A DNA stretch of 64,000 nt from a bacterium UBP6_UBA1177 (GTDB lineage Bacteria > UBP6 > UBA1177), in NCBI GenBank assembly GCA_002310995.1, contig DBYV01000055.1, forward strand, positions 12,596-76,595, in the 5' to 3' direction. The position numbers were made by a program, and so were the translations under genes. The notes below the pieces were generated by a model. That model did no database searches. It saw only the letters and a program-made list of their open reading frames with translations, and was not told the DNA's origin. This document shows positions 1 through 64,000 of the stretch, piece after piece (position 1 is the first letter of the stretch; each line of letters begins with the position of its first letter).

Positions 1-367
1 CGTGCTTTTTGATAAGGTCGTTGTTGTAGTCGTCAGCGCTTGCGCAGCCTACGATACCGTACTGTTCGTGACCGTTCATGACCTGGCGGTAGATGTAAAG
101 ATGAGGTTCCTTGTCCTGAACAAGAACACCTTCCTTCATCATTTTCTGGAAGTTCTCTTTTCCTTTTGCATAGACGCTGTCGTCATAGAGATCGGTTCCT
201 TTCGGAAGGTCGATTTCGGGCTTGTTGATGTGAAGGAATGAGATAGGGTTGTCTTTTGCAAGTTCCCTTGCTTCTTCCGAATTGAGAACGTCATAAGGAT
301 AAGCCGCGACTTTGGAAGCGATTTCGTCACGCGGTCTGATAGCTCTGAAAGGTCTTACTGTTACCAT
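1..367 (-). CDS. DUF1015-family protein, N-terminal 122 codons (gene continues past the left edge)
   Basis: Absent from the ORF track because it is open at the window edge. The reverse complement of 1-367 reads without stops from the ATG at 367-365: MVTVRPFRAIRPRDEIASKVAAYPYDVLNSEEARELAKDNPISFLHINKPEIDLP...HEQYGIVGCASADDYNNDLIKKH. This fits my memory of the DUF1015 N-terminus. A GGGGGA RBS lies 6 nt upstream. Confidence 0.7.
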   Translation of the reverse strand, partial: MVTVRPFRAIRPRDEIASKVAAYPYDVLNSEEARELAKDNPISFLHINKPEIDLPKGTDLYDDSVYAKGKENFQKMMKEGVLVQDKEPHLYIYRQVMNGHEQYGIVGCASADDYNNDLIKKH

Positions 368-443
368 GGATTCCCCCTGAAATTAAAAGTTAATAAACAG
401 AAAACGGCACTTCTTATTATTGTAGCACCTTTTTGTCAAGTCT

Positions 444-522
444 CTAGGAACAGGGAATCTAGGGAATCTAGAGAATCTAATGTCCCTAAACACCCTAGAC
501 ACCCTAAACTCCCTACTCCCTA
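444..522 (-). repeat. 9-bp-periodic TAGGG/CCCTA array (about 9 units) abutting the cysC stop codon
   Basis: Minus-strand reading: TAGGGAG TAGGGAGTT TAGGGTGTC TAGGGTGTT TAGGGACAT TAGATTCTC TAGATTCCC TAGATTCCC TGTTCCTAG. The first TAG (520-522) is the cysC stop codon. On the plus strand, CTA recurs at 459, 468, 477, 486, 495, 504 and 513. Confidence 0.9.
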
Positions 523-1032
523 ACAGTTCAAATAGTTGAGCAGTTTTCTGAAGGATTCATCAACAGTTTCGTTGTCGGTTTTTATGGTGAGCTCAGAATT
601 AAGCGGCGGTTCATAAGGATCGTCGATTCCGGTGAAAGAAGTGATTTCCCCTTTTCTCGCCTTTTTGTAGAGCCCTTTCACATCGCGTTTTTCGCATGTT
701 TCAAGCGAGGTCGCGACATAGACTTCGATAAAATTTTTACACATTTTTCTGACGAAGTCGCGTGATTCGCGGTAAGGCGAAATGAAGGATGCCACAACCG
801 TAACGCCGTTGCGCTCAAGCATTGAAGCAAGAAAACCCATCCGTTTGACATGCTCGTCGCGGTCTTTTTTGGAAAATCCGGTCTGCGGAAAGATGTTCCG
901 CACTGTATCGCCGTCAAGAAGCTCGCATTTCACGCCAGAATTTTTGAGATAACTGACAAGTTTTTCGGCAAGAGTTGTCTTTCCGGCGCCCGAAAGTCCG
1001 GTAAACCAGATGACACGCGGTTCTTCAGTCAT
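520..1032 (-). CDS. cysC: adenylyl-sulfate (APS) kinase
   Basis: 170-aa ORF with P-loop GLSGAGKTT, LDGDTVR, FISPYR and KGLYKKARKGEITSFTGIDDPYEPP. It matches the APS kinase family along its full length. Its start overlaps the upstream ORF by 8 nt. Confidence 0.95.
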   Translation of the reverse strand: MTEEPRVIWFTGLSGAGKTTLAEKLVSYLKNSGVKCELLDGDTVRNIFPQTGFSKKDRDEHVKRMGFLASMLERNGVTVVASFISPYRESRDFVRKMCKNFIEVYVATSLETCEKRDVKGLYKKARKGEITSFTGIDDPYEPPLNSELTIKTDNETVDESFRKLLNYLNC

Positions 1033-1579
1033 TTTTCTCCCCGGCTTCGGTTTTTACGGCGTTTTCATCGGTTTTCGGCGCGGCAGTTTCAGACGGTTCA
1101 GATTCAGTTTCGGCAGGTTTTTGTTCAGGAGACGTTTCAGATGACGTTTCTACAGGTTCTACCGGTTCCGCCTTTTTCTCTTTCGTTATAAAAACCAGCG
1201 TCTGCGGCATAATATTTTTGACATCAAGAGCCGAAAAAGAGGAAGCAAGAAGGCTTTCGTCAATAGTTCTGCTTATCTCACCTGCCTTTTCAGAAGAAAA
1301 ATCAAAATTTATCACCAAATCTTCGTTCTTGATCTTCCTGAGTTCGAAAAAATTACCGTTCACCTTAACTTCGACATGGTCAGTACTGGCCGAAACAAGT
1401 ACCTGATCCGAAGAAATCTTCGTATCAAACCTGACGGAATAGATTCTGGGAATCGGTTTTAAGCAGAATGAAAGCATGAGAAAAACGGCCGCACATGCCG
1501 CTGCAATCGCTTTTTCACGCAGATTATGGGTGAATATCCTTTTAAAGCGTTCCTGTGACGATGAAGTTGTTATGTTCAT
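1025..1579 (-). CDS. membrane-anchored CdaR/YbbR-like protein (putative CdaA regulator)
   Basis: 184-aa ORF starting 9 nt after cdaA. It has one N-terminal TM helix (AIAAACAAVFLMLSF), a beta-rich segment of about 100 aa and an E/P-rich tail. Position and topology fit the regulator that usually follows cdaA. A sequence-level YbbR match was not verified. Confidence 0.5.
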   Translation of the reverse strand: MNITTSSSQERFKRIFTHNLREKAIAAACAAVFLMLSFCLKPIPRIYSVRFDTKISSDQVLVSASTDHVEVKVNGNFFELRKIKNEDLVINFDFSSEKAGEISRTIDESLLASSFSALDVKNIMPQTLVFITKEKKAEPVEPVETSSETSPEQKPAETESEPSETAAPKTDENAVKTEAGEKND

Positions 1580-1588
1580 TTCACCCTC

Positions 1589-2380
1589 CTAAAGTCTGTT
1601 CGAAAGCTGCTGTTTGAGCGCGTCCTTGCTGAGGTCGCGCGTTATTCTGCCGCCGTGGAGAAGCGAAATTTCACCTCTTTCCTCGCTGACAACAATAACA
1701 AGTGCATCGGGAACCTTCTCGCTGATACCGTAAGCGGCGCGGTGCCTCGTTCCGAAGTTCGGGTCAATATCAGGATTTGTGCTGAGTGAGAAAAATACCG
1801 AAGCCCTGGCAATTCTCTTATTTTTGATTATTACAGCGCCGTCGTGCAAAGGGGAATTCTTTTTGAAAATCGTAAGAAGAAGCTCCCTTGTAATGAGAGA
1901 ATCAATCTCCGTTCCCTCGGCTATTGCTCCGATTTTCGCATCGGCAGACGGCATTATTACAACAAGTGCTCCCTCGCGGACTGAGGCAAGATAATCCATT
2001 GCATTTGCTATATGGCTTACAATATCTTCTTCGCCGGAGTACCCTTCCTGCTTCATGCTGATGCCAAGAATACTCATTGAAGCAAGCATGTTCTTGATTT
2101 CATTTCGGAAAACAACAATTATCAGCACTGGAGCATAGAAAAAGAAATTCCCGAGAAACCAAGTGATCCCGGTGAGATCGAAAATCCGGGCAAAAATGTA
2201 AAAAATAGCCAGCAAAGCAAAACCAGCCGTTACCCTGATTGACTTGCTGTCTTTGATTTCGACAAAAAAGAGATAAAAAATGAAATAAATGCAACAGAAA
2301 TCGACTGCCGACTTGAAAATGAAAAGCGGTAGAGAATCGCTTCCCGCGACAGCCAGCAGAAATTCCGAAAAAGTTAACAT
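1589..2380 (-). CDS. cdaA: diadenylate cyclase CdaA (c-di-AMP synthase)
   Basis: Three N-terminal TM helices followed by DAC-domain motifs LHDGAVII, GTRHRAAYGISE and VVSEERGEISL. An AAGGAG RBS precedes the ATG at 2380. Confidence 0.9.
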   Translation of the reverse strand: MLTFSEFLLAVAGSDSLPLFIFKSAVDFCCIYFIFYLFFVEIKDSKSIRVTAGFALLAIFYIFARIFDLTGITWFLGNFFFYAPVLIIVVFRNEIKNMLASMSILGISMKQEGYSGEEDIVSHIANAMDYLASVREGALVVIMPSADAKIGAIAEGTEIDSLITRELLLTIFKKNSPLHDGAVIIKNKRIARASVFFSLSTNPDIDPNFGTRHRAAYGISEKVPDALVIVVSEERGEISLLHGGRITRDLSKDALKQQLSNRL

Positions 2381-2415
2381 GACGGCTCCTTACCTCCAGA
2401 ACAAATAATCATTGA

Positions 2416-2443
2416 ATTTTACGAGTTAAAACTGACAAGTCAA
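2416..2443 (-). promoter_or_regulatory. sigma-70-type promoter cassette copy 1 (upstream of cdaA)
   Basis: Minus strand: TTGACT (2443-2438), 16-nt spacer TGTCAGTTTTAACTCG, TAAAAT (2421-2416), then TCA. Nearly identical to the copies at 6430-6457 and 10370-10397. Confidence 0.55.
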
Positions 2444-2501
2444 ATGAATGGTAAAAAGGATATTTTCTTGTTGGAATCGTTAGAACTGAATATTTCCGAC
2501 T

Positions 2502-4082
2502 TTAGACAAACAGCATCGAACAGCCGTCGGATTTGCTTTTTTTATCGGGAACATCTCCATTTTCACTCTGGGTATCAGTATCAACGGCATCTTCTACATC
2601 AGAATTTCCGGAATCTTCATCGTTTTCACCGCTATCCGAAACATCGCTGTCTGTGTCAGTTTCCCCCGTATCAGAAGTATCAGTATCGTCACCGCTGCTG
2701 TTTTCGCTGTCTCCCCAGTCGATTTCCGAGCAGTTGACATCATTTCCGTTAACTTTAAAACACCGGCATAAATCATCAGCTGTTTCGACATCTTCATAAC
2801 TGTCTACCAGCTCCTGACCTACAACAAGTTCGGCCATCATTGTCAAATTGAATGTTTCTCCGGCCGTAAAATTGATATTGTTCTCGAAAACAACTTGAAA
2901 TTCACCAACACCTGCTTCACCATATTCTGTGGAACCCTGTTTGTTTGAGGCAACAAGGCACTCTCTGGCAAAAACATGACCATCGGTATAACGGTAATCA
3001 TAAACCTGAGTGACAGGGGCAAACGGCATTTTGTCAAGTTCCTCTTCAATCATGTAATTAAGGTAATAAACTGGAATAAGAACAAAAACAAATGTCGAAA
3101 CATAACCTGAGTGGTCAATATCTCCAAGCGCGCTCAATGCCACCCAATTCCTTGTGTCGGGATCTGTATTCTGAATAGTGTATTCATGAAAAAATATGTT
3201 GGAAGAGAGTGTTTTATCTTCCACTCCGACAAGTTCTGCCGTTTCAACTGTTGCGTCATAGAGATTGCTCAGATCCTCACGGTTTATACGTCCTTTTCCT
3301 TTGAATGCGAAATAATGCTCGGCATCGCCGCTCTCAGGGTCAGTATTGTTGTCTTCCCACTCAATCGCCGAGCAGTCAACAGGCGTGTTATCTTGTGGAC
3401 TGGAACATTCACAAAGGTCTTCCAAAGTTTCAGCATCTTCGTAATTGCCAAGGATGTCGTTGCCTGTGACAAGTTCAGCGTTCATTGCAAGAGTGATTTT
3501 TTCTCCAACTGAAAACTCAGTATTTTGACCCTGACAAACTTGAATTTTGCCGACTCCGGCATTGCTGAATTCATCGTTACCGGCCTTTTTGTTTGAGGCT
3601 ATCAAACATAATTTGATGTAATTATTATCTTTGGAAAGAGCAATATCGTAGACTTCGACAACAGGTGCGACCGAAAGAGTGTCAGTATTTGTTTCCTGCA
3701 TGCGTTCAAAATAACTTTGAGGGATACGGGCAAATACAGCTGTTGTAAAATAAGCAGTATCCATGTCTGGATCTCCCAAAGCCGTCAACAGCACGCCGCT
3801 GCCTTCGTTTTCGGAGTCGTATTCCTCAAAAAATGAGAATTCGTCTGCATAATCCAGATCCCTTCCACTGATTCCTACAAGTTTAGGTGTCGCTGACAAT
3901 ACATAATTCGGGTATTCTTCATTCGCTGCATTGATTTGTCCGACACCATTGAATGCAAAATAATGCACTGCATTACTCCCGAGAATCGAGTCATCCATCT
4001 CACACGATGTCTGTGCGGCAAGAAATCCTGATGTAAGTAAAACCGCCGTAAAAATAAAAACCGTGAAAAATAGTTTCTTCAT
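2502..4082 (-). CDS. secreted protein with two tandem ~210-aa modules of an unrecognised domain, an acidic D/T/S tail and C-terminal KSDGCSMLFV
   Basis: A GGAGG RBS lies 7 nt before the ATG at 4082, so the track start at 4106 is less likely. The signal peptide is MKKLFFTVFIFTAVLLTSGFLAAQ. Both modules begin HYFAF.G.G.IN and end DLC.C....V.CS.I.W.D. The tail ends ...PDKKSKSDGCSMLFV. Confidence 0.8.
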   Translation of the reverse strand: MKKLFFTVFIFTAVLLTSGFLAAQTSCEMDDSILGSNAVHYFAFNGVGQINAANEEYPNYVLSATPKLVGISGRDLDYADEFSFFEEYDSENEGSGVLLTALGDPDMDTAYFTTAVFARIPQSYFERMQETNTDTLSVAPVVEVYDIALSKDNNYIKLCLIASNKKAGNDEFSNAGVGKIQVCQGQNTEFSVGEKITLAMNAELVTGNDILGNYEDAETLEDLCECSSPQDNTPVDCSAIEWEDNNTDPESGDAEHYFAFKGKGRINREDLSNLYDATVETAELVGVEDKTLSSNIFFHEYTIQNTDPDTRNWVALSALGDIDHSGYVSTFVFVLIPVYYLNYMIEEELDKMPFAPVTQVYDYRYTDGHVFARECLVASNKQGSTEYGEAGVGEFQVVFENNINFTAGETFNLTMMAELVVGQELVDSYEDVETADDLCRCFKVNGNDVNCSEIDWGDSENSSGDDTDTSDTGETDTDSDVSDSGENDEDSGNSDVEDAVDTDTQSENGDVPDKKSKSDGCSMLFV

Positions 4083-4107
4083 ATAAGCCTCCATAAATAA
4101 GCACAAA

Positions 4108-4136
4108 ATTATAATCTTTTTTTAAGTGTTCTGCAA
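4108..4136 (-). promoter_or_regulatory. putative promoter of the 2502-4082 gene
   Basis: Minus strand: TTGCAG (4136-4131), 17-nt spacer, TATAAT (4113-4108), about 25 nt upstream of the start codon. Confidence 0.45.
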
Positions 4137-4204
4137 CAATATAGATAGCCTAAATCGAGCGTGATAACACGATTTATCTCATTGAAATTTAGGAATATAA
4201 AAGA

Positions 4205-5032
4205 TTAGACAAACAGCATAGAACAGCCGTCCGATTTGCTTTCTTCTTTTTTATTACCGTCTGAAGCATCTTCTTTCGGAGCTTCGGTATTTGCAGTATC
4301 GCCAGCATCAGTATTTGCGGCATCAACTTCTTCTGCGTCAGTACTATCGGCAGTGTCATCTTCCGGTGCCGGTGAAATGACTTCTGTGTCACCATTATCA
4401 CCGGTATCTGCCGTATCAGTGATATCAGTATCAGCAGTATCAACAGTATCTGCTGTGTCCGCTGTATCAACGATATCGCCGCCGTCGTCGGTATCAACGG
4501 TGTCTGCCGTGTCAGCACCATCGTTAGCTTCAAGAGCACATTCTGCACAACATTCGTCTGCGAAATCTACACAATTTTCTTTGAGACATTCATAATCTAT
4601 TTGGGCTCTTTCAAAAAACAAGCAGCAACCATTATAAACCATTTCCTTTGTGCGATTCCATTCGTCTGATTCAACTTCAATTCTTATTTCATCTTCTGTC
4701 ATGTACCCTGTATTGAAAAAATTATTTTTGCAATGTGACCTTTCCGAAGAATAAGTGATGCAGTAATCAAGTTTATCACCGCATTGATTGATAACTGTCG
4801 GTTTCTCTTTGCCGCAATTGTTCTCAAGATACGACTTACAGAGTTCTTCATCAGCTTCCTCGCCGGTCAAATCTCCACTGAGTTTGCCTACTCCTCCGGC
4901 AAGCCTTTGGCAATTACATACATATTCGTTGCCTGAAAGTTTGCAATCTCCGGCTTCATTTTCACATATAACATCCTCTGCAGAAACAAAGAACGAAAAG
5001 AACAAAATTGATAGAAACATAACTTTTTTCAT
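4205..5032 (-). CDS. secreted Cys-rich protein with a (D-T/A) repeat tail and C-terminal KSDGCSMLFV
   Basis: A GGAGGA RBS lies 5 nt before the ATG at 5032. The signal peptide is MKKVMFLSILFFSFFVSA. The body of about 170 aa has about 20 Cys, including CC pairs. The acidic tail reads DTADTVDTADTDITDTADTGD and ends ...KKEESKSDGCSMLFV. No family recognised. Confidence 0.8.
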   Translation of the reverse strand: MKKVMFLSILFFSFFVSAEDVICENEAGDCKLSGNEYVCNCQRLAGGVGKLSGDLTGEEADEELCKSYLENNCGKEKPTVINQCGDKLDYCITYSSERSHCKNNFFNTGYMTEDEIRIEVESDEWNRTKEMVYNGCCLFFERAQIDYECLKENCVDFADECCAECALEANDGADTADTVDTDDGGDIVDTADTADTVDTADTDITDTADTGDNGDTEVISPAPEDDTADSTDAEEVDAANTDAGDTANTEAPKEDASDGNKKEESKSDGCSMLFV

Positions 5033-5069
5033 GGGTTCCTCCAAGATGGAAATGACTAAAAAACGCTGA

Positions 5070-5097
5070 ATTATATTAAATTTGATGGGATAAACAA
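5070..5097 (-). promoter_or_regulatory. putative promoter of the 4205-5032 gene
   Basis: Minus strand: TTGTTT (5097-5092), 16-nt spacer, TATAAT (5075-5070), then TCAGC, the same post -10 context as the cassette copies. Confidence 0.4.
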
Positions 5098-5177
5098 GGA
5101 GGGAAATCAGATTATCCCTTAAACGCCCTGATTGTTTCTTGAGCGGCGGCCTGATGAAATGACTTCGACGATCGCGG

Positions 5178-5195
5178 GACAGCCGTCTGATTTGC
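5178..5195 (-). other. orphan copy of the tag-coding sequence AGCAAATCNGACGGCTGT (SKSDGC) without a gene body
   Basis: Minus strand reads AGCAAATCAGACGGCTGT. It differs from 2520-2537 and 4223-4240 only at the Ser third position. An in-frame TAA lies 2 codons upstream. It sits between the folP stop and the 4205 promoter. Confidence 0.7.
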
Positions 5196-5206
5196 TCTCT
5201 TAAAAC

Positions 5207-6403
5207 TCAAAAAGCCGACGGCTCCTTTAAAGCGTTGAATATTTCCAAAGTATCTTTTGCTTCTTTTACATCGTGGACTCTTATGATTGCAGCACCTTTT
5301 TCCAAAGCGATTGTGTCAAGTGCGACTGTTCCCGCAAGCCTTTCAAACGGATTTTTTCTTCCACAAATCGCTCCGATCATGCTTTTGCGGCTGAAACCTA
5401 GAGCTATGGGATTAAGGCATGAGAAGAAAACTTCCAGATGTTTTATTATCGCCAGATTGTGTTCAAGGGTTTTGCCGAAACCGATTCCCGGATCAATTAT
5501 GATTTTGCTTTCAGGAAGACCTTTTGAAAGGAGCGTTTCTTTTGATTTATTGAAAAAATCGAGCATTTCACTGAACAAATTTTCGTAAACCGGATTTTCC
5601 TGCATATTTTTAGGCGAGCCTTTGATATGGCCGATTACAACAGGCTTTCCCGTATCGGCACAGACTGAAGCCATTTCCGAATCAAAAGTGAGGCCGCTGA
5701 CGTCGTTTATGATCTCAGCCCCGGCGTTTACAGCAGCTTCAGCAACGGAACTTTTCACAGTGTCGATTGAAATCACAGCCTTGGGAAACTGTTTTTTTAT
5801 CTCGCTGATTACAGGAACGACGCGATTTTTCTCGGTTTCAGCATCGACTGAATCACTTCCCGGACGCGTAGATTCACCGCCGACATCAATAATATCGGCG
5901 CCGTTTTCAAGCATTTCGGAAACGTGTTTCAAAGCATCATCGATGTTTGTCCAGCTTCCGCCGTCTGAAAAAGAATCGGGCGTGACATTCAGAATTCCCA
6001 TGATATTCGGGCGTGTCGTGTCGATTCCGGGGTGCGAAAAAGAAAACCACGGCTTCTGCAAGCAGACAAATTTTTCAACAAAATTCGCAACTTGAGTCAA
6101 TTTCCAGCACTGAGCTTTCATGCGTGAGACAAATTCCGGGATTTTGTCGCTTCTCAAAGAAAAAACGAAATCGCTTTTCGGTTTCGAGCAGTTTACAGCA
6201 TGCGCCGGAACCGCAGCTTCTCCGCCGAGCGAAAGAACTTCCTGCTTCACAACATTTGCCGCCGGAGTCGAGATATCGGACACCATGAAAGTTTTTATCG
6301 AAAAACGTCCCCGCATGATCGCTGTTCCCGCTGCGGAAACTCCGATCTTCTTCATCAGATAGGCGTATTCTTCGTCCTGAACATTGAAAGGAAAGACCTG
6401 CAT
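5207..6403 (-). CDS. folP: dihydropteroate synthase with an N-terminal extension of about 125 aa
   Basis: Pterin-binding DHPS motifs IMGILNVTPDSFSDGG, DIIDVGGESTRPG, INDVSG and DPGIGFGK. The extension contains ANVVKQEVLSLGGEAAV, which I recall from other long FolP proteins. Confidence 0.85.
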   Translation of the reverse strand: MQVFPFNVQDEEYAYLMKKIGVSAAGTAIMRGRFSIKTFMVSDISTPAANVVKQEVLSLGGEAAVPAHAVNCSKPKSDFVFSLRSDKIPEFVSRMKAQCWKLTQVANFVEKFVCLQKPWFSFSHPGIDTTRPNIMGILNVTPDSFSDGGSWTNIDDALKHVSEMLENGADIIDVGGESTRPGSDSVDAETEKNRVVPVISEIKKQFPKAVISIDTVKSSVAEAAVNAGAEIINDVSGLTFDSEMASVCADTGKPVVIGHIKGSPKNMQENPVYENLFSEMLDFFNKSKETLLSKGLPESKIIIDPGIGFGKTLEHNLAIIKHLEVFFSCLNPIALGFSRKSMIGAICGRKNPFERLAGTVALDTIALEKGAAIIRVHDVKEAKDTLEIFNALKEPSAF

Positions 6404-6429
6404 TTAAGCCTCAAAACAAAAACCGCTGA

Positions 6430-6457
6430 ATTTTACGAGTTATACTGAACAAGTCAA
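6430..6457 (-). promoter_or_regulatory. sigma-70-type promoter cassette copy 2 (upstream of folP)
   Basis: Minus strand: TTGACT (6457-6452), spacer TGTTCAGTATAACTCG, TAAAAT (6435-6430), then TCA. The -35 begins 2 nt after the stop codon of the 6459-8153 gene. Confidence 0.55.
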
Positions 6458-6458
6458 T

Positions 6459-8153
6459 CTATCTCGCGACACAGCGGACATTACCGCGATCATAGGTTTT
6501 GACAGAATTCATGATTTCGACACCGCTATAGCTGCCGCCGTATGAAATATAACCGGTAAAAACACCCCATGCATAGTCCGGATTATCCGAACGTACGGAA
6601 GATGACCAGAACCAGCTTGAATCACCGAATGTGTTGTATTCGCTGTACTCAGAGTCTTTGTTATTGCACATACAGGATTCTCTGTCTCCGACATCATAAA
6701 CAGAAAGAACGCCTTTTTCCTCGCTTATCGCGCATATTCCTCCGTATTCCGCCTTAGGACACTTTTTGACAAGCGTTCTGAGTTCGTCGATTGTCGGTAT
6801 AAACCACGCCCGGCCTGCGTTTTCCGAATGTCTGAAACAATAATCGACAGCATCTCTCCAATTAATTTTTTCAGAAGACCGTGAAGACCAGACAAGCCCG
6901 CTGGAGTAATCCTTGCACGGAGTCGGACTTTCAGGACTGCATTCCGGCAGATCATTGCTTGCTATACATTTATATCCGTTCCATTTGTATCCCGGAATAC
7001 ACTTAAATCTGCACTCTTTTTTACTTGAAGTCTCGTTGTAAACGCCTGTCAGCGAAGGCTGCCAGGATGAGCCGTCCCAAGTCGAGAATATGTTGGAAAC
7101 GCTGTTCCAGAATGCGTGTTCAGGAAGCCCTTCGCACAGCTGCCGGTGATTGTCGCCCCTGACACAGCGGGCAACACCGTATTCGTTTTTAACTTTTTCC
7201 GCAATACTGCCGGTATAGAGTTCAATACCCCACGCGCTGGCCTCTCTGCCGGAAACCTCTGAAGCAGACCATAGCAGATTCCAGCTTGTATGATTGCTGT
7301 CTATTTTGCTGTAATAACCGTCACTTTTGAGTTCGCATAAATTGCAGTTGTAATTCAGACAATCAGTAGAAAGGCAGCTGTCTGTCACACCGCATCTATC
7401 ACCTGTCCTTGTACCGTGGCAAGCATTAATCAGCGTGCGTGCTTCGCTGATTGAAGGCAGCCTCCAGTCACTGTAACCGCCTTCTGAAAGTTTATCACAA
7501 TAATCGACAGCATCTTCCCAAACCATGGCATTTGATTCTGAAGACCATTCCATGCCGCTGTCTGGATCTTCCCAAGGCTTGCAGCTGTCTGCTGCAGAAT
7601 CACAACCGGCTTTGCATTGCTCCCTGATTTGCCACTTACCGTTAGAACAAATGCGAAGCTTATCGCTTTCACAATGTATTTCCCCCTCTTCTGAAGAGTC
7701 ACAGCCACATTTGCCTGTTGAAGCTATACATTCTGAAAAAGCGCAGTTTTCAATTTTTACCCATATCATTTCGCCGCCGTCTTTATATCCGCAGTAACTT
7801 TTTCCTTTTCGGCACTTATAATCCCGGCAGAAGACATCCTTAGGCAAGGTTTCTTCATATATTGCATCATCTTCTTCAGGTTCATCAACATTTTCCGAAT
7901 CGACATCTTCCAAATCAGCTTCGGCATCATAAGCCTCATCGTCGTCCGGTTCGGTATCATCGGAATAATCTTCATCTCTGACACAGATGTTATGCTCAGT
8001 GTCGCAGATCAGCCCTTCGTTGCAGGTGTTGTTTTTAAAACATTCACCGTAAATTTCACCCTGTTTCCTGTCTGAACCCGAATTGCCGCCACAGCTGACC
8101 ATCATGACAAGCAGAGCCTGAACCGCAAAAATATAAATCATAATTTTTCTCAT
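6459..8153 (-). CDS. lipoprotein with an N-terminal Cys-knot-like motif, an acidic linker, Cys-rich repeats and two DUF1566 (Lcl C-terminal-like) modules
   Basis: Lipobox LLVMMVSC. The N-terminal motif is EGEIYGECFKNNTCNEGLICDTEHNIC. DUF1566 signatures are GYSDWRLPSISEARTLI...ARCVRG and WFIPTIDELRTLV...NVRCVAR. An intermodule motif reads CEGLPEHAFWNSVS...WDGSSWQP...ECRFKCIPGYKWNGYKC. The start lies 4 nt after the upstream gene, and its GAGG RBS sits inside that gene's last codons. Confidence 0.8.
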   Translation of the reverse strand: MRKIMIYIFAVQALLVMMVSCGGNSGSDRKQGEIYGECFKNNTCNEGLICDTEHNICVRDEDYSDDTEPDDDEAYDAEADLEDVDSENVDEPEEDDAIYEETLPKDVFCRDYKCRKGKSYCGYKDGGEMIWVKIENCAFSECIASTGKCGCDSSEEGEIHCESDKLRICSNGKWQIREQCKAGCDSAADSCKPWEDPDSGMEWSSESNAMVWEDAVDYCDKLSEGGYSDWRLPSISEARTLINACHGTRTGDRCGVTDSCLSTDCLNYNCNLCELKSDGYYSKIDSNHTSWNLLWSASEVSGREASAWGIELYTGSIAEKVKNEYGVARCVRGDNHRQLCEGLPEHAFWNSVSNIFSTWDGSSWQPSLTGVYNETSSKKECRFKCIPGYKWNGYKCIASNDLPECSPESPTPCKDYSSGLVWSSRSSEKINWRDAVDYCFRHSENAGRAWFIPTIDELRTLVKKCPKAEYGGICAISEEKGVLSVYDVGDRESCMCNNKDSEYSEYNTFGDSSWFWSSSVRSDNPDYAWGVFTGYISYGGSYSGVEIMNSVKTYDRGNVRCVAR

Positions 8154-8157
8154 TTTT

Positions 8158-10332
8158 CTACCTCACGCAGCGGAAAGTTTGTCCGTATTCCAGCGAACAT
8201 GATTTGATTCCGGCTTCACTGAAATCAATACACCACACATTTTCAAAACCGGATATGATTTTACCGGTTTTTGAAGCAGATGAAATAAGTTCATACATAA
8301 ATTTACTATGGAACTTGCTATAAGCAGCTTCACCGTAACGGCATTTGCAATCTGTTCTTGCCCAGCAGTTGTCTATCAATAGACACTCATCCGTAACACC
8401 GCACACTCCGCCAGGTTCTGTAGCAGGGCAGTTCACGATCAAAGTCCTGAGCTCGCCGATTGTCGGCAGACGCCAGTCATCAATCACTCCTTCGACAAGA
8501 TTGTCACAGTAATTTTGAGCGTCATCAAGCATCATCATTTCTGATGGTTTATCAGACCAGATGAGACCGGTAGCGGAATCTCTGCACGGCATAGGGCTTT
8601 CAGGACCGCACTCAGAAAGAGCTTCAGGGTTTTTCAAAGTGCATTTTGAATCGTTCCACTTATAACCGGGATAGCATTTGAATCTGCATTCGGTTTTGCT
8701 CGGAGTTTCGTTATAGACTCCGGCTGTGCTTGGCTGGCACGATGTCTCGTCGCATGTCTGCAATATGCTTGAAACACTGTTCCAGACCGCATTTTCAGGA
8801 AGTCCGGTACATGGAACATTCACTTTTTTCACGCAGCGGACACTGCCTTTGCTATATACTTCGTCTGTACCGAATGACAGAATTTGAGCTTTATCAAAGT
8901 TCACACCCCACACATCATCAGGGTAATCTGTTAGTTTAGATGAAGATAAAAAATCTCCTTCATCACCGAATTTGCTGTATATGACGTAAATACCCCCGTT
9001 GCCGCCGATACCGTTACAATCATTATCACATTGGCTGTATGAGTATTCGCAAGCTGTTGAAGAAAGGCAGTCATCTGTAATCCTGCAGTCCCCTCCCGTA
9101 ACCGTCCAACGACAGTTCTGAATCAGCGTGCGCAGTTCGCTGATTGTCGGCAGATGCCAATCACTGTAACCACCTTCGACAAGATTGTCACAGTAATCAA
9201 CGGCATCATAGTGTAACATTTCATAAGGAGCCTTCGCAGACCAGACAAGACCGCTTGATGAATCATAGCACGGTGTAGGACTTCCATGGCTGCATTCGGA
9301 AATAGCTTTAAGATCCTGCAAAGCGCATTTCGAACCGTCCCATTTGTATCCCGGATTACATATAAACCTGCATTCAGTGTCACTCGGCTTTTCATTGTAG
9401 GAAGCCGCATCAGCAGGCTGCCAAGACGAACCGTCCCACATCTGCGGAATACTTGAAAAAACGTTCCATGAAGCACCATCCGGAAGTCCTTCGCACTGTT
9501 TCTGGCGTGAATAACTTCCCACGCAACGAATTGTAGCTCCATCCTTAAGAGAAGTGATCCCTATGCTGGCACTGCCGAAACTGACCAACCACAAATCTCC
9601 TCCGTAATCACTTCTGGAAGAAGAGCATAAGGCAACATTCTGATCATCACCTATTTTGCTGTAGTAACCGCCGTTGTCATCAATAAATTCATCTTTTCCT
9701 ATCTGCTGCGTCCACTCGGCTTTCCAGGAACAGTCGCATCTCCACATATCGAGATCATCATACCATGAGAGAGTGCCTGCCTCTTCGCTTATTTTGCAAA
9801 ATCCGTAAGGTTCAGTATCGGGACAATTCTGAATCAGTGTTCTGAGTTCATCAATTGTCGGCATTTTCCAATCGCCAAAACCGCCTTCAACAAGGTTGTC
9901 ACAGAATGAAACGAGGTCATCCAATGTTGCCGGTCCTGGAATTGAATGCTTCTCCGACCATATCAAACCGGTTTTCGGATCTTTCCAGTTTTCATCTTCG
10001 TTTTTTGAAGGGTCAGTATCGTTTTTTTCGTCTGAATCGGAATCTTCATCTGAAATTGTCTCTGACTCCGTGTCGTCATCTGCCTCAGTATTATTGGTAT
10101 CATCAAAATCTTCATTATCCGGAATTTCTGCATCTTCGTCAACAGTATCATCTTTTATGCATGTGTTGCTTTCCGTGTCACAGACCAGTCCGTCATTACA
10201 AGTATTGTTAGGATAACATCTCCCGTAAATTTCGCCTTCTTTTCTGCCTGAATCAGAATTGCCGCATCCTGTTGTCAGAATCAAAAGCACTGAAATTACC
10301 GTAATACAAAAAACTGTTGTGATTTTCTTCAT
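8158..10332 (-). CDS. lipoprotein with three DUF1566 modules separated by the GLP..W(D/N)GS.WQP Cys-rich module
   Basis: The ATG at 10332 follows a GAGG RBS; the track start at 10347 is a TTG. Lipobox ILTTGC. The N-terminal motif is EGEIYGRCYPNNTCNDGLVCDTESNTC. The three DUF1566 cores are GFGDWKMPTIDELRTLIQNC, GYSDWHLPTISELRTLIQNC and IDDWRLPTIGELRTLIVNC. Each module ends in (I/V/F)RCV. Confidence 0.8.
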   Translation of the reverse strand: MKKITTVFCITVISVLLILTTGCGNSDSGRKEGEIYGRCYPNNTCNDGLVCDTESNTCIKDDTVDEDAEIPDNEDFDDTNNTEADDDTESETISDEDSDSDEKNDTDPSKNEDENWKDPKTGLIWSEKHSIPGPATLDDLVSFCDNLVEGGFGDWKMPTIDELRTLIQNCPDTEPYGFCKISEEAGTLSWYDDLDMWRCDCSWKAEWTQQIGKDEFIDDNGGYYSKIGDDQNVALCSSSRSDYGGDLWLVSFGSASIGITSLKDGATIRCVGSYSRQKQCEGLPDGASWNVFSSIPQMWDGSSWQPADAASYNEKPSDTECRFICNPGYKWDGSKCALQDLKAISECSHGSPTPCYDSSSGLVWSAKAPYEMLHYDAVDYCDNLVEGGYSDWHLPTISELRTLIQNCRWTVTGGDCRITDDCLSSTACEYSYSQCDNDCNGIGGNGGIYVIYSKFGDEGDFLSSSKLTDYPDDVWGVNFDKAQILSFGTDEVYSKGSVRCVKKVNVPCTGLPENAVWNSVSSILQTCDETSCQPSTAGVYNETPSKTECRFKCYPGYKWNDSKCTLKNPEALSECGPESPMPCRDSATGLIWSDKPSEMMMLDDAQNYCDNLVEGVIDDWRLPTIGELRTLIVNCPATEPGGVCGVTDECLLIDNCWARTDCKCRYGEAAYSKFHSKFMYELISSASKTGKIISGFENVWCIDFSEAGIKSCSLEYGQTFRCVR

Positions 10333-10369
10333 TTCGGAACCTCGCAAAATTTCTAATTACAACCTATGA

Positions 10370-10397
10370 ATTTTACGAGTTAAGCTGAACAAGTCAA
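10370..10397 (-). promoter_or_regulatory. sigma-70-type promoter cassette copy 3 (upstream of the 8158-10332 gene)
   Basis: Minus strand: TTGACT (10397-10392), spacer TGTTCAGCTTAACTCG, TAAAAT (10375-10370), then TCA. Confidence 0.55.
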
Positions 10398-10439
10398 TGA
10401 GAGGAATTTTCAGAGGTGCTAGCTGACACGTCTTATTAT

Positions 10440-12011
10440 TTATTTGGGAGCGATACCGGGTTTCTGCGCGACTTCGTACCATGTGAAGTTGTCAAGAAGA
10501 ACCATGCTGTCAAGATCGTGGTCTCTTGTATCCCAAATTGCCATTCTGAGTTTGAAATCCTCGCCGGGATTTATGTTTCCGCGGACTTCAAGCCAGCCTG
10601 TCGCGCCATGAGCTTCCGTCATATTTATAGCTCCGCAGCCAGGCGTGGTGAAAGGTGTACCTTTAAGGTCAGCGTCGCCCTGGCAGCTTGGATAAGCCTG
10701 TCTTGGGCAGCAGACATTGAAAAGACCTGATTTTGCAAGATTTATACCGAGCGGATTTTTGTTTCCGTCCATCGCAATATTTTTGTCGGAAGGATTCTGG
10801 AGATTCGGATCTGTTGATGTATAAGCGGTGTCGAGAAGCATAACGAAAAAGTCATTATAGTCGCAGACATACTGAGGGAACTCGCTGCTTATATAGTAAA
10901 CACCGACACCAAAAGCAGCCGCATTCTTCGGAGCACGAACCATCAGTTCGAGCATAACAGGGTCGTTTACCGGTGGCTTCCCCGGATCTCCGCCCGTGTT
11001 TATGAAACCGCCCTGACATGCAGGTGAATCAGGGAAACTTACTCCGCCTACAGCCTGGAACCAGTCTGCCGGAGCATCGCTCGAAGTGTTGTTATCAATA
11101 TGCAGATCATCAGAAGTCGCTACATTTACCTTGCCAGTAGAAAAAGCGAGGAACGAATTTCCAGCCTTCGGAACAAGAACATTTCCGAATTGTCCGAGAA
11201 CCGCGTGCTGCTGAGCCGGAATTTCGCCTTCGGTTCCGTCAGGGAAAAGAAGTTTTGCGCTGAGAACGCCAAAAGTCTGAGTTTCCGTAACAGGACACAG
11301 ATCAATCGACTGAGCCATATCCATAGGATTTGTCGTATCCTGGGCAATCCCTGTGTCACATGCAGAGACAACTTCATCGATCTGGCCGTTACAGTTGTCA
11401 TCTACACCGTTTTCCGGCACTTCAAAAGATGACGGATTTACTTTTTCGGGATCGCCGATGCAGTCCCATGTCGTTTCACAGCAGTCACCCGTGCAATATG
11501 TATAACCATCACCGTCATGATCAACAGCTGCTTCCGGAGTAAGATCATTTCCGTCACAATCCTGGTCTATGCCGTCGCTGCAAACCTCTGATTGCGGCAG
11601 AACCTGACCGCGGCATTCGCTCCAGTCCGTCCCGTCCTCGACACACTCTGCAATACCTTCCTTACATATTCCTACACCTGCCGTTCCACTCGGTCCTTCA
11701 TAGCACGGACGCGTTTCGCCGGGTGTACATGTGACATAAATTCCACCATCGTTGTGATCCGCATCATCATCAGGAATCTGATTACCGTCAGTTGCATCTC
11801 CATCCTGACTCTCGTCAGAAGTGCTGCTGCCGTTTTCATCAGCTTTGCCTTCGTCTCCAGGAGCATTTTCCGGGATACATTCACCTTTCCCGAGATTACA
11901 GGTATAACCTGTACCGCAGTCTTCATTGCTGGAGCATTCATCTCCGCCACCACCGCATGCCGTCACAACAAAAGCCAAAAGTGCAATAAAACCCCAAAAC
12001 ACTTTTTTCAT
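10440..12011 (-). CDS. lipoprotein with MopE-like putative metal-binding Cys repeats and a C-terminal choice-of-anchor-L-like domain
   Basis: A GGAGAA RBS precedes the ATG at 12011. Lipobox VVTAC. The Cys repeats read EVCSDGIDQDCDGND and ENGVDDNCNGQIDE. The C-terminal ~300 aa contain YYISSEFPQYVCDYNDFFVMLLD, reminiscent of the SEEYPE...NDVF core of choice-of-anchor L. That match is from memory and unverified. Confidence 0.6.
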   Translation of the reverse strand: MKKVFWGFIALLAFVVTACGGGGDECSSNEDCGTGYTCNLGKGECIPENAPGDEGKADENGSSTSDESQDGDATDGNQIPDDDADHNDGGIYVTCTPGETRPCYEGPSGTAGVGICKEGIAECVEDGTDWSECRGQVLPQSEVCSDGIDQDCDGNDLTPEAAVDHDGDGYTYCTGDCCETTWDCIGDPEKVNPSSFEVPENGVDDNCNGQIDEVVSACDTGIAQDTTNPMDMAQSIDLCPVTETQTFGVLSAKLLFPDGTEGEIPAQQHAVLGQFGNVLVPKAGNSFLAFSTGKVNVATSDDLHIDNNTSSDAPADWFQAVGGVSFPDSPACQGGFINTGGDPGKPPVNDPVMLELMVRAPKNAAAFGVGVYYISSEFPQYVCDYNDFFVMLLDTAYTSTDPNLQNPSDKNIAMDGNKNPLGINLAKSGLFNVCCPRQAYPSCQGDADLKGTPFTTPGCGAINMTEAHGATGWLEVRGNINPGEDFKLRMAIWDTRDHDLDSMVLLDNFTWYEVAQKPGIAPK

Positions 12012-12048
12012 CACTTTCTCCACTAAAAAAACTTCGAAAAAACAGTAG

Positions 12049-12076
12049 ATTTTATTGAAAAAATATTTTTATGCAA
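12049..12076 (-). promoter_or_regulatory. putative promoter of the 10440-12011 gene
   Basis: Minus strand: TTGCAT (12076-12071), 16-nt spacer, TAAAAT (12054-12049). Confidence 0.45.
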
Positions 12077-12101
12077 CTCAAAAAAGGCCGTACAACCGGA
12101 G

Positions 12102-13808
12102 TTATTTCTTTTTAACCGGAATTTCAAGAATAAACGCCGCGCCGCCAAGCGCCGAATCGCCGATGTAAAGTTTCCCTCCCGCTTCTGTGGCGAGTTTTTT
12201 CGAATGACTGAGCCCTATCCCTGTACCGCCTGGCTTATTGGTGTAGAAATTCTTAAAAACCACTTCACGCTCGCTCTGCGGGACACCTTTTCCAGAATCT
12301 TCAACCGAAATGACGGCAAAATTTCCGTTTCTAGCAATATTTACCGCTATCTTTCCGCCGTTTTCAAGTTCTTCCCACGCATTTTTCAGCAGATTGAGCA
12401 TAATTTCCTTGAATGACGAGATGGAAATCGAAATCGAAAGAGGCTCGCTCTTCCCGACTGTCAGCTCGATATTCCTCTTCTGCAGTTCCGGAAGATGGAA
12501 TGAAAGAAATTCTATCAGATCGGAAGGAAGCGACACTCCGTGTTCACTCTCACCGTTCCTGTTGTAATTAACCATCCCCATATATTTGTTCGTAATCTGC
12601 TCAAGCCGTTCGACTTCGTTCACGACAAGAGAAAGAAGCTGTTTTTTCTCATCAGATTCCGTTTTTTCTACGTTGTTGAGCAAATAAGTGCTGTTCATCT
12701 TGATAGTGTTCAGCGGATTTCTGATTTCGTGAGTGATTCTGGCTGCCATCTCTCCTATTGAAGCAAGACGCTCCGAATTCAGCAGTTTGCTCGAAAGCTC
12801 TTCGGATTTGGTTATATTCCTTATAATATAAAAAGTTTCATTCTGCCCTTGAGAGACAGACAGCTGATAAGTCTCTTCGCCGCTTGAAAATTTGCCTTCA
12901 GAGCCGTCAGTTCCGATTTTGTCAAAAACGGTTTTTACATCTTCACCTATCGCTGAACCATCCACTCCGAACCAGTCTTTCATGGTTTTATTCACAAAAG
13001 TCACATGTCCGGATGCAGCCGCAGAAAGCCCTTCCGGAATGGCATTGAGAAGATCCTCTTTCCTTTTTCCGACAATCTGCTCCCTGGCGAATTTCTTTCC
13101 GAGTTCGTCGAATTCTGCACTTTTCGCATCGGTCAGTTTTTTTATCTCTTCAGCAGCAGCATCTGCCGAAGCGTTCTCTCCGACACCTATCAGAGCAAAC
13201 AGCTTTCCCATATTCTTATTCTTTCTGAAAATAAGAACAGTCATGACAACTGTTATCAGAAGAAAGAGCGCTGAAACAGCTATAACAGTTTTGTTTATGA
13301 AGTCATGCCAAACAAAGTAGCTGTATTTCAAAATACCGAGTTTCTGTCTTGCCGCGAGATCAATCATATCTTTCAAAGTCGAGATATCACCCCTCAAAGC
13401 CGCAATAATCTGAGCCCTTTCCTCCGCATCAGATTCAGCAAGACGTTCGCCTCCGGCTGAAATTTTTCCGGCGAAATCACCTATCTTCACGGCAAGATGT
13501 TCTCCGCTTTCATTTTTTACCAAAGAAACATTTCTGCCTAATGACCTTAAAGATGTTAACAGAAAATCGTTAAGATGCCCGTTATTCTCAGCATTTTCTC
13601 CCGTTCCGTCCATGAACTTCCCGTAAAAAACAACAAAGTTATCAAGAGAATCAAGTTCAGCCGAGAGATTTCCTGCATGAACAAAAAATGATCTGTCTTC
13701 TTCAATCGCATCACTCAGAAGATCTGAATCTGTAAAATTAAAACAGACAAAAAGAAACAGAAAAAATGAAAATAAAAGAGGTAAAAAAATTAGGAACTTA
13801 TTCTTCAA
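12102..13808 (-). CDS. sensor histidine kinase (orphan; no adjacent response regulator)
   Basis: H-box SIGEMAARITHEIRNPLN and HATPase_c boxes NLLKNAWEE, DSGKGV and GGTGIGLS. Two TM segments bracket a periplasmic region of about 150 aa. A PAS-like segment precedes HisKA. Confidence 0.85.
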   Translation of the reverse strand: MKNKFLIFLPLLFSFFLFLFVCFNFTDSDLLSDAIEEDRSFFVHAGNLSAELDSLDNFVVFYGKFMDGTGENAENNGHLNDFLLTSLRSLGRNVSLVKNESGEHLAVKIGDFAGKISAGGERLAESDAEERAQIIAALRGDISTLKDMIDLAARQKLGILKYSYFVWHDFINKTVIAVSALFLLITVVMTVLIFRKNKNMGKLFALIGVGENASADAAAEEIKKLTDAKSAEFDELGKKFAREQIVGKRKEDLLNAIPEGLSAAASGHVTFVNKTMKDWFGVDGSAIGEDVKTVFDKIGTDGSEGKFSSGEETYQLSVSQGQNETFYIIRNITKSEELSSKLLNSERLASIGEMAARITHEIRNPLNTIKMNSTYLLNNVEKTESDEKKQLLSLVVNEVERLEQITNKYMGMVNYNRNGESEHGVSLPSDLIEFLSFHLPELQKRNIELTVGKSEPLSISISISSFKEIMLNLLKNAWEELENGGKIAVNIARNGNFAVISVEDSGKGVPQSEREVVFKNFYTNKPGGTGIGLSHSKKLATEAGGKLYIGDSALGGAAFILEIPVKKK

Positions 13809-15072
13809 TCTCGCCCGAGACCGCAGTGTCGCCCGCTTCGAGAGCGGTGATGCTGTTTGTAATGATTGCTACGGAAGTTTTTTCAGCAACCTGAATAACG
13901 ACAAGTTCTCCGATCATTTCGTAAGGAAGACCGGCCGGAGACGATTTGCCCTCAAATTCTTTAAGACCGTCGCCCTTTCTGTAAACAGAGAGCATAACGC
14001 CTTTTTCAACACCGTCGTCGCTACCTTTATCAAGGTAAACAATGTAGTTGGGACCATAGAAGAAAGTCGGGTCATAACCGGTGAGAATCTTCGCTCTGAT
14101 GTCAGAAGCGGGTTCTGTAACCTTTACGCTGTCTTCCGTCGGAACATATTCGCGGACATAGAAACCGCGCTCGATAGCATCGTAAGATTTTACGATTTTA
14201 ACGGTAGCAATCTGTGTGTCTTTGTCGTCATCATCATCGTCTTTCTTCTTTTTGCCGATATCGAGAACTTTTCCTCTGCCGACTATATCAACGATAGAAC
14301 CAATTTTATCACCGGTGTCTGGATGTTTGATTGTTTCCTTGACATTGATGATTTCAACATAATCGCCGATCTGGAAATGGGGTTTCTCCTTCTTCTTTCC
14401 GTCCTTGTCTTCCTCTTCATCTTCATCGTCACCAAGTTCGACATAGATGTTATCGCCGGTTGAGAGGAGCTCTTTCGGCTCGAATGAAGCGATTATTTTC
14501 GCCATTTTTTCTTCTTCGGTATTGCCTACAAAACCTTTCTGAACTACATCAAAAATGGTGTCGTCAATCTGTTTGAACCTGTCAACCCTGTATTTGCCGC
14601 CCAGTTTTACATAACTTTTGTAACTTTCTGGCGTAGCATCAAGCGTTTTTCCGGTCTGAGCAAGAGAATCAGTCTCGCCTTCGTCCTCATATTCGGCACC
14701 TGATTCGCTGTATCCGCTCTCGTCAGCATATCCGCCGTTCGCACCTGCTCCTTCTTCGCCGGGCATCATCATTTCACCGGTCGGACGGAAAGAGATTTTG
14801 TCACCGGGATAAATTCTGTGCGGGTTCTGGATCTGCGGGTTAAGAGACCATACTTTAGGCCAGTACCACGGACTTTTAAGCTCTTTTTCGCTTATATCCC
14901 AAAGCGTGTCACCTGGCGCAACTTCATAAGTTTCAGGAGCGGCACTAAGGTCTACATTGTCGAGATTGATAAAATCTGGAACCGGAACTTCTTCAGCGCT
15001 TGCCGGTGGAACTTCTTCAGCAAACATAAGAGTCGAAAACATCAAAACGAAAGCAAAAATCATCGTTTTCAT
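13798..15072 (-). CDS. secreted LysM-domain protein with D/E/K-rich linkers
   Basis: An AAGGAG RBS precedes the ATG at 15072. The signal peptide is MKTMIFAFVLMFSTLMFA. The LysM motif is YEVAPGDTLWDIS...NPHRIYPGDKISF. The stop overlaps the kinase start by 11 nt. Confidence 0.75.
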   Translation of the reverse strand: MKTMIFAFVLMFSTLMFAEEVPPASAEEVPVPDFINLDNVDLSAAPETYEVAPGDTLWDISEKELKSPWYWPKVWSLNPQIQNPHRIYPGDKISFRPTGEMMMPGEEGAGANGGYADESGYSESGAEYEDEGETDSLAQTGKTLDATPESYKSYVKLGGKYRVDRFKQIDDTIFDVVQKGFVGNTEEEKMAKIIASFEPKELLSTGDNIYVELGDDEDEEEDKDGKKKEKPHFQIGDYVEIINVKETIKHPDTGDKIGSIVDIVGRGKVLDIGKKKKDDDDDDKDTQIATVKIVKSYDAIERGFYVREYVPTEDSVKVTEPASDIRAKILTGYDPTFFYGPNYIVYLDKGSDDGVEKGVMLSVYRKGDGLKEFEGKSSPAGLPYEMIGELVVIQVAEKTSVAIITNSITALEAGDTAVSGEIEE

Positions 15073-15271
15073 CGAAAACTCCTTATATCTAATCATAAGA
15101 TCAAACAAAATAGCCGGGTCATATTACGCAAAAACGCGATTTTGTCAATTTAATTAAATACAATCTACTGAAAATATGAGATTTTTCGATTTTCAATATT
15201 AATAAACAGGGCAAAATTCCAATTTTTCACCTTTTTCATATAATCTTTAAGTGTGTTCGACGGAGGTAAAA

Positions 15272-15940
15272 ATGGAAATCAAAAAAATTCCGGTAGCTCC
15301 CATAGGAGCGAACTGTTACATCGTTTCTGAAAAGGAAAATGCTTTTATAATTGATCCGGGTGGTGATGCCGATTGCATCATAAAAGCTACGGAAAATCTG
15401 AAAGTTAAGGGAATTATGCTGACTCACACCCATTTTGACCATATCGGCGCACTGAACGACCTCGTCCAAGCTTTTCCCGGAATAGAAATCGAAGTTCCAG
15501 AACTTGAATCAGACTGGCTTTTTGACCCCGAGCTCAATCTATCAGCGCTTTTCGACGGAGGCTTCGTTTTCAAAGGAAAAGTAACAAAACTGCTTTCAGA
15601 CAAAGCGGTGGAAAATTTTCTGTCAGGCTACAAAATTCATATAATCCACACACCAGGACACACTCCCGGAAGCACCTGCTTTTACATCAATCAGTCAGAT
15701 GACGAGACAGCAGACTGCAAAAATCCTGTCCTTTTTTCTGGCGACACTCTTTTCAGGAACAGCATTGGAAGAACCGATTTCCCCGGCGGTGACGGAAGAA
15801 AAATCATTGAAAGCATCAAAAACAAACTGCTTATCCTGCCGGATGAAACGGTTGTTTATCCCGGTCATGACGAAAACACTTCAATTGCGATGGAAAAAAA
15901 GTTCAATCCTTTTTTAAAACATTACAGCGTGACGTCGTAA
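15272..15940 (+). CDS. MBL-fold metallo-hydrolase (glyoxalase II-like)
   Basis: A GGAGG RBS precedes the ATG at 15272. Motifs: [11 protein letters not shown] (HxHxDH), [15 protein letters not shown] and a C-terminal PGH. Confidence 0.8.
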
Positions 15941-16086
15941 CGTCGTTCTTGTCGACGCGCCGGAATCAGGATCGTTATACCGTGATACCGTATATAACGT
16001 TATTCCGACGGCGCGAATCGTTATCACGACGAAATTTTACTTTCCCGAAAATCCTGTTAATATTCGCGGCTTTTTTGGGAGGCTGT
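15941..16086 (+). promoter_or_regulatory. structured 146-nt leader upstream of cysD (candidate cis-regulatory RNA or operator region)
   Basis: Nested complementary segments are present: CGTCG/CGACG (15941-45 with 15952-56); GCGCCGGAAT with ATTCCG..GGCGC (15957-66 with 16002-14); CGTTATA/TATAACG (15973-79 with 15993-99). The loop CGTGATA (15981-87) is complementary to TATCACG (16022-28). CAGGAT (15967-72) is complementary to ATCCTG (16051-56). Confidence 0.4.
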
Positions 16087-16968
16087 ATGGAACATCTGGA
16101 CAGGCTTGAAGCCACTTCAATCCACATCATCAGGGAATCTTACGCGAATTTCAAAAATCTCGGTATGCTCTGGTCAATCGGAAAGGACAGCACTGTTCTG
16201 CTCTGGCTCGTGAAAAAAGCGTTTTTCGGTCACGTTCCGTTTCCGCTGATTCACATCGACACACACTACAAAATCCCTGAAATGATTGAATACCGCGACA
16301 ACCTCACAAAAGAGTGGCACCTCAACATGGTTGTCGGAGTAAACGAAGAAGCCCTTGCCCAGAAGGCGACTTTCCCCGACGGAAATGTTGATAGAATCAC
16401 CTGCTGCCGCAATTTGAAAACACAGGCGCTGAAAGCAACTCTCGACGGCACAGGCAAAAGATACGTTTTCAACCACGAAAAAGGCTGCTACGAGCTTGAC
16501 AAATCGCATGAAGCTTTCACCGCGATAATTCTCGGGATCAGAAGCGACGAAGAGGGAAGCCGCTCGAAAGAACGCTACTTCTCGCCGCGAAACGCCTCGA
16601 ACGAATGGAATATCGGCGATCAGCCGCCTGAATTCTGGAACCAGTTCAAAACCGACTTCGCGCCGGGAACACACCTCAGGATACATCCGCTTCTCGACTG
16701 GACGGAACTCAACATCTGGGAATACATCGAACGAGAGAAAATACCGACCGTTTCGCTTTACTACGACCATGGCACAGGGAAAAGATACCGCTCTCTCGGA
16801 TGTTATCCGTGCACTTTCCCTGTTGAAAGTACCGCAAAAAATGTTGCCGAAATCATCGAAGAACTGAGGAGCGGCAAGTTCGCCAAAATCGCGGAACGCT
16901 CTGGCAGAGCGCAGGACAAAGATGACGGCGGCGGTCTGGAAACACTCAGGAAAGACGGGTACATGTAA
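16087..16968 (+). CDS. cysD: sulfate adenylyltransferase subunit 2
   Basis: A GGGAGG RBS precedes the ATG at 16087. Motifs: [24 protein letters not shown] (PP-loop), [16 protein letters not shown] and [10 protein letters not shown]. No cysN is present in the window. Confidence 0.92.
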
Positions 16969-16973
16969 AGACC

Positions 16974-17018
16974 TAGGGAATTTAGAGAATCTAGGGTGTC
17001 TAGGGAATTTAGGGATTT
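16974..17018 (+). repeat. 9-bp-periodic TAGGG array (5 units), 5 nt after the cysD stop codon
   Basis: TAGGGAATT TAGAGAATC TAGGGTGTC TAGGGAATT TAGGGATTT. TAG occurs at 16974, 16983, 16992, 17001 and 17010. It shares the exact unit TAGGGTGTC with the 444-522 array. Confidence 0.9.
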
Positions 17019-17125
17019 CTCAGATTTTTGTTGCAATAAAATAAAAAAAATATTATGTCTCAGACGTTCTTTGTTTTGTAAAATTTTGTGTCCCGTTTTT
17101 TTTAATATTTTTTTAGGAGTTAAAA

Positions 17126-18565
17126 ATGGCAACAAAGAAAGCAACACCGGCTGCAAAAGCTGCTCCGGCAAAGAAACCGTGCGCAAAAAAAGCTTGCTGC
17201 GCAAAAACAGTTAAAGACGTTAAAGCTGCTGAAATCAAAGGAATGAAGGCTTCCCAGGTTCACGAGATCCTCGGCAAGTACATCCTCAAAGACGGCTACG
17301 ACATGGTTGTCGACACCGAAAAAAGCCACGGCAGCTACATGTATGACGCAAAACACAACAAAGAGTACCTCGATTTCTTCTCATTCTTTGCTTCAATGCC
17401 GATCGGATTCAACCATCCGAAACTTCACAACGATGAGTTCATCAAAGAGATCGGTGAAGTAGCTCTTCACAAAATTTCGAACAGCGACTTCTACACCACG
17501 ACTATGGCTGAATTTGTAGAAGCTATGGCTGAAACCGCAAAACCGGCTTACATGAAGAAGATGTTCTTCGTTGACGGCGGCGGTCTTGCAGTTGAGAACG
17601 CACTTAAAACCGCTTTCGACTGGAAGTTCAGAAAGAACCTTGAAAAGGGTGTCAGAATCGACGAAAACGAGATGAAGATCATCCACTTCAAACAGGCTTT
17701 CCACGGCAGAACCGGTTACACCCTTTCGCTCACCAACACTTCCGACCCGAGAAAATATATGTATTTCCCGAAATTCGACTGGCCGAGAATCACAAACCCG
17801 AAAGCTATTTTCCCGCTTGAAGGCGAAAATCTGAAAAAGACCATCGAAGCAGAAAAAGTTGCTTGCAAGGAAATCCAGGATGCATGCGACAAATTCGGCA
17901 GCCAGATCGCCGGCCTCATCATTGAACCGGTTCAGGGCGAAGGCGGTGACAACCACTTCAGAAAAGAGTTCATTCAGGAACTCAGAAAGTTCGCTGACAA
18001 ATACGATTTCCTCCTTATCTTCGACGAAGTTCAGGCAGGCGGAGGTCTCAGCGGCAAATGGTGGACACACGAGCACTACGGCGTAAAACCCGACATCATC
18101 TGCTTCGGAAAGAAATTCCAGGTTTGCGGTATCCTTGCAAACGACAGAGTCCTTTCGGTCAAGAATAATGTTTTCGTTGAATCGAGCAGACTTAACTCGA
18201 CCTGGGGCGGCAACATCGTCGATATGAAGAGAACCGCTCGTTACCTCAAGATCATAAAGGAAGAAAAGCTTGTTGAGAACGCAGCGAAAATGGGAAAAAT
18301 CCTTCTCGAAGGACTTGAAGCACTGTCCAAGAAGACAAAAGGCAAAATCTTCAACGTCAGAGGCAAAGGTCTTCTCTGCGCATTCGATATGAAAGACGGC
18401 GCTGCTAGAAACAAATTCATTGACGACTGCATGAACAAGGAAAACATGATCGTTCTTGCATGCGGCGACAACTCCATCAGATTCAGACCGTTCCTTGACA
18501 TCACCGAAGCTGACGTTAAAGAAGGTTTGAAGAGAATGGAAAGAGTTCTCACCGCTAAAAAATAA
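17126..18565 (+). CDS. lat: L-lysine 6-transaminase (class III aminotransferase) with a K/A-rich N-terminal extension
   Basis: VHEILGKYILKDGYDMVVDTEKSHGSYMYDAKHNKEYLDFFSFFASMPIGFNHPKL matches the LAT family N-terminus as I remember it. FDEVQAGGG also fits, and the expected PLP Lys region (FGKKFQVCG) is present. An AGGAG RBS precedes the ATG at 17126. Confidence 0.85.
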   Translation: MATKKATPAAKAAPAKKPCAKKACCAKTVKDVKAAEIKGMKASQVHEILGKYILKDGYDMVVDTEKSHGSYMYDAKHNKEYLDFFSFFASMPIGFNHPKLHNDEFIKEIGEVALHKISNSDFYTTTMAEFVEAMAETAKPAYMKKMFFVDGGGLAVENALKTAFDWKFRKNLEKGVRIDENEMKIIHFKQAFHGRTGYTLSLTNTSDPRKYMYFPKFDWPRITNPKAIFPLEGENLKKTIEAEKVACKEIQDACDKFGSQIAGLIIEPVQGEGGDNHFRKEFIQELRKFADKYDFLLIFDEVQAGGGLSGKWWTHEHYGVKPDIICFGKKFQVCGILANDRVLSVKNNVFVESSRLNSTWGGNIVDMKRTARYLKIIKEEKLVENAAKMGKILLEGLEALSKKTKGKIFNVRGKGLLCAFDMKDGAARNKFIDDCMNKENMIVLACGDNSIRFRPFLDITEADVKEGLKRMERVLTAKK

Positions 18566-18590
18566 CGGAAAATCTCCATTATAACCTCAA

Positions 18591-18619
18591 AGAGCCGGCT
18601 CAGACCGGCTCTTTTTTTA
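18591..18619 (+). terminator. rho-independent terminator after lat
   Basis: AGAGCCGG (18591-98), loop CTCAGA, CCGGCTCT (18605-12), then TTTTTTT (18613-19). Confidence 0.85.
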
Positions 18620-18691
18620 TGTAGCAAAGTCAAAAATTTGTTTTCGCACTGTTTTCATATAAAATACATGGATTTTTTTTCTGGAGGTCTG

Positions 18692-19237
18692 ATGAATTCA
18701 GTTCGTTTTTGCCCAGGCGCAGTAATTTTTGCCGTAATTTTAAGCACTCTTTCACTTCTTGTATTTTCGTGTTCTCCAAAAGAAGAGGTCACAAAAGAAC
18801 CCGATTTAACAATAAACCAAACCGATATTATGCTTCTTATCGAACACAAAAAAACGATTGACGCCATAACATCGGAATATGACAAAAAAATCTCTGAAGC
18901 GCAGCCAGGAGCGTCATACAAACTGATTGAAGAAGGTAAAAGTGAGATAAACAAATATCTCGAGAGCAAAGGGCTTAAACCCGAAATTTTCATGAAAAAG
19001 TCAAAAAAAATACTGAAATGCTACATTGCCTTCAACGAAATCAGCGAAGAAACCATGCAAAAAAGGATTGAAATTCTGAAGAAAAACGACGCTTCAGAAA
19101 AAGATATCGAAATCAAAACCGCAGCATACAAAAAAGCCGGGGAAGCTTTCTACAAGGAAATGACCGCCGATCTCACGCAAAAAGAAATAGAACTAATCAA
19201 ATCGAATCTAAAAAATATCGCCGCAGTCACGGAATAA
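18692..19237 (+). CDS. lipoprotein, K/E-rich helical, unknown function
   Basis: A GGAGG RBS precedes the ATG at 18692. Signal plus lipobox is LSLLVFSC. No family recognised. Confidence 0.6.
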   Translation: MNSVRFCPGAVIFAVILSTLSLLVFSCSPKEEVTKEPDLTINQTDIMLLIEHKKTIDAITSEYDKKISEAQPGASYKLIEEGKSEINKYLESKGLKPEIFMKKSKKILKCYIAFNEISEETMQKRIEILKKNDASEKDIEIKTAAYKKAGEAFYKEMTADLTQKEIELIKSNLKNIAAVTE

Positions 19238-19249
19238 GTGGAGGAAGTA

Positions 19250-19861
19250 ATGCGAAAGACTGAACGACTTGATTTTGTTGGAGCTTTTGAACAGGGTTGG
19301 ATTCAATACAAGTCCAATTTCGAGAAACTTATAGGCTGGGGTATTGCAGTTGCCGTTCCGCCGCTTTTTTTCAATTTAAGCATTACGGCTGGCATAATTG
19401 TCACTTTCGTTACTGAAGGTTTTCTTCTTATCCTTCTCGCAAATTCTGTCATTTGCGCATCTCAAGGGATAAAAAACGACACTTTTTCATCGCCCAAGCT
19501 ACTTTTGACCTGCTTTAAGAACGGTTTTTTGATATCAATACTCCTTTTTCCCCTGCTAATTATAGGTGCAGCAGCGGCAGGAATACCTTCTGTCCTTCTT
19601 TTCAGCCTGTTCATGTTCACGTTTTTCATCACGGCTCGCAAACAGAAATTTGCCGTTGACGCTATGATGGACAGTCTCCGCGAGGGCAACGGATACAGAC
19701 TTCCGCTCTTCCTGTTTGCGCTTATTTTCTACGCATCGGCAGCTCTGGCTCTGCTTATCGCTCAGTTGTTCATGCCACTCGGGTTTATTGCCGGCGCTCT
19801 TATAACGCCCTATTTTTTCTCGGTAATTTATGAATTTTATGATCAATTAGAGACAAAATGA
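19250..19861 (+). CDS. integral membrane protein, unknown function
   Basis: A GGAGGAAG RBS precedes the ATG at 19250. It has at least 4 hydrophobic helices. Its stop overlaps the next start (ATGA). Confidence 0.6.
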   Translation: MRKTERLDFVGAFEQGWIQYKSNFEKLIGWGIAVAVPPLFFNLSITAGIIVTFVTEGFLLILLANSVICASQGIKNDTFSSPKLLLTCFKNGFLISILLFPLLIIGAAAAGIPSVLLFSLFMFTFFITARKQKFAVDAMMDSLREGNGYRLPLFLFALIFYASAALALLIAQLFMPLGFIAGALITPYFFSVIYEFYDQLETK

Positions 19862-20904
19862 TGAATTACGAAACAGATTTTCTGGCTTATCAGCTCCTGA
19901 GCCTTTACAAAGGGAGAAAGGTTCTTGATTTTTTCGTTGAACCGCTTTTCGGCGATGCTTCCGGCAGATCATACTGCCGCGTATACTTTGAAAACACTTC
20001 CGTCGTAATGATGAAAGTTGCAAACATCAAACCAGGTGAATTCGGACGTGGTGATTCCTTCAACGATTTCATGGAGATCCGTAATTTTTTGGGCAGTATT
20101 GGCGTGAATGTTCCCGAGATTCTTGCAGTAATTGACGAACAGAAAGCGATGCTTCTAGAAGATTTAGGAGACATCACTCTTTTCAAGCTAATAGAAAATG
20201 ACAAAAAGAACAAGTTCAAATACATAAAAGATGCTCTTGATCTGCTTGCCGATACGCAACAAAAACTTTACTCCCGCACAACATTCAATACTCCGGCAGA
20301 CAAAAGACGTTTCACCACAAAACTTTTCATGGACGAGTTCTACCATTTTTACGAATATATGATTGCCAAAAGGGTTTACGCTGTTCCTTACAAAAATCTG
20401 TGGCCTAAACTTGAAAAATACTGTACCAGAATTTCGAAAGAACTTTCGACTCTCCCCTACTTCTTTTCACACAGAGATTTCCAGTCGAAAAATATAATGG
20501 TAAAAGATGAAAAAAAATATCTCATTGATTTTCAGGATGCCCTGATGGCACCTGCGGTATACGACCTTGTTTCACTGCTTCGCGATTCTTACGTCACCCT
20601 TTCCGCAGAAGAACTTTCTTCCCTCCTTTCCTATTTCTGGAATACTAACAGCGTAATGCACGAAGTTTTCAACGATTACGAGGCTTACGAGCATGCTTTC
20701 TACATTCAGACACTGCAACGCAAAATGAAAGATGCCGGCAGATTCGTCTATCTCAACCAGGTAAAAGGCAAAGAATGGTTTGTTCCATATATTCTGCCGA
20801 CACTCGGCTATGTGAAAGATGCCCTTTTAAAACTTGAGCTCGAAAAGATTCTGGATCTTCTTGCTCCGTTTATTCCTGAATTCGACAATGGGAGAACAAA
20901 GTGA
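19858..20904 (+). CDS. APH-fold sugar kinase, AmgK-like (anomeric MurNAc/GlcNAc kinase candidate)
   Basis: Catalytic loop SHRDFQSKNIMV and metal-binding IDFQDA. It overlaps the downstream nucleotidyltransferase by 4 nt, which is the AmgK-MurU gene-pair pattern. Substrate not verifiable here. Confidence 0.55.
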   Translation: MMNYETDFLAYQLLSLYKGRKVLDFFVEPLFGDASGRSYCRVYFENTSVVMMKVANIKPGEFGRGDSFNDFMEIRNFLGSIGVNVPEILAVIDEQKAMLLEDLGDITLFKLIENDKKNKFKYIKDALDLLADTQQKLYSRTTFNTPADKRRFTTKLFMDEFYHFYEYMIAKRVYAVPYKNLWPKLEKYCTRISKELSTLPYFFSHRDFQSKNIMVKDEKKYLIDFQDALMAPAVYDLVSLLRDSYVTLSAEELSSLLSYFWNTNSVMHEVFNDYEAYEHAFYIQTLQRKMKDAGRFVYLNQVKGKEWFVPYILPTLGYVKDALLKLELEKILDLLAPFIPEFDNGRTK

Positions 20905-21929
20905 AAGCCCTAATTTTAGCAGCAGGTTTCGGAACCAGAATGGCTCCGATCACAGACACAATCCCAAAGCCGCTGATACCGGTCCTGAACCGCCCGACCA
21001 TAGAATACAATATCTACTTTCTGAAACACTACGGGATAAAGGAAATCTACATCAACCTTCATTCACACGGTGAAAAGATCGCCAAAGCTCTCGGCAATGG
21101 CAGCAAATACGGTGTAAATATCGAATATCTGCATGAGAGCGAAATTCTAGGCACAGGTGGTGCAATCGCTTCAATGGAACCTTTTGTCAAAAAAGAGCCC
21201 TTCATCGTCATAAATTCCGACACAATATTCAACTTTGACCTTGACAAGATGATCGAAAGCCACAATCACTCTGATTCTCTGGCGACTTTAGGCATACTTC
21301 CGGCTTCCCAGAAAGATCCGCGCGCCGTTATCCGTGTAGACGGCAACAAAATAGTACGACTGCTCAATGAGTCCTTCTATGACACGATTCCTGAAGGCAA
21401 CGCGCTTTTCACAGGCATCCATGTCATAAATCCGCAGCTTCTCGAATTTATTCCCAAAGACTGCTTCGTTTCAATCACAAGCTATGTCTATAAACGAATA
21501 ATCAAGTCTAGACGGAATCTCAATGCCTTTTATATCAAAGGCAACTGGTGGGATATGGGAACACCCGACGGATATCTCGACTGTTCGTTCGAACTGCTAC
21601 GCACCCTTCCGCTCAAATTCTTTGACGATACCGACATATTCGCTGACTATTACCACACAAAATACGAGCATTTAAACGGTGCCAACGAAGATTTTTTTGT
21701 CGCGCTCGGCAAAAAACTGAATTTCCCGCCGATAAAACAGGAACCTCCCATAGTAATAGGCAATAACTGTGAAATAGAAAAAAGCAGTGAAATCGTTCTC
21801 GGACCGAATCTCATTGCGGGCAACGGTGCTGTTCTCACGGCAGATCACGAACTTTCCAATGCAGTTTACCTTCCAGGAGCCGACGGAACGAAAGTAATTT
21901 ATGGGAAAAAAGGCAGAATTTATTACTGA
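20901..21929 (+). CDS. sugar-1-phosphate nucleotidyltransferase (MurU/GCD1-like) with a C-terminal beta-helix-like extension
   Basis: MKALILAAGFGTRMAPITDTIPKPLIPV carries the GxGTR signature. GTGGAI is also present. GTG start. Confidence 0.65.
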   Translation: MKALILAAGFGTRMAPITDTIPKPLIPVLNRPTIEYNIYFLKHYGIKEIYINLHSHGEKIAKALGNGSKYGVNIEYLHESEILGTGGAIASMEPFVKKEPFIVINSDTIFNFDLDKMIESHNHSDSLATLGILPASQKDPRAVIRVDGNKIVRLLNESFYDTIPEGNALFTGIHVINPQLLEFIPKDCFVSITSYVYKRIIKSRRNLNAFYIKGNWWDMGTPDGYLDCSFELLRTLPLKFFDDTDIFADYYHTKYEHLNGANEDFFVALGKKLNFPPIKQEPPIVIGNNCEIEKSSEIVLGPNLIAGNGAVLTADHELSNAVYLPGADGTKVIYGKKGRIYY

Positions 21930-21972
21930 TTCCGGAAAAACCGCTTTTTAGACTCAAAAATCTCCAAAACTC

Positions 21973-22000
21973 TTGACTTAGACAGCTTTCGGACTAAAAT
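21973..22000 (+). promoter_or_regulatory. promoter of the XRE-lipoprotein-hypothetical operon
   Basis: TTGACT (21973-78), 16-nt spacer, TAAAAT (21995-22000), 24 nt before the ATG at 22024. Confidence 0.55.
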
Positions 22001-22023
22001 TTTTCGTTTTTGAGGAGTATGCC

Positions 22024-22236
22024 ATGGAAAAAGAAAAGACAAATAATTTGAAAACAATAAGAGAAAAAAGATTAATCAGCAAAACCGAGCTTGCCCGCGA
22101 AGCCGAAATTTCGCTCGTGACTCTTGACAGAATAGAAAAAGGATATGACTGCCGCCTTTCCACAAAAAGAAAAATCATAGAGGCACTTGGTCTTACTTTT
22201 GATGACAAAGATGAAGTGTTTCCTGAGGAAAAATAA
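22024..22236 (+). CDS. XRE-family helix-turn-helix transcriptional regulator (70 aa)
   Basis: LKTIREKRLISKTELAREAEISLVTLDRIEKG is a typical HTH_3 pattern. A GAGGAG RBS is present. Confidence 0.8.
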   Translation: MEKEKTNNLKTIREKRLISKTELAREAEISLVTLDRIEKGYDCRLSTKRKIIEALGLTFDDKDEVFPEEK

Positions 22237-22256
22237 CAGAAACAACGGAGATTAAG

Positions 22257-23117
22257 ATGAAAAAGTTTCAGTTCACTGGTTTGATTTTTACGCTTTTCCT
22301 TGCATTTTTCGCAGTTTCGTGCGCCGGCTCGAAAGGCGAAGCAGAAAAAACGATAGATTCTTATGTCGAGCTTCTCAAAGCGAAGAATTTTGCAAGAGCT
22401 TGGGAAATGCTTGACCAGGAATCACAGGAAATTGTCGGCCAGAAAAAATTCATAGAAGACGCACAGAATATTTCCGGCAACGCAATGTTCCTTAAAAACA
22501 AGCCAATTAAAATCAATGAAGCCGGTGACAAAGCAATAATGGAAACCGAATATACTGGTCAGAAAGTCGCTTTCAACAAGCTTCCCGATGCAAAAATCAC
22601 CTACTACGCAAGCAAAAACAACGGTAAGTGGCAGGTCAGACTTCAGGAAAGAATCGACCAGATCAAGGAAGAGCAGAAACGCGATTCCATCGAAATTCCT
22701 ATTGATCCTGAACTTATCGAAACCGCAAAACTTTACAAAGACAAGATCGAAGTCAAAAACCTCCGCAACGGCGAGGTCGGTGACGGTCCCACAGCTCAGT
22801 ATATGATGGATGCAACGGTTAAAAACAACACCGACAAACCGCTCAGCTATGTCGGCGTTCTCGTAAAATTCATGGACGATGCAGAGCAGAAAGTTCTTTT
22901 TGAAAAAACTTTCTTCGTAATCTACACCCGTCAGATTGAAGAAATTTACCCGATTCAGCCCGGTGAAGAAAGAAACATCATCATCCCCGGCTACGATGCA
23001 GGCGATATCGACGGCAACTGGACAGGAAAACTTCAGTGGGAAGTCAACGCAGTCAAAGTTGCTACTCAGGCAGAACTTATCAAAATCGAAGATCTAAATC
23101 TTCCTAAAAAGAAATAA
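22257..23117 (+). CDS. lipoprotein, unknown function
   Basis: Lipobox FFAVSC. The N-terminal part resembles DUF4878-type lipoproteins (weak). The stop overlaps the next start (TAATG). Confidence 0.6.
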   Translation: MKKFQFTGLIFTLFLAFFAVSCAGSKGEAEKTIDSYVELLKAKNFARAWEMLDQESQEIVGQKKFIEDAQNISGNAMFLKNKPIKINEAGDKAIMETEYTGQKVAFNKLPDAKITYYASKNNGKWQVRLQERIDQIKEEQKRDSIEIPIDPELIETAKLYKDKIEVKNLRNGEVGDGPTAQYMMDATVKNNTDKPLSYVGVLVKFMDDAEQKVLFEKTFFVIYTRQIEEIYPIQPGEERNIIIPGYDAGDIDGNWTGKLQWEVNAVKVATQAELIKIEDLNLPKKK

Positions 23118-23686
23118 TGCAGATCGGCGAATTCGTTTCTACACTCATCACAAAAATAGAAAAATTAGACCACGATTTCAATATGTATTTCACAGCTCAG
23201 GAGAAAAAAGCTCCGCTTCAGGCCTTGGAAAACATGAAGAAAGAAGTCTCTCTTCTTATGAGAAACGCCACGATGTCTCAGAATCTCGTCGAGCAGAATC
23301 TGGCAACGCAGCTCGTCAACCGTTTCACGACTTACCGTCAGAAATGGGAAAGATGCGTCCGAGACATCGAGGAAGGACGCGCAAAACCTGGCTGTAAATT
23401 CTTCGGATGTGCCGGAAGCAGCGATCTGAGTGATCTGAAATCGGCGGCAAATTCGATTGAAAGGCGTGATGCCGAAGCATTCGCGATGAGTGCGATGATT
23501 GATCAGACCGCCAATAAATTCATTGAGTTAAGCAAAAAATACTCAAACAAATCTTACAGTTTCGATGCTGTAGCCGAAATGCTCACAAAGAAAATCGGCG
23601 ATGTCCGCGAAAAATTCGGCAACAACTTCTCGTTTGATGTCTACTACGAAGACGGCAAAGTCAAAATCAAGCCGGTAAGACGGTAA
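23117..23686 (+). CDS. hypothetical helical protein (189 aa)
   Basis: Translationally coupled to the lipoprotein gene. No signal peptide and no family recognised. Confidence 0.55.
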   Translation: MQIGEFVSTLITKIEKLDHDFNMYFTAQEKKAPLQALENMKKEVSLLMRNATMSQNLVEQNLATQLVNRFTTYRQKWERCVRDIEEGRAKPGCKFFGCAGSSDLSDLKSAANSIERRDAEAFAMSAMIDQTANKFIELSKKYSNKSYSFDAVAEMLTKKIGDVREKFGNNFSFDVYYEDGKVKIKPVRR

Positions 23687-23742
23687 TCACATCTTATTGC
23701 GCGTCATTCTGAGCACAAAGAAGAATCCCTGAGAGATATTAA

Positions 23743-23762
23743 AGACGTTTCAGGAAACGTCT
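23743..23762. terminator. hairpin between convergent genes (possible bidirectional terminator)
   Basis: AGACGTTT (23743-50), loop CAGG, AAACGTCT (23755-62). There is no clear U-tract on either side. Confidence 0.4.
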
Positions 23763-23769
23763 CTACCTG

Positions 23770-24522
23770 TTAATTTTTGCTGTACTTGTCAACATTGAAG
23801 AAGCGCTGGACTTTGAATATTTCGGAAGCCATCGCGCCATCAAATGTTCCTGAGAAGAGAACGTGCTTATCTGCAAGCATAAGAACTTTCTGAGCTGTTC
23901 TTTTTATTGAAAGAAGTTCGTGCGTTACGATGAAATAAGTGGTTCCCAGCTGCTCGTTGAGCTTGATGAAAAGCATGTCGAGATCGCGCGCCGTGACGGG
24001 ATCGAGACCAGCCTGAGGCTCGTCAAAAAAGATGATGTCGGGATCAAGAACGAGCGCACGGGCAAGTGCTCCCCTTTTTTTCATACCGCCCGAAAGCTCC
24101 TGAGGAAACTTGTCTCGGTGTTTATAGAGATTAACCATCGCAAGTTTTTCGTCAGCCATGTCTTTCGCTGTTTTTTTGGAAAAATCAGGATAGTGCATCG
24201 TTATCGGCAGCATGATGTTTTCTTCGAGAGTGAGCGAATTAAGAAGCGCCGAGTTTTGGTATAAGATACCGATTTTCTTATAAAAATCTGAATCTTCCGG
24301 CATTGGGTGAACAATTTCTTCTTCGTGGAAAAAAATTTTTCCGCTTGTTGGCGGGTTCAAGCCGACGATCGCCTTCATCAAAGTCGATTTTCCGCAGCCT
24401 GACTCGCCTAAAACGATGAAACGTTCCCCTTTTTCAATCTGGAACGTTATGTCTTCGAGAATCGTTCCCGCTCCATATCCGGCGGTAAGATTCTCGGTTC
24501 TGAGCATTATTTCCCGGGGCAT
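23770..24522 (-). CDS. ABC transporter ATP-binding protein (MlaF-like), no permease adjacent
   Basis: Walker A GESGCGKST, signature LSGGMKKR, Walker B IIFFDEP, H-loop VTHE. An alternative start at ATG 24507 forms a TAATG overlap with the pckA stop. Confidence 0.85.
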   Translation of the reverse strand: MPREIMLRTENLTAGYGAGTILEDITFQIEKGERFIVLGESGCGKSTLMKAIVGLNPPTSGKIFFHEEEIVHPMPEDSDFYKKIGILYQNSALLNSLTLEENIMLPITMHYPDFSKKTAKDMADEKLAMVNLYKHRDKFPQELSGGMKKRGALARALVLDPDIIFFDEPQAGLDPVTARDLDMLFIKLNEQLGTTYFIVTHELLSIKRTAQKVLMLADKHVLFSGTFDGAMASEIFKVQRFFNVDKYSKN

Positions 24523-26153
24523 TGTTTTCTGACCGCGTCAGAAATGCTAGTGTTGCTGCCGTAAGCTTTGTCGAACTGTTTTGCGAAATCTGCCGCAAGT
24601 TTCTCAGCTCTTGCCTTGAAAGCCTCTTTGTCGCTCCAAGTATTTATCGGATCGAGGATCGAGCTTTCTACACCGGGGCAGCTCTTCGGGATCATAACGT
24701 GGAAAAGTTTGTCTTCGGTGTATTCCGATTTTTCAAGCTCGCCGCTGATTGCAGCAGAAACAATTGCTCTCGTGATGTTGATATCCATTCTTTTGCCGAT
24801 ACCGTAAGCGCCGCCGCTCCAGCCGGTGTTTACGAGATAAACGTTTACACCATGGCGGTCCATCTTCTTGCCGAGCAGTTCACTGTAATCATTAGGATTT
24901 CTCGGCATAAACGGTGCACCGAAAAATCTTGAGAAAGTGCTTACCGGCTCAACGATACCGGTTTCCGTTCCTGCAAGTTTGCTGGTGTAACCCATAAGGA
25001 ACCAAAGCATAGCCTGCTCTCTTGTGAGTTTTGCAACGGGAGGAAGAACGCCGTTAGCATCTGCGGTGAGGAAAATAATCGTCGTCGGATGGCCACTTAC
25101 CGAAGATTCCTTGATGTTGGAGAGGAATCTCAGCGGGTAGCTTGCACGCGAGTTAGCTGTGTATCTTTCATCATCGAAATCGATCGTTCCGTCGGGATAA
25201 ATCATGCAGTTTTCGATCATTGCGCCATGTTCCATGTAGTCAGCTTCGTGGAAAACAGCGTTGTAAATTTCAGGTTCCTTCTCTTTTTTGAGATTGATAA
25301 GTTTTGCATAGCAGCCGTTCTCGAAGTTCGCGATACCATTATCGTTCCAGCCGTGCTCGTCATCACCGATGAGTTTTCTTTCGGGATCTGCCGAAAGTGT
25401 CGTTTTGCCTGTACCGCTGAGTCCCAGCATGAGCGCGCTTTTGCCGTCAGCACCTTCGTTTGCACTGCAATGAAGCGGAAGAATGCCGTATTCAGGCAGA
25501 TAATAGTTCATGACAGTAAACATAAGTTTTTTGCAGCTGCCGAGGTATGCCGAACCGAAAACAATACCCATAGAATTTTCGTAATCCATGACTATCGCCA
25601 TGTCGCTTGATTTGTTCTCGTTTATCATCCTGATGCGGTTTCTGTATTTTTTCTCGTCAAGTTTGTCGTAGGGAAGGACCAGAAGTGTGAATTGTTTATC
25701 CCAGAGCAGACTTTTTTCGATGCCTTCCGGAACCGCTCTGAACATATTGTCGGCAAAAAGCGAAGTGAACGCTCTGTCGGTGATCGTTCTGATCGGAAGA
25801 GCATAGCTTGCGTCAGCTCCGATGACTCTGTCTGTTACAAAAAGCATATCTTTCTTGGAAAGTCCCGCAATCGCATCCTCAAAAAGCATGTCGAAAGTTT
25901 CCTGCGATACCGGAAGGTTGTTCGGAGAAGTCCAGTCAACAGTTTTTTCGGTCTTGGAATTTTTGACGATAAATGTGTCTTTCGGGCTTCTTCCCGTTGA
26001 TTCAGCCGGTGTCCAGACTGCAAGAGCACCACTTTTCGTAACGAAAACCTTCTCCTTCGTTACCGATTTGTGAATAAGCATTTCCCTTGACGGATTGATG
26101 AAAACTTTTTTGTCGGAAACTAAAAGCTGTTTAAGCCCTGCCTTGAAATCCAT
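24507..26153 (-). CDS. pckA: phosphoenolpyruvate carboxykinase (ATP)
   Basis: GLSGTGKTTLS kinase motif, GDDEHGW, NGCYAK and FLTADANGVLPPV. Length is 548 aa. Confidence 0.95.
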   Translation of the reverse strand: MDFKAGLKQLLVSDKKVFINPSREMLIHKSVTKEKVFVTKSGALAVWTPAESTGRSPKDTFIVKNSKTEKTVDWTSPNNLPVSQETFDMLFEDAIAGLSKKDMLFVTDRVIGADASYALPIRTITDRAFTSLFADNMFRAVPEGIEKSLLWDKQFTLLVLPYDKLDEKKYRNRIRMINENKSSDMAIVMDYENSMGIVFGSAYLGSCKKLMFTVMNYYLPEYGILPLHCSANEGADGKSALMLGLSGTGKTTLSADPERKLIGDDEHGWNDNGIANFENGCYAKLINLKKEKEPEIYNAVFHEADYMEHGAMIENCMIYPDGTIDFDDERYTANSRASYPLRFLSNIKESSVSGHPTTIIFLTADANGVLPPVAKLTREQAMLWFLMGYTSKLAGTETGIVEPVSTFSRFFGAPFMPRNPNDYSELLGKKMDRHGVNVYLVNTGWSGGAYGIGKRMDINITRAIVSAAISGELEKSEYTEDKLFHVMIPKSCPGVESSILDPINTWSDKEAFKARAEKLAADFAKQFDKAYGSNTSISDAVRKQCPGK

Positions 26154-26249
26154 TTTAAAACTCCCTAAAATTATTGATAAAAGATATTGCCTCAGAAACT
26201 TTTTTCATTGAAAGACCGGAAAGCGTCTGCCTGAATCAGGCCGCATTGA

Positions 26250-27062
26250 TTAATCAAAATTATTGTTCGTTCCAGTCCAGATCATGTGGAAGTATTCGCC
26301 CATCTTCTCGCCGATAAAGCGCATTGCTTCCATATCGTCGGAATCGAAACGGCTGCTTCCCTTCTTGTTGATAAGCTCGAGAACACCGAAAGTGATGTTC
26401 GTTTCGAGAGATTTTATGGGAACACAGACTATCGAAGTGGTTTCGTATCCTATCTTCTCGCTTATATCTTTGAAAAATCTCGGATCTTTCTGAACGTCAC
26501 CGACAGCGATATAGCAGCTGTGTTTTGCCGCAAAACCGACAAGTCCCTGGCCTACGCGAACCTTAATACCGAGAACTGAATCAGCTTTCGGACCACGGCA
26601 GGAAACGAATTCCATATCGGTAGTGCTGAGATCGGATCTTGCAAACGAACCGCTTTCGCACGGTATATATTTGAGCGCGAGATCAAGGAAGAAATCGATT
26701 CCCTTCTGCTGCGGCATTCCCCAAGCATCCATAACTTCGGTGAAAAGATCGGCAAGAAGTTCATCTTTCGGAGTGATCTTGTCTGCAACCCATCCTGATT
26801 TTTTCTCTTCAACAAGCTCTCTGATGTCGGTAGTGTTCGCCGGATCGACTTCCCTGAGATAAAATTTTCTTCTGGAATCGGTATCGGTGACAACGATAAG
26901 ACCGTTTTCCTTGACATCACAAAGAATGTGCTTCATGCAGTCGGCAAGACCTTTACTCGTGAGCGCTTCTTTGAGCGCCTCCATATAATCAGAACTTTCC
27001 GACATAATAATAACACCTTTCGAGCTTCCAGCCATTGGAATAAAGACTTCAAATTTAGCCAT
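26250..27062 (-). CDS. GAF-domain protein with an unrecognised N-terminal domain
   Basis: An AAGGAG RBS precedes the ATG at 27062. The GAF core reads GQGLVGFAAKHSCYIAVGDVQKDPRFF...SIVCVPI...GVLELINK. Confidence 0.7.
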   Translation of the reverse strand: MAKFEVFIPMAGSSKGVIIMSESSDYMEALKEALTSKGLADCMKHILCDVKENGLIVVTDTDSRRKFYLREVDPANTTDIRELVEEKKSGWVADKITPKDELLADLFTEVMDAWGMPQQKGIDFFLDLALKYIPCESGSFARSDLSTTDMEFVSCRGPKADSVLGIKVRVGQGLVGFAAKHSCYIAVGDVQKDPRFFKDISEKIGYETTSIVCVPIKSLETNITFGVLELINKKGSSRFDSDDMEAMRFIGEKMGEYFHMIWTGTNNNFD

Positions 27063-27311
27063 AATGTTCTCCTTCAAGAATGACTCCTACAAAAAAAACA
27101 GAGTATTAAACACCAAAAACAGAAAAATTTCAAATATTCATTGTTAAAAAATACCATAAATTCAAGAAAAGTGTTTTTTTCTGCCTTAACAGCATAATTT
27201 TTAACGACAATTCTCTTTATATATTACGCATTGAAAAGGTTTAGTGGACTTTAAATTCTTAATGAATTATATTCTGCGAGGTGTTTTTGTATTTTTTTAA
27301 AGGAGAAGAAA

Positions 27312-27740
27312 ATGGAAGATCGGAGAAAAAACAAAGACCGCAGAGACGATTTGCAGTTCAAGCTTCCCAATGATGCAAGAGGCAAAAAGGACCGCAGACA
27401 GAAGGAAAGACGCACTAAAGAGCGTATTCCTGTTAAAATGTGGGTAAGAAATATTGACGGGAATGCCGACTATTTTCAGCAGACAGCCAACCTGAGTACA
27501 AACGGAATGTACATTCTTTCCCCCAATCCATACGAAGTCGGAACAATCATAGAAATTGAATTTCAGGTTCCGGGGACCGATCACATAATCAAATGCGGTG
27601 CTGAAATCCTGCGCTGCACGGAAGAAAATCAGGTTATCGGACTCAGCGCTAAATTCGTAAACATGTCGGATGACGACAAAAAAGTGATCGAAAAAGCCAT
27701 GAATGAGCTGATAAGCGAATTTTGGTATATAAACGAATAG
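27312..27740 (+). CDS. PilZ-domain protein (c-di-GMP receptor candidate) with an R/K-rich N-terminus
   Basis: RRTKER (RxxxR) followed by NLSTNG ((D/N)xSxxG). An AAGGAG RBS is present. nadB starts 7 nt downstream. Confidence 0.7.
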   Translation: MEDRRKNKDRRDDLQFKLPNDARGKKDRRQKERRTKERIPVKMWVRNIDGNADYFQQTANLSTNGMYILSPNPYEVGTIIEIEFQVPGTDHIIKCGAEILRCTEENQVIGLSAKFVNMSDDDKKVIEKAMNELISEFWYINE

Positions 27741-27747
27741 GAGAGAA

Positions 27748-29346
27748 ATGAAACGCATTTATGCAGACGCCCTCATTATAGGAAGCGGGCTTTCAGGGCT
27801 TTCGACCGCTCTTAGTCTTGCTGAAAAAGGGCTTAAAACGGTAGTTGTCACAAAAGAGGCAATTGATGTTTCAAACAGCGCCAACGCTCAGGGCGGAATT
27901 GCAACTGTTACTGACTTCAACGTAGATTCCTTTGAAAAACATATTCAGGACACCATCACGGCAGGTGCCGGTCTCAACAACGAAAAGGCTGTCCGCTTTT
28001 TTGTAGAAAACGGCCCCGATGCCATCAAATACTTTGAAAAATTAGGCTGCCACTTCACGGAAGATGCTCAGGGGCATCTTGACCTCGGACGTGAAGGAGG
28101 CCATTCTGAGCGCAGAGTCGTTCATGCAGGCGATATCACCGGTTTCGAACTGATAAAAGTCGTAAAGAAAGCTGTTCTGCTTCACTCAAATATCACCGTT
28201 CTCGAAAATCACACTGCGATTGACGTTATCACCGAATCGAAGTTCATGTGCAGCGAAAGCAACAAAATCATCGGCGCATACGTTTTAGGCAAAAACGGCG
28301 AAATCCTTACGATTACCGCAAAAACAGTGCTTCTCGCGACAGGTGGATGCGGCAAAGTTTATCTTTACACATCGAATCCCGATGTTACGACCGGTGACGG
28401 TGTGGCAATCGGTTTCAGAGCCGGCGTTCCGGTTGTAAATATGGAGATGATCCAGTTCCACCCGACGATTCTCTACCACGAAAAAATCAAGTCAATGCTT
28501 ATTTCCGAGGCTTTGCGCGGAGAAGGCGGCGTTCTCATAAACAAACGCGGTGAAACCTTCATGGAAAAGTACCATCCGCTCAAATCGCTTGCTCCGAGAG
28601 ACATCGTTGCCCGTGCTATTGACCATGAAATGAAAATGAGCGGCGACGACTGCGTATTCCTTGATATGACCAAGCTTGACGGTCACTTCCTGCAGCAGAG
28701 ATTCCCGAACATTTTCAGAATCTGCATGGAGGCAGGAATAGATATGAGAACAATGCCGATTCCTGTCGTTCCTGCGGCTCACTATTCATGCGGAGGCTTG
28801 CAGAGTGAACCGACTGGCAAAACAATTATTCCTGGTCTATTCGTAAGCGGAGAAGTCGCACACACCGGGCTTCACGGCGCAAACAGACTTGCTTCCAACT
28901 CGCTTCTTGAAGCTGCCGTCATGGCAAAATACGTTGCCAAAGAGATTATCGCATATCTCGGCGAATACTCAGGCGAATGTCCCGAACCTCCTGAATGGAA
29001 TCCTGGAGATGCCGAAGACGAAGATGAAAAGATCATCATCAAGCAGAACTGGGACGAAGTGCGCCGCATAATGTGGAACTATGTCGGAATCGTCCGCAGC
29101 AATAAACGCCTTGAGCGCGCTCTGGCAAGACTGGAACTTATGAAACACGAAATCAACGAATACTACTGGAATTTCAAGGTTTCGCGTGACCTTCTTGAAC
29201 TCAGGAACCTCACTCTCACGGCCGAGCTCATTATAAAAAGCGCGATGAAACGCAAAGAGAGCCGCGGTCTGCACTACAACATTGATTATCCGAAAACACT
29301 GCGCGAAGCAAAAGACACCATTCTGACACCGTCGGAAATTTTGTAA
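27748..29346 (+). CDS. nadB: L-aspartate oxidase
   Basis: FAD motif IIGSGLSGLS, QFHPT, HYSCGG and GANRLASNSLLE. Length is 532 aa. Confidence 0.92.
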   Translation: MKRIYADALIIGSGLSGLSTALSLAEKGLKTVVVTKEAIDVSNSANAQGGIATVTDFNVDSFEKHIQDTITAGAGLNNEKAVRFFVENGPDAIKYFEKLGCHFTEDAQGHLDLGREGGHSERRVVHAGDITGFELIKVVKKAVLLHSNITVLENHTAIDVITESKFMCSESNKIIGAYVLGKNGEILTITAKTVLLATGGCGKVYLYTSNPDVTTGDGVAIGFRAGVPVVNMEMIQFHPTILYHEKIKSMLISEALRGEGGVLINKRGETFMEKYHPLKSLAPRDIVARAIDHEMKMSGDDCVFLDMTKLDGHFLQQRFPNIFRICMEAGIDMRTMPIPVVPAAHYSCGGLQSEPTGKTIIPGLFVSGEVAHTGLHGANRLASNSLLEAAVMAKYVAKEIIAYLGEYSGECPEPPEWNPGDAEDEDEKIIIKQNWDEVRRIMWNYVGIVRSNKRLERALARLELMKHEINEYYWNFKVSRDLLELRNLTLTAELIIKSAMKRKESRGLHYNIDYPKTLREAKDTILTPSEIL

Positions 29347-29372
29347 CTGTAAAAATACATGGAGGCGGCATC

Positions 29373-31145
29373 ATGAAAAGATTTACGTCAGCGGCAATCC
29401 TTATTTTCATGCTCTTTTTCGGAGCAGCCTGCGGTGGTTCTTCTAAAAACGAAGAAAAATCCGATACCGATGTAGAAACCAATGACATCGAAAATACTGA
29501 CGAAGATACCGAATCGCTGCCTGATGCAGACGAACCTGTTTCAGAAGAGCCCGAATTTGATGAAAAAAAGCTGGAGAGTATCAAAAATCTTGCCGAAGAA
29601 TATGTCAATTCCGCTCATGGAACCGGTGTTGTGATTGGTTTCGGGAAAGATGAACTCACTTCCATAGCTTACGGTATCCGCAACAGCAAAACACAGGAAC
29701 CGCTTTCGACAGACGATCTTTTTGATATCGGAAGTATTACCAAAAATTTCACCGCCGTTACAATGCTTCTTTTGCAGGAAGAAGGTAAAGTAAACCTCGA
29801 CCAGACGATTGACAAATGGTTCCCCGACTTTGAAAAAGGTGACAAAATCACTGTCAGAATGCTCCTCAACCACACATCCGGCATTCTGGAATGGAACGAA
29901 TTCGACGATCTTGAAGGTATGGTAGACAAGGTCAACGGAAAATTTAACTTCGAACCCGGAACCGACTGGTCGTACAGCAACACGAACTTCGTTATCGCAG
30001 GGCTTATCATAAACAAAATTACCGGAAAAGATGCTGTTGAAGTTATCCGTGAAAAAATACTTGATCCGCTCGGAATGACTCACACTTTTATGAAAAATTT
30101 CGAAGAGTATCCGTTGGATGACAAGGCTCACGGACACACCTTCGACGAGTACGGAAATATTGTTCCTTATGAACTCAACGAACGTTTCTGGACTGCCGGC
30201 GGAATCGTCTCAAACGTTGAAGATATGTTCAAATACGCTTACGCGCTTTTCAACGGAGAGCTCCTTTCCGAAGAGAGCATGAAGGAAATGCTTGATTTCG
30301 TGAAAGTCTCAGGAATACCTGTTTACGGGCTCGGAATGATGTATGACAAAGGACATCACGGTGAATTTTACACACACGGGGGAGATGTTATCGTAACTGC
30401 GGCTTTGATTGCCTTCTACCCTGAAACCGGCGAAATACACATACTGTTTAACAACTTCAGCGGTAGTTCAAGCACCCTCGCTATTCTCAACGACTGGATG
30501 GAATATGTTCTTGCGGACGAGGGAGAAGCAGAAAAAGGGACGGTTTTTCCTGATTGGAACGAGCTTGTTGATAACGGAGACGACACTCAGATTTTCTCCC
30601 TTTACGCGCCGCTTCCTGATTACGAGTCCGAAGAACTGAACGAATCCATAGGGTACTTCATCTATCCCGAAGATTACATACCCGATTTTTACTGCAGTCA
30701 TTATGCGTTCAAATCACAGGGTTATGTAAAAATCATACAGCAGTGTATGGAGCCTGAAAGATATTACCAAGGCACCATCAAAGTCGGAAGAACCGATATC
30801 GACATGTATCTCGGCAATTTTGAATCAGCAGTCGAATCAGGCGAGCCGACGCAGAATTTCTATATCACGAAATACGATTACTATTACGATCTCGAGACAG
30901 ATTTTCTCTCTAAAATATGCTACTCGCTTGAAGAAAGTGATCCCGACAAATACATGATGATTTCAAGCAGTCAGCATCCCTCCGGTACTGAGTATTACAC
31001 CATTTGGGGAAAATCAAAAATGGCTGAAAGCACAAGAGCTAAAGGATGCGAGTGCTACAACAAAGATGAGACAAAACGCGAATGCACTGAAGAGGAACTT
31101 ACGGAAAACGAAACCACTATTCTTAATATACCGACATTACTTTAG
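29373..31145 (+). CDS. serine hydrolase (beta-lactamase/class C PBP family) lipoprotein with a ~220-aa C-terminal extension, paralog 1
   Basis: Lipobox FFGAAC, an acidic linker, SxxK = SITK (GSITKNFTAV), YSNTNF (YxN) and HGG. The extension ends GCECYNKDETKRECTEEE. Confidence 0.8.
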   Translation: MKRFTSAAILIFMLFFGAACGGSSKNEEKSDTDVETNDIENTDEDTESLPDADEPVSEEPEFDEKKLESIKNLAEEYVNSAHGTGVVIGFGKDELTSIAYGIRNSKTQEPLSTDDLFDIGSITKNFTAVTMLLLQEEGKVNLDQTIDKWFPDFEKGDKITVRMLLNHTSGILEWNEFDDLEGMVDKVNGKFNFEPGTDWSYSNTNFVIAGLIINKITGKDAVEVIREKILDPLGMTHTFMKNFEEYPLDDKAHGHTFDEYGNIVPYELNERFWTAGGIVSNVEDMFKYAYALFNGELLSEESMKEMLDFVKVSGIPVYGLGMMYDKGHHGEFYTHGGDVIVTAALIAFYPETGEIHILFNNFSGSSSTLAILNDWMEYVLADEGEAEKGTVFPDWNELVDNGDDTQIFSLYAPLPDYESEELNESIGYFIYPEDYIPDFYCSHYAFKSQGYVKIIQQCMEPERYYQGTIKVGRTDIDMYLGNFESAVESGEPTQNFYITKYDYYYDLETDFLSKICYSLEESDPDKYMMISSSQHPSGTEYYTIWGKSKMAESTRAKGCECYNKDETKRECTEEELTENETTILNIPTLL

Positions 31146-31154
31146 GAGAGCAAT

Positions 31155-33005
31155 ATGAAAAAACTTCTCACAGCAATGATTATTATTTCGATGCTTGTTT
31201 TCGGAGTATCCTGCGGAAGTTCTTCCAAAAACAAGGAAGAGACTCCTGACACAGACAATGCTGACACAGAGACAGACTCTGATACCGACACAGAAACAGA
31301 GAATACAGATACTGACAACACTGATGATGAAAAAGAAGATGGCGACTCTGACGACGAACCGAAACCGAAACAGCCTCTGACCGACGAAGAAAAACTTGAA
31401 AGCATTAAAAATCTTGCCGAAGAGTATATGCATTTTGCGCATGGAACCGGCGTTGTTGTCGGATACGGTTACGACAAGCTTACTTCTTTTGCAATAGGAG
31501 TTCGTAACAGCGAGACAAAAGAACCGCTTCAGGCAGACGATCTTTTTGAAGTCGGCAGCATAACCAAAAATTTCACTGCCGTAACCATGCTCCTCTTACA
31601 GGAAGAGGGAAAAATCGACCTTGATCAGACAATAGACAAGTGGTTCCCCGATTTTGAGAAAGGAGACATCATCACCGTCAGAATGCTGCTCAACCACACT
31701 TCAGGTATCATGGAAATGAGTGATGTTATGGACCCCGAAGATGTTGTCGAAGATGTCAACGGACGTTTTGACTTCGAACCTGGGACTTCATGGACTTACA
31801 TCAACGCAAATTTTGTTCTCGCAGGACTGATTATGAGCGAAGTTGCAGGAAAACCGGCACACGAAGTCATCCGCGAAAAAATAATTGAACCGCTCGGTCT
31901 CAAAAATACTTTTATGAGAGGCTTTGAAGAGCATTCTGAAGAAAACAAAGCTCACGGACACGCTTACGATGCTCACGGAAGCATCGTTCCTTACGAATAT
32001 CAGCACAAAGCGTGGACGGCAGGTTCTCTCGTTTCCAATGTCGAAGACCTTTTCAAATACGGCCATGCACTTTTCCATGGACAGATCCTGTCAGAAGAAA
32101 GCATGAACCAGATGCTTGACATAGTTGACCTTCTCGGAACCCCGATGTACGGGCTTGGAACGCAGTACGGAAAAGGCTCTCACAGTGAATTTTACGGTCA
32201 CGGCGGTGATGTTTTCGCGTCGCACTCAATGCTTTATTACTACCCTGAAACCGGCGAAATCCACATCATTCTCAACAACTTCAATGAAAGCAAGGACATG
32301 TATGTCCTCAACGATGAGATTGAATATGTTCTTATGAAAGACAATCCTGCAAAAAAGAAAACCGCTTTTCCGGATTGGGACAAACTTATAGACAAAGATG
32401 AACACACTCAGGTTTTTGCCCTCTATTCGATAATGGCAGATTATCCGGTATACAATCTTGATTACGGCATCGGCTACTTCGTTTATCCCGAAGACACCTA
32501 CATCAACTACTACTGCACTCAGTATATGTTCAGATATCCCAGCAACGGCGGAACAATTGTAAAAATCGCTTCTGAATGCATTGAACCTAAAGAATATTAT
32601 GTCGGGCCCTTCAAAGTTCAGCGCACTGACATTGACATGTATCTCCGCGATTTTGAAAAAGCTCTCGATTCGGACGAACCGACACAGGACTTCACTCTTA
32701 CAAAATACGACTATTTCTACGATCTTGAAAATGAGTATGTGTATAAATACTGCTATTACCTTGAAGACAATGATCCTGACAAATATATGCTCATTGCAAG
32801 CGACACAAATCCGTCAAAAACCGAGTTCTATCACGTTTGGGGAAAGACAAAAATGGATGCAAGTGTCAATCTGACAGGTTGCCACTGCTACAACAAAGCC
32901 AGCAAAGAGCGTGAATGCACCGAAGATGACGAATATCCGCCGAAAGAAGACTCTGAAGAACCGGAAGAAACCGGCGACGATGATGAAATCCCGGATAACG
33001 AATAG
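31155..33005 (+). CDS. serine hydrolase (beta-lactamase family) lipoprotein, paralog 2
   Basis: Lipobox VFGVSC, an acidic D/T linker, GSITKNFTAV, YINANF and HGG. It is collinear with paralog 1, including the C-terminal extension (GCHCYNKASKERECTEDDE). Confidence 0.8.
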   Translation: MKKLLTAMIIISMLVFGVSCGSSSKNKEETPDTDNADTETDSDTDTETENTDTDNTDDEKEDGDSDDEPKPKQPLTDEEKLESIKNLAEEYMHFAHGTGVVVGYGYDKLTSFAIGVRNSETKEPLQADDLFEVGSITKNFTAVTMLLLQEEGKIDLDQTIDKWFPDFEKGDIITVRMLLNHTSGIMEMSDVMDPEDVVEDVNGRFDFEPGTSWTYINANFVLAGLIMSEVAGKPAHEVIREKIIEPLGLKNTFMRGFEEHSEENKAHGHAYDAHGSIVPYEYQHKAWTAGSLVSNVEDLFKYGHALFHGQILSEESMNQMLDIVDLLGTPMYGLGTQYGKGSHSEFYGHGGDVFASHSMLYYYPETGEIHIILNNFNESKDMYVLNDEIEYVLMKDNPAKKKTAFPDWDKLIDKDEHTQVFALYSIMADYPVYNLDYGIGYFVYPEDTYINYYCTQYMFRYPSNGGTIVKIASECIEPKEYYVGPFKVQRTDIDMYLRDFEKALDSDEPTQDFTLTKYDYFYDLENEYVYKYCYYLEDNDPDKYMLIASDTNPSKTEFYHVWGKTKMDASVNLTGCHCYNKASKERECTEDDEYPPKEDSEEPEETGDDDEIPDNE

Positions 33006-33051
33006 CGTAACGGCGTGACGACGTAACGTCGAGGGCGCACAATTAAAAAAA

Positions 33052-33375
33052 TCACAGATTTCTTTTAACTAAATCTTCGAGTTCCTCTTTCGGAACAAGA
33101 CCGACTGAAGTTTCAATTTCCTGACCGTTTTTGAAAACTTTGATGCAGGGAATTCCGCGGATTTTGTACTTGAACGAAAGTTCCATGTTTTCGTCGGTAT
33201 CGACCTTTACGAATTTGACATTTGCATTGTCTGCGTAGTCGTTCGAAAGCTCTTCAAAAATCGGTCCCAGCATTTTGCAAGGTCCGCACCACTGAGCCCA
33301 GAAATCGACGATTGCGACACCTTTGAAATCAATGACTTCAGCCTGAAAAGTTTCTTCGTTTGCGTGAATAAGCAT
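33052..33375 (-). CDS. trxA: thioredoxin
   Basis: 107 aa with the WAQWCGPCK active site and a canonical length. Confidence 0.95.
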   Translation of the reverse strand: MLIHANEETFQAEVIDFKGVAIVDFWAQWCGPCKMLGPIFEELSNDYADNANVKFVKVDTDENMELSFKYKIRGIPCIKVFKNGQEIETSVGLVPKEELEDLVKRNL

Positions 33376-33383
33376 ATCTCCTC

Positions 33384-33920
33384 CTAATTGAAAACTATTT
33401 TTTTAACGCCGTTTTTGCTGAGTGAGAGAACTTCCCTTTCAAGGTCGGGATAGTCTTTTTTACTCTCGTTTCCTTCGTTGCTTACCTGAATTTTGTAGAA
33501 AAACGCGGCAACAGGAGCTTTCTCGCCCTCGATGTGGAAAAAGAAAACCTTATCGTCCTCGATTTCAATCGCTTCCTTACTCTCCCCTTTCACCTTCGGA
33601 ACAATGTTGTAAAGAGATTTCATCGAGCAGAATTTTCTGACGGGTACGAATCTGCCGTCCTCAAAGCACGAAACGTCATCGCTGCTTTTGAAATTGATTT
33701 CCTTGATGTCTGTGAACTTGAGCATAAGCTCGTTCACACCTTGCGCAGCCATAACAGTTGTCGTCTCGACAAGCGACTTGGTGTTGCTAAGCTGTGCAGC
33801 TTCGATTTTTACGATTTTTCCCGAAATTTTTTTGCCGTTTTTGAGCGTAATCGTTGCGTTCTGCGCGAAAACTAAGGATGAAACAAGCAGAACTGCCAGA
33901 AACAAGAAGATTTTTTTCAT
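33384..33920 (-). CDS. secreted protein, unknown function
   Basis: A GGAGG RBS precedes the ATG at 33920. The signal peptide is MKKIFLFLAVLLVSSLVFA. It has two Cys. It lies 8 nt upstream of trxA. Confidence 0.6.
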   Translation of the reverse strand: MKKIFLFLAVLLVSSLVFAQNATITLKNGKKISGKIVKIEAAQLSNTKSLVETTTVMAAQGVNELMLKFTDIKEINFKSSDDVSCFEDGRFVPVRKFCSMKSLYNIVPKVKGESKEAIEIEDDKVFFFHIEGEKAPVAAFFYKIQVSNEGNESKKDYPDLEREVLSLSKNGVKKIVFN

Positions 33921-33932
33921 AATAACCTCCAA

Positions 33933-35105
33933 TTATTTTATTTCCATTTCCCACGGATGCTGTCTCTGATAGCGGAGAACATTGGTAAGAACCCGTTTTC
34001 TCGCAGCAACAATCTGGTTTTTCTTGTATTCTTCATGGTTTGCACGTCCGGAACGACTTTCGATAAAGCTTTCCTCGTCCAGAATCTGCACTTCAAACGG
34101 GAAGAAAAAGCGGTAAGTCGGTTTTGCCGGATTTATCGGATCTTCCATAGTTATGAGAAGACGGCTTGTAAGCTGTATCGAAGAGTACGAAGTTGAAGAA
34201 TAGAGATTTGTCTCCTCAATGTTCCTTTTCGTGATCTCAGCCTTTTCCTCAGGCGGAATTTCAAGATATTTTTCAAGGAATTCGGCAACATCTTCCTGTG
34301 ACCACGATGAAAGGTCGTGCGATTTCAGCTCTTCGACGCCTTCGATGAAGCGCGGAATGTTGACGACGTTGTTTTTTGTCCTGCTCGGCTTGATATTGGC
34401 GAACGAAATGACATGATTTGTAGCGAAATACCTGAGAACAAGAATGATATCGAGTTTTGTGTAGGTCACGATCCGCACTCCGACACGGTCAAAAATGTCG
34501 GCTGTGACATTCTCCTTTTTGTGAAGAAGTTTGAGAATAAGGCTGTCGCGCGACTTGTCGTTTTTTATCTCGAAAAGTTTAAGGCGTATTGCATCGTCAC
34601 CTGTTCCGAGAAAATATCCCCCCGCAGCACTGCCGTTCAGATGCGAGCTGAAACGCTTGTAAATCTGATTTCTGATTCCTGGCATAAAACTTTTTGCAAG
34701 ATCGTTCTCTACATGGGTTATCGTGTGGGCAACCCGGAGAACAGCGCATGCCCACGCCTGTTCAAGTGTTTTTTCCTTTTCCGAAGCCTTTATCAGCAGA
34801 CTCACGATGTCGTCATCACACAAAATGTCCGGTGGAATTATCAAAGTTTCCGTCTTTCCCTCCGGATCTTCCGCCAGATAAGTCTGGATAAAAGTTTTTG
34901 CCTCGCTCAAAATCGAAGAAACAGTCTCCGCAATCTCAGGATCAGTTATGTCGTAGCCGTAATTTTTTATAAAAAGAAGTCCCGATTCCCTGTCATGGAC
35001 ATTGAGTCTCTCGATGTCGATGAAACTTTTCTGTGAAAAAATCGCGTCAAAAAGTTCAAAAGGGAATTTCAGAAAATTCTTTTCAAGTTTGTTTCTAAGT
35101 TCCAT
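33933..35105 (-). CDS. RelA/SpoT-like nucleotidyltransferase-domain protein (390 aa)
   Basis: An AGGAGA RBS precedes the ATG at 35105. The longer track ORF, reaching 35315, overlaps the GH57 gene. ADIFDRVGVRIVT and FPFEVQILD...ANHEEYKKNQ resemble the D.xG.R.I and E.QIRT...H..YK strands of alarmone-synthetase folds. The assignment is from memory. Confidence 0.45.
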   Translation of the reverse strand: MELRNKLEKNFLKFPFELFDAIFSQKSFIDIERLNVHDRESGLLFIKNYGYDITDPEIAETVSSILSEAKTFIQTYLAEDPEGKTETLIIPPDILCDDDIVSLLIKASEKEKTLEQAWACAVLRVAHTITHVENDLAKSFMPGIRNQIYKRFSSHLNGSAAGGYFLGTGDDAIRLKLFEIKNDKSRDSLILKLLHKKENVTADIFDRVGVRIVTYTKLDIILVLRYFATNHVISFANIKPSRTKNNVVNIPRFIEGVEELKSHDLSSWSQEDVAEFLEKYLEIPPEEKAEITKRNIEETNLYSSTSYSSIQLTSRLLITMEDPINPAKPTYRFFFPFEVQILDEESFIESRSGRANHEEYKKNQIVAARKRVLTNVLRYQRQHPWEMEIK

Positions 35106-35112
35106 ATCTCTC

Positions 35113-37284
35113 CTACACGTCCCAAAGTTTGAAAAGGGCTGCATCATCAGGAACAGTAACTTCAATAGAACCGTTTCCCGGAATTCTTTCGAGTTCGATT
35201 CCTTCGTTTGAAAGAATTTTGAAGTAGACTTTCGCTTTTTCGCCCGCTTTGAAACCGATTTTTTTGGAATAGAGGGAAAACTCCATAACTTCGTCGAAAG
35301 CGGCCTCGCCTGCACCGACCATATCCGCTACTCTGCCCGATTCATTGCTACAGTGGATAAGGAAAGGTGTTTTTTCGATTCTCACCATCGGAAGGGCAAA
35401 GTCGATGTTCTGGTGATCCATCAAAAATCCTTTGATAAAGTATTTTTTGTGTTCGTAGAAATGCATCGGATTCGTAAGCTGGATTCTGAAAAACAGTTTT
35501 TCGCGGTTGAATCCGTAAAGAATTTTGTCAACAAGTTTGATCGAATTGTACATCGCGCCGCCCGCTTTCCGCGAATTTTCGAAAAATCCAGCACCTGCCC
35601 ATTCGTAATAACCGTTATTTCTGCCCGAAATTATTGGATTTATCTCGGTCGTCGGATCTACAAAAAGGCTTGTTTCCGAATTTGACGAAATAGGAATATC
35701 GAGGAATGTCGGGTAGTTCATCCCGAGCAGATTGTAGACCCTGCGCAGATGACGCCTGAAAAGACGGTCGAAAAGCCAGTCGTTTTCAGTTGAAAACTGC
35801 GGACCGTACCACCAGAACCAGTCGCTTCCCTCGGCACGGTAGAGGCAACGCATGACTTCATTGTGAATCTGCGGCTCGACAACGTGGTTAAGGCTGTATT
35901 TCGCATAAAAATCGCGGACACGTTTCAGATAACCCCACGCCGAATTGTCTTCATCGTTTCCGATCCAGATTTCGTAATTTCCGTTTATCCAAGAACCGGA
36001 ATATAAATTGTCAACTACCGGAAACTTGTCTAACCCACATGAAATTACATCACTGCAAGTTGTTGTTTTTATTTCAGGATCGTTTTTCAGTCTCGTAAAG
36101 AGCTCTTTTAAGAAATGTTCTCCGTTATCGGGGTAAGATTCCCAAGCGTTCTCGCCGTCCATAATGACTGAAACGACAGCTTCTCTGTTTCCGTGAAAAT
36201 TAGCCGCAGCGTTTTTCACATAGTTTACAAAAATATCGGCAGCCTGCTCCGGCTTCATCTGCGAAAACGAGAATCCGAGCAGATCGGAAAGATATTTGTC
36301 TCGGAAAAAAGCAGTAACACTCTCGTTTTTCTCAGATTTCAGAAGATATGGTGTGTAAAGCACTTTTGCCTTGTCGGAATTTCCGAGAGATTTCATAAGT
36401 ATCGTTTCATCAGTCGCGAGCCATTTTACCCCTGCATTCGCGGCTGCTTCAATTATTTCAGGTGCGACAGAACCTTCAGCCGGCCACATTCCGTCGATAT
36501 TTCTGCCCCAGGTCTCTTCGCTGAAGCGTTTTCCTTCCTCAAGGTGCCATTTCGCGTCTTCGGGATAGGAAAATTTTGCCGGAAGAGGTGCGCTCATGCA
36601 CCTTTTTGCTATATCGGTATCATAAACCAGCGGAAAAATCGGGTGATAGAAAGGGGTGAATGAAATCTCGATCACTTTTTCTTCGGCAAGACGCCTGTAA
36701 AGCGGAATTATCTCACGCAGAACTTTCCGCTGGATTTCAAGCAGATCCTCTTTGTCGTTTTTAGTGAAACCGCAGTCTTTTCTGTCAAGTTCAACAAGTT
36801 TTTCGAACTTCTCTCGCGCCATGAAACCGAACCATTTCAGGTTGAAAAGAACCTGGAGATCGAGAATTTCGTCATCCGAAAAAAGTTTCGCCGTTTCGAC
36901 CCAGTCGAGCTTTTTTTCGTAGCGCAGCCTTTTGTTGAGGAGCTCGTTGTAACGCGGCGAAGTCCTGACAAGTCTGTCCCAGTTCAGCATGAAAAAGTTC
37001 TTGACTACAAATGCCTTTTGCTCCTCTTTCATCTCGGCGGGATCAAGAAGAGTATGCTCGAGCCATGCATCGGTTACACTGTTTTCAGCATAGTCTTTGA
37101 GCTGCTCGATAAGTGACGGAACGACATTTACAACTCCGCGAACGCCGTATTTTTCCATTGCGAGCGGCAGATCGTAGTAGCCTTTCAGCGCGTGAAGACG
37201 AACCCACGGCATCAGATATTTGTTCCTGATACAGTCCTTGTAAAAAGGCTGGTGCATATGCCACAGAAAAACGAGTTTAGTCAT
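35113..37284 (-). CDS. glycoside hydrolase family 57 alpha-glucan enzyme (amylase / 4-alpha-glucanotransferase type, long form)
   Basis: N-terminus LVFLWHMHQPFYKD, WPAEGSV and DGENAWE. Length is 723 aa, which implies C-terminal DUF1925/1926-like regions. Confidence 0.85.
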   Translation of the reverse strand: MTKLVFLWHMHQPFYKDCIRNKYLMPWVRLHALKGYYDLPLAMEKYGVRGVVNVVPSLIEQLKDYAENSVTDAWLEHTLLDPAEMKEEQKAFVVKNFFMLNWDRLVRTSPRYNELLNKRLRYEKKLDWVETAKLFSDDEILDLQVLFNLKWFGFMAREKFEKLVELDRKDCGFTKNDKEDLLEIQRKVLREIIPLYRRLAEEKVIEISFTPFYHPIFPLVYDTDIAKRCMSAPLPAKFSYPEDAKWHLEEGKRFSEETWGRNIDGMWPAEGSVAPEIIEAAANAGVKWLATDETILMKSLGNSDKAKVLYTPYLLKSEKNESVTAFFRDKYLSDLLGFSFSQMKPEQAADIFVNYVKNAAANFHGNREAVVSVIMDGENAWESYPDNGEHFLKELFTRLKNDPEIKTTTCSDVISCGLDKFPVVDNLYSGSWINGNYEIWIGNDEDNSAWGYLKRVRDFYAKYSLNHVVEPQIHNEVMRCLYRAEGSDWFWWYGPQFSTENDWLFDRLFRRHLRRVYNLLGMNYPTFLDIPISSNSETSLFVDPTTEINPIISGRNNGYYEWAGAGFFENSRKAGGAMYNSIKLVDKILYGFNREKLFFRIQLTNPMHFYEHKKYFIKGFLMDHQNIDFALPMVRIEKTPFLIHCSNESGRVADMVGAGEAAFDEVMEFSLYSKKIGFKAGEKAKVYFKILSNEGIELERIPGNGSIEVTVPDDAALFKLWDV

Positions 37285-37287
37285 GGA

Positions 37288-38538
37288 CTATCTGTCCTCC
37301 TGGAAATTGTAACCTTTCGGAACAACAACGATCCCCTCTTCCGTTACGGTGAAACCGCGCTCCGCGTCCTTCTTAAGGTCGTAACCGATTGTAGTATCCG
37401 GTGGAATAACGACGTTTTTATCGACAATGACATTTTTAAGTTTGCAGTAACGCCCGATCTTGACGTTGTTGAGAATTACGCACTGGTCAAGCTGACTGTA
37501 GCTGTTTACCCTGACACCGGGCGAAAGGACCGAGCGGTTGACGCTGCCGCCGCTCACGATGCACCCTTCAGAAACAAGCGAATCGGTCGCGATCCCGAGC
37601 CTTTTGTGCTCTTTGTCGGCAAAAACGAACTTAGCCGGCGGCATATTGACTTCCGGAAAACCGAAAATCGGCCAGTGGCGGTTGTAGAGGTTGATCGCCG
37701 GCGAGACTGAAACGAGGTCCATGTGCGCCTCGAAGTAGCTTTTTATCGTTCCGACATCGCGCCAGTAAGGTTTTTCGTATTCGTTTTCATCGGGCATATA
37801 GATCGTGTTCTTGAGGAAATCGTAGACATAGACCCGTTTGTAGGGATAAAGTGCCGGAATGACGTTTTTGCCGAAATCGTGCTCGCTCATAGGGTCTTTC
37901 GCATCGTTCGTGACAGCGTTCACTAGAACTTCACGCGAAAAAAGATAGTTTCCCATGCTGACAAGGGCGTAATCAGGTTTACCCGGAATCGGTTTAGGAT
38001 TTTTCGGTTTTTCCTCGAATCCGATCATGCGGTAATCCTCGTCTATTTCGATAACTCCAAAAGCGCTCGCTTCCTTTATCGGAACGGGTAAAGCCGCAAT
38101 CGTCATGTCCGCATTTTTAATGTTGTGATATGTATACATCTGCGAAATATCCATTTTATAGATGTGGTCGCCGCTGAAAACAAAAACATTCTTCGGCGAC
38201 TCGTCCCTGATAAGATTCAGATTCTGATAAATCGCATCGGCACTGCCAAGATACCAGTTCTCACCAGTACGCATCTGAGCAGGAACTGAGTCAACATACT
38301 GGTTGAAACGTGGCGAAAGCCCCCAGTTTCTCGAAATGTGCTGAATCAAAGAATCGCTCATAAACTGCGTCAGAACCTTGATCTGCATAAAGCCGGAGTT
38401 TACGAAGTTGCTCAGAACAAAGTCGATGATACGGTAGGAACCGCCGAACGGAACCGCCGGTTTAGCCCTGTCAGAAGTAAGCGGTGCAAGCCTTTTACCC
38501 TGACCGCCCGCAAGAATCATTACAAGTGCCTTTGACAT
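37288..38538 (-). CDS. glgC: glucose-1-phosphate adenylyltransferase
   Basis: ILAGGQGKRLAPLT, FGGSYRIIDF, YLGSADAI and a C-terminal left-handed beta-helix. Length is 416 aa. Confidence 0.93.
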   Translation of the reverse strand: MSKALVMILAGGQGKRLAPLTSDRAKPAVPFGGSYRIIDFVLSNFVNSGFMQIKVLTQFMSDSLIQHISRNWGLSPRFNQYVDSVPAQMRTGENWYLGSADAIYQNLNLIRDESPKNVFVFSGDHIYKMDISQMYTYHNIKNADMTIAALPVPIKEASAFGVIEIDEDYRMIGFEEKPKNPKPIPGKPDYALVSMGNYLFSREVLVNAVTNDAKDPMSEHDFGKNVIPALYPYKRVYVYDFLKNTIYMPDENEYEKPYWRDVGTIKSYFEAHMDLVSVSPAINLYNRHWPIFGFPEVNMPPAKFVFADKEHKRLGIATDSLVSEGCIVSGGSVNRSVLSPGVRVNSYSQLDQCVILNNVKIGRYCKLKNVIVDKNVVIPPDTTIGYDLKKDAERGFTVTEEGIVVVPKGYNFQEDR

Positions 38539-38674
38539 TTTTCCCTCCGATTTATCTGGTTAAAATCAGTAAAACGCCCCAAAAACATGGTATTATACTA
38601 CTTTTTTTAGAAATTTCGACCTTTTATGAAATTTATTTTTGTATAGAAAAGAGATTCGAATATCAGCCGCCGGA

Positions 38675-39868
38675 TTATATCAGTATTCCCGCTATATTGG
38701 CTGTGAGAAGGCACGCGAATGTGCCGCCGATAAGAGCTTTTATGCCGAGAGATGCGATTTCGCTTCTTCTTTCGGGGATCATCGCGCCGATTCCGCCGAG
38801 AAGGATTGCTATAGAACCGAAGTTAGAAAATCCGCAGAGAGCGTAAATCGATATTACTGTGCTGCGTTCAGAAAGCATTGTCACGGCATCAGCATTCATT
38901 TTTGTGAGAGAACTGTAGGCTATGAACTCGTTTAAAACGGTTTTCTGGCCGAGCAAAGTGCCTACCTGTGAGGTTTCTTCCCAGGGAACGCCCATCAGAA
39001 AGGCGAGAGGCTTGAAAATCCAGCCGAGAATTTCTTCCATTGATGTGCCGAAAAGGGAGAAAAAGTAGTTGAACATAGCGACGAAGGCGATGAAGGAAAC
39101 AAGCATCGCAACAACGTTTATCGCAAGGAAAACCCCTTCGCTTGCTCCTCTTGCCGCGGCGTCGAGAACGTTTCTGTCGGTAACTTCGATTTTGATTCCG
39201 CTCTGGGAAACGGTCTGCGGTGTTCCGGTTTCGGGAACGAGGATTTTTGCCATGACTATTGCTGCCGGAGCGCTCATAACGCTTGCTGCAATCAGGTGTC
39301 CTGCATCAATTCCCATCTGGATGTATGCGGCTAAAACTCCGCCTGCAACTGTGGCCAAACCGCCTGTCATAAGACACATGAGCTCGCTTCTCGTCATGTT
39401 TTTGATGTAAGGTTTGACGATGAGCGGGGCTTCAGTCTGTCCGATGAAAATGTTTGCTGCCGCAGAAAGACTTTCTGCACCGCTTGTTTTAAGGAATTTT
39501 ACAAAAATCCATGCGAAAATACGGACAAAAAACTGCAAAATTCCGAAGTAGTAGAGAACTGCGAAAAGTGACGAGAAAAAGATGATCGTCGGAAGGACTG
39601 AGAGGGCGAAAGAGAACTTGTCAAGCAGACCGCCGAAGACAAAGCTGGAGCCTTCGCCTGTGAAACTTGTGACTTTCGTGAAGCATTTGTTGAGAAAATC
39701 GAAAATGGCCTTTCCCGGCGAGGTTTTGAGAACGAAAAAAGCGAAGATAAACTGGACTAGCAGGCCGTAAATTACGAGCTTGAAATCAACTTTCTTCCTG
39801 TTCTCGCTCAGGAGCCATGCTATGAGGATGAAAACTCCGATTCCTAGCAGACTGATAAACCGATACAT
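38675..39868 (-). CDS. nupC: NupC/NupG-family concentrative nucleoside transporter
   Basis: An AGGAGG RBS precedes the ATG at 39868. The N-terminus MYRFISLLGIGVFILIAWLLSENRKKV is typical of the CNT family. Motifs GSSFVFG and GFSNFGSIAI are present. Confidence 0.85.
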   Translation of the reverse strand: MYRFISLLGIGVFILIAWLLSENRKKVDFKLVIYGLLVQFIFAFFVLKTSPGKAIFDFLNKCFTKVTSFTGEGSSFVFGGLLDKFSFALSVLPTIIFFSSLFAVLYYFGILQFFVRIFAWIFVKFLKTSGAESLSAAANIFIGQTEAPLIVKPYIKNMTRSELMCLMTGGLATVAGGVLAAYIQMGIDAGHLIAASVMSAPAAIVMAKILVPETGTPQTVSQSGIKIEVTDRNVLDAAARGASEGVFLAINVVAMLVSFIAFVAMFNYFFSLFGTSMEEILGWIFKPLAFLMGVPWEETSQVGTLLGQKTVLNEFIAYSSLTKMNADAVTMLSERSTVISIYALCGFSNFGSIAILLGGIGAMIPERRSEIASLGIKALIGGTFACLLTANIAGILI

Positions 39869-39881
39869 TTTTCCTCCTGTT

Positions 39882-40763
39882 TTAGTCAAAAAGCAGTTCA
39901 ACTGCACCGACTGCGCCTGAATCGGTGTGCAGTGCGGCCGGAACTATTTTCACGTTTTTCGCGCTGATTGAAAACGCGAGGGATGAAACTTTTTCCCTTA
40001 TCGGATTCAAAATAAGGTCTCCCAACTGCGAAACTCCGCCTCCGACAACGATAATCTGCGGGTTGAGAAGAGTGGCGATATTTGCTAAAAATGTTCCGAT
40101 TCCGTTAGTTAAATATTCAACGGCTTTTTTTGCGCCTGGATCATTTTTTTTAACGAGTTCAGAGAGTTGTGTTGTTGGAAGCCCTAAAAGCCTTTCTATC
40201 GCCGGGCCTGCGAACTTCTGCTCTAAAATCGAGCCGTCAAGCAGCTTCATCTGCCCGAATTCGCCTGCCGCGCCGTCAGCGCCGTGATATATTTTTCCGT
40301 CAATTATTATCGCCGCGCCGATCCCCGTGCTTACTGTGATATAAAAAACGTGCCTGAAACCTTTCGCTGCGCCGAGCCTTGTTTCGGCAAGCCCTGCGAC
40401 TCTCGCGTCGTTTTCGACTTTAACCGGAACATTCCAGCGTTCGTTGATCAGTTTCCGCACTTCGATATTTTTCCAGCCACTGAGATTGGGGCAGTCGTAA
40501 ACAAGCCCTTTTTCGTGATTAACAGGGCCAGGAACGCCGATTCCTATTCCTGAAAGTCCATTCGGTAAAATATCAATTTCTTTGCACGATATTTCCAGAG
40601 ATTTAACGATGTTATCCATGACAATACCGACTCCGAGCGTTGCCTCTGTCGGGATTTTCGTCTTTGCTAAAACATTTCTTTCTTCGTCTTCGATTACTGT
40701 CAGGATTTTAGTTCCGCCGAGATCAATTCCTGCATAAAAACTTTTGTTATTTGTGTTTTTCAT
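39882..40763 (-). CDS. glk: ROK-family glucokinase
   Basis: GIDLGGTK, ENDARVAGLAE and GTGIGAAIIIDG. It lacks the Cys-rich zinc motif. Confidence 0.8.
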   Translation of the reverse strand: MKNTNNKSFYAGIDLGGTKILTVIEDEERNVLAKTKIPTEATLGVGIVMDNIVKSLEISCKEIDILPNGLSGIGIGVPGPVNHEKGLVYDCPNLSGWKNIEVRKLINERWNVPVKVENDARVAGLAETRLGAAKGFRHVFYITVSTGIGAAIIIDGKIYHGADGAAGEFGQMKLLDGSILEQKFAGPAIERLLGLPTTQLSELVKKNDPGAKKAVEYLTNGIGTFLANIATLLNPQIIVVGGGVSQLGDLILNPIREKVSSLAFSISAKNVKIVPAALHTDSGAVGAVELLFD

Positions 40764-40860
40764 GACTTCTCCAAAAAATCAAAACCCGTTTATTATATCC
40801 GTTTTTCAATTAAAATCCATGAGTTTACCTTATGCCCCGTTGTATTTATTATCATCACTT

Positions 40861-40889
40861 TTGACATAATAAAAATATCGTGCTAAAAA
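40861..40889 (+). promoter_or_regulatory. putative promoter of the 40912 gene
   Basis: TTGACA (40861-66), 17-nt spacer, TAAAAA (40884-89). Confidence 0.4.
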
Positions 40890-40911
40890 TAATAGTTTTG
40901 GGGTGCAGGTT

Positions 40912-41451
40912 ATGAAAATACTTGTTGTTTCCGATACTCACGGCGAAATGCCGCTGGACATGAAAAAGATTAGTTTTGACACCGTGATTCACGCTGGCGA
41001 TATAGGTGACACCACATTTTTCGGTGTATTCGAATCAGCCGTCGGAGAAAAAAACTGTTACGCGGTTTTCGGCAATACCGATTTTGTCCTTTCGGGATAC
41101 CTTCCGGAAAGTGTTTCGGCAGAAATCTGCGGCTTGAAATTTTTCATTGTCCATAATCTGACAGCCCCACACAGAATATTGCCGGCAAACGAAAGCGCGA
41201 TAAACAAAGCTAATGCTGAAATCATAGTTTTCGGCCATACCCACACGCCTCTCGTTGAAGAGCGTGATGGCAGAATTTTTATAAATCCCGGTTCTTTGGG
41301 AAAAGTCGGGCTTACCGGTCACAGATCATTTGCGACTGCCGAAACCGACGAATCAGGCAAAATTGAAGTTAAAATTTTCGATATTGATTCAAAGGGAGCA
41401 ATTATCACAAAAAAATTTAATAAAATCAACGATTTGTTTAGGGAGATTTAG
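40912..41451 (+). CDS. YfcE-like metallophosphoesterase
   Basis: MKILVVSDTHGE, HAGDI, GNTD and GHTH. Confidence 0.8.
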   Translation: MKILVVSDTHGEMPLDMKKISFDTVIHAGDIGDTTFFGVFESAVGEKNCYAVFGNTDFVLSGYLPESVSAEICGLKFFIVHNLTAPHRILPANESAINKANAEIIVFGHTHTPLVEERDGRIFINPGSLGKVGLTGHRSFATAETDESGKIEVKIFDIDSKGAIITKKFNKINDLFREI

Positions 41452-41454
41452 AAA

Positions 41455-43128
41455 ATGAAAAACCTGTCATGGTTAATTTTTACAGTTTTTGCACTTTTTT
41501 GCTTTGCTTCATGCGGCGGCAATGAAAATGACTTCTCTCAGGGAGATGAAAACGAAGGTGACAGCGTTGCCGTTTCACTCAGAGTTGCGCGTGACGCCGA
41601 CAGCGGATGCACGGGAATGGAACTCGATTGCATCACCAAGGAACTTGCGGCTATATCGTTCCAGATAAGAAACGGAAACGGCGAACCCGTTTTTCAGAAG
41701 TCTTTTACGAGAAGCGAGATGAAAAACCTCAAGGAAATCAAAGGTATAAAAAATGCAGATAATGCAACACTTATCGTTTCGGTTTTCCTCGGATCTGATA
41801 TGAACTCACCGAAATGGCAAGGCAAAGCTACAGGATTGAAATTCGAAAAGGGAAAAACTACTTCTGTAACAATTCTCCTTTATCCGCTAGCGACTCAGCC
41901 GAAAGAAATCTCAATGCCGGAAGGACTTACAATTGCAAGATTCGGCCACAGCGCAACTGTTCTTGGTGACGGAAGAATACTTGTTGCCGGAGGATTCCCG
42001 TCATGCGGAGCAAACGGAAAATGCGTGGCAACTGAAAGTGTTGAAATAATCGACATAGAGTCCGGAATGATTGAAAACAAAACTCTCGTAAATCTTAACG
42101 AAAAACGTGCAATGCACACAACTATAGCTTTGAACGACGGAAGCGTCCTCTTTATCGGTGGAGTTCAGGGGTTCAGCGCCACATCGCAGGAAGAAGCATT
42201 TGAAGATTTTCCGATTCTCCCCTACTCGCAATTAAACGCCGTTAAAACAATCGAAAGATATATGCCGCCTTACCCCAAATACAATATGAAAACAAATGGT
42301 TACGGAACACCGATTGCGAATTATACCGAAAACATTCCGGCAGATATTCCTTTCATGGCTTTCCAAAGCATTCACGCAGAAAGGATTTCAGATACACAGA
42401 CAGATGTTTTCTTAGTCGGCGGAGTCGATGAAGCAGGCGTTCCCTCAAACAAAGCATACAAATTCACGATAACGGAAACTGACGGTGAGGTTTCGGTAAG
42501 CGATGCAACCGAACTTGCGGAAAGTTCCACACCGATGATTCTTCCGGCTCTTGCATACAACAACGGTTCGATTTTTGCAGTCGGCGGAAGAAACAATTCG
42601 TCAGAATCGGCTGCATCACTCATTTCCGAGAGTGAAAGCAAAGACTTTGGAGAAAAATCAAACAACATATTTTTTACCAACAGTTTATATGCAAACGGCT
42701 CACTTTATACTTTCGGCGGCATGCCAAATGAATCAGGGAATCTCGTAAATTCCGAGCAGAACGGTATTATAAGAAAATGGGATTTTAACGGTTCTGTCGA
42801 AGCTCCGGACAACAAACTCAGGACATGGGGACAAAACGTAGCTTTTGCAGGTACCCTTTTCGATTCCGAAAGAAACTATCTCATTGTTGTCGGCGGAACA
42901 GACGCTGAAGATCTCTATCAGGTAATCAACGCAACCAACCTTGAACTTTTCGGCAGTTCTCCGACACACAAAATGTCAGATAAAAGAATAATGCCGCAAC
43001 TCTCTGTCGCTCCAGCCGGACCAGCCGGAATCATAGGAGACAGACCAATACTTGTCATAACTGGTGGAACAAGTGCGCTCAACAGCACAGGTTCAGTTGC
43101 AAACTCTATAAAAATCAATATCTTATAG
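41455..43128 (+). CDS. lipoprotein with Kelch-like beta-propeller repeats
   Basis: Lipobox CFASC. Repeats: RFGHSATVLGDGRILVAGG, RAMHTTIALNDGSVLFIGG, VFLVGG, IFAVGG, LYTFGG and LIVVGG. Confidence 0.55.
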   Translation: MKNLSWLIFTVFALFCFASCGGNENDFSQGDENEGDSVAVSLRVARDADSGCTGMELDCITKELAAISFQIRNGNGEPVFQKSFTRSEMKNLKEIKGIKNADNATLIVSVFLGSDMNSPKWQGKATGLKFEKGKTTSVTILLYPLATQPKEISMPEGLTIARFGHSATVLGDGRILVAGGFPSCGANGKCVATESVEIIDIESGMIENKTLVNLNEKRAMHTTIALNDGSVLFIGGVQGFSATSQEEAFEDFPILPYSQLNAVKTIERYMPPYPKYNMKTNGYGTPIANYTENIPADIPFMAFQSIHAERISDTQTDVFLVGGVDEAGVPSNKAYKFTITETDGEVSVSDATELAESSTPMILPALAYNNGSIFAVGGRNNSSESAASLISESESKDFGEKSNNIFFTNSLYANGSLYTFGGMPNESGNLVNSEQNGIIRKWDFNGSVEAPDNKLRTWGQNVAFAGTLFDSERNYLIVVGGTDAEDLYQVINATNLELFGSSPTHKMSDKRIMPQLSVAPAGPAGIIGDRPILVITGGTSALNSTGSVANSIKINIL

Positions 43129-43205
43129 TTCATCACCGCTTAAACTTGTTTTCCTCATTCTTATTCCTATAATTGTTCGGTTTATTTTTGAATCGGCAGG
43201 TATAT

Positions 43206-46200
43206 ATGAGAAACTTAATTCCTGATTTAAAGCAACTTGGTTACTTTGACACTACTTCTGACAAAAAATCCGGAGCAGTTGACGCTTCCGTTATGTTTGT
43301 TGACATATCGGGTTTTACAAACATGACAAGACAGCTCATGTCGCGAGGAAGCGACGGTGCCGAAACGCTTTCGGTCTTCATGAACACGATATTCAATCCG
43401 CTTATTGAGGCAGTATATAACCAGAACGGGTTTATCCTCAACTTCGCCGGAGATGCTTTTACAGCAGTTTTCAAGGGAGATAACGGCCGGCGAGCAATAA
43501 CCGCGGCTCTGAACATCCGCAAGTTTTTCACCGAAAATCCCGCACTTTATCACCGAGGACAGGCTTTCAAAATTTCAGCTAAAGCCGGAATTTCAATCGG
43601 AAAATTCAACTGGATTGCAGCAAAAGGAGAGGAAAATCTCAGGCATTTCCTCTTTTTCGGTGATGTTGTTGACGAGGCTGCAGGAGCAGAACACCACTGC
43701 ACTGCAAACGACATCTGCATAAATGACAAAGTTTTCGAGATTCTCAAAAACGATTGTGTCACTCATATAAAAGAGGATGCTTGTTTTATTGACGATCTTA
43801 CTGTGCCGGCAGAAAGCGTTCCGGAGCAGGTTGAGCCTAAAATCGAAGACCTTGAGATTTTTATTCCGCACACCGTTATTGAACAGGAGATCGCCGGAGA
43901 GTTCCGCGAGGTTGTATCACTTTTCATTTCCTACATAATCGCGAACGACACTACTAAAATCGAGAATATGCTTGAATATCTGGCTAGTTACGTTCAGAAA
44001 TACGGTGGCTACATCAGCGGATTCGACTTCGGCGACAAAGGTGCAACACTGCTTGCGCTTTTCGGTGCGCCTGTAAGTTACGAAGACAACCTCGAACGCG
44101 CAATCGACTGTGTTGCCGAAATCAGAAAGAACTGCGATACAGAGCTCAGAAGCGGTATCACGCAGGGTGTTGTTTATGCCGGATTCGTCGGCAGTCCGAA
44201 ACGTGCGGCATACACCGCTTTGGGCGACAACGTAAACCTTTCTGCCAGAGTCATGATGAAAGCTCCTTACGGTGCCGACTGGATTGCAGGAAAGGCTGCC
44301 GAAAAAGCAAAAAGCGTCTTTGAACTCGAAAGCAAAGGTGATTTCGCTTTCAAAGGAATCGATGTTCCGGTAGAAGTTTTTGAAATAAAAGGGCACCTTA
44401 AAATCGAAGAGGAAATATCTTTTTCGACAGCTTTTACAGGCAGAACAGAAGAACTCAAAATACTTTTTGACACCCGCGACAAATGCCGCGAAACCGGCAG
44501 ACTTCACTGCTCGACAATCTACGGTGAAGCCGGCATAGGGAAATCGCGTCTGATTTACGAAGTTAGAAAGAATTCAACTAATGATTTCAGAGTATTAACT
44601 TTAAAGACAGACACTATACTCCGTCAGTCCCTGAATATGTTCACGAACTTTTTCCAGACGCTTTTCAACCAGAATGAAAATGTTTCCGTTAACGAAAATC
44701 ATGCCGCTTTCGAAAAGATGTGGACATCATTGTCGGCTGAAATCATAAATAAAAAAGAGGCTTTTGAAGCTTCGAAATCATATATCGCCGCTCTTGCCGG
44801 AATTTTCTGGGAAGGTTCTGTATACGATATTCTTGACGCTAAGAGCAGATATGAAAACACCATTTACGCAGTTTGCGATTTCTTTGCGGCAATAGCAGAA
44901 ACAAGACCGCTCATGCTCGTTCTTGACGACATGCATGCAGCAGACAGCGATTCACTCGCAATTGTCAGAGCTTTGGTAAAGGCTCTTGATGAATATCCGG
45001 TTGCTCTTTACATAATGTCAAGACTCAACGACGACGGTACAAAACCCGAAATTCTTACTACAACAGATGACCGTTTCCACGATATTGTTATCGACAAAAT
45101 GCAGAAAAGCGACATTCCGATGATGGTTAAAAACGTCCTCGGCGAAAAAGGAAACCGCGAACTCAACGACTTCGTTTTCTCGCGTACTGACGGCAACCCG
45201 TTCTTTATCGAACAGCTCGTTCTCTTCATGAAGGACAAAAAATACATCCAGAATACCGGCAAGTGCTATGCTCTCACAAGCAACAAGACCGAAGTTCCGA
45301 GCGGCGTCAACTCACTTCTTGTCAGTCGTCTTGACAGGCTTTCACAGCACTTGAAAGACCTGGTATTCCGCGCTTCCGTTCTCGGTAACAACATAGACCT
45401 TCTCGTTTTGAACGACATCGCTCAGGAGCAGGACAAAAACAACATTCCCAACCTGCTCAAAGAAGGTGTTGACGAACTTGTCTGGAACGAAGCATCTTCC
45501 CTGCTCTACTCGTTCAGACATGCTCTTCTGCGCGATGCGGCCTACTCGATGCAGCTTAAAGCGCGCCTCAAAGAGATTCACAAAAAGGTAGCAAACGCTA
45601 TCGAAAAGAACTATAAGGATGAAGAAAAATTCTTTTCCACTCTCGCTTTCCACTACGAAAAAGCCGAAGATACAGAAAAAGAAATTGTATATCTTAAAAA
45701 AGCCGCTGACTATGCAAAAGCACAGTATCACAATCAGGAAGCTGAAAAGATGTACGAAAAGCTTCTTGGTCTTCTCAAAGATGACGTAGAGATCATCAAA
45801 GTCGACCACAGTCTGGCTACTGTCTACCGAATTGAAGGAAAATGGGATCTTACAGAAAAATTATTCAAAGAGAGCCTTGAACGTTCACAGAATATCGGAA
45901 ACAAGCTCCTCATTGCTACAAGTATGAAGGAACTTGCCAACATGATGCTTCAGAAAGGGCGTTACGATGAGGCAAACCCGCTCCTCGATGAAGCCGAAAC
46001 ATTTTATAACGAACTCAATGACATCAAAGGCAAATGCGATGTTGAAGGTTTCCGCGGACTTATTCACTACTACAAAGGTGAACTTGATGATGCGGTCGAG
46101 CACTTCACCGAGAAACTCCGTCTTGCCGAAATTATTGACGACAAATCTGCAAAAGCACTTTCCTACAGATATATGGGCGGTGTTGCATACTACCGCGGCG

Positions 46201-47003
46201 ACTATCAGAAAGCCCTGCAACACTACAAAAACCAGTTGAAAATTTCGAAAGAGATCGAAAACCTGCTTGACATTGCAGTTGCAGACAACAATATAGGTCT
46301 CGTCTACTCATACATCAATGACTTCAAAAACGCTGCAAAGTTCTATCGTAGAGCGCTTGAAACCTATAAAAAAGTCGGCATCAAGCAGTATATATGCTAC
46401 ACCTCGAACAATCTGGGAGAGCTTAAATATTGGATCGGCGAATACGACGAAGCCAAATCGCTTATCGAAGATCAGCTTGCTATCGCTACTGAACTCGGAA
46501 TCCGCCGCCATGTCGCCCTTGCACACCTCATTCTGGGTAACATTGCGAAAAAAGAAGGAAATTTTGACAAATCAGAGGAGCACTACCTTCAGGCGATATC
46601 CATAGCAAAAGAGCTCAACGCCAGCAACATCCTGTGTGAATTCATGTTTGAATACGCCGACCTTCTTTTCCGCACAAAAAAATACGACAAGGCATTCGAA
46701 CTTAGCTTGGAAGCAGGAAAAATCATTGAAGAAGTCGACCGCAATGATCTGCAGTTCAAGAACAGGCTTTTCCAGTGCAAACTGACATCTTTAAAAGATC
46801 CGGAGAAAGCTGTAAAAATGATTAAAGATATGATGACAGATGATCTTGAAGGCGAAAGCCTTGCTGCTGTCAACGTAGGTCTATTCAATCTGACTCATGA
46901 AGAACAATACCGAGACAAAGCAATCAAAGTAATCAGCTCCCTTTACGAAACAGCTCCGAAAATACTCTACAAAGAAACTCTGGAGTATTTGAGAACAAAA
47001 TAA
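43206..47003 (+). CDS. tandem class III nucleotidyl cyclase domains + AAA/STAND ATPase + TPR array
   Basis: The ATG at 43206 lies downstream of TTGTTT-N16-TATAAT (43146-43173). CHD1 has VMFVDISGFT and FAGDAF. CHD2 has LGDNVNLSARVM. The P-loop is GEAGIGKSRL and Walker B is MLVLDDMH. The C-terminal ~450 aa are TPR-like. Confidence 0.8.
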   Translation: MRNLIPDLKQLGYFDTTSDKKSGAVDASVMFVDISGFTNMTRQLMSRGSDGAETLSVFMNTIFNPLIEAVYNQNGFILNFAGDAFTAVFKGDNGRRAITAALNIRKFFTENPALYHRGQAFKISAKAGISIGKFNWIAAKGEENLRHFLFFGDVVDEAAGAEHHCTANDICINDKVFEILKNDCVTHIKEDACFIDDLTVPAESVPEQVEPKIEDLEIFIPHTVIEQEIAGEFREVVSLFISYIIANDTTKIENMLEYLASYVQKYGGYISGFDFGDKGATLLALFGAPVSYEDNLERAIDCVAEIRKNCDTELRSGITQGVVYAGFVGSPKRAAYTALGDNVNLSARVMMKAPYGADWIAGKAAEKAKSVFELESKGDFAFKGIDVPVEVFEIKGHLKIEEEISFSTAFTGRTEELKILFDTRDKCRETGRLHCSTIYGEAGIGKSRLIYEVRKNSTNDFRVLTLKTDTILRQSLNMFTNFFQTLFNQNENVSVNENHAAFEKMWTSLSAEIINKKEAFEASKSYIAALAGIFWEGSVYDILDAKSRYENTIYAVCDFFAAIAETRPLMLVLDDMHAADSDSLAIVRALVKALDEYPVALYIMSRLNDDGTKPEILTTTDDRFHDIVIDKMQKSDIPMMVKNVLGEKGNRELNDFVFSRTDGNPFFIEQLVLFMKDKKYIQNTGKCYALTSNKTEVPSGVNSLLVSRLDRLSQHLKDLVFRASVLGNNIDLLVLNDIAQEQDKNNIPNLLKEGVDELVWNEASSLLYSFRHALLRDAAYSMQLKARLKEIHKKVANAIEKNYKDEEKFFSTLAFHYEKAEDTEKEIVYLKKAADYAKAQYHNQEAEKMYEKLLGLLKDDVEIIKVDHSLATVYRIEGKWDLTEKLFKESLERSQNIGNKLLIATSMKELANMMLQKGRYDEANPLLDEAETFYNELNDIKGKCDVEGFRGLIHYYKGELDDAVEHFTEKLRLAEIIDDKSAKALSYRYMGGVAYYRGDYQKALQHYKNQLKISKEIENLLDIAVADNNIGLVYSYINDFKNAAKFYRRALETYKKVGIKQYICYTSNNLGELKYWIGEYDEAKSLIEDQLAIATELGIRRHVALAHLILGNIAKKEGNFDKSEEHYLQAISIAKELNASNILCEFMFEYADLLFRTKKYDKAFELSLEAGKIIEEVDRNDLQFKNRLFQCKLTSLKDPEKAVKMIKDMMTDDLEGESLAAVNVGLFNLTHEEQYRDKAIKVISSLYETAPKILYKETLEYLRTK

Positions 47004-47061
47004 GCTACACAGCTGATTTCATTAAACAAACATGGTACGAATCTATACAGCCGTACTTTTT

Positions 47062-48183
47062 TCAGATATTTTTTGCAAAGAATTCCTTTATTTTTTCAGA
47101 AACAAAAGCGACTTCTTCAGCACTTAAATGTTCGCCTATCGGAAGTGAAAGAAGTGAGTGAGATTCTCTGACCGCGCGGTAATCACGGCAATAGTTCATA
47201 TGATTTGCAAACGCCGGCTGTTCAGGAAGCGAAAGCGGATAGTGGATTCCAGTTTCAATGCCGCAATTTTTTAAATATTCCCGCAGGTTATCCCGTTTTC
47301 CAGTTTTAATTACAAAAAGGTGCCACGCATCAAGGGTTTCAGGATAAAATTTCGGAAGAACGATTTCTTCAATGCCTGAAAGCTGCTCTATATAACTTTT
47401 TGCGACACAGTTTCTTGCTGCAACCCACTCGTCCAGATGTTTCAGTTTGACATTGAGAATAGCCGCCTGAATGGTATCCATTCTTGAATTTATTCCGGCA
47501 AATTCGTGGAAATATTTCAACGATCTTCCGTGGTTACAGAACATTTTCGCTTTTTTGGCCTTTTCTTCATCATTAAGAAGAATCGCTCCGGCGTCCCCAG
47601 CCGCCCCCAGAACTTTTCCGGGATAAAAACTGAAACCTGCTCCGTCGGCGAGACTTCCTGCTTTTTTTCTGCGATAGATTGCGCCGTGAGCCTGAGCAGC
47701 ATCCTCGAAAAGTTTCAGATCGTGCTTTTCGGCGATTTTTTTAAGCGGATCCATATCAGCCGGATGTCCGTAAAGATGGACTGCAATAATTGCTGAAGTA
47801 TTCGGATTTATTAAAGATTCCACACTTTCAGGCGAAATCGTGAAATCTTCTTTTATGTCTGCGAAAACAGGCTTAAGACCGTTGGAAACAACTGCTTCGG
47901 CTGTCGCGATGAAAGTATTTGCCGGAAGGATCACTTCGCTTCCTTTAGGTAAATCATAAACTTTCAAAAGAGCCGTCAGCGCGTCAGTTCCGTTTCCGCA
48001 GGAAATACAATGAGTTACGCCGCAATAATTTGTAAAACTCTCTTCGAATTTTTCAACTTCCGCGCCTTTAATAAAAGAAGCATTGGCAAAAACCGCCTGA
48101 ACCGCGCTGTCGATTTCATTTTTAAGCAGAGAATACTGTTTCTTCAGGTCTAAAAATTTAACTTCCATTGTTTTTTCACGCAT
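47062..48183 (-). CDS. DegT/DnrJ/EryC1/StrS-family PLP-dependent sugar aminotransferase
   Basis: FLDLKKQY, GNGTDAL and the SFYPGKVLGA Lys region. The start may be the ATG at 48168 (MEVKFLDL). Confidence 0.85.
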   Translation of the reverse strand: MREKTMEVKFLDLKKQYSLLKNEIDSAVQAVFANASFIKGAEVEKFEESFTNYCGVTHCISCGNGTDALTALLKVYDLPKGSEVILPANTFIATAEAVVSNGLKPVFADIKEDFTISPESVESLINPNTSAIIAVHLYGHPADMDPLKKIAEKHDLKLFEDAAQAHGAIYRRKKAGSLADGAGFSFYPGKVLGAAGDAGAILLNDEEKAKKAKMFCNHGRSLKYFHEFAGINSRMDTIQAAILNVKLKHLDEWVAARNCVAKSYIEQLSGIEEIVLPKFYPETLDAWHLFVIKTGKRDNLREYLKNCGIETGIHYPLSLPEQPAFANHMNYCRDYRAVRESHSLLSLPIGEHLSAEEVAFVSEKIKEFFAKNI

Positions 48184-49693
48184 TTACAAGGTGGGTTGTC
48201 GCAAATTCAGGCTCGCTCGTTACATTGAGACCGAGCTTTCTGAGCCCCATTTCGTCGCCCGGAGTCGGAATGTGGGTAAGATGGACTTCGCAACCGCGCA
48301 GATCTTTGAGTTTTTCCATCGCGAACGCCGCAGAGGGATTGTAAGCCGCGCTTATAGCAAGAGCGATCAACGTTTCCTCGACATCTAGACTAACATTTCC
48401 GCGCATAAAAATATTCTGTTTGAGGTGAGCAACCATTTCTGTGATGTGATTCGGAATAAGCGGAATTTCCTTGGGAATTCCAGCAAGTTTTTTAACCGCG
48501 TTTATAACCATTGCCGAAGCCGCGTGCATGAAAGGAGAGTTACTTCCCGTCACAAATTCGCCGTTTTTGAGCTCGATCGCCGCGCCGGAATAGGTCCCGT
48601 CACTCCCTTTGCCTTTGACTTTCGCATCGAAAGCCGCCTTTTTCGCATACTCGGAAACCTCTCTGTCTGACGGCTTTGCACCGATATTTTTCATAATCAT
48701 TTCAGCACGCTGCGCTGTTTCTTCACTGGCGATGCCCATCGCGTATTCGCAGGCATAGCGGTAGTATCTGCGGATGATCTCCTGCTTTGAAGCCTCCTGA
48801 ACAGCCTCGTCGTCGATGATTCCGAATCCGGCGCGGTTGACACCCATGTCGGTCGGAGATTTATAGACCGAAGGCTGACCTGTGATCTTCTCGATTATCC
48901 TTTTGATAAGCGGGAAAGCTTCAAGGTCGCGGTTGTAGTTGACAGCGACTTCGCCGTAAGCCTCGTAATGGAAGTTGTCCATCATGTTGACATCCTTGAG
49001 GTCGCAGGTCGCCGATTCGTAAGCAACATTGACTAAATGTTTGAGCGGAAGATTCCAGATCGGGAAAGTCTCGAACTTCGCATAACCCGCGTTCACACCG
49101 CGCTGGTTTTCGTGATAAAGCTGGCTCAGGCATGTCGCGAATTTGCCGCTTCCCGGGCCGGGGCCAGTGACTACGACTATCGGTTTTTCGGTTTCGATGA
49201 AAGCGTTTTTGCCGTAACCTTCAGGACTTACGATCGTATCGACATCGGTCGGATAACCTTTTGTGAAGCTGTGGGTATAGACTTTTACGCCGCGCCTTTC
49301 GAGTTTGTTTTTGAAGGCTTCCGCAGCAGGCTGGCCGTTGAAACGGGTTATGACAACAGCTCTGACCGTAACACCGCGGTCGGTGAAATCGTCGATCGTC
49401 CGCATCGTGTCGGCATCGTAGGAAACGCCGAAATCTGCGCGGATCTTTCTTTTCTCGATATCGCCAGCGTAAATGCACATGATGACCTCGGCATTGTCCT
49501 TGATCATCTGCAAGAGGCGCATTTTTACATTCGGGTCGAAGCCCGGCAGAACACGCGCCGCGTGGTAGTCGTACATGATTTTGCCGCCGAACTCGAGATA
49601 GAGCTTGTTATTGAACATTTTTACACGTTCAAGGATCGCTTTGGATTGTTCTTCCAGATACTTTTCGTTGTCGAAACCGATTTTAAAGACCAT
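48176..49693 (-). CDS. DUF1846 (UPF0371) family protein
   Basis: MVFKIGFDNEKYLEEQSKAILERV...LYLEFGGKIMYDYHAARVLPGFDPN matches my memory of the UPF0371 N-terminus. A purine-rich GGGGGA precedes the ATG at 49693. Confidence 0.75.
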   Translation of the reverse strand: MVFKIGFDNEKYLEEQSKAILERVKMFNNKLYLEFGGKIMYDYHAARVLPGFDPNVKMRLLQMIKDNAEVIMCIYAGDIEKRKIRADFGVSYDADTMRTIDDFTDRGVTVRAVVITRFNGQPAAEAFKNKLERRGVKVYTHSFTKGYPTDVDTIVSPEGYGKNAFIETEKPIVVVTGPGPGSGKFATCLSQLYHENQRGVNAGYAKFETFPIWNLPLKHLVNVAYESATCDLKDVNMMDNFHYEAYGEVAVNYNRDLEAFPLIKRIIEKITGQPSVYKSPTDMGVNRAGFGIIDDEAVQEASKQEIIRRYYRYACEYAMGIASEETAQRAEMIMKNIGAKPSDREVSEYAKKAAFDAKVKGKGSDGTYSGAAIELKNGEFVTGSNSPFMHAASAMVINAVKKLAGIPKEIPLIPNHITEMVAHLKQNIFMRGNVSLDVEETLIALAISAAYNPSAAFAMEKLKDLRGCEVHLTHIPTPGDEMGLRKLGLNVTSEPEFATTHLVNA

Positions 49694-49809
49694 TTTTCCC
49701 CCATTTTTGATCGAAACATTGCAACTCAAAAAACACTCAAAAACGGGATTTAGTATATAGAAAAAAATTTTTTCAAGGCAAGGAAAAATTCACTTTTCGG
49801 AAGGATTTT

Positions 49810-51159
49810 TCAGTTCAGTTCTTTGACCAGATTTTTGATCCATTTTTTCGAGATGTAGCGTTTGAAACCCCAGCCGAATTTTATGGCTTCCTCGATTTTT
49901 CCGAGGAGGAGGACCCAGTAAAGCGGAAGCTGGAACACGACCGCTCCGATAAAAGAAACGGGAACTGAGACGAGCCAGAGCGCACCGACATCGATGAGGA
50001 ATGCCGCCTTTGTGTCACCGCCGCTGCGTAAGATGCCGACAATATTGAGGTTATTGAATGCGACTACCGGAAGGAAAAGTATCCAGACGAGGGTGCTTTT
50101 GTAAGCCAGATCGCGGACACTTTCCGAAATGTTGTAGACTGAAAGTATCGGGTCGGTAAAAAGAAAGACGAGGAACGAGAGAAAAACACCGGTCGAGATC
50201 GCGAGTTTCACAAGTCTTTTTGAAGTTTTCCACACTTTTTCGCTTTCGATCCCGGCTCCGATATCGTGACCTAAAACGACAGCTCCCGAATTGCCGATAC
50301 CGATGAAAGCGGCGAAGAAAAGTTTCGTAACGCTGTCGGAAATATTGATTGCGGCAATTGATTCAGTCCCCAGTTTCGCATAGATCCAGTTGAGTGCAAG
50401 AATGCCCAAAGCCCATGTGATTTCATTGAAGAAAACAGGAGTTGCAGTGACTAAAAGCTGCTTTAACAAATCTTTTTTCGCGCTCACAAGCTCATCAAAT
50501 TTAGCCGCAGCCGCAAGTTTTCTGATGTAGGCGTAAGCCAGCGTGAACGCTGTTTCGGCAATTCTCGCGATAAATGTCGCAAGTGCCGCTCCCTGAATCC
50601 CCATCGCCGGGAAACCGAGATGTCCGAAAATTAAAACCCAGTTGAAAAATATGTTGATGATAAGCGCCATGGCACACGAATAGACGGGAAGCCGCGGACT
50701 GTCGGTACTTCGCAAAACCACCTGATAAATGAATGAAACTGCCGTAAAAATGTAGCTCCACGAGACGATTTTCAGATATTCGCAGGCGAGCGTGACGACT
50801 TTTTCGTCTTTAGAAAAGAGCCCGACAATAAATCCGGGGAAAAAACGCGCCCCGGTAAAAGCGGCAAGCGAAACAAAAATACCGAGAGTCAGAATCACAC
50901 CCATGACGCGCCGCAGATTGAGGAGATCACCCTTGCCGTAGAACTGCGAAATGAAGATCTGACCGCCGCTACCCATTCCGAAAAGGAAAAGAATGAGGAG
51001 AAACATAAGCTGATTGCTTATTCCGAGCGCCGCGATCGCCTCTTCTCCCAGCTGCCCCACCATAAAAACATCCGCCATATTTATCGCGGAAATCATTAAA
51101 TTGTGGATCGCAATCGGAATAGCGATTCCGAACACGCGTCTGTAAAAACCTGATTCCAT
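49810..51159 (-). CDS. MATE-family efflux transporter
   Basis: 449 aa with about 12 TM helices. The N-terminal pattern IAIPIAIHNLMISAINMADVFMVGQLGEEAIAALG is typical. Confidence 0.85.
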   Translation of the reverse strand: MESGFYRRVFGIAIPIAIHNLMISAINMADVFMVGQLGEEAIAALGISNQLMFLLILFLFGMGSGGQIFISQFYGKGDLLNLRRVMGVILTLGIFVSLAAFTGARFFPGFIVGLFSKDEKVVTLACEYLKIVSWSYIFTAVSFIYQVVLRSTDSPRLPVYSCAMALIINIFFNWVLIFGHLGFPAMGIQGAALATFIARIAETAFTLAYAYIRKLAAAAKFDELVSAKKDLLKQLLVTATPVFFNEITWALGILALNWIYAKLGTESIAAINISDSVTKLFFAAFIGIGNSGAVVLGHDIGAGIESEKVWKTSKRLVKLAISTGVFLSFLVFLFTDPILSVYNISESVRDLAYKSTLVWILFLPVVAFNNLNIVGILRSGGDTKAAFLIDVGALWLVSVPVSFIGAVVFQLPLYWVLLLGKIEEAIKFGWGFKRYISKKWIKNLVKELN

Positions 51160-51250
51160 TAGCTATTTTTTGCTAAAAATCCAATTATCCAACAAAAAAA
51201 ACGGTGTATTATATTTATATTTTCAGGGAAATCGAGAAAGAAGTTTCAGG

Positions 51251-52246
51251 CTATTTTGCTGCTTGAACAAAAAATGCCGGAATTTCGCGGTTAAAAATCG
51301 CTCTGATATTAAGAGCCTCTTCTGGAGTCAGTTTTTTAACAAAAATCGTAAGATTAGCCTCAAGTTTTCCGTCTGAAAACAAAATTTCAAGCTCGTAGTT
51401 TTCAGTTTTTGACCTTAACGCCTCTTTTTTCTGCAAATCAGGATAAAACAAGGAGATTTTGTATGTTCCGTGGTCGCTTTCTTTATCGCTGAGGTACTCA
51501 GTTTTCGGGATTCTTATGCCTTTTAGTCCTTTTCCTTTAAGAGAACAGGTGCTTGGAGCAAACAGCGGTTCTGATGTTTCGTCAGCTTTGACTCCGAGGA
51601 GCTCGAAAAGTTCCTTTTTTTCGTAAGGGAGCTGGTTTTCCGTTATTATTTTAGCATCAAAAGTGTCGTTTCTCCCGATTTTCAGATAGAAAAACTCCCT
51701 CAACGGAAAAACTTTTTCCCAGTTTCCTTTTGAATAGACAAATTCGGGGTGAACAACCTTGCCGAGGTGATTTGTGAAGATTCCGTCTTCGCTTTTTGAA
51801 AGAATCTGCCCTGTCGTATCGCTCATTTCTTCAAATTTTGCAGTCGAATCAAAAAAAAGCAGTGTTTCAGCAGTTTCAATATAGCGCCAGTTTTCGGGAA
51901 GAGATATCGCCGCACTTTTCTTTTTGACAGTAAACACTTTTTTTGAGGGGAAAAAACGGACCGAACGCGAACAAAGTTTTTTGTTTCTGAAAAAGAATTC
52001 AACGCCGTCAAGCGGATTGCTGCAGTCAAGCTCTTCTACAACAACGACATTTCTTTCTTCAATGATATTAATACCTTCTTCAGAAATGCAGGAGCCATAT
52101 CTTTGAAGATAGCGCCGACGGACAGCAATATCGTCACTGTGAAGTGCAATTGATTTATATAGTTCTTCTTCTATGTCGAATCTTGACTGGCAAACAGGAT
52201 TTTCTGCTGAAACTGCGAGAAATAACGCGAATAAAAACGAAAACAC
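51251..52246 (-). CDS. secreted protein, unknown function
   Basis: The GTG start shares one nucleotide with the rplS stop (TAGTG). The signal peptide is FSFLFALFLAVSA. No family recognised. Confidence 0.55.
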   Translation of the reverse strand: MFSFLFALFLAVSAENPVCQSRFDIEEELYKSIALHSDDIAVRRRYLQRYGSCISEEGINIIEERNVVVVEELDCSNPLDGVEFFFRNKKLCSRSVRFFPSKKVFTVKKKSAAISLPENWRYIETAETLLFFDSTAKFEEMSDTTGQILSKSEDGIFTNHLGKVVHPEFVYSKGNWEKVFPLREFFYLKIGRNDTFDAKIITENQLPYEKKELFELLGVKADETSEPLFAPSTCSLKGKGLKGIRIPKTEYLSDKESDHGTYKISLFYPDLQKKEALRSKTENYELEILFSDGKLEANLTIFVKKLTPEEALNIRAIFNREIPAFFVQAAK

Positions 52247-52605
52247 TACCAGATGTTTTTCGGTTTGATTCTTGCTGCGTTGCCTTTACGAAGTCTCTGA
52301 TAATAAAGTTTGCTTCTGCGAACGAGACCTCTGTTTACGAGCTCTATCTTTTCAATCATCGGAGAATGAAGCGGGAATATCTTCTCAACGCCGTAACCGC
52401 CGGAGAACTTTCTTACAGTTATTGTGGTTCTGTTGTTGTCTCTTCCGTTTTTAATAGCGATAACATCGCCCTTGAAGATCTGGATACGAACCTTTTCGCC
52501 TTCGATAATACGGGTGTGAACTTCGATTTTATCTCCCGGTTTTACATAGTAGTGGTCAATTCTTCTCTGCTGATTTTCAAGTTTTTGAATAATGTTGGTT
52601 GTCAT
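52246..52605 (-). CDS. rplS: 50S ribosomal protein L19
   Basis: A GGAGGAG RBS precedes the ATG at 52605. FKGDVIAIKN...TITVRKFSGGYGVEKIFPLHSPMIEKIELVNRGLVRRSKLYY is a canonical L19 sequence. Confidence 0.95.
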   Translation of the reverse strand: MTTNIIQKLENQQRRIDHYYVKPGDKIEVHTRIIEGEKVRIQIFKGDVIAIKNGRDNNRTTITVRKFSGGYGVEKIFPLHSPMIEKIELVNRGLVRRSKLYYQRLRKGNAARIKPKNIW

Positions 52606-52638
52606 TTTTATCTCCTCCAAAAATAACGCGGCGGTATA

Positions 52639-53187
52639 TTAGTCACTTAAAGACAATCTGTCAATAAAAATCGACACCGCGCTTCTTACACTCAAGTGAT
52701 TGTAGCCAGTTCCAATATCTATCGGTTCAAGAATAAAGTCCAATGAATTCAAAAAGTTATCTTCCATTCCGCCAGCTGTTCCGAAGAGTATCAGAACAGG
52801 TTTGTTTTTTTGTTCTTTAAGCTGTTTCAGCGTGATGTATTTTTCTTTTTTTCTTGCGGTCGTTCCAACCGTTACCGGTTTTTCGCCCCATTTTTCTTCG
52901 ATTTCTTTTTTTGCTTCGTCAAGACTTGAGACAACTTTCATGACCTGAAGAGCTTTGAATCTGTCAGGATTGTAGGTTTTTCCTTCACCTTGAGTCCAAT
53001 GCGATGCAAGCTGAGCAGCAATCGAGCGCATTTTTTCGTCGGGATGGATCACAAAATAACCTCCGAGGCCGTAAGTGGCGCAGACTCTCGCGATGTCATG
53101 CAGATCAAGGTTTGTTATTGAAGACGTGATGGTCGCACCGTTTCTGAGAACGGGGCTGTGGATTAATCCGATATAAAAATTTTTCAT
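52639..53187 (-). CDS. SPOUT-like RNA methyltransferase (Methyltrn_RNA_4 / DUF2168-like)
   Basis: It has an ATGA overlap with the trmD stop. LHDIARVCATYG and its position between trmD and rplS match my memory of that family. Unverified. Confidence 0.5.
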   Translation of the reverse strand: MKNFYIGLIHSPVLRNGATITSSITNLDLHDIARVCATYGLGGYFVIHPDEKMRSIAAQLASHWTQGEGKTYNPDRFKALQVMKVVSSLDEAKKEIEEKWGEKPVTVGTTARKKEKYITLKQLKEQKNKPVLILFGTAGGMEDNFLNSLDFILEPIDIGTGYNHLSVRSAVSIFIDRLSLSD

Positions 53188-53900
53188 TTCATTTCTTCCC
53201 AGAATTCAGTTGGAATTTGTGAAAGGAGTTCAGGCCTGTTTTCGGCAGTTTTCGCAAGTGCATTGCGAAGTCTCCATGCTTCAATTTTCGCGTGATTTCC
53301 TCCGGTGAGCACTTTCGGAATAGCTAAGCCCCTGAAAACACGTGGCATTGTGTACTGGTCGTGTTCAAGAAGCGGTAGCGAAAAAGATTCATTTTTGAAC
53401 GATTCCTCGTTGCCGAGAACACCCGGAATAAGCCTTGTCACAGCGTCAATAACCGAAAGAGCCGCGGTTTCTCCGCCGGTAAGAACGTAGTCGCCTACAG
53501 AAAGTTCAGTTGCGCCCGTAATTTCGATGAAACGCTGGTCGATTCCTTCGTAGTGACCGCAAACTATAATCAGATGCTCCGCAGTTTCAGCAAATTCAAC
53601 CGCTTTTTTCTGGTTGAAAAGCTTTCCGCGTGGTGACATAACGATTGTTTGTGTTTTTTCGGTTTTGGGAAGAGCTTCCCAGGCCGCTGTTATCACTTCT
53701 GGTTTCATTATGAGCCCCGCCCCGCCGCCGTACGGCGAATCATCGACCTGGCGCCTGTTTCCAAGCCCAAAATCGCGGATCTGGTGCAGACCGAGTTCAA
53801 GAGTTCCGTTATCAAGAGCCCTTTTCATCATGCTGACCGAAAAAGGCGACTCGAAAAATTCAGGGAAAAGTGTCAGAACATCAATTTTCAGGTGCTTCAT
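53184..53900 (-). CDS. trmD: tRNA (guanine37-N1)-methyltransferase
   Basis: Start at ATG 53900 (MKHLKIDVLTLFPEFF). Motifs: DDSPYGGGAGLIM, CGHYEGIDQR and SVGDYVLTGGE. Confidence 0.93.
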   Translation of the reverse strand: MKHLKIDVLTLFPEFFESPFSVSMMKRALDNGTLELGLHQIRDFGLGNRRQVDDSPYGGGAGLIMKPEVITAAWEALPKTEKTQTIVMSPRGKLFNQKKAVEFAETAEHLIIVCGHYEGIDQRFIEITGATELSVGDYVLTGGETAALSVIDAVTRLIPGVLGNEESFKNESFSLPLLEHDQYTMPRVFRGLAIPKVLTGGNHAKIEAWRLRNALAKTAENRPELLSQIPTEFWEEMK

Positions 53901-55971
53901 TTTCAGTTCCTTCCGGCTGTTTTCCTTCTTTAAGCTTTTCCTCGGCTTTTCTCTTAAGTTCCTCTTCAATCTCTTCAGGAGTCATGAAAGGTTCCTTGTT
54001 TCTGCCGATAAGGATTTCGCCTCTTCCTGTCATGCGGTTAAATTCGTCAAATTTGACAGTTTTTCCAGAAAGAAGCGAGGTAAATGAAGTATTTTTCAGC
54101 GTTTCAACGAAATTGCCCATATCACTTTTCTGCGATGCTCCGAGAAGAGAAAGCAGAGTGTCCGCAACTTCAGCCGCAACAGTTTCCGCGAAATATAAAT
54201 CGCGGTTGTTGGCATCTTTAAAAGCCTTTGATATCTTTAGATATTTTTCATTTTTCTCAGACGTATCTGATCGCGGCGCAAAAATCACCATTCCGTCGAT
54301 GAGTTTTCCGAGCTCCTCGATATTTTTCTTGCTGCTCATTATTTCAGAAGGGCCAAGTACAAGAATCTGCTGAATCTCCCAATCGTATCCGTCCTTCCTG
54401 AGTTCCTGCTTTTTGACCGTAACAGCCCTGTTCAGATATTTCTGGTAGTATGCAAATTCAACGTTGAGGTATGGAAACGCCGGAAGAAGACTCGCAGTCT
54501 GCTTCGGATCGGTGAGAACGACAAGAACTTCGAAATTGCATTTTCCAGGAATTCTCTTTATGAAACCGTCGACTGCACGGTTCATCATTGTATTTGTGGT
54601 GAATTTTTCCTTGTTGCGCCACTTGAAAGCGCGGACCGCCTCGTCGTAGTTATCCTGTTTGCCGACAACTTTTTCGACATCGTCCTTGTAAGCCCTGTCT
54701 GCCGGAGCAATATCAATGATATCAGTAACCTGACCACCGGCATCTTCTATTTTTTTCCAATATACGTCGCGCAGGTCTCTGCCGTTTTCATCATCGATGT
54801 AAGCTATCGCGAATTTTGTTTTCTGTCTTTCAGAAACAGCATATTTGACAAGATTTTCAGCCTCAAGGTCTTTTGTCTGACGAACATTGAAAAAAAGCGA
54901 ATTAGGATCTGTACCGAAAGGAATATATGAAATTACAGGAATCGAATACTCCGAAGATTTTGTTATGAAACTTTCCGCAAATTCAGGCGCAAAAAAAGGG
55001 CCGACAACAGCGAAGCACTTGATTTCTTTTGCCTTTTTCATCATATCATCAATCGCCTTTTCACTGTCGTATTCGATAAATTCAGGTTTTATGCCGCCTT
55101 TGTCGAACTTCGTCAGATGCCAGTTCAGGTATGTTTTTATGACTTCGTTGTATTTACTCCACTTGTCGTTCGAAGAAAGCGCGACACAGACTTTTGTCCA
55201 GTCAGGAACATAGCTTTTGTCAAATTCCAGAACTGCAACAGGTTGAATTTCTTCATGAACTCCCGTATTTTCGGGTAGAACTTCAGTCTCGTCCGCTACT
55301 TTTTTATCGGCTTCGTCAATGATGTCTTCTATGCTTTTAGAAGGTGTTTCCTCTGCTGCCGGTTCGGAGTTTCCGTTCAGCGCATTATTGAAATTTCGCC
55401 TGTTTTCTTCGCTTTCATTCAGCCATGCGTCAAATTCCGGCTGAAGGTTGGCTTTCTTTTCATCGTCAAGTTCTTTGTACCACTTTGCCGCGGAATCGAA
55501 CCTTTTTGAGTAGAGATATGCTAAGAAAACCGTTTTGGAAGCGGCAAGTTTCAACTCTTTGTCAAGCTTGAGATAAACCGAGAATATCCATTTCAGCGCT
55601 TCGTTGTAATTTTTTTCCGCAAGTGCCGCATCTCCCGCCATGACATGCGTTTTGTGCGTGAAAGGAGCAACATCTTTAAGTTCCTCGAACACTTTCAGGG
55701 ATTCGCCGTATTTCTGTTGCCTGTAAAGAGCCGTTGCCAGCATGAATTTTATATGATTCGTCTGCCACTTTGCCCATTCGAAAGCAGCAAGTTCTTTGGA
55801 ATAAGCCTCGATTTCAGCAAAATTTTTCTCTGATTCAAGCGATTTATACTTTGTTTCGACTTCCTCCCACTCAGGATTCGCCGGTGTTTCGTTTGCTTCG
55901 ATGGTCGAACAGCTTACCTGAAACGAAACTGCGATAACTATCAGAACAAGTGTCAAAAATCTCATTTTCAT
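53881..55971 (-). CDS. lipoprotein with N-terminal TPR-like repeats and a type-1 periplasmic-binding-fold (LpoA/LppC-like) domain
   Basis: Lipobox SFQVSC. TPR-like helices span the first ~200 aa. FAVVGPFFAPE...IPVISY resembles Leu/Ile/Val-binding-fold proteins. The stop lies 20 nt inside trmD. Confidence 0.4.
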   Translation of the reverse strand: MKMRFLTLVLIVIAVSFQVSCSTIEANETPANPEWEEVETKYKSLESEKNFAEIEAYSKELAAFEWAKWQTNHIKFMLATALYRQQKYGESLKVFEELKDVAPFTHKTHVMAGDAALAEKNYNEALKWIFSVYLKLDKELKLAASKTVFLAYLYSKRFDSAAKWYKELDDEKKANLQPEFDAWLNESEENRRNFNNALNGNSEPAAEETPSKSIEDIIDEADKKVADETEVLPENTGVHEEIQPVAVLEFDKSYVPDWTKVCVALSSNDKWSKYNEVIKTYLNWHLTKFDKGGIKPEFIEYDSEKAIDDMMKKAKEIKCFAVVGPFFAPEFAESFITKSSEYSIPVISYIPFGTDPNSLFFNVRQTKDLEAENLVKYAVSERQKTKFAIAYIDDENGRDLRDVYWKKIEDAGGQVTDIIDIAPADRAYKDDVEKVVGKQDNYDEAVRAFKWRNKEKFTTNTMMNRAVDGFIKRIPGKCNFEVLVVLTDPKQTASLLPAFPYLNVEFAYYQKYLNRAVTVKKQELRKDGYDWEIQQILVLGPSEIMSSKKNIEELGKLIDGMVIFAPRSDTSEKNEKYLKISKAFKDANNRDLYFAETVAAEVADTLLSLLGASQKSDMGNFVETLKNTSFTSLLSGKTVKFDEFNRMTGRGEILIGRNKEPFMTPEEIEEELKRKAEEKLKEGKQPEGTENEAPEN

Positions 55972-56149
55972 AGGTCACCTCACCTTAAAAACGCAGTATT
56001 TTAAGAAAAAACGGCAAATAATCAAGTGATTTTTCCATACTGACGGAACTGCCAAAAGTTGTTTTTAATGCAGAAATCTTTAAAATAGTATGGTATTTTG
56101 TTGGCAACTATTGAAAAATAGTACTTTTAAGCAGTTAGAGAGGTGAATT

Positions 56150-58075
56150 ATGAAAAAAGCGGACGTTTTCCTGTTTATTTTGACTCTAGTGTTCGCATTT
56201 GCAGGATGCGCGGCATCGGACGAAGATGAAGAAGAGATTTCGCTCCCCGACAGCGAGAACGGTGAGGTTTCTGACAACGGAAATCAAGAAACAAACGATT
56301 CGGAAAACAATCCAGGCAATGACGGCGAAAGTTCTTTGCCTGATGCCGATACTGAAGGAGGAAATCAGGAACAACCTGATACTGATACCACCCCTGGCAC
56401 GACATACTGCAATCCAGGAATGAAAGTTTGCGATGCAAGCGATCCGAACAGTGTTTTTCAGTGCAAAGAAGACGGTTCGGGTGTCGAAACTCCGGCTGTC
56501 GAAAAATGTGCCGAAGGTTACTCCTGCCTGAACGGGAGCTGCCAGCCAGGCGCCTGCCTCTCAGGAACCGGCTACGAGGGATGCGAATTCTACACGGCGA
56601 AGCTCAACAATTCGGCAACCGGCAAGGATACCTTCTCGGTCGCATTTGCGAACGCAAACCCTGAAAAAACCGCGACGATCAAGTTTTTCAAGGTCACCGG
56701 CGAGGGGACTGAAGAGCCGATTCCGAACTTTGATTACTGCGAGCAGGTCGAAAAATCCGGCCTCTTTGGCGGCACTTACAACGATATGGACTGCAAAGGC
56801 CACGACTCCTCATTCACAATCACTGTTCCGCCTCAGAGCACCGTCATGGTAATCCCGACAAAGGAACAGCGTATGCTTGACGGAACTGCAGCGAGCTACC
56901 TGAGCTTTCACATCGTTTCGGACCTTCCGATAATCGCGTACCAGTTTAACCCATACTACAACAACTCCTACTCGAACGATGCAAGCCTCCTCTTCCCAAC
57001 AACAAGGCTGGGAACAGAATATTATGTCGCGACCTACGAAAGCCAGAAGGGTTACGACGGCAACGGCATCGCCTATTTCACAGTTATCGGCGCATTCAAC
57101 ACGAACGTCGAGCTTGAGATTACGCCGACAGCTGCCATTCCGGCTGGAAACGGCATTCCCGGCACTGCCGCCGGAGTCCCGATGGTTGTCGAGCTCAAGG
57201 CAGGAGAGGTTCTCAACATAGAAAATGCGTCAAAATTCGATGACTTCACCGGAACTAAAGTCACCTGCAAAAATCCGAACCAGAACTGCGCACCGTTCGT
57301 TGTTTTCGGCGGTCATGCTTGCGCCTACGTTCCGCGCAGCAAGGGCTACTGCGACCACCTCGAGCACCAGCTTCTTCCTGTCAGCCGCTGGGGCCGGAAC
57401 TACGTCGTGGTCAAGACGAAGCCGAGAACCTACGCCCGCGATGTCGTCCGCGTTATCGCAGGCTTTGACGAAACAGAAGTCACTGTCAGCATAATTGATG
57501 ACAACCACGAAAACGGCCAGACGCAGACAGTTTCACTTAACGCCGGTCAGAAACATGAGTTTGATATAATTCAGCATGATACCGACAGCGACTGGTTCCA
57601 ACCGGGCACGGCAAATATCACCGCGACCAAGCCGGTTCAGGTTGTCCAGTTTATGTCCGGCGCAGAGGACATCAGCTCTAGCTGTGCTGACGACAGCCCG
57701 GGCTCATCGCACTCAGGCTGCAACGGCGACCCGGCAATGACCATAATCCCGCCGGTCGAGCAGTACAGACAGGAATACTTCTTCTTCAGCACATCGCTTG
57801 ACGACTACTCGAGCAGCAGCGAATACACTGAAAACTATGTCAGCGTAGTAACGGATGAGGGCTCGGAAATCACACTTGACGAAACTTCGCCCTCGCCAAG
57901 AATGAGCGGTAAAATCATAAACACCGAAAAACTTTTCTATATTTTTGAACTCGACGACTACTTCATGAGTCACCACCTGGCCTGCACGAAGCCCTGCGGC
58001 ATTCAGGTTTACGGCTGGAGCATGGACATCAGTTACATGTATCCTGGCGGGCTTGACCTTAAAGAGCTGAAATAA
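56150..58075 (+). CDS. lipoprotein with an IgGFc-binding-protein N-terminal-like domain
   Basis: Lipobox FAFAGC and an acidic linker. Motifs: GCEFYTAKLNN, PTTRLGTEYYV, GDPAMTIIPPVEQYRQEYFFFS and YGWSMDISYMYPGG. These fit the bacterial IgGFc_binding family as I recall it. Confidence 0.6.
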   Translation: MKKADVFLFILTLVFAFAGCAASDEDEEEISLPDSENGEVSDNGNQETNDSENNPGNDGESSLPDADTEGGNQEQPDTDTTPGTTYCNPGMKVCDASDPNSVFQCKEDGSGVETPAVEKCAEGYSCLNGSCQPGACLSGTGYEGCEFYTAKLNNSATGKDTFSVAFANANPEKTATIKFFKVTGEGTEEPIPNFDYCEQVEKSGLFGGTYNDMDCKGHDSSFTITVPPQSTVMVIPTKEQRMLDGTAASYLSFHIVSDLPIIAYQFNPYYNNSYSNDASLLFPTTRLGTEYYVATYESQKGYDGNGIAYFTVIGAFNTNVELEITPTAAIPAGNGIPGTAAGVPMVVELKAGEVLNIENASKFDDFTGTKVTCKNPNQNCAPFVVFGGHACAYVPRSKGYCDHLEHQLLPVSRWGRNYVVVKTKPRTYARDVVRVIAGFDETEVTVSIIDDNHENGQTQTVSLNAGQKHEFDIIQHDTDSDWFQPGTANITATKPVQVVQFMSGAEDISSSCADDSPGSSHSGCNGDPAMTIIPPVEQYRQEYFFFSTSLDDYSSSSEYTENYVSVVTDEGSEITLDETSPSPRMSGKIINTEKLFYIFELDDYFMSHHLACTKPCGIQVYGWSMDISYMYPGGLDLKELK

Positions 58076-58160
58076 GCCGAATTTATTGAATTTTTCTCTT
58101 TCTTTTTAATCTCTCATCGTTATAATATTACCGCTTTTGTTTAATTTTCGTGAGGTTTTC

Positions 58161-60233
58161 ATGAAAACTCTTCTTTCCATCATGCTGATTTTCCTTTTTA
58201 TTTCGTGCAGCGGCGGTTCAAAAACGCCTGTTGACGATGATGTGGCGGCGGTTGTGCCGGACGAAGATGAGGATATTCTTGATGAAGATTTTGTTGAGGA
58301 CGAAGATGACGAGCCTTCCGCAAAGCCTGATAAGGATTCCGATGATCCTGAAAATGACGAGAATATTGGACCGGAGCCAAATCCCTGTGAAGACGAACCT
58401 TGCAAAGGTGTTGAAAATTCTACGGAAAAGTGTGTTTCATACGGAAAAAACGGTTATGCCTGCGAGTGCAAAAGCAGCTATGTCTGGTTCAGCAGCGAGC
58501 AGAAATGCCTCCCCGTGACAAGCTTTTACGGCACTGTCTGCACCGGACAGACGAAGTGCTACGACATGAAGCAGGAGATAGAATGTCCGAAAGAGGGCGA
58601 AACTTTTTACGGTCAGGACGCTCAATATGCTAAAGCGGGGAAATGTATTCCGAGAAGTTACACCATCAAACAGTACGACGACGGCGAAACGGTCGTTGAC
58701 AACAACACCGGGCTTGAGTGGCAGAGAAAAAGCTCGCTTGATCTGCATGAATATTACTGGGACATATATGCTGAAAAACATTGCGGCTCAATATCTCCGC
58801 TCGGAGGTTACGATGACTGGAAAAATCCGACTGATTCCGATCTCTTGTCGCTGGTCGACATCGGGTACTCAAATCCGGCGATAGACAAGACCTATTTCCC
58901 CGATACTCAGCCTGAATATTTTTTCACCTATATCAGTCGTCAGCCGGCAGGTCATTCATCTGTGACTTACTATCACTTTATCGATTTTAAGAACGGTATT
59001 GCAGGAAATTCCCAAAGTACACCGAGAGAAAATACATGGTTCAGGTGCGTCAGGAAAGCTGAAAACCGAAAGAGTCACTGTTACAACCTCCGTGTTTTTT
59101 CAGGAAAGGACTACAAAATCCGAAACGATGTCCAGCATGGGCTCATTATTCAGGAAGAACCAGTTTCAGGCAAAAACTGGGGGGACGCGCTCTACTACTG
59201 CGAGCATCTGACTTACGCAGGGATCTCCGACTGGAGGCTGCCGAACAAAAATGAAGTTGCAACACTTTACAGCACCAGCGGTTTATGGTCTTCCTCCACT
59301 GTCGAAGGAAGTCCCTCTTCCGCCTGGACAAAAGGGCAATCTGTCTATTCTGTGATTGGAAGTAAAAAGAATACGATGAATGTCGCGTGCGTCGCTTCCA
59401 ATCCATGCGACAAAGGTCATCTCTGGACCGGCGAAAAATGCGCTTCGTATGCGGAACTTTTGTTGAAAGAAGACGGCTGTACCTGCATTGACGGATATGG
59501 AATTGACGATTCTTTCTTGTGTGTGGAACAGTGTACTGAGGATATGTGCGTTGATGCCGAACTTTCTACGGGAAAGTGTGAGACCGATAATGTTATGAAT
59601 GAGTCCTACTGCCAGTGTGAAGAAGGTTATTTCCACATCAGCAGCGGATGCATGACCCCGTGCGAAAAATGTGAAGGTTTGGAAGGCGGTGACGGGACCT
59701 GTTTGGCAACCAGTTTTTACGAATATACCTGCGGCTGTAAGCATGGTTATTTTAACTCTGACAACAAGTGTCTGCCAATATCTGATTGCGACAGTAGTCC
59801 TTTTCCCTGCGTAAAACCTGCAGGGAAACTCATGTGGTTCGCGGCACCGCGCCGTATGAAATGGGAAAATGCAAAACAATACTGCGAAAATCTGATTTAT
59901 CAGGATTATACCGGATGGAGACTTCCAACTATTGACAAGCTCAGAATATTCGAAAGATATTGCGACAATATCAAGCCAGGCGGAGCATGTAAAGTAAGTG
60001 AAGATGACGGCTGTTTGTCGGAAAGCTGCATGGAAAACTGTAAATGTGAAGAATTTTCCGACGGGGAATCTCTGATTCATCAGGATTTTATATGGTCTTC
60101 ATCTTTGCGTTCAGATGACCCTGCTGGTGTTTTTGTTCTATTTCGGAGTTCGATTACAGGACTGGGGACTGTTTCGTCAGTTGACATGGGAAATGACAGC
60201 GGAAAAATCTGGTGTGTTAGAAACATGAACTAA
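58161..60233 (+). CDS. lipoprotein with three DUF1566 modules and EGF-like Cys repeats (paralog A)
   Basis: Signal plus lipobox is MKTLLSIMLIFLFISC. Motifs: CTGQTKCYDM...FYGQDAQY...TGLEWQRK, GISDWRLPNKNEVATLY and YTGWRLPTIDKLRIF...IWCVRN. Confidence 0.8.
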   Translation: MKTLLSIMLIFLFISCSGGSKTPVDDDVAAVVPDEDEDILDEDFVEDEDDEPSAKPDKDSDDPENDENIGPEPNPCEDEPCKGVENSTEKCVSYGKNGYACECKSSYVWFSSEQKCLPVTSFYGTVCTGQTKCYDMKQEIECPKEGETFYGQDAQYAKAGKCIPRSYTIKQYDDGETVVDNNTGLEWQRKSSLDLHEYYWDIYAEKHCGSISPLGGYDDWKNPTDSDLLSLVDIGYSNPAIDKTYFPDTQPEYFFTYISRQPAGHSSVTYYHFIDFKNGIAGNSQSTPRENTWFRCVRKAENRKSHCYNLRVFSGKDYKIRNDVQHGLIIQEEPVSGKNWGDALYYCEHLTYAGISDWRLPNKNEVATLYSTSGLWSSSTVEGSPSSAWTKGQSVYSVIGSKKNTMNVACVASNPCDKGHLWTGEKCASYAELLLKEDGCTCIDGYGIDDSFLCVEQCTEDMCVDAELSTGKCETDNVMNESYCQCEEGYFHISSGCMTPCEKCEGLEGGDGTCLATSFYEYTCGCKHGYFNSDNKCLPISDCDSSPFPCVKPAGKLMWFAAPRRMKWENAKQYCENLIYQDYTGWRLPTIDKLRIFERYCDNIKPGGACKVSEDDGCLSESCMENCKCEEFSDGESLIHQDFIWSSSLRSDDPAGVFVLFRSSITGLGTVSSVDMGNDSGKIWCVRNMN

Positions 60234-60289
60234 ATCTCATGGAAATCAATAAAACCGGCGCAATTGTGAAAAACAACCCTGAAAAATAT

Positions 60290-60482
60290 GGCGCAATCGT
60301 GAAAATTTGCATTTCTGAACCTGCTTTTTCGTGATTTCTTAATTGTTATAGTGCTGATTTTACTGGATTTCTACAGTTTTATTTGTTTTTACTCTCGCAG
60401 CGACAATCTTCATCGGGAGAATCACATCGAGATCGACTTCATTATAGCAAACGGCAAAAAAAATCTCACCGATTGAGGTGAA
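60290..60482 (+). pseudogene. decayed C-terminal fragment of a DUF4143/COG1373-type AAA ATPase gene
   Basis: GAIVKICISE resembles GA.FEN.V.SE, and there is an in-frame TGA at 60331. The fragment continues ...YSRSDNLHRENHIEIDFIIANGKK, then an 8-A run (60456-63). With one A fewer it would read ISPIEV, i.e. the EVDF...IEVK nuclease-like motif. Homology stops at 60482. Confidence 0.6.
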
Positions 60483-60559
60483 TTGCAAACATCTCTTTCT
60501 TTTTGCCCGGATATCACTATAATATCGCCGTTTTTGTTTAATTTTCGCGAGGTTCCGTC

Positions 60560-62533
60560 ATGAAAACTCTTCTTTCCATCATGCTGATTTTCCTTTTTAT
60601 TTCGTGCAGTAACACTGTGAAATCCCTCTCAGACGATGATTCCGCGGCGGTTCTGCCGGACGGGGATGAAAAAAACTATGAAGAAAATGATGTAGATGAT
60701 GTGGAAGATACGGAACAAACCGAAGAAGATGATTCTTTTGATGAGGATGTGACAGAATCTTCATCGCCTGACGAACAGCCTGAAAACAATACTGTGACAA
60801 TATTCAATGGTGCAGTCTGCACCGGTCAGACGAAGTGCTACGACATGGAAAAGGAGATTCAGTGTCCGAAAGAGGGTGAACCGTTTTACGGGCAGGATGC
60901 GCAGTATGCTAAAGCAGGAAAATGCGAGCCGATAAATTATACAATCAAACAGTATAACAACGGAGAAACAGTCATTGACAACAATTCCGGGCTTGAATGG
61001 CAGAAGAAAGTTATTCCGGTCAGGTATGGCAGTTTTGATTCGGCTTCTACATATTGCGAATCGTATTTTGGAATAGGCGGTCATTCTGACTGGCGTCTTC
61101 CGAAACCTTCTGAACAAATGACAATAATTGATTCCGGACATTATAATCCGGCTATAAACGAAACTTATTTTCCTGATACTCTGCCGGAATTTTTTTATTC
61201 CAATGAATACGGAATGACGGCAGGTTTTCAGCATAGAGAAACATATATGGGTGGTGTCGATTTCAAAAGCGGTCTCTATCAAAGCTATATGGTAAGCGAT
61301 ATCGGCGGCGGTTATATGCCGGCTGCTGCTTCTGTCAGATGTCTCAGAACAGCGAAGAAGCCGGCTGACTGCTTGAGGAAAGTTATTAAAAATGATGATT
61401 ATGAGATTTTGCTGGATCTTTCAAATAACCTTGTTTTCAAAAATACAGTCGACTCAGGTAAGAACTGGCAGGGTGCGCTTGATTACTGCGAAAATCTGAC
61501 TTATGCCGGAATATCGGACTGGAGACTCCCGAACAGAAACGAGGTCAACTCTGCCTTGAATGACGGCAGCCATTACTTGTGGACATCAACAACTTCGGTT
61601 TCAAATCCTGCCGAAGCATTGGTGTCACGGAATATTTATTCTGAATATCAGAAAAAAGAGGCGCTTTTCGAAGTACAGTGCGTGGCTTCCAGTCCGTGCA
61701 AAGCCGGAAAAGAGATTTGGAACGGAAAAGAGTGCAAATCATTTTCGGAACTTAATTTGAAAGAGGGCGGCTGTAACTGTCTTGACGGTTATGCATGGGA
61801 AGATTCAAAATGTGTAGAATTGGTTTGTGACAATGATTGCAAGTCTGTCGAACATTCGACAGGCGTTTGTGTAGGATACAGCACTGATTCGACTCACTGC
61901 CAATGCGAGGAAGGAAGTTTCTATAATTATGGCGGAGCATGTGTAAACTTGTGTGACGATGACCCGTGCAAAAGTGTCGCAGGCTCTGACGGAAGCTGTG
62001 AAACATTGAATTATTCAAAATATACATGCGGATGTGCTGACGGGTATTTTTCCAACGGAGGATCCTCGTGTGGTAGACCTGAAAATTGTACATACACAGG
62101 GTGGGTTCCGATTTCTGTCTGTCAGGACTCTTCTTCAAACCTGATGTGGTCTTCATCGAATTCTTCCAATATGTCCTGGAAAGCGGCAAAGCAATACTGT
62201 TCGGAACTCCGTAATGCCGGTTATACAGATTGGAGACTTCCAACTGTTGATGAACTGAGAACATGGTGGTTCTGGTTGAAAATATGTGAAAATATTAAAC
62301 CTGACGGCAAGTGCAAAGTAAGTGAAAAAAGCGGATGTCTTTCCGAAAGCTGTATGGCAGACTGTACCTGTCCCGATGCTGCAGAAGATTACGAAACTTT
62401 TATGTGGTCATCTTCTTTTGTCTCGGATAAGGTAGGCTATGCTTTTGTTCTGTTCAATTTCTCAATGATTGAGGCGAGAAATATAAACGGAGATACTTCC
62501 GGAGAAGTCCGCTGCGTAAGAAACATTGACTAA
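60560..62533 (+). CDS. lipoprotein with three DUF1566 modules and EGF-like Cys repeats (paralog B)
   Basis: The first 50 nt of the CDS are identical to paralog A. Motifs: CTGQTKCYDM...FYGQDAQY...SGLEWQKK, GISDWRLPNRNEVNSAL and YTDWRLPTVDELRTW...VRCVRN. Confidence 0.8.
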   Translation: MKTLLSIMLIFLFISCSNTVKSLSDDDSAAVLPDGDEKNYEENDVDDVEDTEQTEEDDSFDEDVTESSSPDEQPENNTVTIFNGAVCTGQTKCYDMEKEIQCPKEGEPFYGQDAQYAKAGKCEPINYTIKQYNNGETVIDNNSGLEWQKKVIPVRYGSFDSASTYCESYFGIGGHSDWRLPKPSEQMTIIDSGHYNPAINETYFPDTLPEFFYSNEYGMTAGFQHRETYMGGVDFKSGLYQSYMVSDIGGGYMPAAASVRCLRTAKKPADCLRKVIKNDDYEILLDLSNNLVFKNTVDSGKNWQGALDYCENLTYAGISDWRLPNRNEVNSALNDGSHYLWTSTTSVSNPAEALVSRNIYSEYQKKEALFEVQCVASSPCKAGKEIWNGKECKSFSELNLKEGGCNCLDGYAWEDSKCVELVCDNDCKSVEHSTGVCVGYSTDSTHCQCEEGSFYNYGGACVNLCDDDPCKSVAGSDGSCETLNYSKYTCGCADGYFSNGGSSCGRPENCTYTGWVPISVCQDSSSNLMWSSSNSSNMSWKAAKQYCSELRNAGYTDWRLPTVDELRTWWFWLKICENIKPDGKCKVSEKSGCLSESCMADCTCPDAAEDYETFMWSSSFVSDKVGYAFVLFNFSMIEARNINGDTSGEVRCVRNID

Positions 62534-62573
62534 ATCTTAAGAAGATATTTTTCTGTCAGGAAATGCTTGAGCA

Positions 62574-62933
62574 TTATAAAAACTCATCGATATATTCGTT
62601 TATCTTCGCAGTGCAGTAGAGCGGCAGGTTAAGGAGTCTGAATTTTTTGCCTCCGATGCCGTTTACAATCGGAGTTTTTAGTTCGTCAATAGAAAATTTT
62701 CCGCTGTAAAGCCTTATTGCGCAGGTGCAGTCGGAATTATCGATGTAAGAATGAAGAGAACGCAATCTTCCGGTGCTTCCTGATTTCACCTCGATCGGAT
62801 AGATCCTGCCTTTGTAAATACACAAAGTCAAGGCATTTTTTATGGTATTTCGACACAAAGTCAAGGCATTTTTTGAGATATTTTGGCACAAAGTCAAGGT
62901 AATTTCGATGTGCGATTTATAATACTGATCCAC
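62574..62933 (-). pseudogene. truncated DUF4143/COG1373-type ATPase gene: only the C-terminal ~80 codons remain, fused to repeat-encoded residues
   Basis: KGRIYPIEVKSGSTGRLRSLHSYI...LLNLPLYCT is the typical tail of these ~400-aa ATPases. The N-terminal 40 codons of the ORF are the 33-bp x3 repeat (KNALTLC...). No AAA domain is present. Confidence 0.6.
62821..62907. repeat. 33-bp tandem repeat, 3 copies
   Basis: CACAAAGTCAAGGCATTTTTT occurs at 62821 and 62854 (identical). CACAAAGTCAAGGTAATTTCG occurs at 62887. Variable segments of 12 nt lie between the copies. Confidence 0.9.
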
Positions 62934-62975
62934 ATTTGTTTGCAGAAAACCAGCCGGCAGGAACTCTTTTCCGTT

Positions 62976-64000
62976 TTAGATCTCAGGAAAACTCAGTGTT
63001 TTCGGGATGAAAAACGTGTTGTAAAGGTGGATCGCGTAGGAATCGGTTAGGCTTGCGATGAAATCCGCTATAGTTGTTTCCTTGTCTTCGGAAACGGGGA
63101 TGAAGTTCGAATTCAGAATGATGTCGTAGTTTTCCTGAAAGTGCTTGAAAAGGACGGAAATGATCTGCTCGGCTTTGGCGAATTCCTTTCTGATCGCGGG
63201 AAGTTCATAGACGTTTGAGAACATAAATTCCCTTAAATCGCCGATGATCTGCACCATTTTGTCGGAAAAGCGGATGATTTTTTCGTGTGCCGAAATCGCT
63301 TCGTAGCTGTTGTAGATGAGGTCCGTCGTCATCGCGTTGATGCGCTGGGAGCCTCTTTCGCCTAAAATATCCTTGTGCGGAACATCTTTAATGTCGAGAA
63401 ATCCGCCGCGGACGGCATCGTCGATATCGTGGTTCAAATAGGCGATGATATCGGAAAAACGGATGATCTGCCCTTCAAGAGTTTCGGGAATGCCTGTTTT
63501 TTTGATGAGCGGCCCTTTGCCCTTGGAATGAAGCACAATCCCGTTGCGGACTTCGTAAGTCAGATTTAGCCCTTGACCGTTTTTTGCGAGAAAATCGACT
63601 ACGCGCAGGCTCTGCTGCTCGTGCCGAAAGCCGTTTTTGAGAAGTCTTCCCAAAGCTCTTTCGCCGGAATGACCGAAAGGAGTGTGTCCCAAATCGTGGC
63701 CGAGACCTATCGCCTCTGTCAGCGATTCGTTGAGAAGAAGTGCTTTCGCCACGGTCCTGCCTATCTGCGAAACTTCAAGCGTGTGGGTGAGACGGTTGCT
63801 GTAGTTGCTCCCTTTCGGCGAAAGGAAAACCTGCGTTTTGTCGCCCAGTCTGCGGAAAGCTTTGGTGTGAACGATCCTGTCACGGTCGTGCTGAAACGCA
63901 GGCCTGATGCTGCACGGTTCCTCTTCGCGCATTCTTCCTTTCGACTGAGAACTGAGCGCCGCAGCCCATGAAAGCTCCCGTTTTTCTATCTCTTCAAGGT
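62976..64000 (-). CDS. dgt: dGTP triphosphohydrolase-like HD-domain protein (5' end beyond the right edge)
   Basis: FQHDRDRIVHTKAFRRL, HTLEVSQIGR and GHDLGHTPFGH. The reading frame stays open upstream of the track ATG (63932) to the window edge (LEEIEKRELSWAAALSSQSKGR...), as expected for the family N-terminus. Confidence 0.85.
   Translation of the reverse strand, partial: LEEIEKRELSWAAALSSQSKGRMREEEPCSIRPAFQHDRDRIVHTKAFRRLGDKTQVFLSPKGSNYSNRLTHTLEVSQIGRTVAKALLLNESLTEAIGLGHDLGHTPFGHSGERALGRLLKNGFRHEQQSLRVVDFLAKNGQGLNLTYEVRNGIVLHSKGKGPLIKKTGIPETLEGQIIRFSDIIAYLNHDIDDAVRGGFLDIKDVPHKDILGERGSQRINAMTTDLIYNSYEAISAHEKIIRFSDKMVQIIGDLREFMFSNVYELPAIRKEFAKAEQIISVLFKHFQENYDIILNSNFIPVSEDKETTIADFIASLTDSYAIHLYNTFFIPKTLSFPEI

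Follow-up and report, generated by a model that had tools for sequence, protein, structure and literature searches.

Nonamer-repeat hairpin behind cysC in a UBP6 bacterium: probably a gene-less copy of a dispersed repeat that elsewhere brackets a four-helix-bundle gene

Introduction

The REP or BIME (REPIN) elements of Enterobacteria and Pseudomonas, with their associated RAYT gene, are among the closest described systems to the element reported here. Both are dispersed intergenic hairpin repeats, enriched at the 3' ends of genes and tolerated in operons; in both, the repeats far outnumber a single associated gene that is itself flanked by repeats, and close relatives may have or lack a copy at the same orthologous site. 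The two differ, however, in construction: REP is one palindrome of 20-40 nt with a conserved 5' GTAG, whereas our element repeats a 9-nt unit in tandem, and the (G)TAGGGAG outer ends of elements of its type bear only a resemblance to GTAG. They differ as well in the flanked gene, RAYT being an HUH Y1 transposase and the gene found here coding for a non-enzymatic-looking protein (PF05635/TIGR02436 plus TIGR04258), and in distribution, the unit TAGGGAATT being common to several phyla in our case.

A second parallel is provided by the S23p-encoding intervening sequences of rRNA genes, whose stems are RNase III substrates. These share with our element a PF05635-superfamily ORF, stem-forming inverted repeats around it and the behavior of a selfish element, but the cassettes that concern us lie between protein-coding genes and not in rRNA, are flanked by nonamer arrays of which each is its own hairpin, and have an extra TIGR04258 suffix domain as well as gene-less solo copies. 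Intervening sequences of 23S rRNA encode S23p in Leptospira and Coxiella (Ralph & McClelland 1993, cited in PMC3936711). The STRR sequences of cyanobacteria are likewise scattered between genes as tandem arrays whose very short units have a run of G at the core, and a head-to-head, G-first arrangement of this type occurs at a Stigonema locus (L074); they are heptamers, however, with a period of 7 instead of 9, and belong to a different phylum, and none of the cyanobacterial loci fetched showed an association with a four-helix-bundle gene. Finally, solo LTRs and MITEs are gene-less derivatives of a larger mobile unit, of which they retain the terminal repeat alone and which they exceed in number, as is the case for our element, which differs from them in having neither a target-site duplication nor a transposase or integrase, and in termini that are built of repeats.

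In this work, we analyze an array in a stretch of 64,000 nt from contig DBYV01000055.1 of a UBP6 bacterium (hereafter, the window). The array follows cysC, and it is probably a solo, gene-less copy of a dispersed hairpin repeat whose full form brackets a four-helix-bundle gene in a moving cassette. The kind is a familiar one, that of dispersed hairpin repeats with a flanked gene and of a selfish S23p cassette between inverted repeats; what appears to be new is that the hairpins are built of nonamers with a fixed G-first polarity, that the partner protein has no recognizable enzymatic domain, and that the system is spread across phyla. We searched the literature for the units and their dimers, for the units of Bacteroidales, for tandem repeats of Alistipes, for telomere-like repeats of bacteria and for the protein family; neither the arrays nor a link between period-9 arrays and the four-helix-bundle gene was described in what we found, so that this family of hairpin-forming nonamer repeats is apparently undescribed.

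Results

The array lies on the minus strand between cysC (adenylyl-sulfate kinase, or APS kinase; coding sequence 523-1032; PF01583, 1.7e-56; TIGR00455), which is upstream, and a DUF1015 gene that starts at 367 and whose 5' part (1-367; PF06245, 1.1e-42) is cut by the window edge. Read in the sense of cysC, five TAGGGNNNN units (480-522) are joined to three inverted units (453-479), the nonamers standing in two inverted blocks without spacers; a CRISPR array, with its repeats of 23-47 nt and unique spacers, was rejected on this ground. The G-rich arm, on the 5' side of the hairpin, has as its outermost unit the 7-mer TAGGGAG (516-522), which is followed by TAGGGAGTT (507-515), TAGGGTGTC (498-506), TAGGGTGTT (489-497) and TAGGGACAT (480-488). 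The C-rich 3' arm is made up of TAGATTCTC (471-479) and TAGATTCCC (462-470 and again 453-461), its plus strand reading GGGAATCTA twice and then GAGAATCTA, and TGTTCCTAG (444-452) stands directly 3' of it. TRF reports both arms as period-9 arrays, at 484-515 and at 452-479, the latter as 3.1 copies of AGGGAATCT. On either strand the array reads G-first, and no remnant of a four-helix-bundle gene lies between its two arms. The first TAG of the array (520-522) is the stop codon of cysC, which closes the ORF at 520-1032; this fusion, like the rest of the array's anatomy, had been described in an earlier note on this DNA, whose account proved correct base for base when the sequence was re-read.

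Directly 3' of the array, a promoter-like region of the DUF1015 gene is predicted at 419-439 (consensus match only), with TTGACA at 434-439 and an extended -10 element, TGCTACAAT, at 419-427. Relatives without the array keep the TTGACA and the sequence from CAATAATAAG onward in an alignment of the orthologous spacers. The pattern TAGGGN4TAGGG is found five times in the window against 0.04 expected from shuffled sequences, 0 of 100 shuffles reaching five, and all five matches are confined to the cysC array and to a second array at 16974-17018. It is important to point out that the cysC array is not an assembly artefact, because it is identical on six independent metagenome contigs; it is unchanged, moreover, in strain contigs from cattle, sheep and gut metagenome runs of 2020-2024, and no copy-number polymorphism of it was found among near-identical strains.

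The second array (16974-17018, plus strand) belongs to the same family, and the earlier observation that it has the unit of the cysC array was confirmed by TRF (period 9, 16973-17015) and by the sequence, which runs in one orientation as TAGGGAATT, TAGAGAATC, TAGGGTGTC, TAGGGAATT, TAGGGATTT. It begins 5 nt past the stop codon of a cysD-like gene (16087-16968; NF003587, 352 bits), and neither an inverted arm nor a significant fold was found for it.

Our folding analysis agrees with the long imperfect hairpin that had been proposed for the cysC transcript. The RNA of the cysC strand, folded over 436-530, has a predicted energy of -46.4 kcal/mol (z -4.98), which 0 of 200 shuffles equaled in stability, and the predicted hairpin (442-526, in RNA or single-stranded DNA) comprises about 40 pairs, with the loop at 481-485 and a single-base bulge every 8-9 pairs. 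The opposite strand folds more weakly (-21.9 kcal/mol, z -1.1) because the mismatches that are G·U pairs on the cysC strand are A·C on the other. A G-quadruplex had also been suggested, and on paper the rule is satisfied, the array having five G3 tracts with loops of 4, 6, 6 and 6 nt where at least four tracts and loops of 1-7 nt are called for. When the quadruplex model of ViennaRNA is switched on, however, the minimum-energy fold is still the hairpin at -46.4 kcal/mol, and the G arm alone reaches about -8.6 kcal/mol; as modeled, a quadruplex is not predicted to compete with the hairpin in the cysC-strand RNA.

The comparison with known classes of elements gave no match. An Rfam scan of positions 1-20000 (E <= 1) returned nothing but one unrelated weak match, in line with the previous opinion that the array fits no standard class. 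Intrinsic terminators also have a stem-loop directly after the stop codon, but our array has an AT-rich stem of about 40 bp with no U-tract after it, the sequence 3' of the stem being CUUGACAAAAAGG, and has copies inside operons; the terminator scan has no entry for the cysC hairpin, and the array does not fit this class. The binding site of TRAP consists of 9-11 (G/U)AG triplets with 2-3 nt between them, and the eight UAG triplets of the cysC array are spaced by 6 nt (4 nt after the first), which disqualifies the TRAP-type site that had been put forward. CsrA sites are GGA motifs that lie in single-stranded RNA or in the loop of a hairpin and that usually overlap a ribosome-binding site; the GGGA motifs of the array are paired within the predicted stem. 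A likeness to telomere-type repeats did not hold either, given the period of 9, the chromosome-internal position of the array and the copies within operons.

The DNA of the window is that of an uncultured rumen bacterium, whose nearest genomes are RGIG10122, RGIG9961, RUG11946, two deer MAGs and UBP6 MAGs. Of four related genomes, three lack the array in the orthologous spacer and one has it in expanded form. In RUG11946 and Reindeer_2_mag_13, the end of cysC abuts the conserved TTGACA box; in RGIG10122, a different insert takes the place of the array; in RGIG9961, the same array has grown to 6 G-units and 13 C-units. A regulation specific to cysC is not supported by these spacers. Their alignment revealed neither a target-site duplication nor defined ends of the element. 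At the second site, a TAGGG array is common to the window and RGIG9961, and RGIG10122, RUG11946 and the reindeer MAG each have a different short-repeat hairpin of their own, all three upstream of the same conserved T-rich sequence. The presence or absence of the arrays and the differing repeats across relatives point to lineage-specific insertions in spacers of fast turnover, not to conserved regulators.

The search for further members of the family began with a generic pattern, TAGGGN4 in three copies, that turned out to be too unspecific, with matches in many unrelated phyla. The three-unit degenerate pattern TAGGGWRTYTAGGGWRTYTAGGG identified more than 118 loci; among the matches listed, most are from Alistipes/Tidjanibacter MAGs of herbivore guts and the remaining ones from UBP6-clade MAGs and Oligosphaeraceae. 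For a variant of the pattern ending in C, the complete list has 49 loci, with 1-5 in each UBP6-clade MAG. The same variant led to at least nine (TAGGGAGTC)n loci in an unrelated soil Blastocatellia MAG. The hosts of the family are UBP6-like rumen bacteria, Rikenellaceae and Lentisphaerota.

Our set contains 259 arrays in 148 loci, all with period 9 without exception, their tandem units having the core TA(G/A)(G/A)G, to which the window array conforms. Where arrays are paired, the G-rich arm is 5' in 56 cases versus 2 (p = 1e-14), and both exceptions are artefacts of self-complementary units. The arrays are enriched between convergent genes (convergent, co-directional and divergent contexts number 38, 49 and 13, versus a baseline of 105, 380 and 105), and a stop codon is found within 15 nt on 21 of 156 3'-adjacent sides, versus a start codon within 15 nt in 1 of 100. 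Some copies are located within the ftsW-murG-murC-ftsQ cluster of a Tidjanibacter; therefore, the arrays are not strong terminators. A selection of strand at the RNA level was rejected: the difference of -46.4 versus -21.9 is striking for the window copy but not general across the family, the sense strand being the more stable in 12 of 22 co-directional pairs, the cassette hairpins having mixed sense and antisense stabilities, and the single arrays of the clade having the G strand in sense in 14 cases versus 12. The earlier note had held that its reading would be refuted by a scatter of such arrays over many unrelated intergenic sites, as in a generic REP-like element, and our pattern searches found this scatter; the behavior of the arrays is REP-like.

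In three loci of UBP6-clade MAGs (L346, L360 and L365), an ORF of about 190 aa stands between TAGGG arrays. It carries PF05635, TIGR02436 and TIGR04258, that is, a four-helix bundle with a 'suffix' domain; its sequence relative in the PDB is 2GSC, and its AlphaFold model (pLDDT 83.6) has structural matches to 2GSC and 2RLD only, which are of the S23p family. A resemblance of PF05635 to the DGR protein Avd and to the ORF of the 23S rRNA intervening sequence has been reported (PMC10053308, PMC3936711), and the motif GxxRxxxSxxxNxxE of the family is already on record (PMC3936711); in the cassette protein, the polar residues R, N and E are invariant. At E <= 1e-20, the suffix-domain protein has more than 7,000 related clusters (at 90% identity). 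In Alistipes (L211), a homologue with 49% identity has TAGGG hairpins on both sides; in a Prevotella (L064) and a CPR bacterium (L050), the hairpins around the homologues are of period 9 and G-first and are built of other units, GTAGGTTTT and ATAGGGATG.

The association was measured in a set of 80 metagenome loci fetched by the protein alone and then run through TRF. Arrays of period 9, 18 or 27 were identified in 69 of the 108 gene-adjacent spacers versus 4 of the 74 other spacers in the same loci (odds ratio 31, p = 6e-17), and a further 17 gene-adjacent spacers have period-10 arrays, which form a subfamily. The arrays are tightly associated with the four-helix-bundle gene. Their units vary by lineage (TAAAGACCC, TAAGGACCT, ATTAGGCCA, CATAGGACC and others) and the period is constant. 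Array polarity around the gene was dropped as a measure in the wider family, where most Bacteroidales units (TTAAGGWCC) are self-complementary and give no signal. The density of the arrays in Rikenellaceae is such that some genes are expected to be flanked by chance. No recognizable transposase or recombinase was found encoded in the cassette, and the defense-system models gave no match to the cassette protein.

The canonical cassette consists of a hairpin, a spacer of about 100 nt, the gene and a second hairpin that starts at the stop codon, with (G)TAGGGAG heptamers at the outer ends. Within the UBP6 clade, proteins that are 85-94% identical occur in five different neighborhoods. In DNA alignments of the three UBP6-clade loci named above, homology is confined to array, gene and array and ends at the outer array edges, as in one match of 811 bp with 90% identity and unrelated sequence on either side; several other cassette pairs (80-98% identical) have non-homologous flanks, and their breakpoints fall 90-280 nt before the gene and 10-110 nt after it. 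No orthologous empty site for a UBP6 cassette was present among the fetched loci. Judged by these alignments, the hairpin-gene-hairpin cassette changes its genomic position.

The window copy has the period of 9, the TA(G/A)(G/A)G core and the inverted arms, G-rich one 5', of the cassette hairpins; no PF05635/TIGR04258 gene adjoins it, and the same units flank that gene in relatives. No four-helix-bundle gene lies within the 64-kb window. A contig that does bear one, 92% identical to that of UBA1196, has depths of 21.7, 85-87, 111.6 and 9.55 in runs X1, X3, X4 and X5, beside 21.3, 99-111, 127-139 and 9.82 for the window locus, and at least six other array-bearing contigs have depths of 17-20 in run X1. 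This co-variation in depth of short contigs suggests that the organism of the window has one cassette and several solo hairpins.

Discussion

According to these results, the cysC array is probably a gene-less remnant, or a MITE-like copy, of the terminal hairpin of a cassette, with the behavior of a REP element. Two origins can be envisaged. First, the two directly repeated hairpins of a cassette could have recombined and left one of them behind, as in solo LTRs, which would explain the fixed polarity. Second, the hairpins may spread independently, like REP or MITE copies. A solo remnant and an independently spread copy look the same in this case, because there is no gene remnant between the arms. 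In either case, the window organism and RGIG9961 would have inherited from their common ancestor an insertion between the stop codon of cysC and the promoter of DUF1015, and the inserted element would have supplied the present stop codon of cysC.

On the cysC transcript, the element is predicted to fold into the long imperfect stem, which would most plausibly serve as a generic 3'-end structure, either a block to exonucleases or a processing site of the RNase III type, and would insulate cysC from DUF1015. Such a role at the 3' end of the cysC mRNA is suggested by two parallels, REP elements and the stems of rRNA intervening sequences. Public RNA assembled into contigs covers DUF1015 and arrays at other loci, not the cysC spacer array. 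We infer that the array is not a sulfur-specific regulator.

A broader proposal is possible, if doubtful: the nonamer hairpins and the pentameric suffix protein may form a two-part, cross-phylum system, in which the protein would recognize the hairpins, in DNA or RNA, and either drive their spread, by recruiting a host recombinase or reverse transcriptase in an Avd-like manner, or use the dispersed copies across the genome as sites of processing or insulation. If so, it would give a function to the very large and enigmatic S23p/four-helix-bundle family, and would constitute a REP/RAYT-like system without a transposase. Four-helix-bundle genes of the S23p/Avd-like kind are among the commonest unexplained small genes of bacteria; their bracketing by arrays gives the family a concrete nucleic-acid partner and makes a REP/RAYT-like model testable. 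It should also be considered that gene-less hairpins litter the intergenic DNA, operon interiors included, of rumen and gut bacteria in at least three phyla, and that such a hairpin can pass for a regulatory element of the gene that happens to precede it, as with cysC.

Among the other explanations, the one that survives best, which we nevertheless consider rather unlikely, regards the arrays as distributed binding sites for the four-helix-bundle protein, a pentamer in its solved relatives, with one contact per unit. The gene would be flanked by its own sites, in the manner of RAYT and REPs or of an autoregulated operator, and the cysC copy would be a putative bound site in DNA or RNA. Relatives of Avd bind nucleic acid and reverse transcriptase. 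They have been described as accessory proteins of DGRs that retrohoming requires (PMC10053308). The tight association of gene and arrays is in keeping with this idea, as are the invariant R, N and E of the protein, a period that stays at 9 (10 in the subfamily) while the unit sequence shifts with the lineage, and solo arrays that share their units with local cassette flanks in both the UBP6 clade and Alistipes. However, simple co-inheritance would make units and protein vary together just as well, and a spacing of 9 bp does not match the helical repeat. Distributed binding is compatible with a solo hairpin copy at cysC and could be added to it.

That the array is a locally evolved terminator or mRNA stabilizer, produced by replication slippage and unrelated to the mobile cassette, seems to us quite unlikely. 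Its location immediately 3' of a stop codon and 5' of the next promoter, its strong sense-strand hairpin and the enrichment of the family between convergent genes would agree with such an origin, and so would the second site, where each relative has a different hairpin or repeat upstream of the conserved T-rich stretch. Against these stand the lack of a U-tract and of an entry in the terminator scan, the copies inside an essential operon, the fixed polarity, the same units at unrelated loci and in other phyla, and the absence of the array from the same spacer in close relatives.

The inverted arm and its fixed polarity are not explained by the idea that the 9-nt period accumulated as 9-bp target-site duplications, which the cassette would have left as a transposase acting in trans repeatedly inserted and excised it. 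The idea could account for a period fixed at 9 (10 in the subfamily) with a free unit sequence, for same-orientation arrays on both sides of the gene at some Bacteroidales loci (L375, L385) and for the mobility of the cassette; but no transposase adjoins the cassettes examined, which apart from the arrays have no terminal inverted repeats, and we find it improbable.

A quadruplex or telomere-like element is very improbable, even in the form in which a telomerase-like reverse transcriptase adds G-rich repeats to both 3' ends of a break that are then fused. Fusion of two 3'-extended arrays would be expected to give the head-to-head, G-first polarity, which is that of the human 2q13 telomere fusion, and the five G3 tracts with loops of 4-6 nt would suit a quadruplex. 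Descent from cassette hairpins, however, explains the polarity equally well; the hairpin is the minimum-energy fold (-46.4 kcal/mol versus about -8.6 for the G arm), many members without G3 tracts (TAAGGACCT, TAAAGACCC) have the same architecture, and no reverse-transcriptase gene was noted beside the cassettes in an inspection that was not a systematic search.

Hardly tenable, lastly, is a multimeric site for a TRAP- or CsrA-like RNA-binding protein that would co-regulate sulfate activation: both window arrays follow sulfate-activation genes (cysC and the cysD-like gene), and UAG and GGGA motifs are repeated, but the spacing is not that of TRAP, the motifs are buried in the predicted stem, relatives lack the array behind cysC and have repeats of other types behind the cysD-like gene, and cysC or cysD adjoins an array in none of about 230 other array-bearing loci, the orthologous sites of RGIG9961 excepted. 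Co-regulation of sulfate activation is thus largely refuted by the distribution of the arrays, and the apparent link to sulfur metabolism was set aside as a coincidence or a quirk of the lineage.

As a minor observation, many arrays were found at the ends of contigs, and many of the contigs bearing the gene are only about 1-1.5 kb long; the arrays probably break short-read assemblies.

Short-repeat hairpins in 3' spacers

The 3' spacers of the UBP6-like clade contain several short-repeat hairpin families that are mutually interchangeable. In the related genome RGIG10122, the cysC/DUF1015 spacer carries, in place of the array of 9-nt TAGGG-type repeats (nonamers), a copy related to a composite repeat, GTCATTCTGAGC...GAAGAATC with the palindrome AGAGACGTTTCAGGAAACGTCTCT, which is present at 23687-23769 of the window and at about 10508-10610 of the RGIG10122 locus. 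The site downstream of cysD is occupied at the same locus (about 700-880) by a further family of REP-like hairpins, found in the window at 15941-16086, in which GATACCGT-type octamers lie between CGCGCCG and CGGCGCG; in another relative, RUG11946, it is filled by CGTAACG/CGTGACG octamer repeats of the type seen at window positions 33006-33051 and 15928-15991.

Both nonamer arrays of the window (453-522 and 16974-17018) lie directly 3' of sulfate-activation genes, namely cysC (520-1032) and a cysD-like gene (16087-16968). No link to sulfate activation was found among the about 230 other array-bearing loci of the family, the orthologous sites of RGIG9961 aside.

Unit composition and distribution of the arrays

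At the outer ends of the hairpin arms, the unit size changes from 9 nt to 7-8 nt, both in the window (516-522/507-515) and in the flanks of two cassettes (L457 and L453) in which period-9 repeat hairpins bracket a four-helix-bundle (PF05635/TIGR04258) gene. This outer end reads TAGGGAG TAGGGAG in the window and consists of CCCTAC/GCCCTAC runs in the relatives. Self-complementary TTAAGGWCC units form the hairpin centres of some cassettes, which links the TAGGG-type repeats to the Bacteroidales-type ones. Several cassettes from metagenomes (L384-L387 and L409) appear to be hosted by type I restriction-modification operons, apparently 3' of the end of an hsdM/hsdS-like gene, as read from the visible flanking sequence.

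Repeats that may or may not belong to the same system are present beyond the clade: (TAGGGAGTC)n occurs at no fewer than nine loci of the soil acidobacterial MAG Blastocatellia SSF51 (including L351, L354, L357, L358, L361, and L367), and a group of IMG/VR viral contigs (L312-L340) carries (TAGGGAGTT)3-5 next to conserved flanks. Array lengths are underestimated at three fetched loci, since the genome collection masks the centres of long nonamer arrays as runs of N (L253, about 3932-4041; L290, about 7791-7917; L365, about 3507-3575).

Other repeats in the window

A promoter-like sequence of about 30 nt, TTGACT-N16-TAAAAT, is present in three copies upstream of genes (2416-2443, 6430-6457, and 10370-10397). 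The segments between these copies (2391-5217 and 6457-10361) are missing in the aligned relatives, which suggests a window-specific insertion or duplication of the secreted-protein genes that they contain. Finally, a 33-nt tandem repeat (CACAAAGTCAAGGCATTTTTT...; 2.4 copies) in a short spacer at 62820-62899 possibly represents iterons or operator sites.
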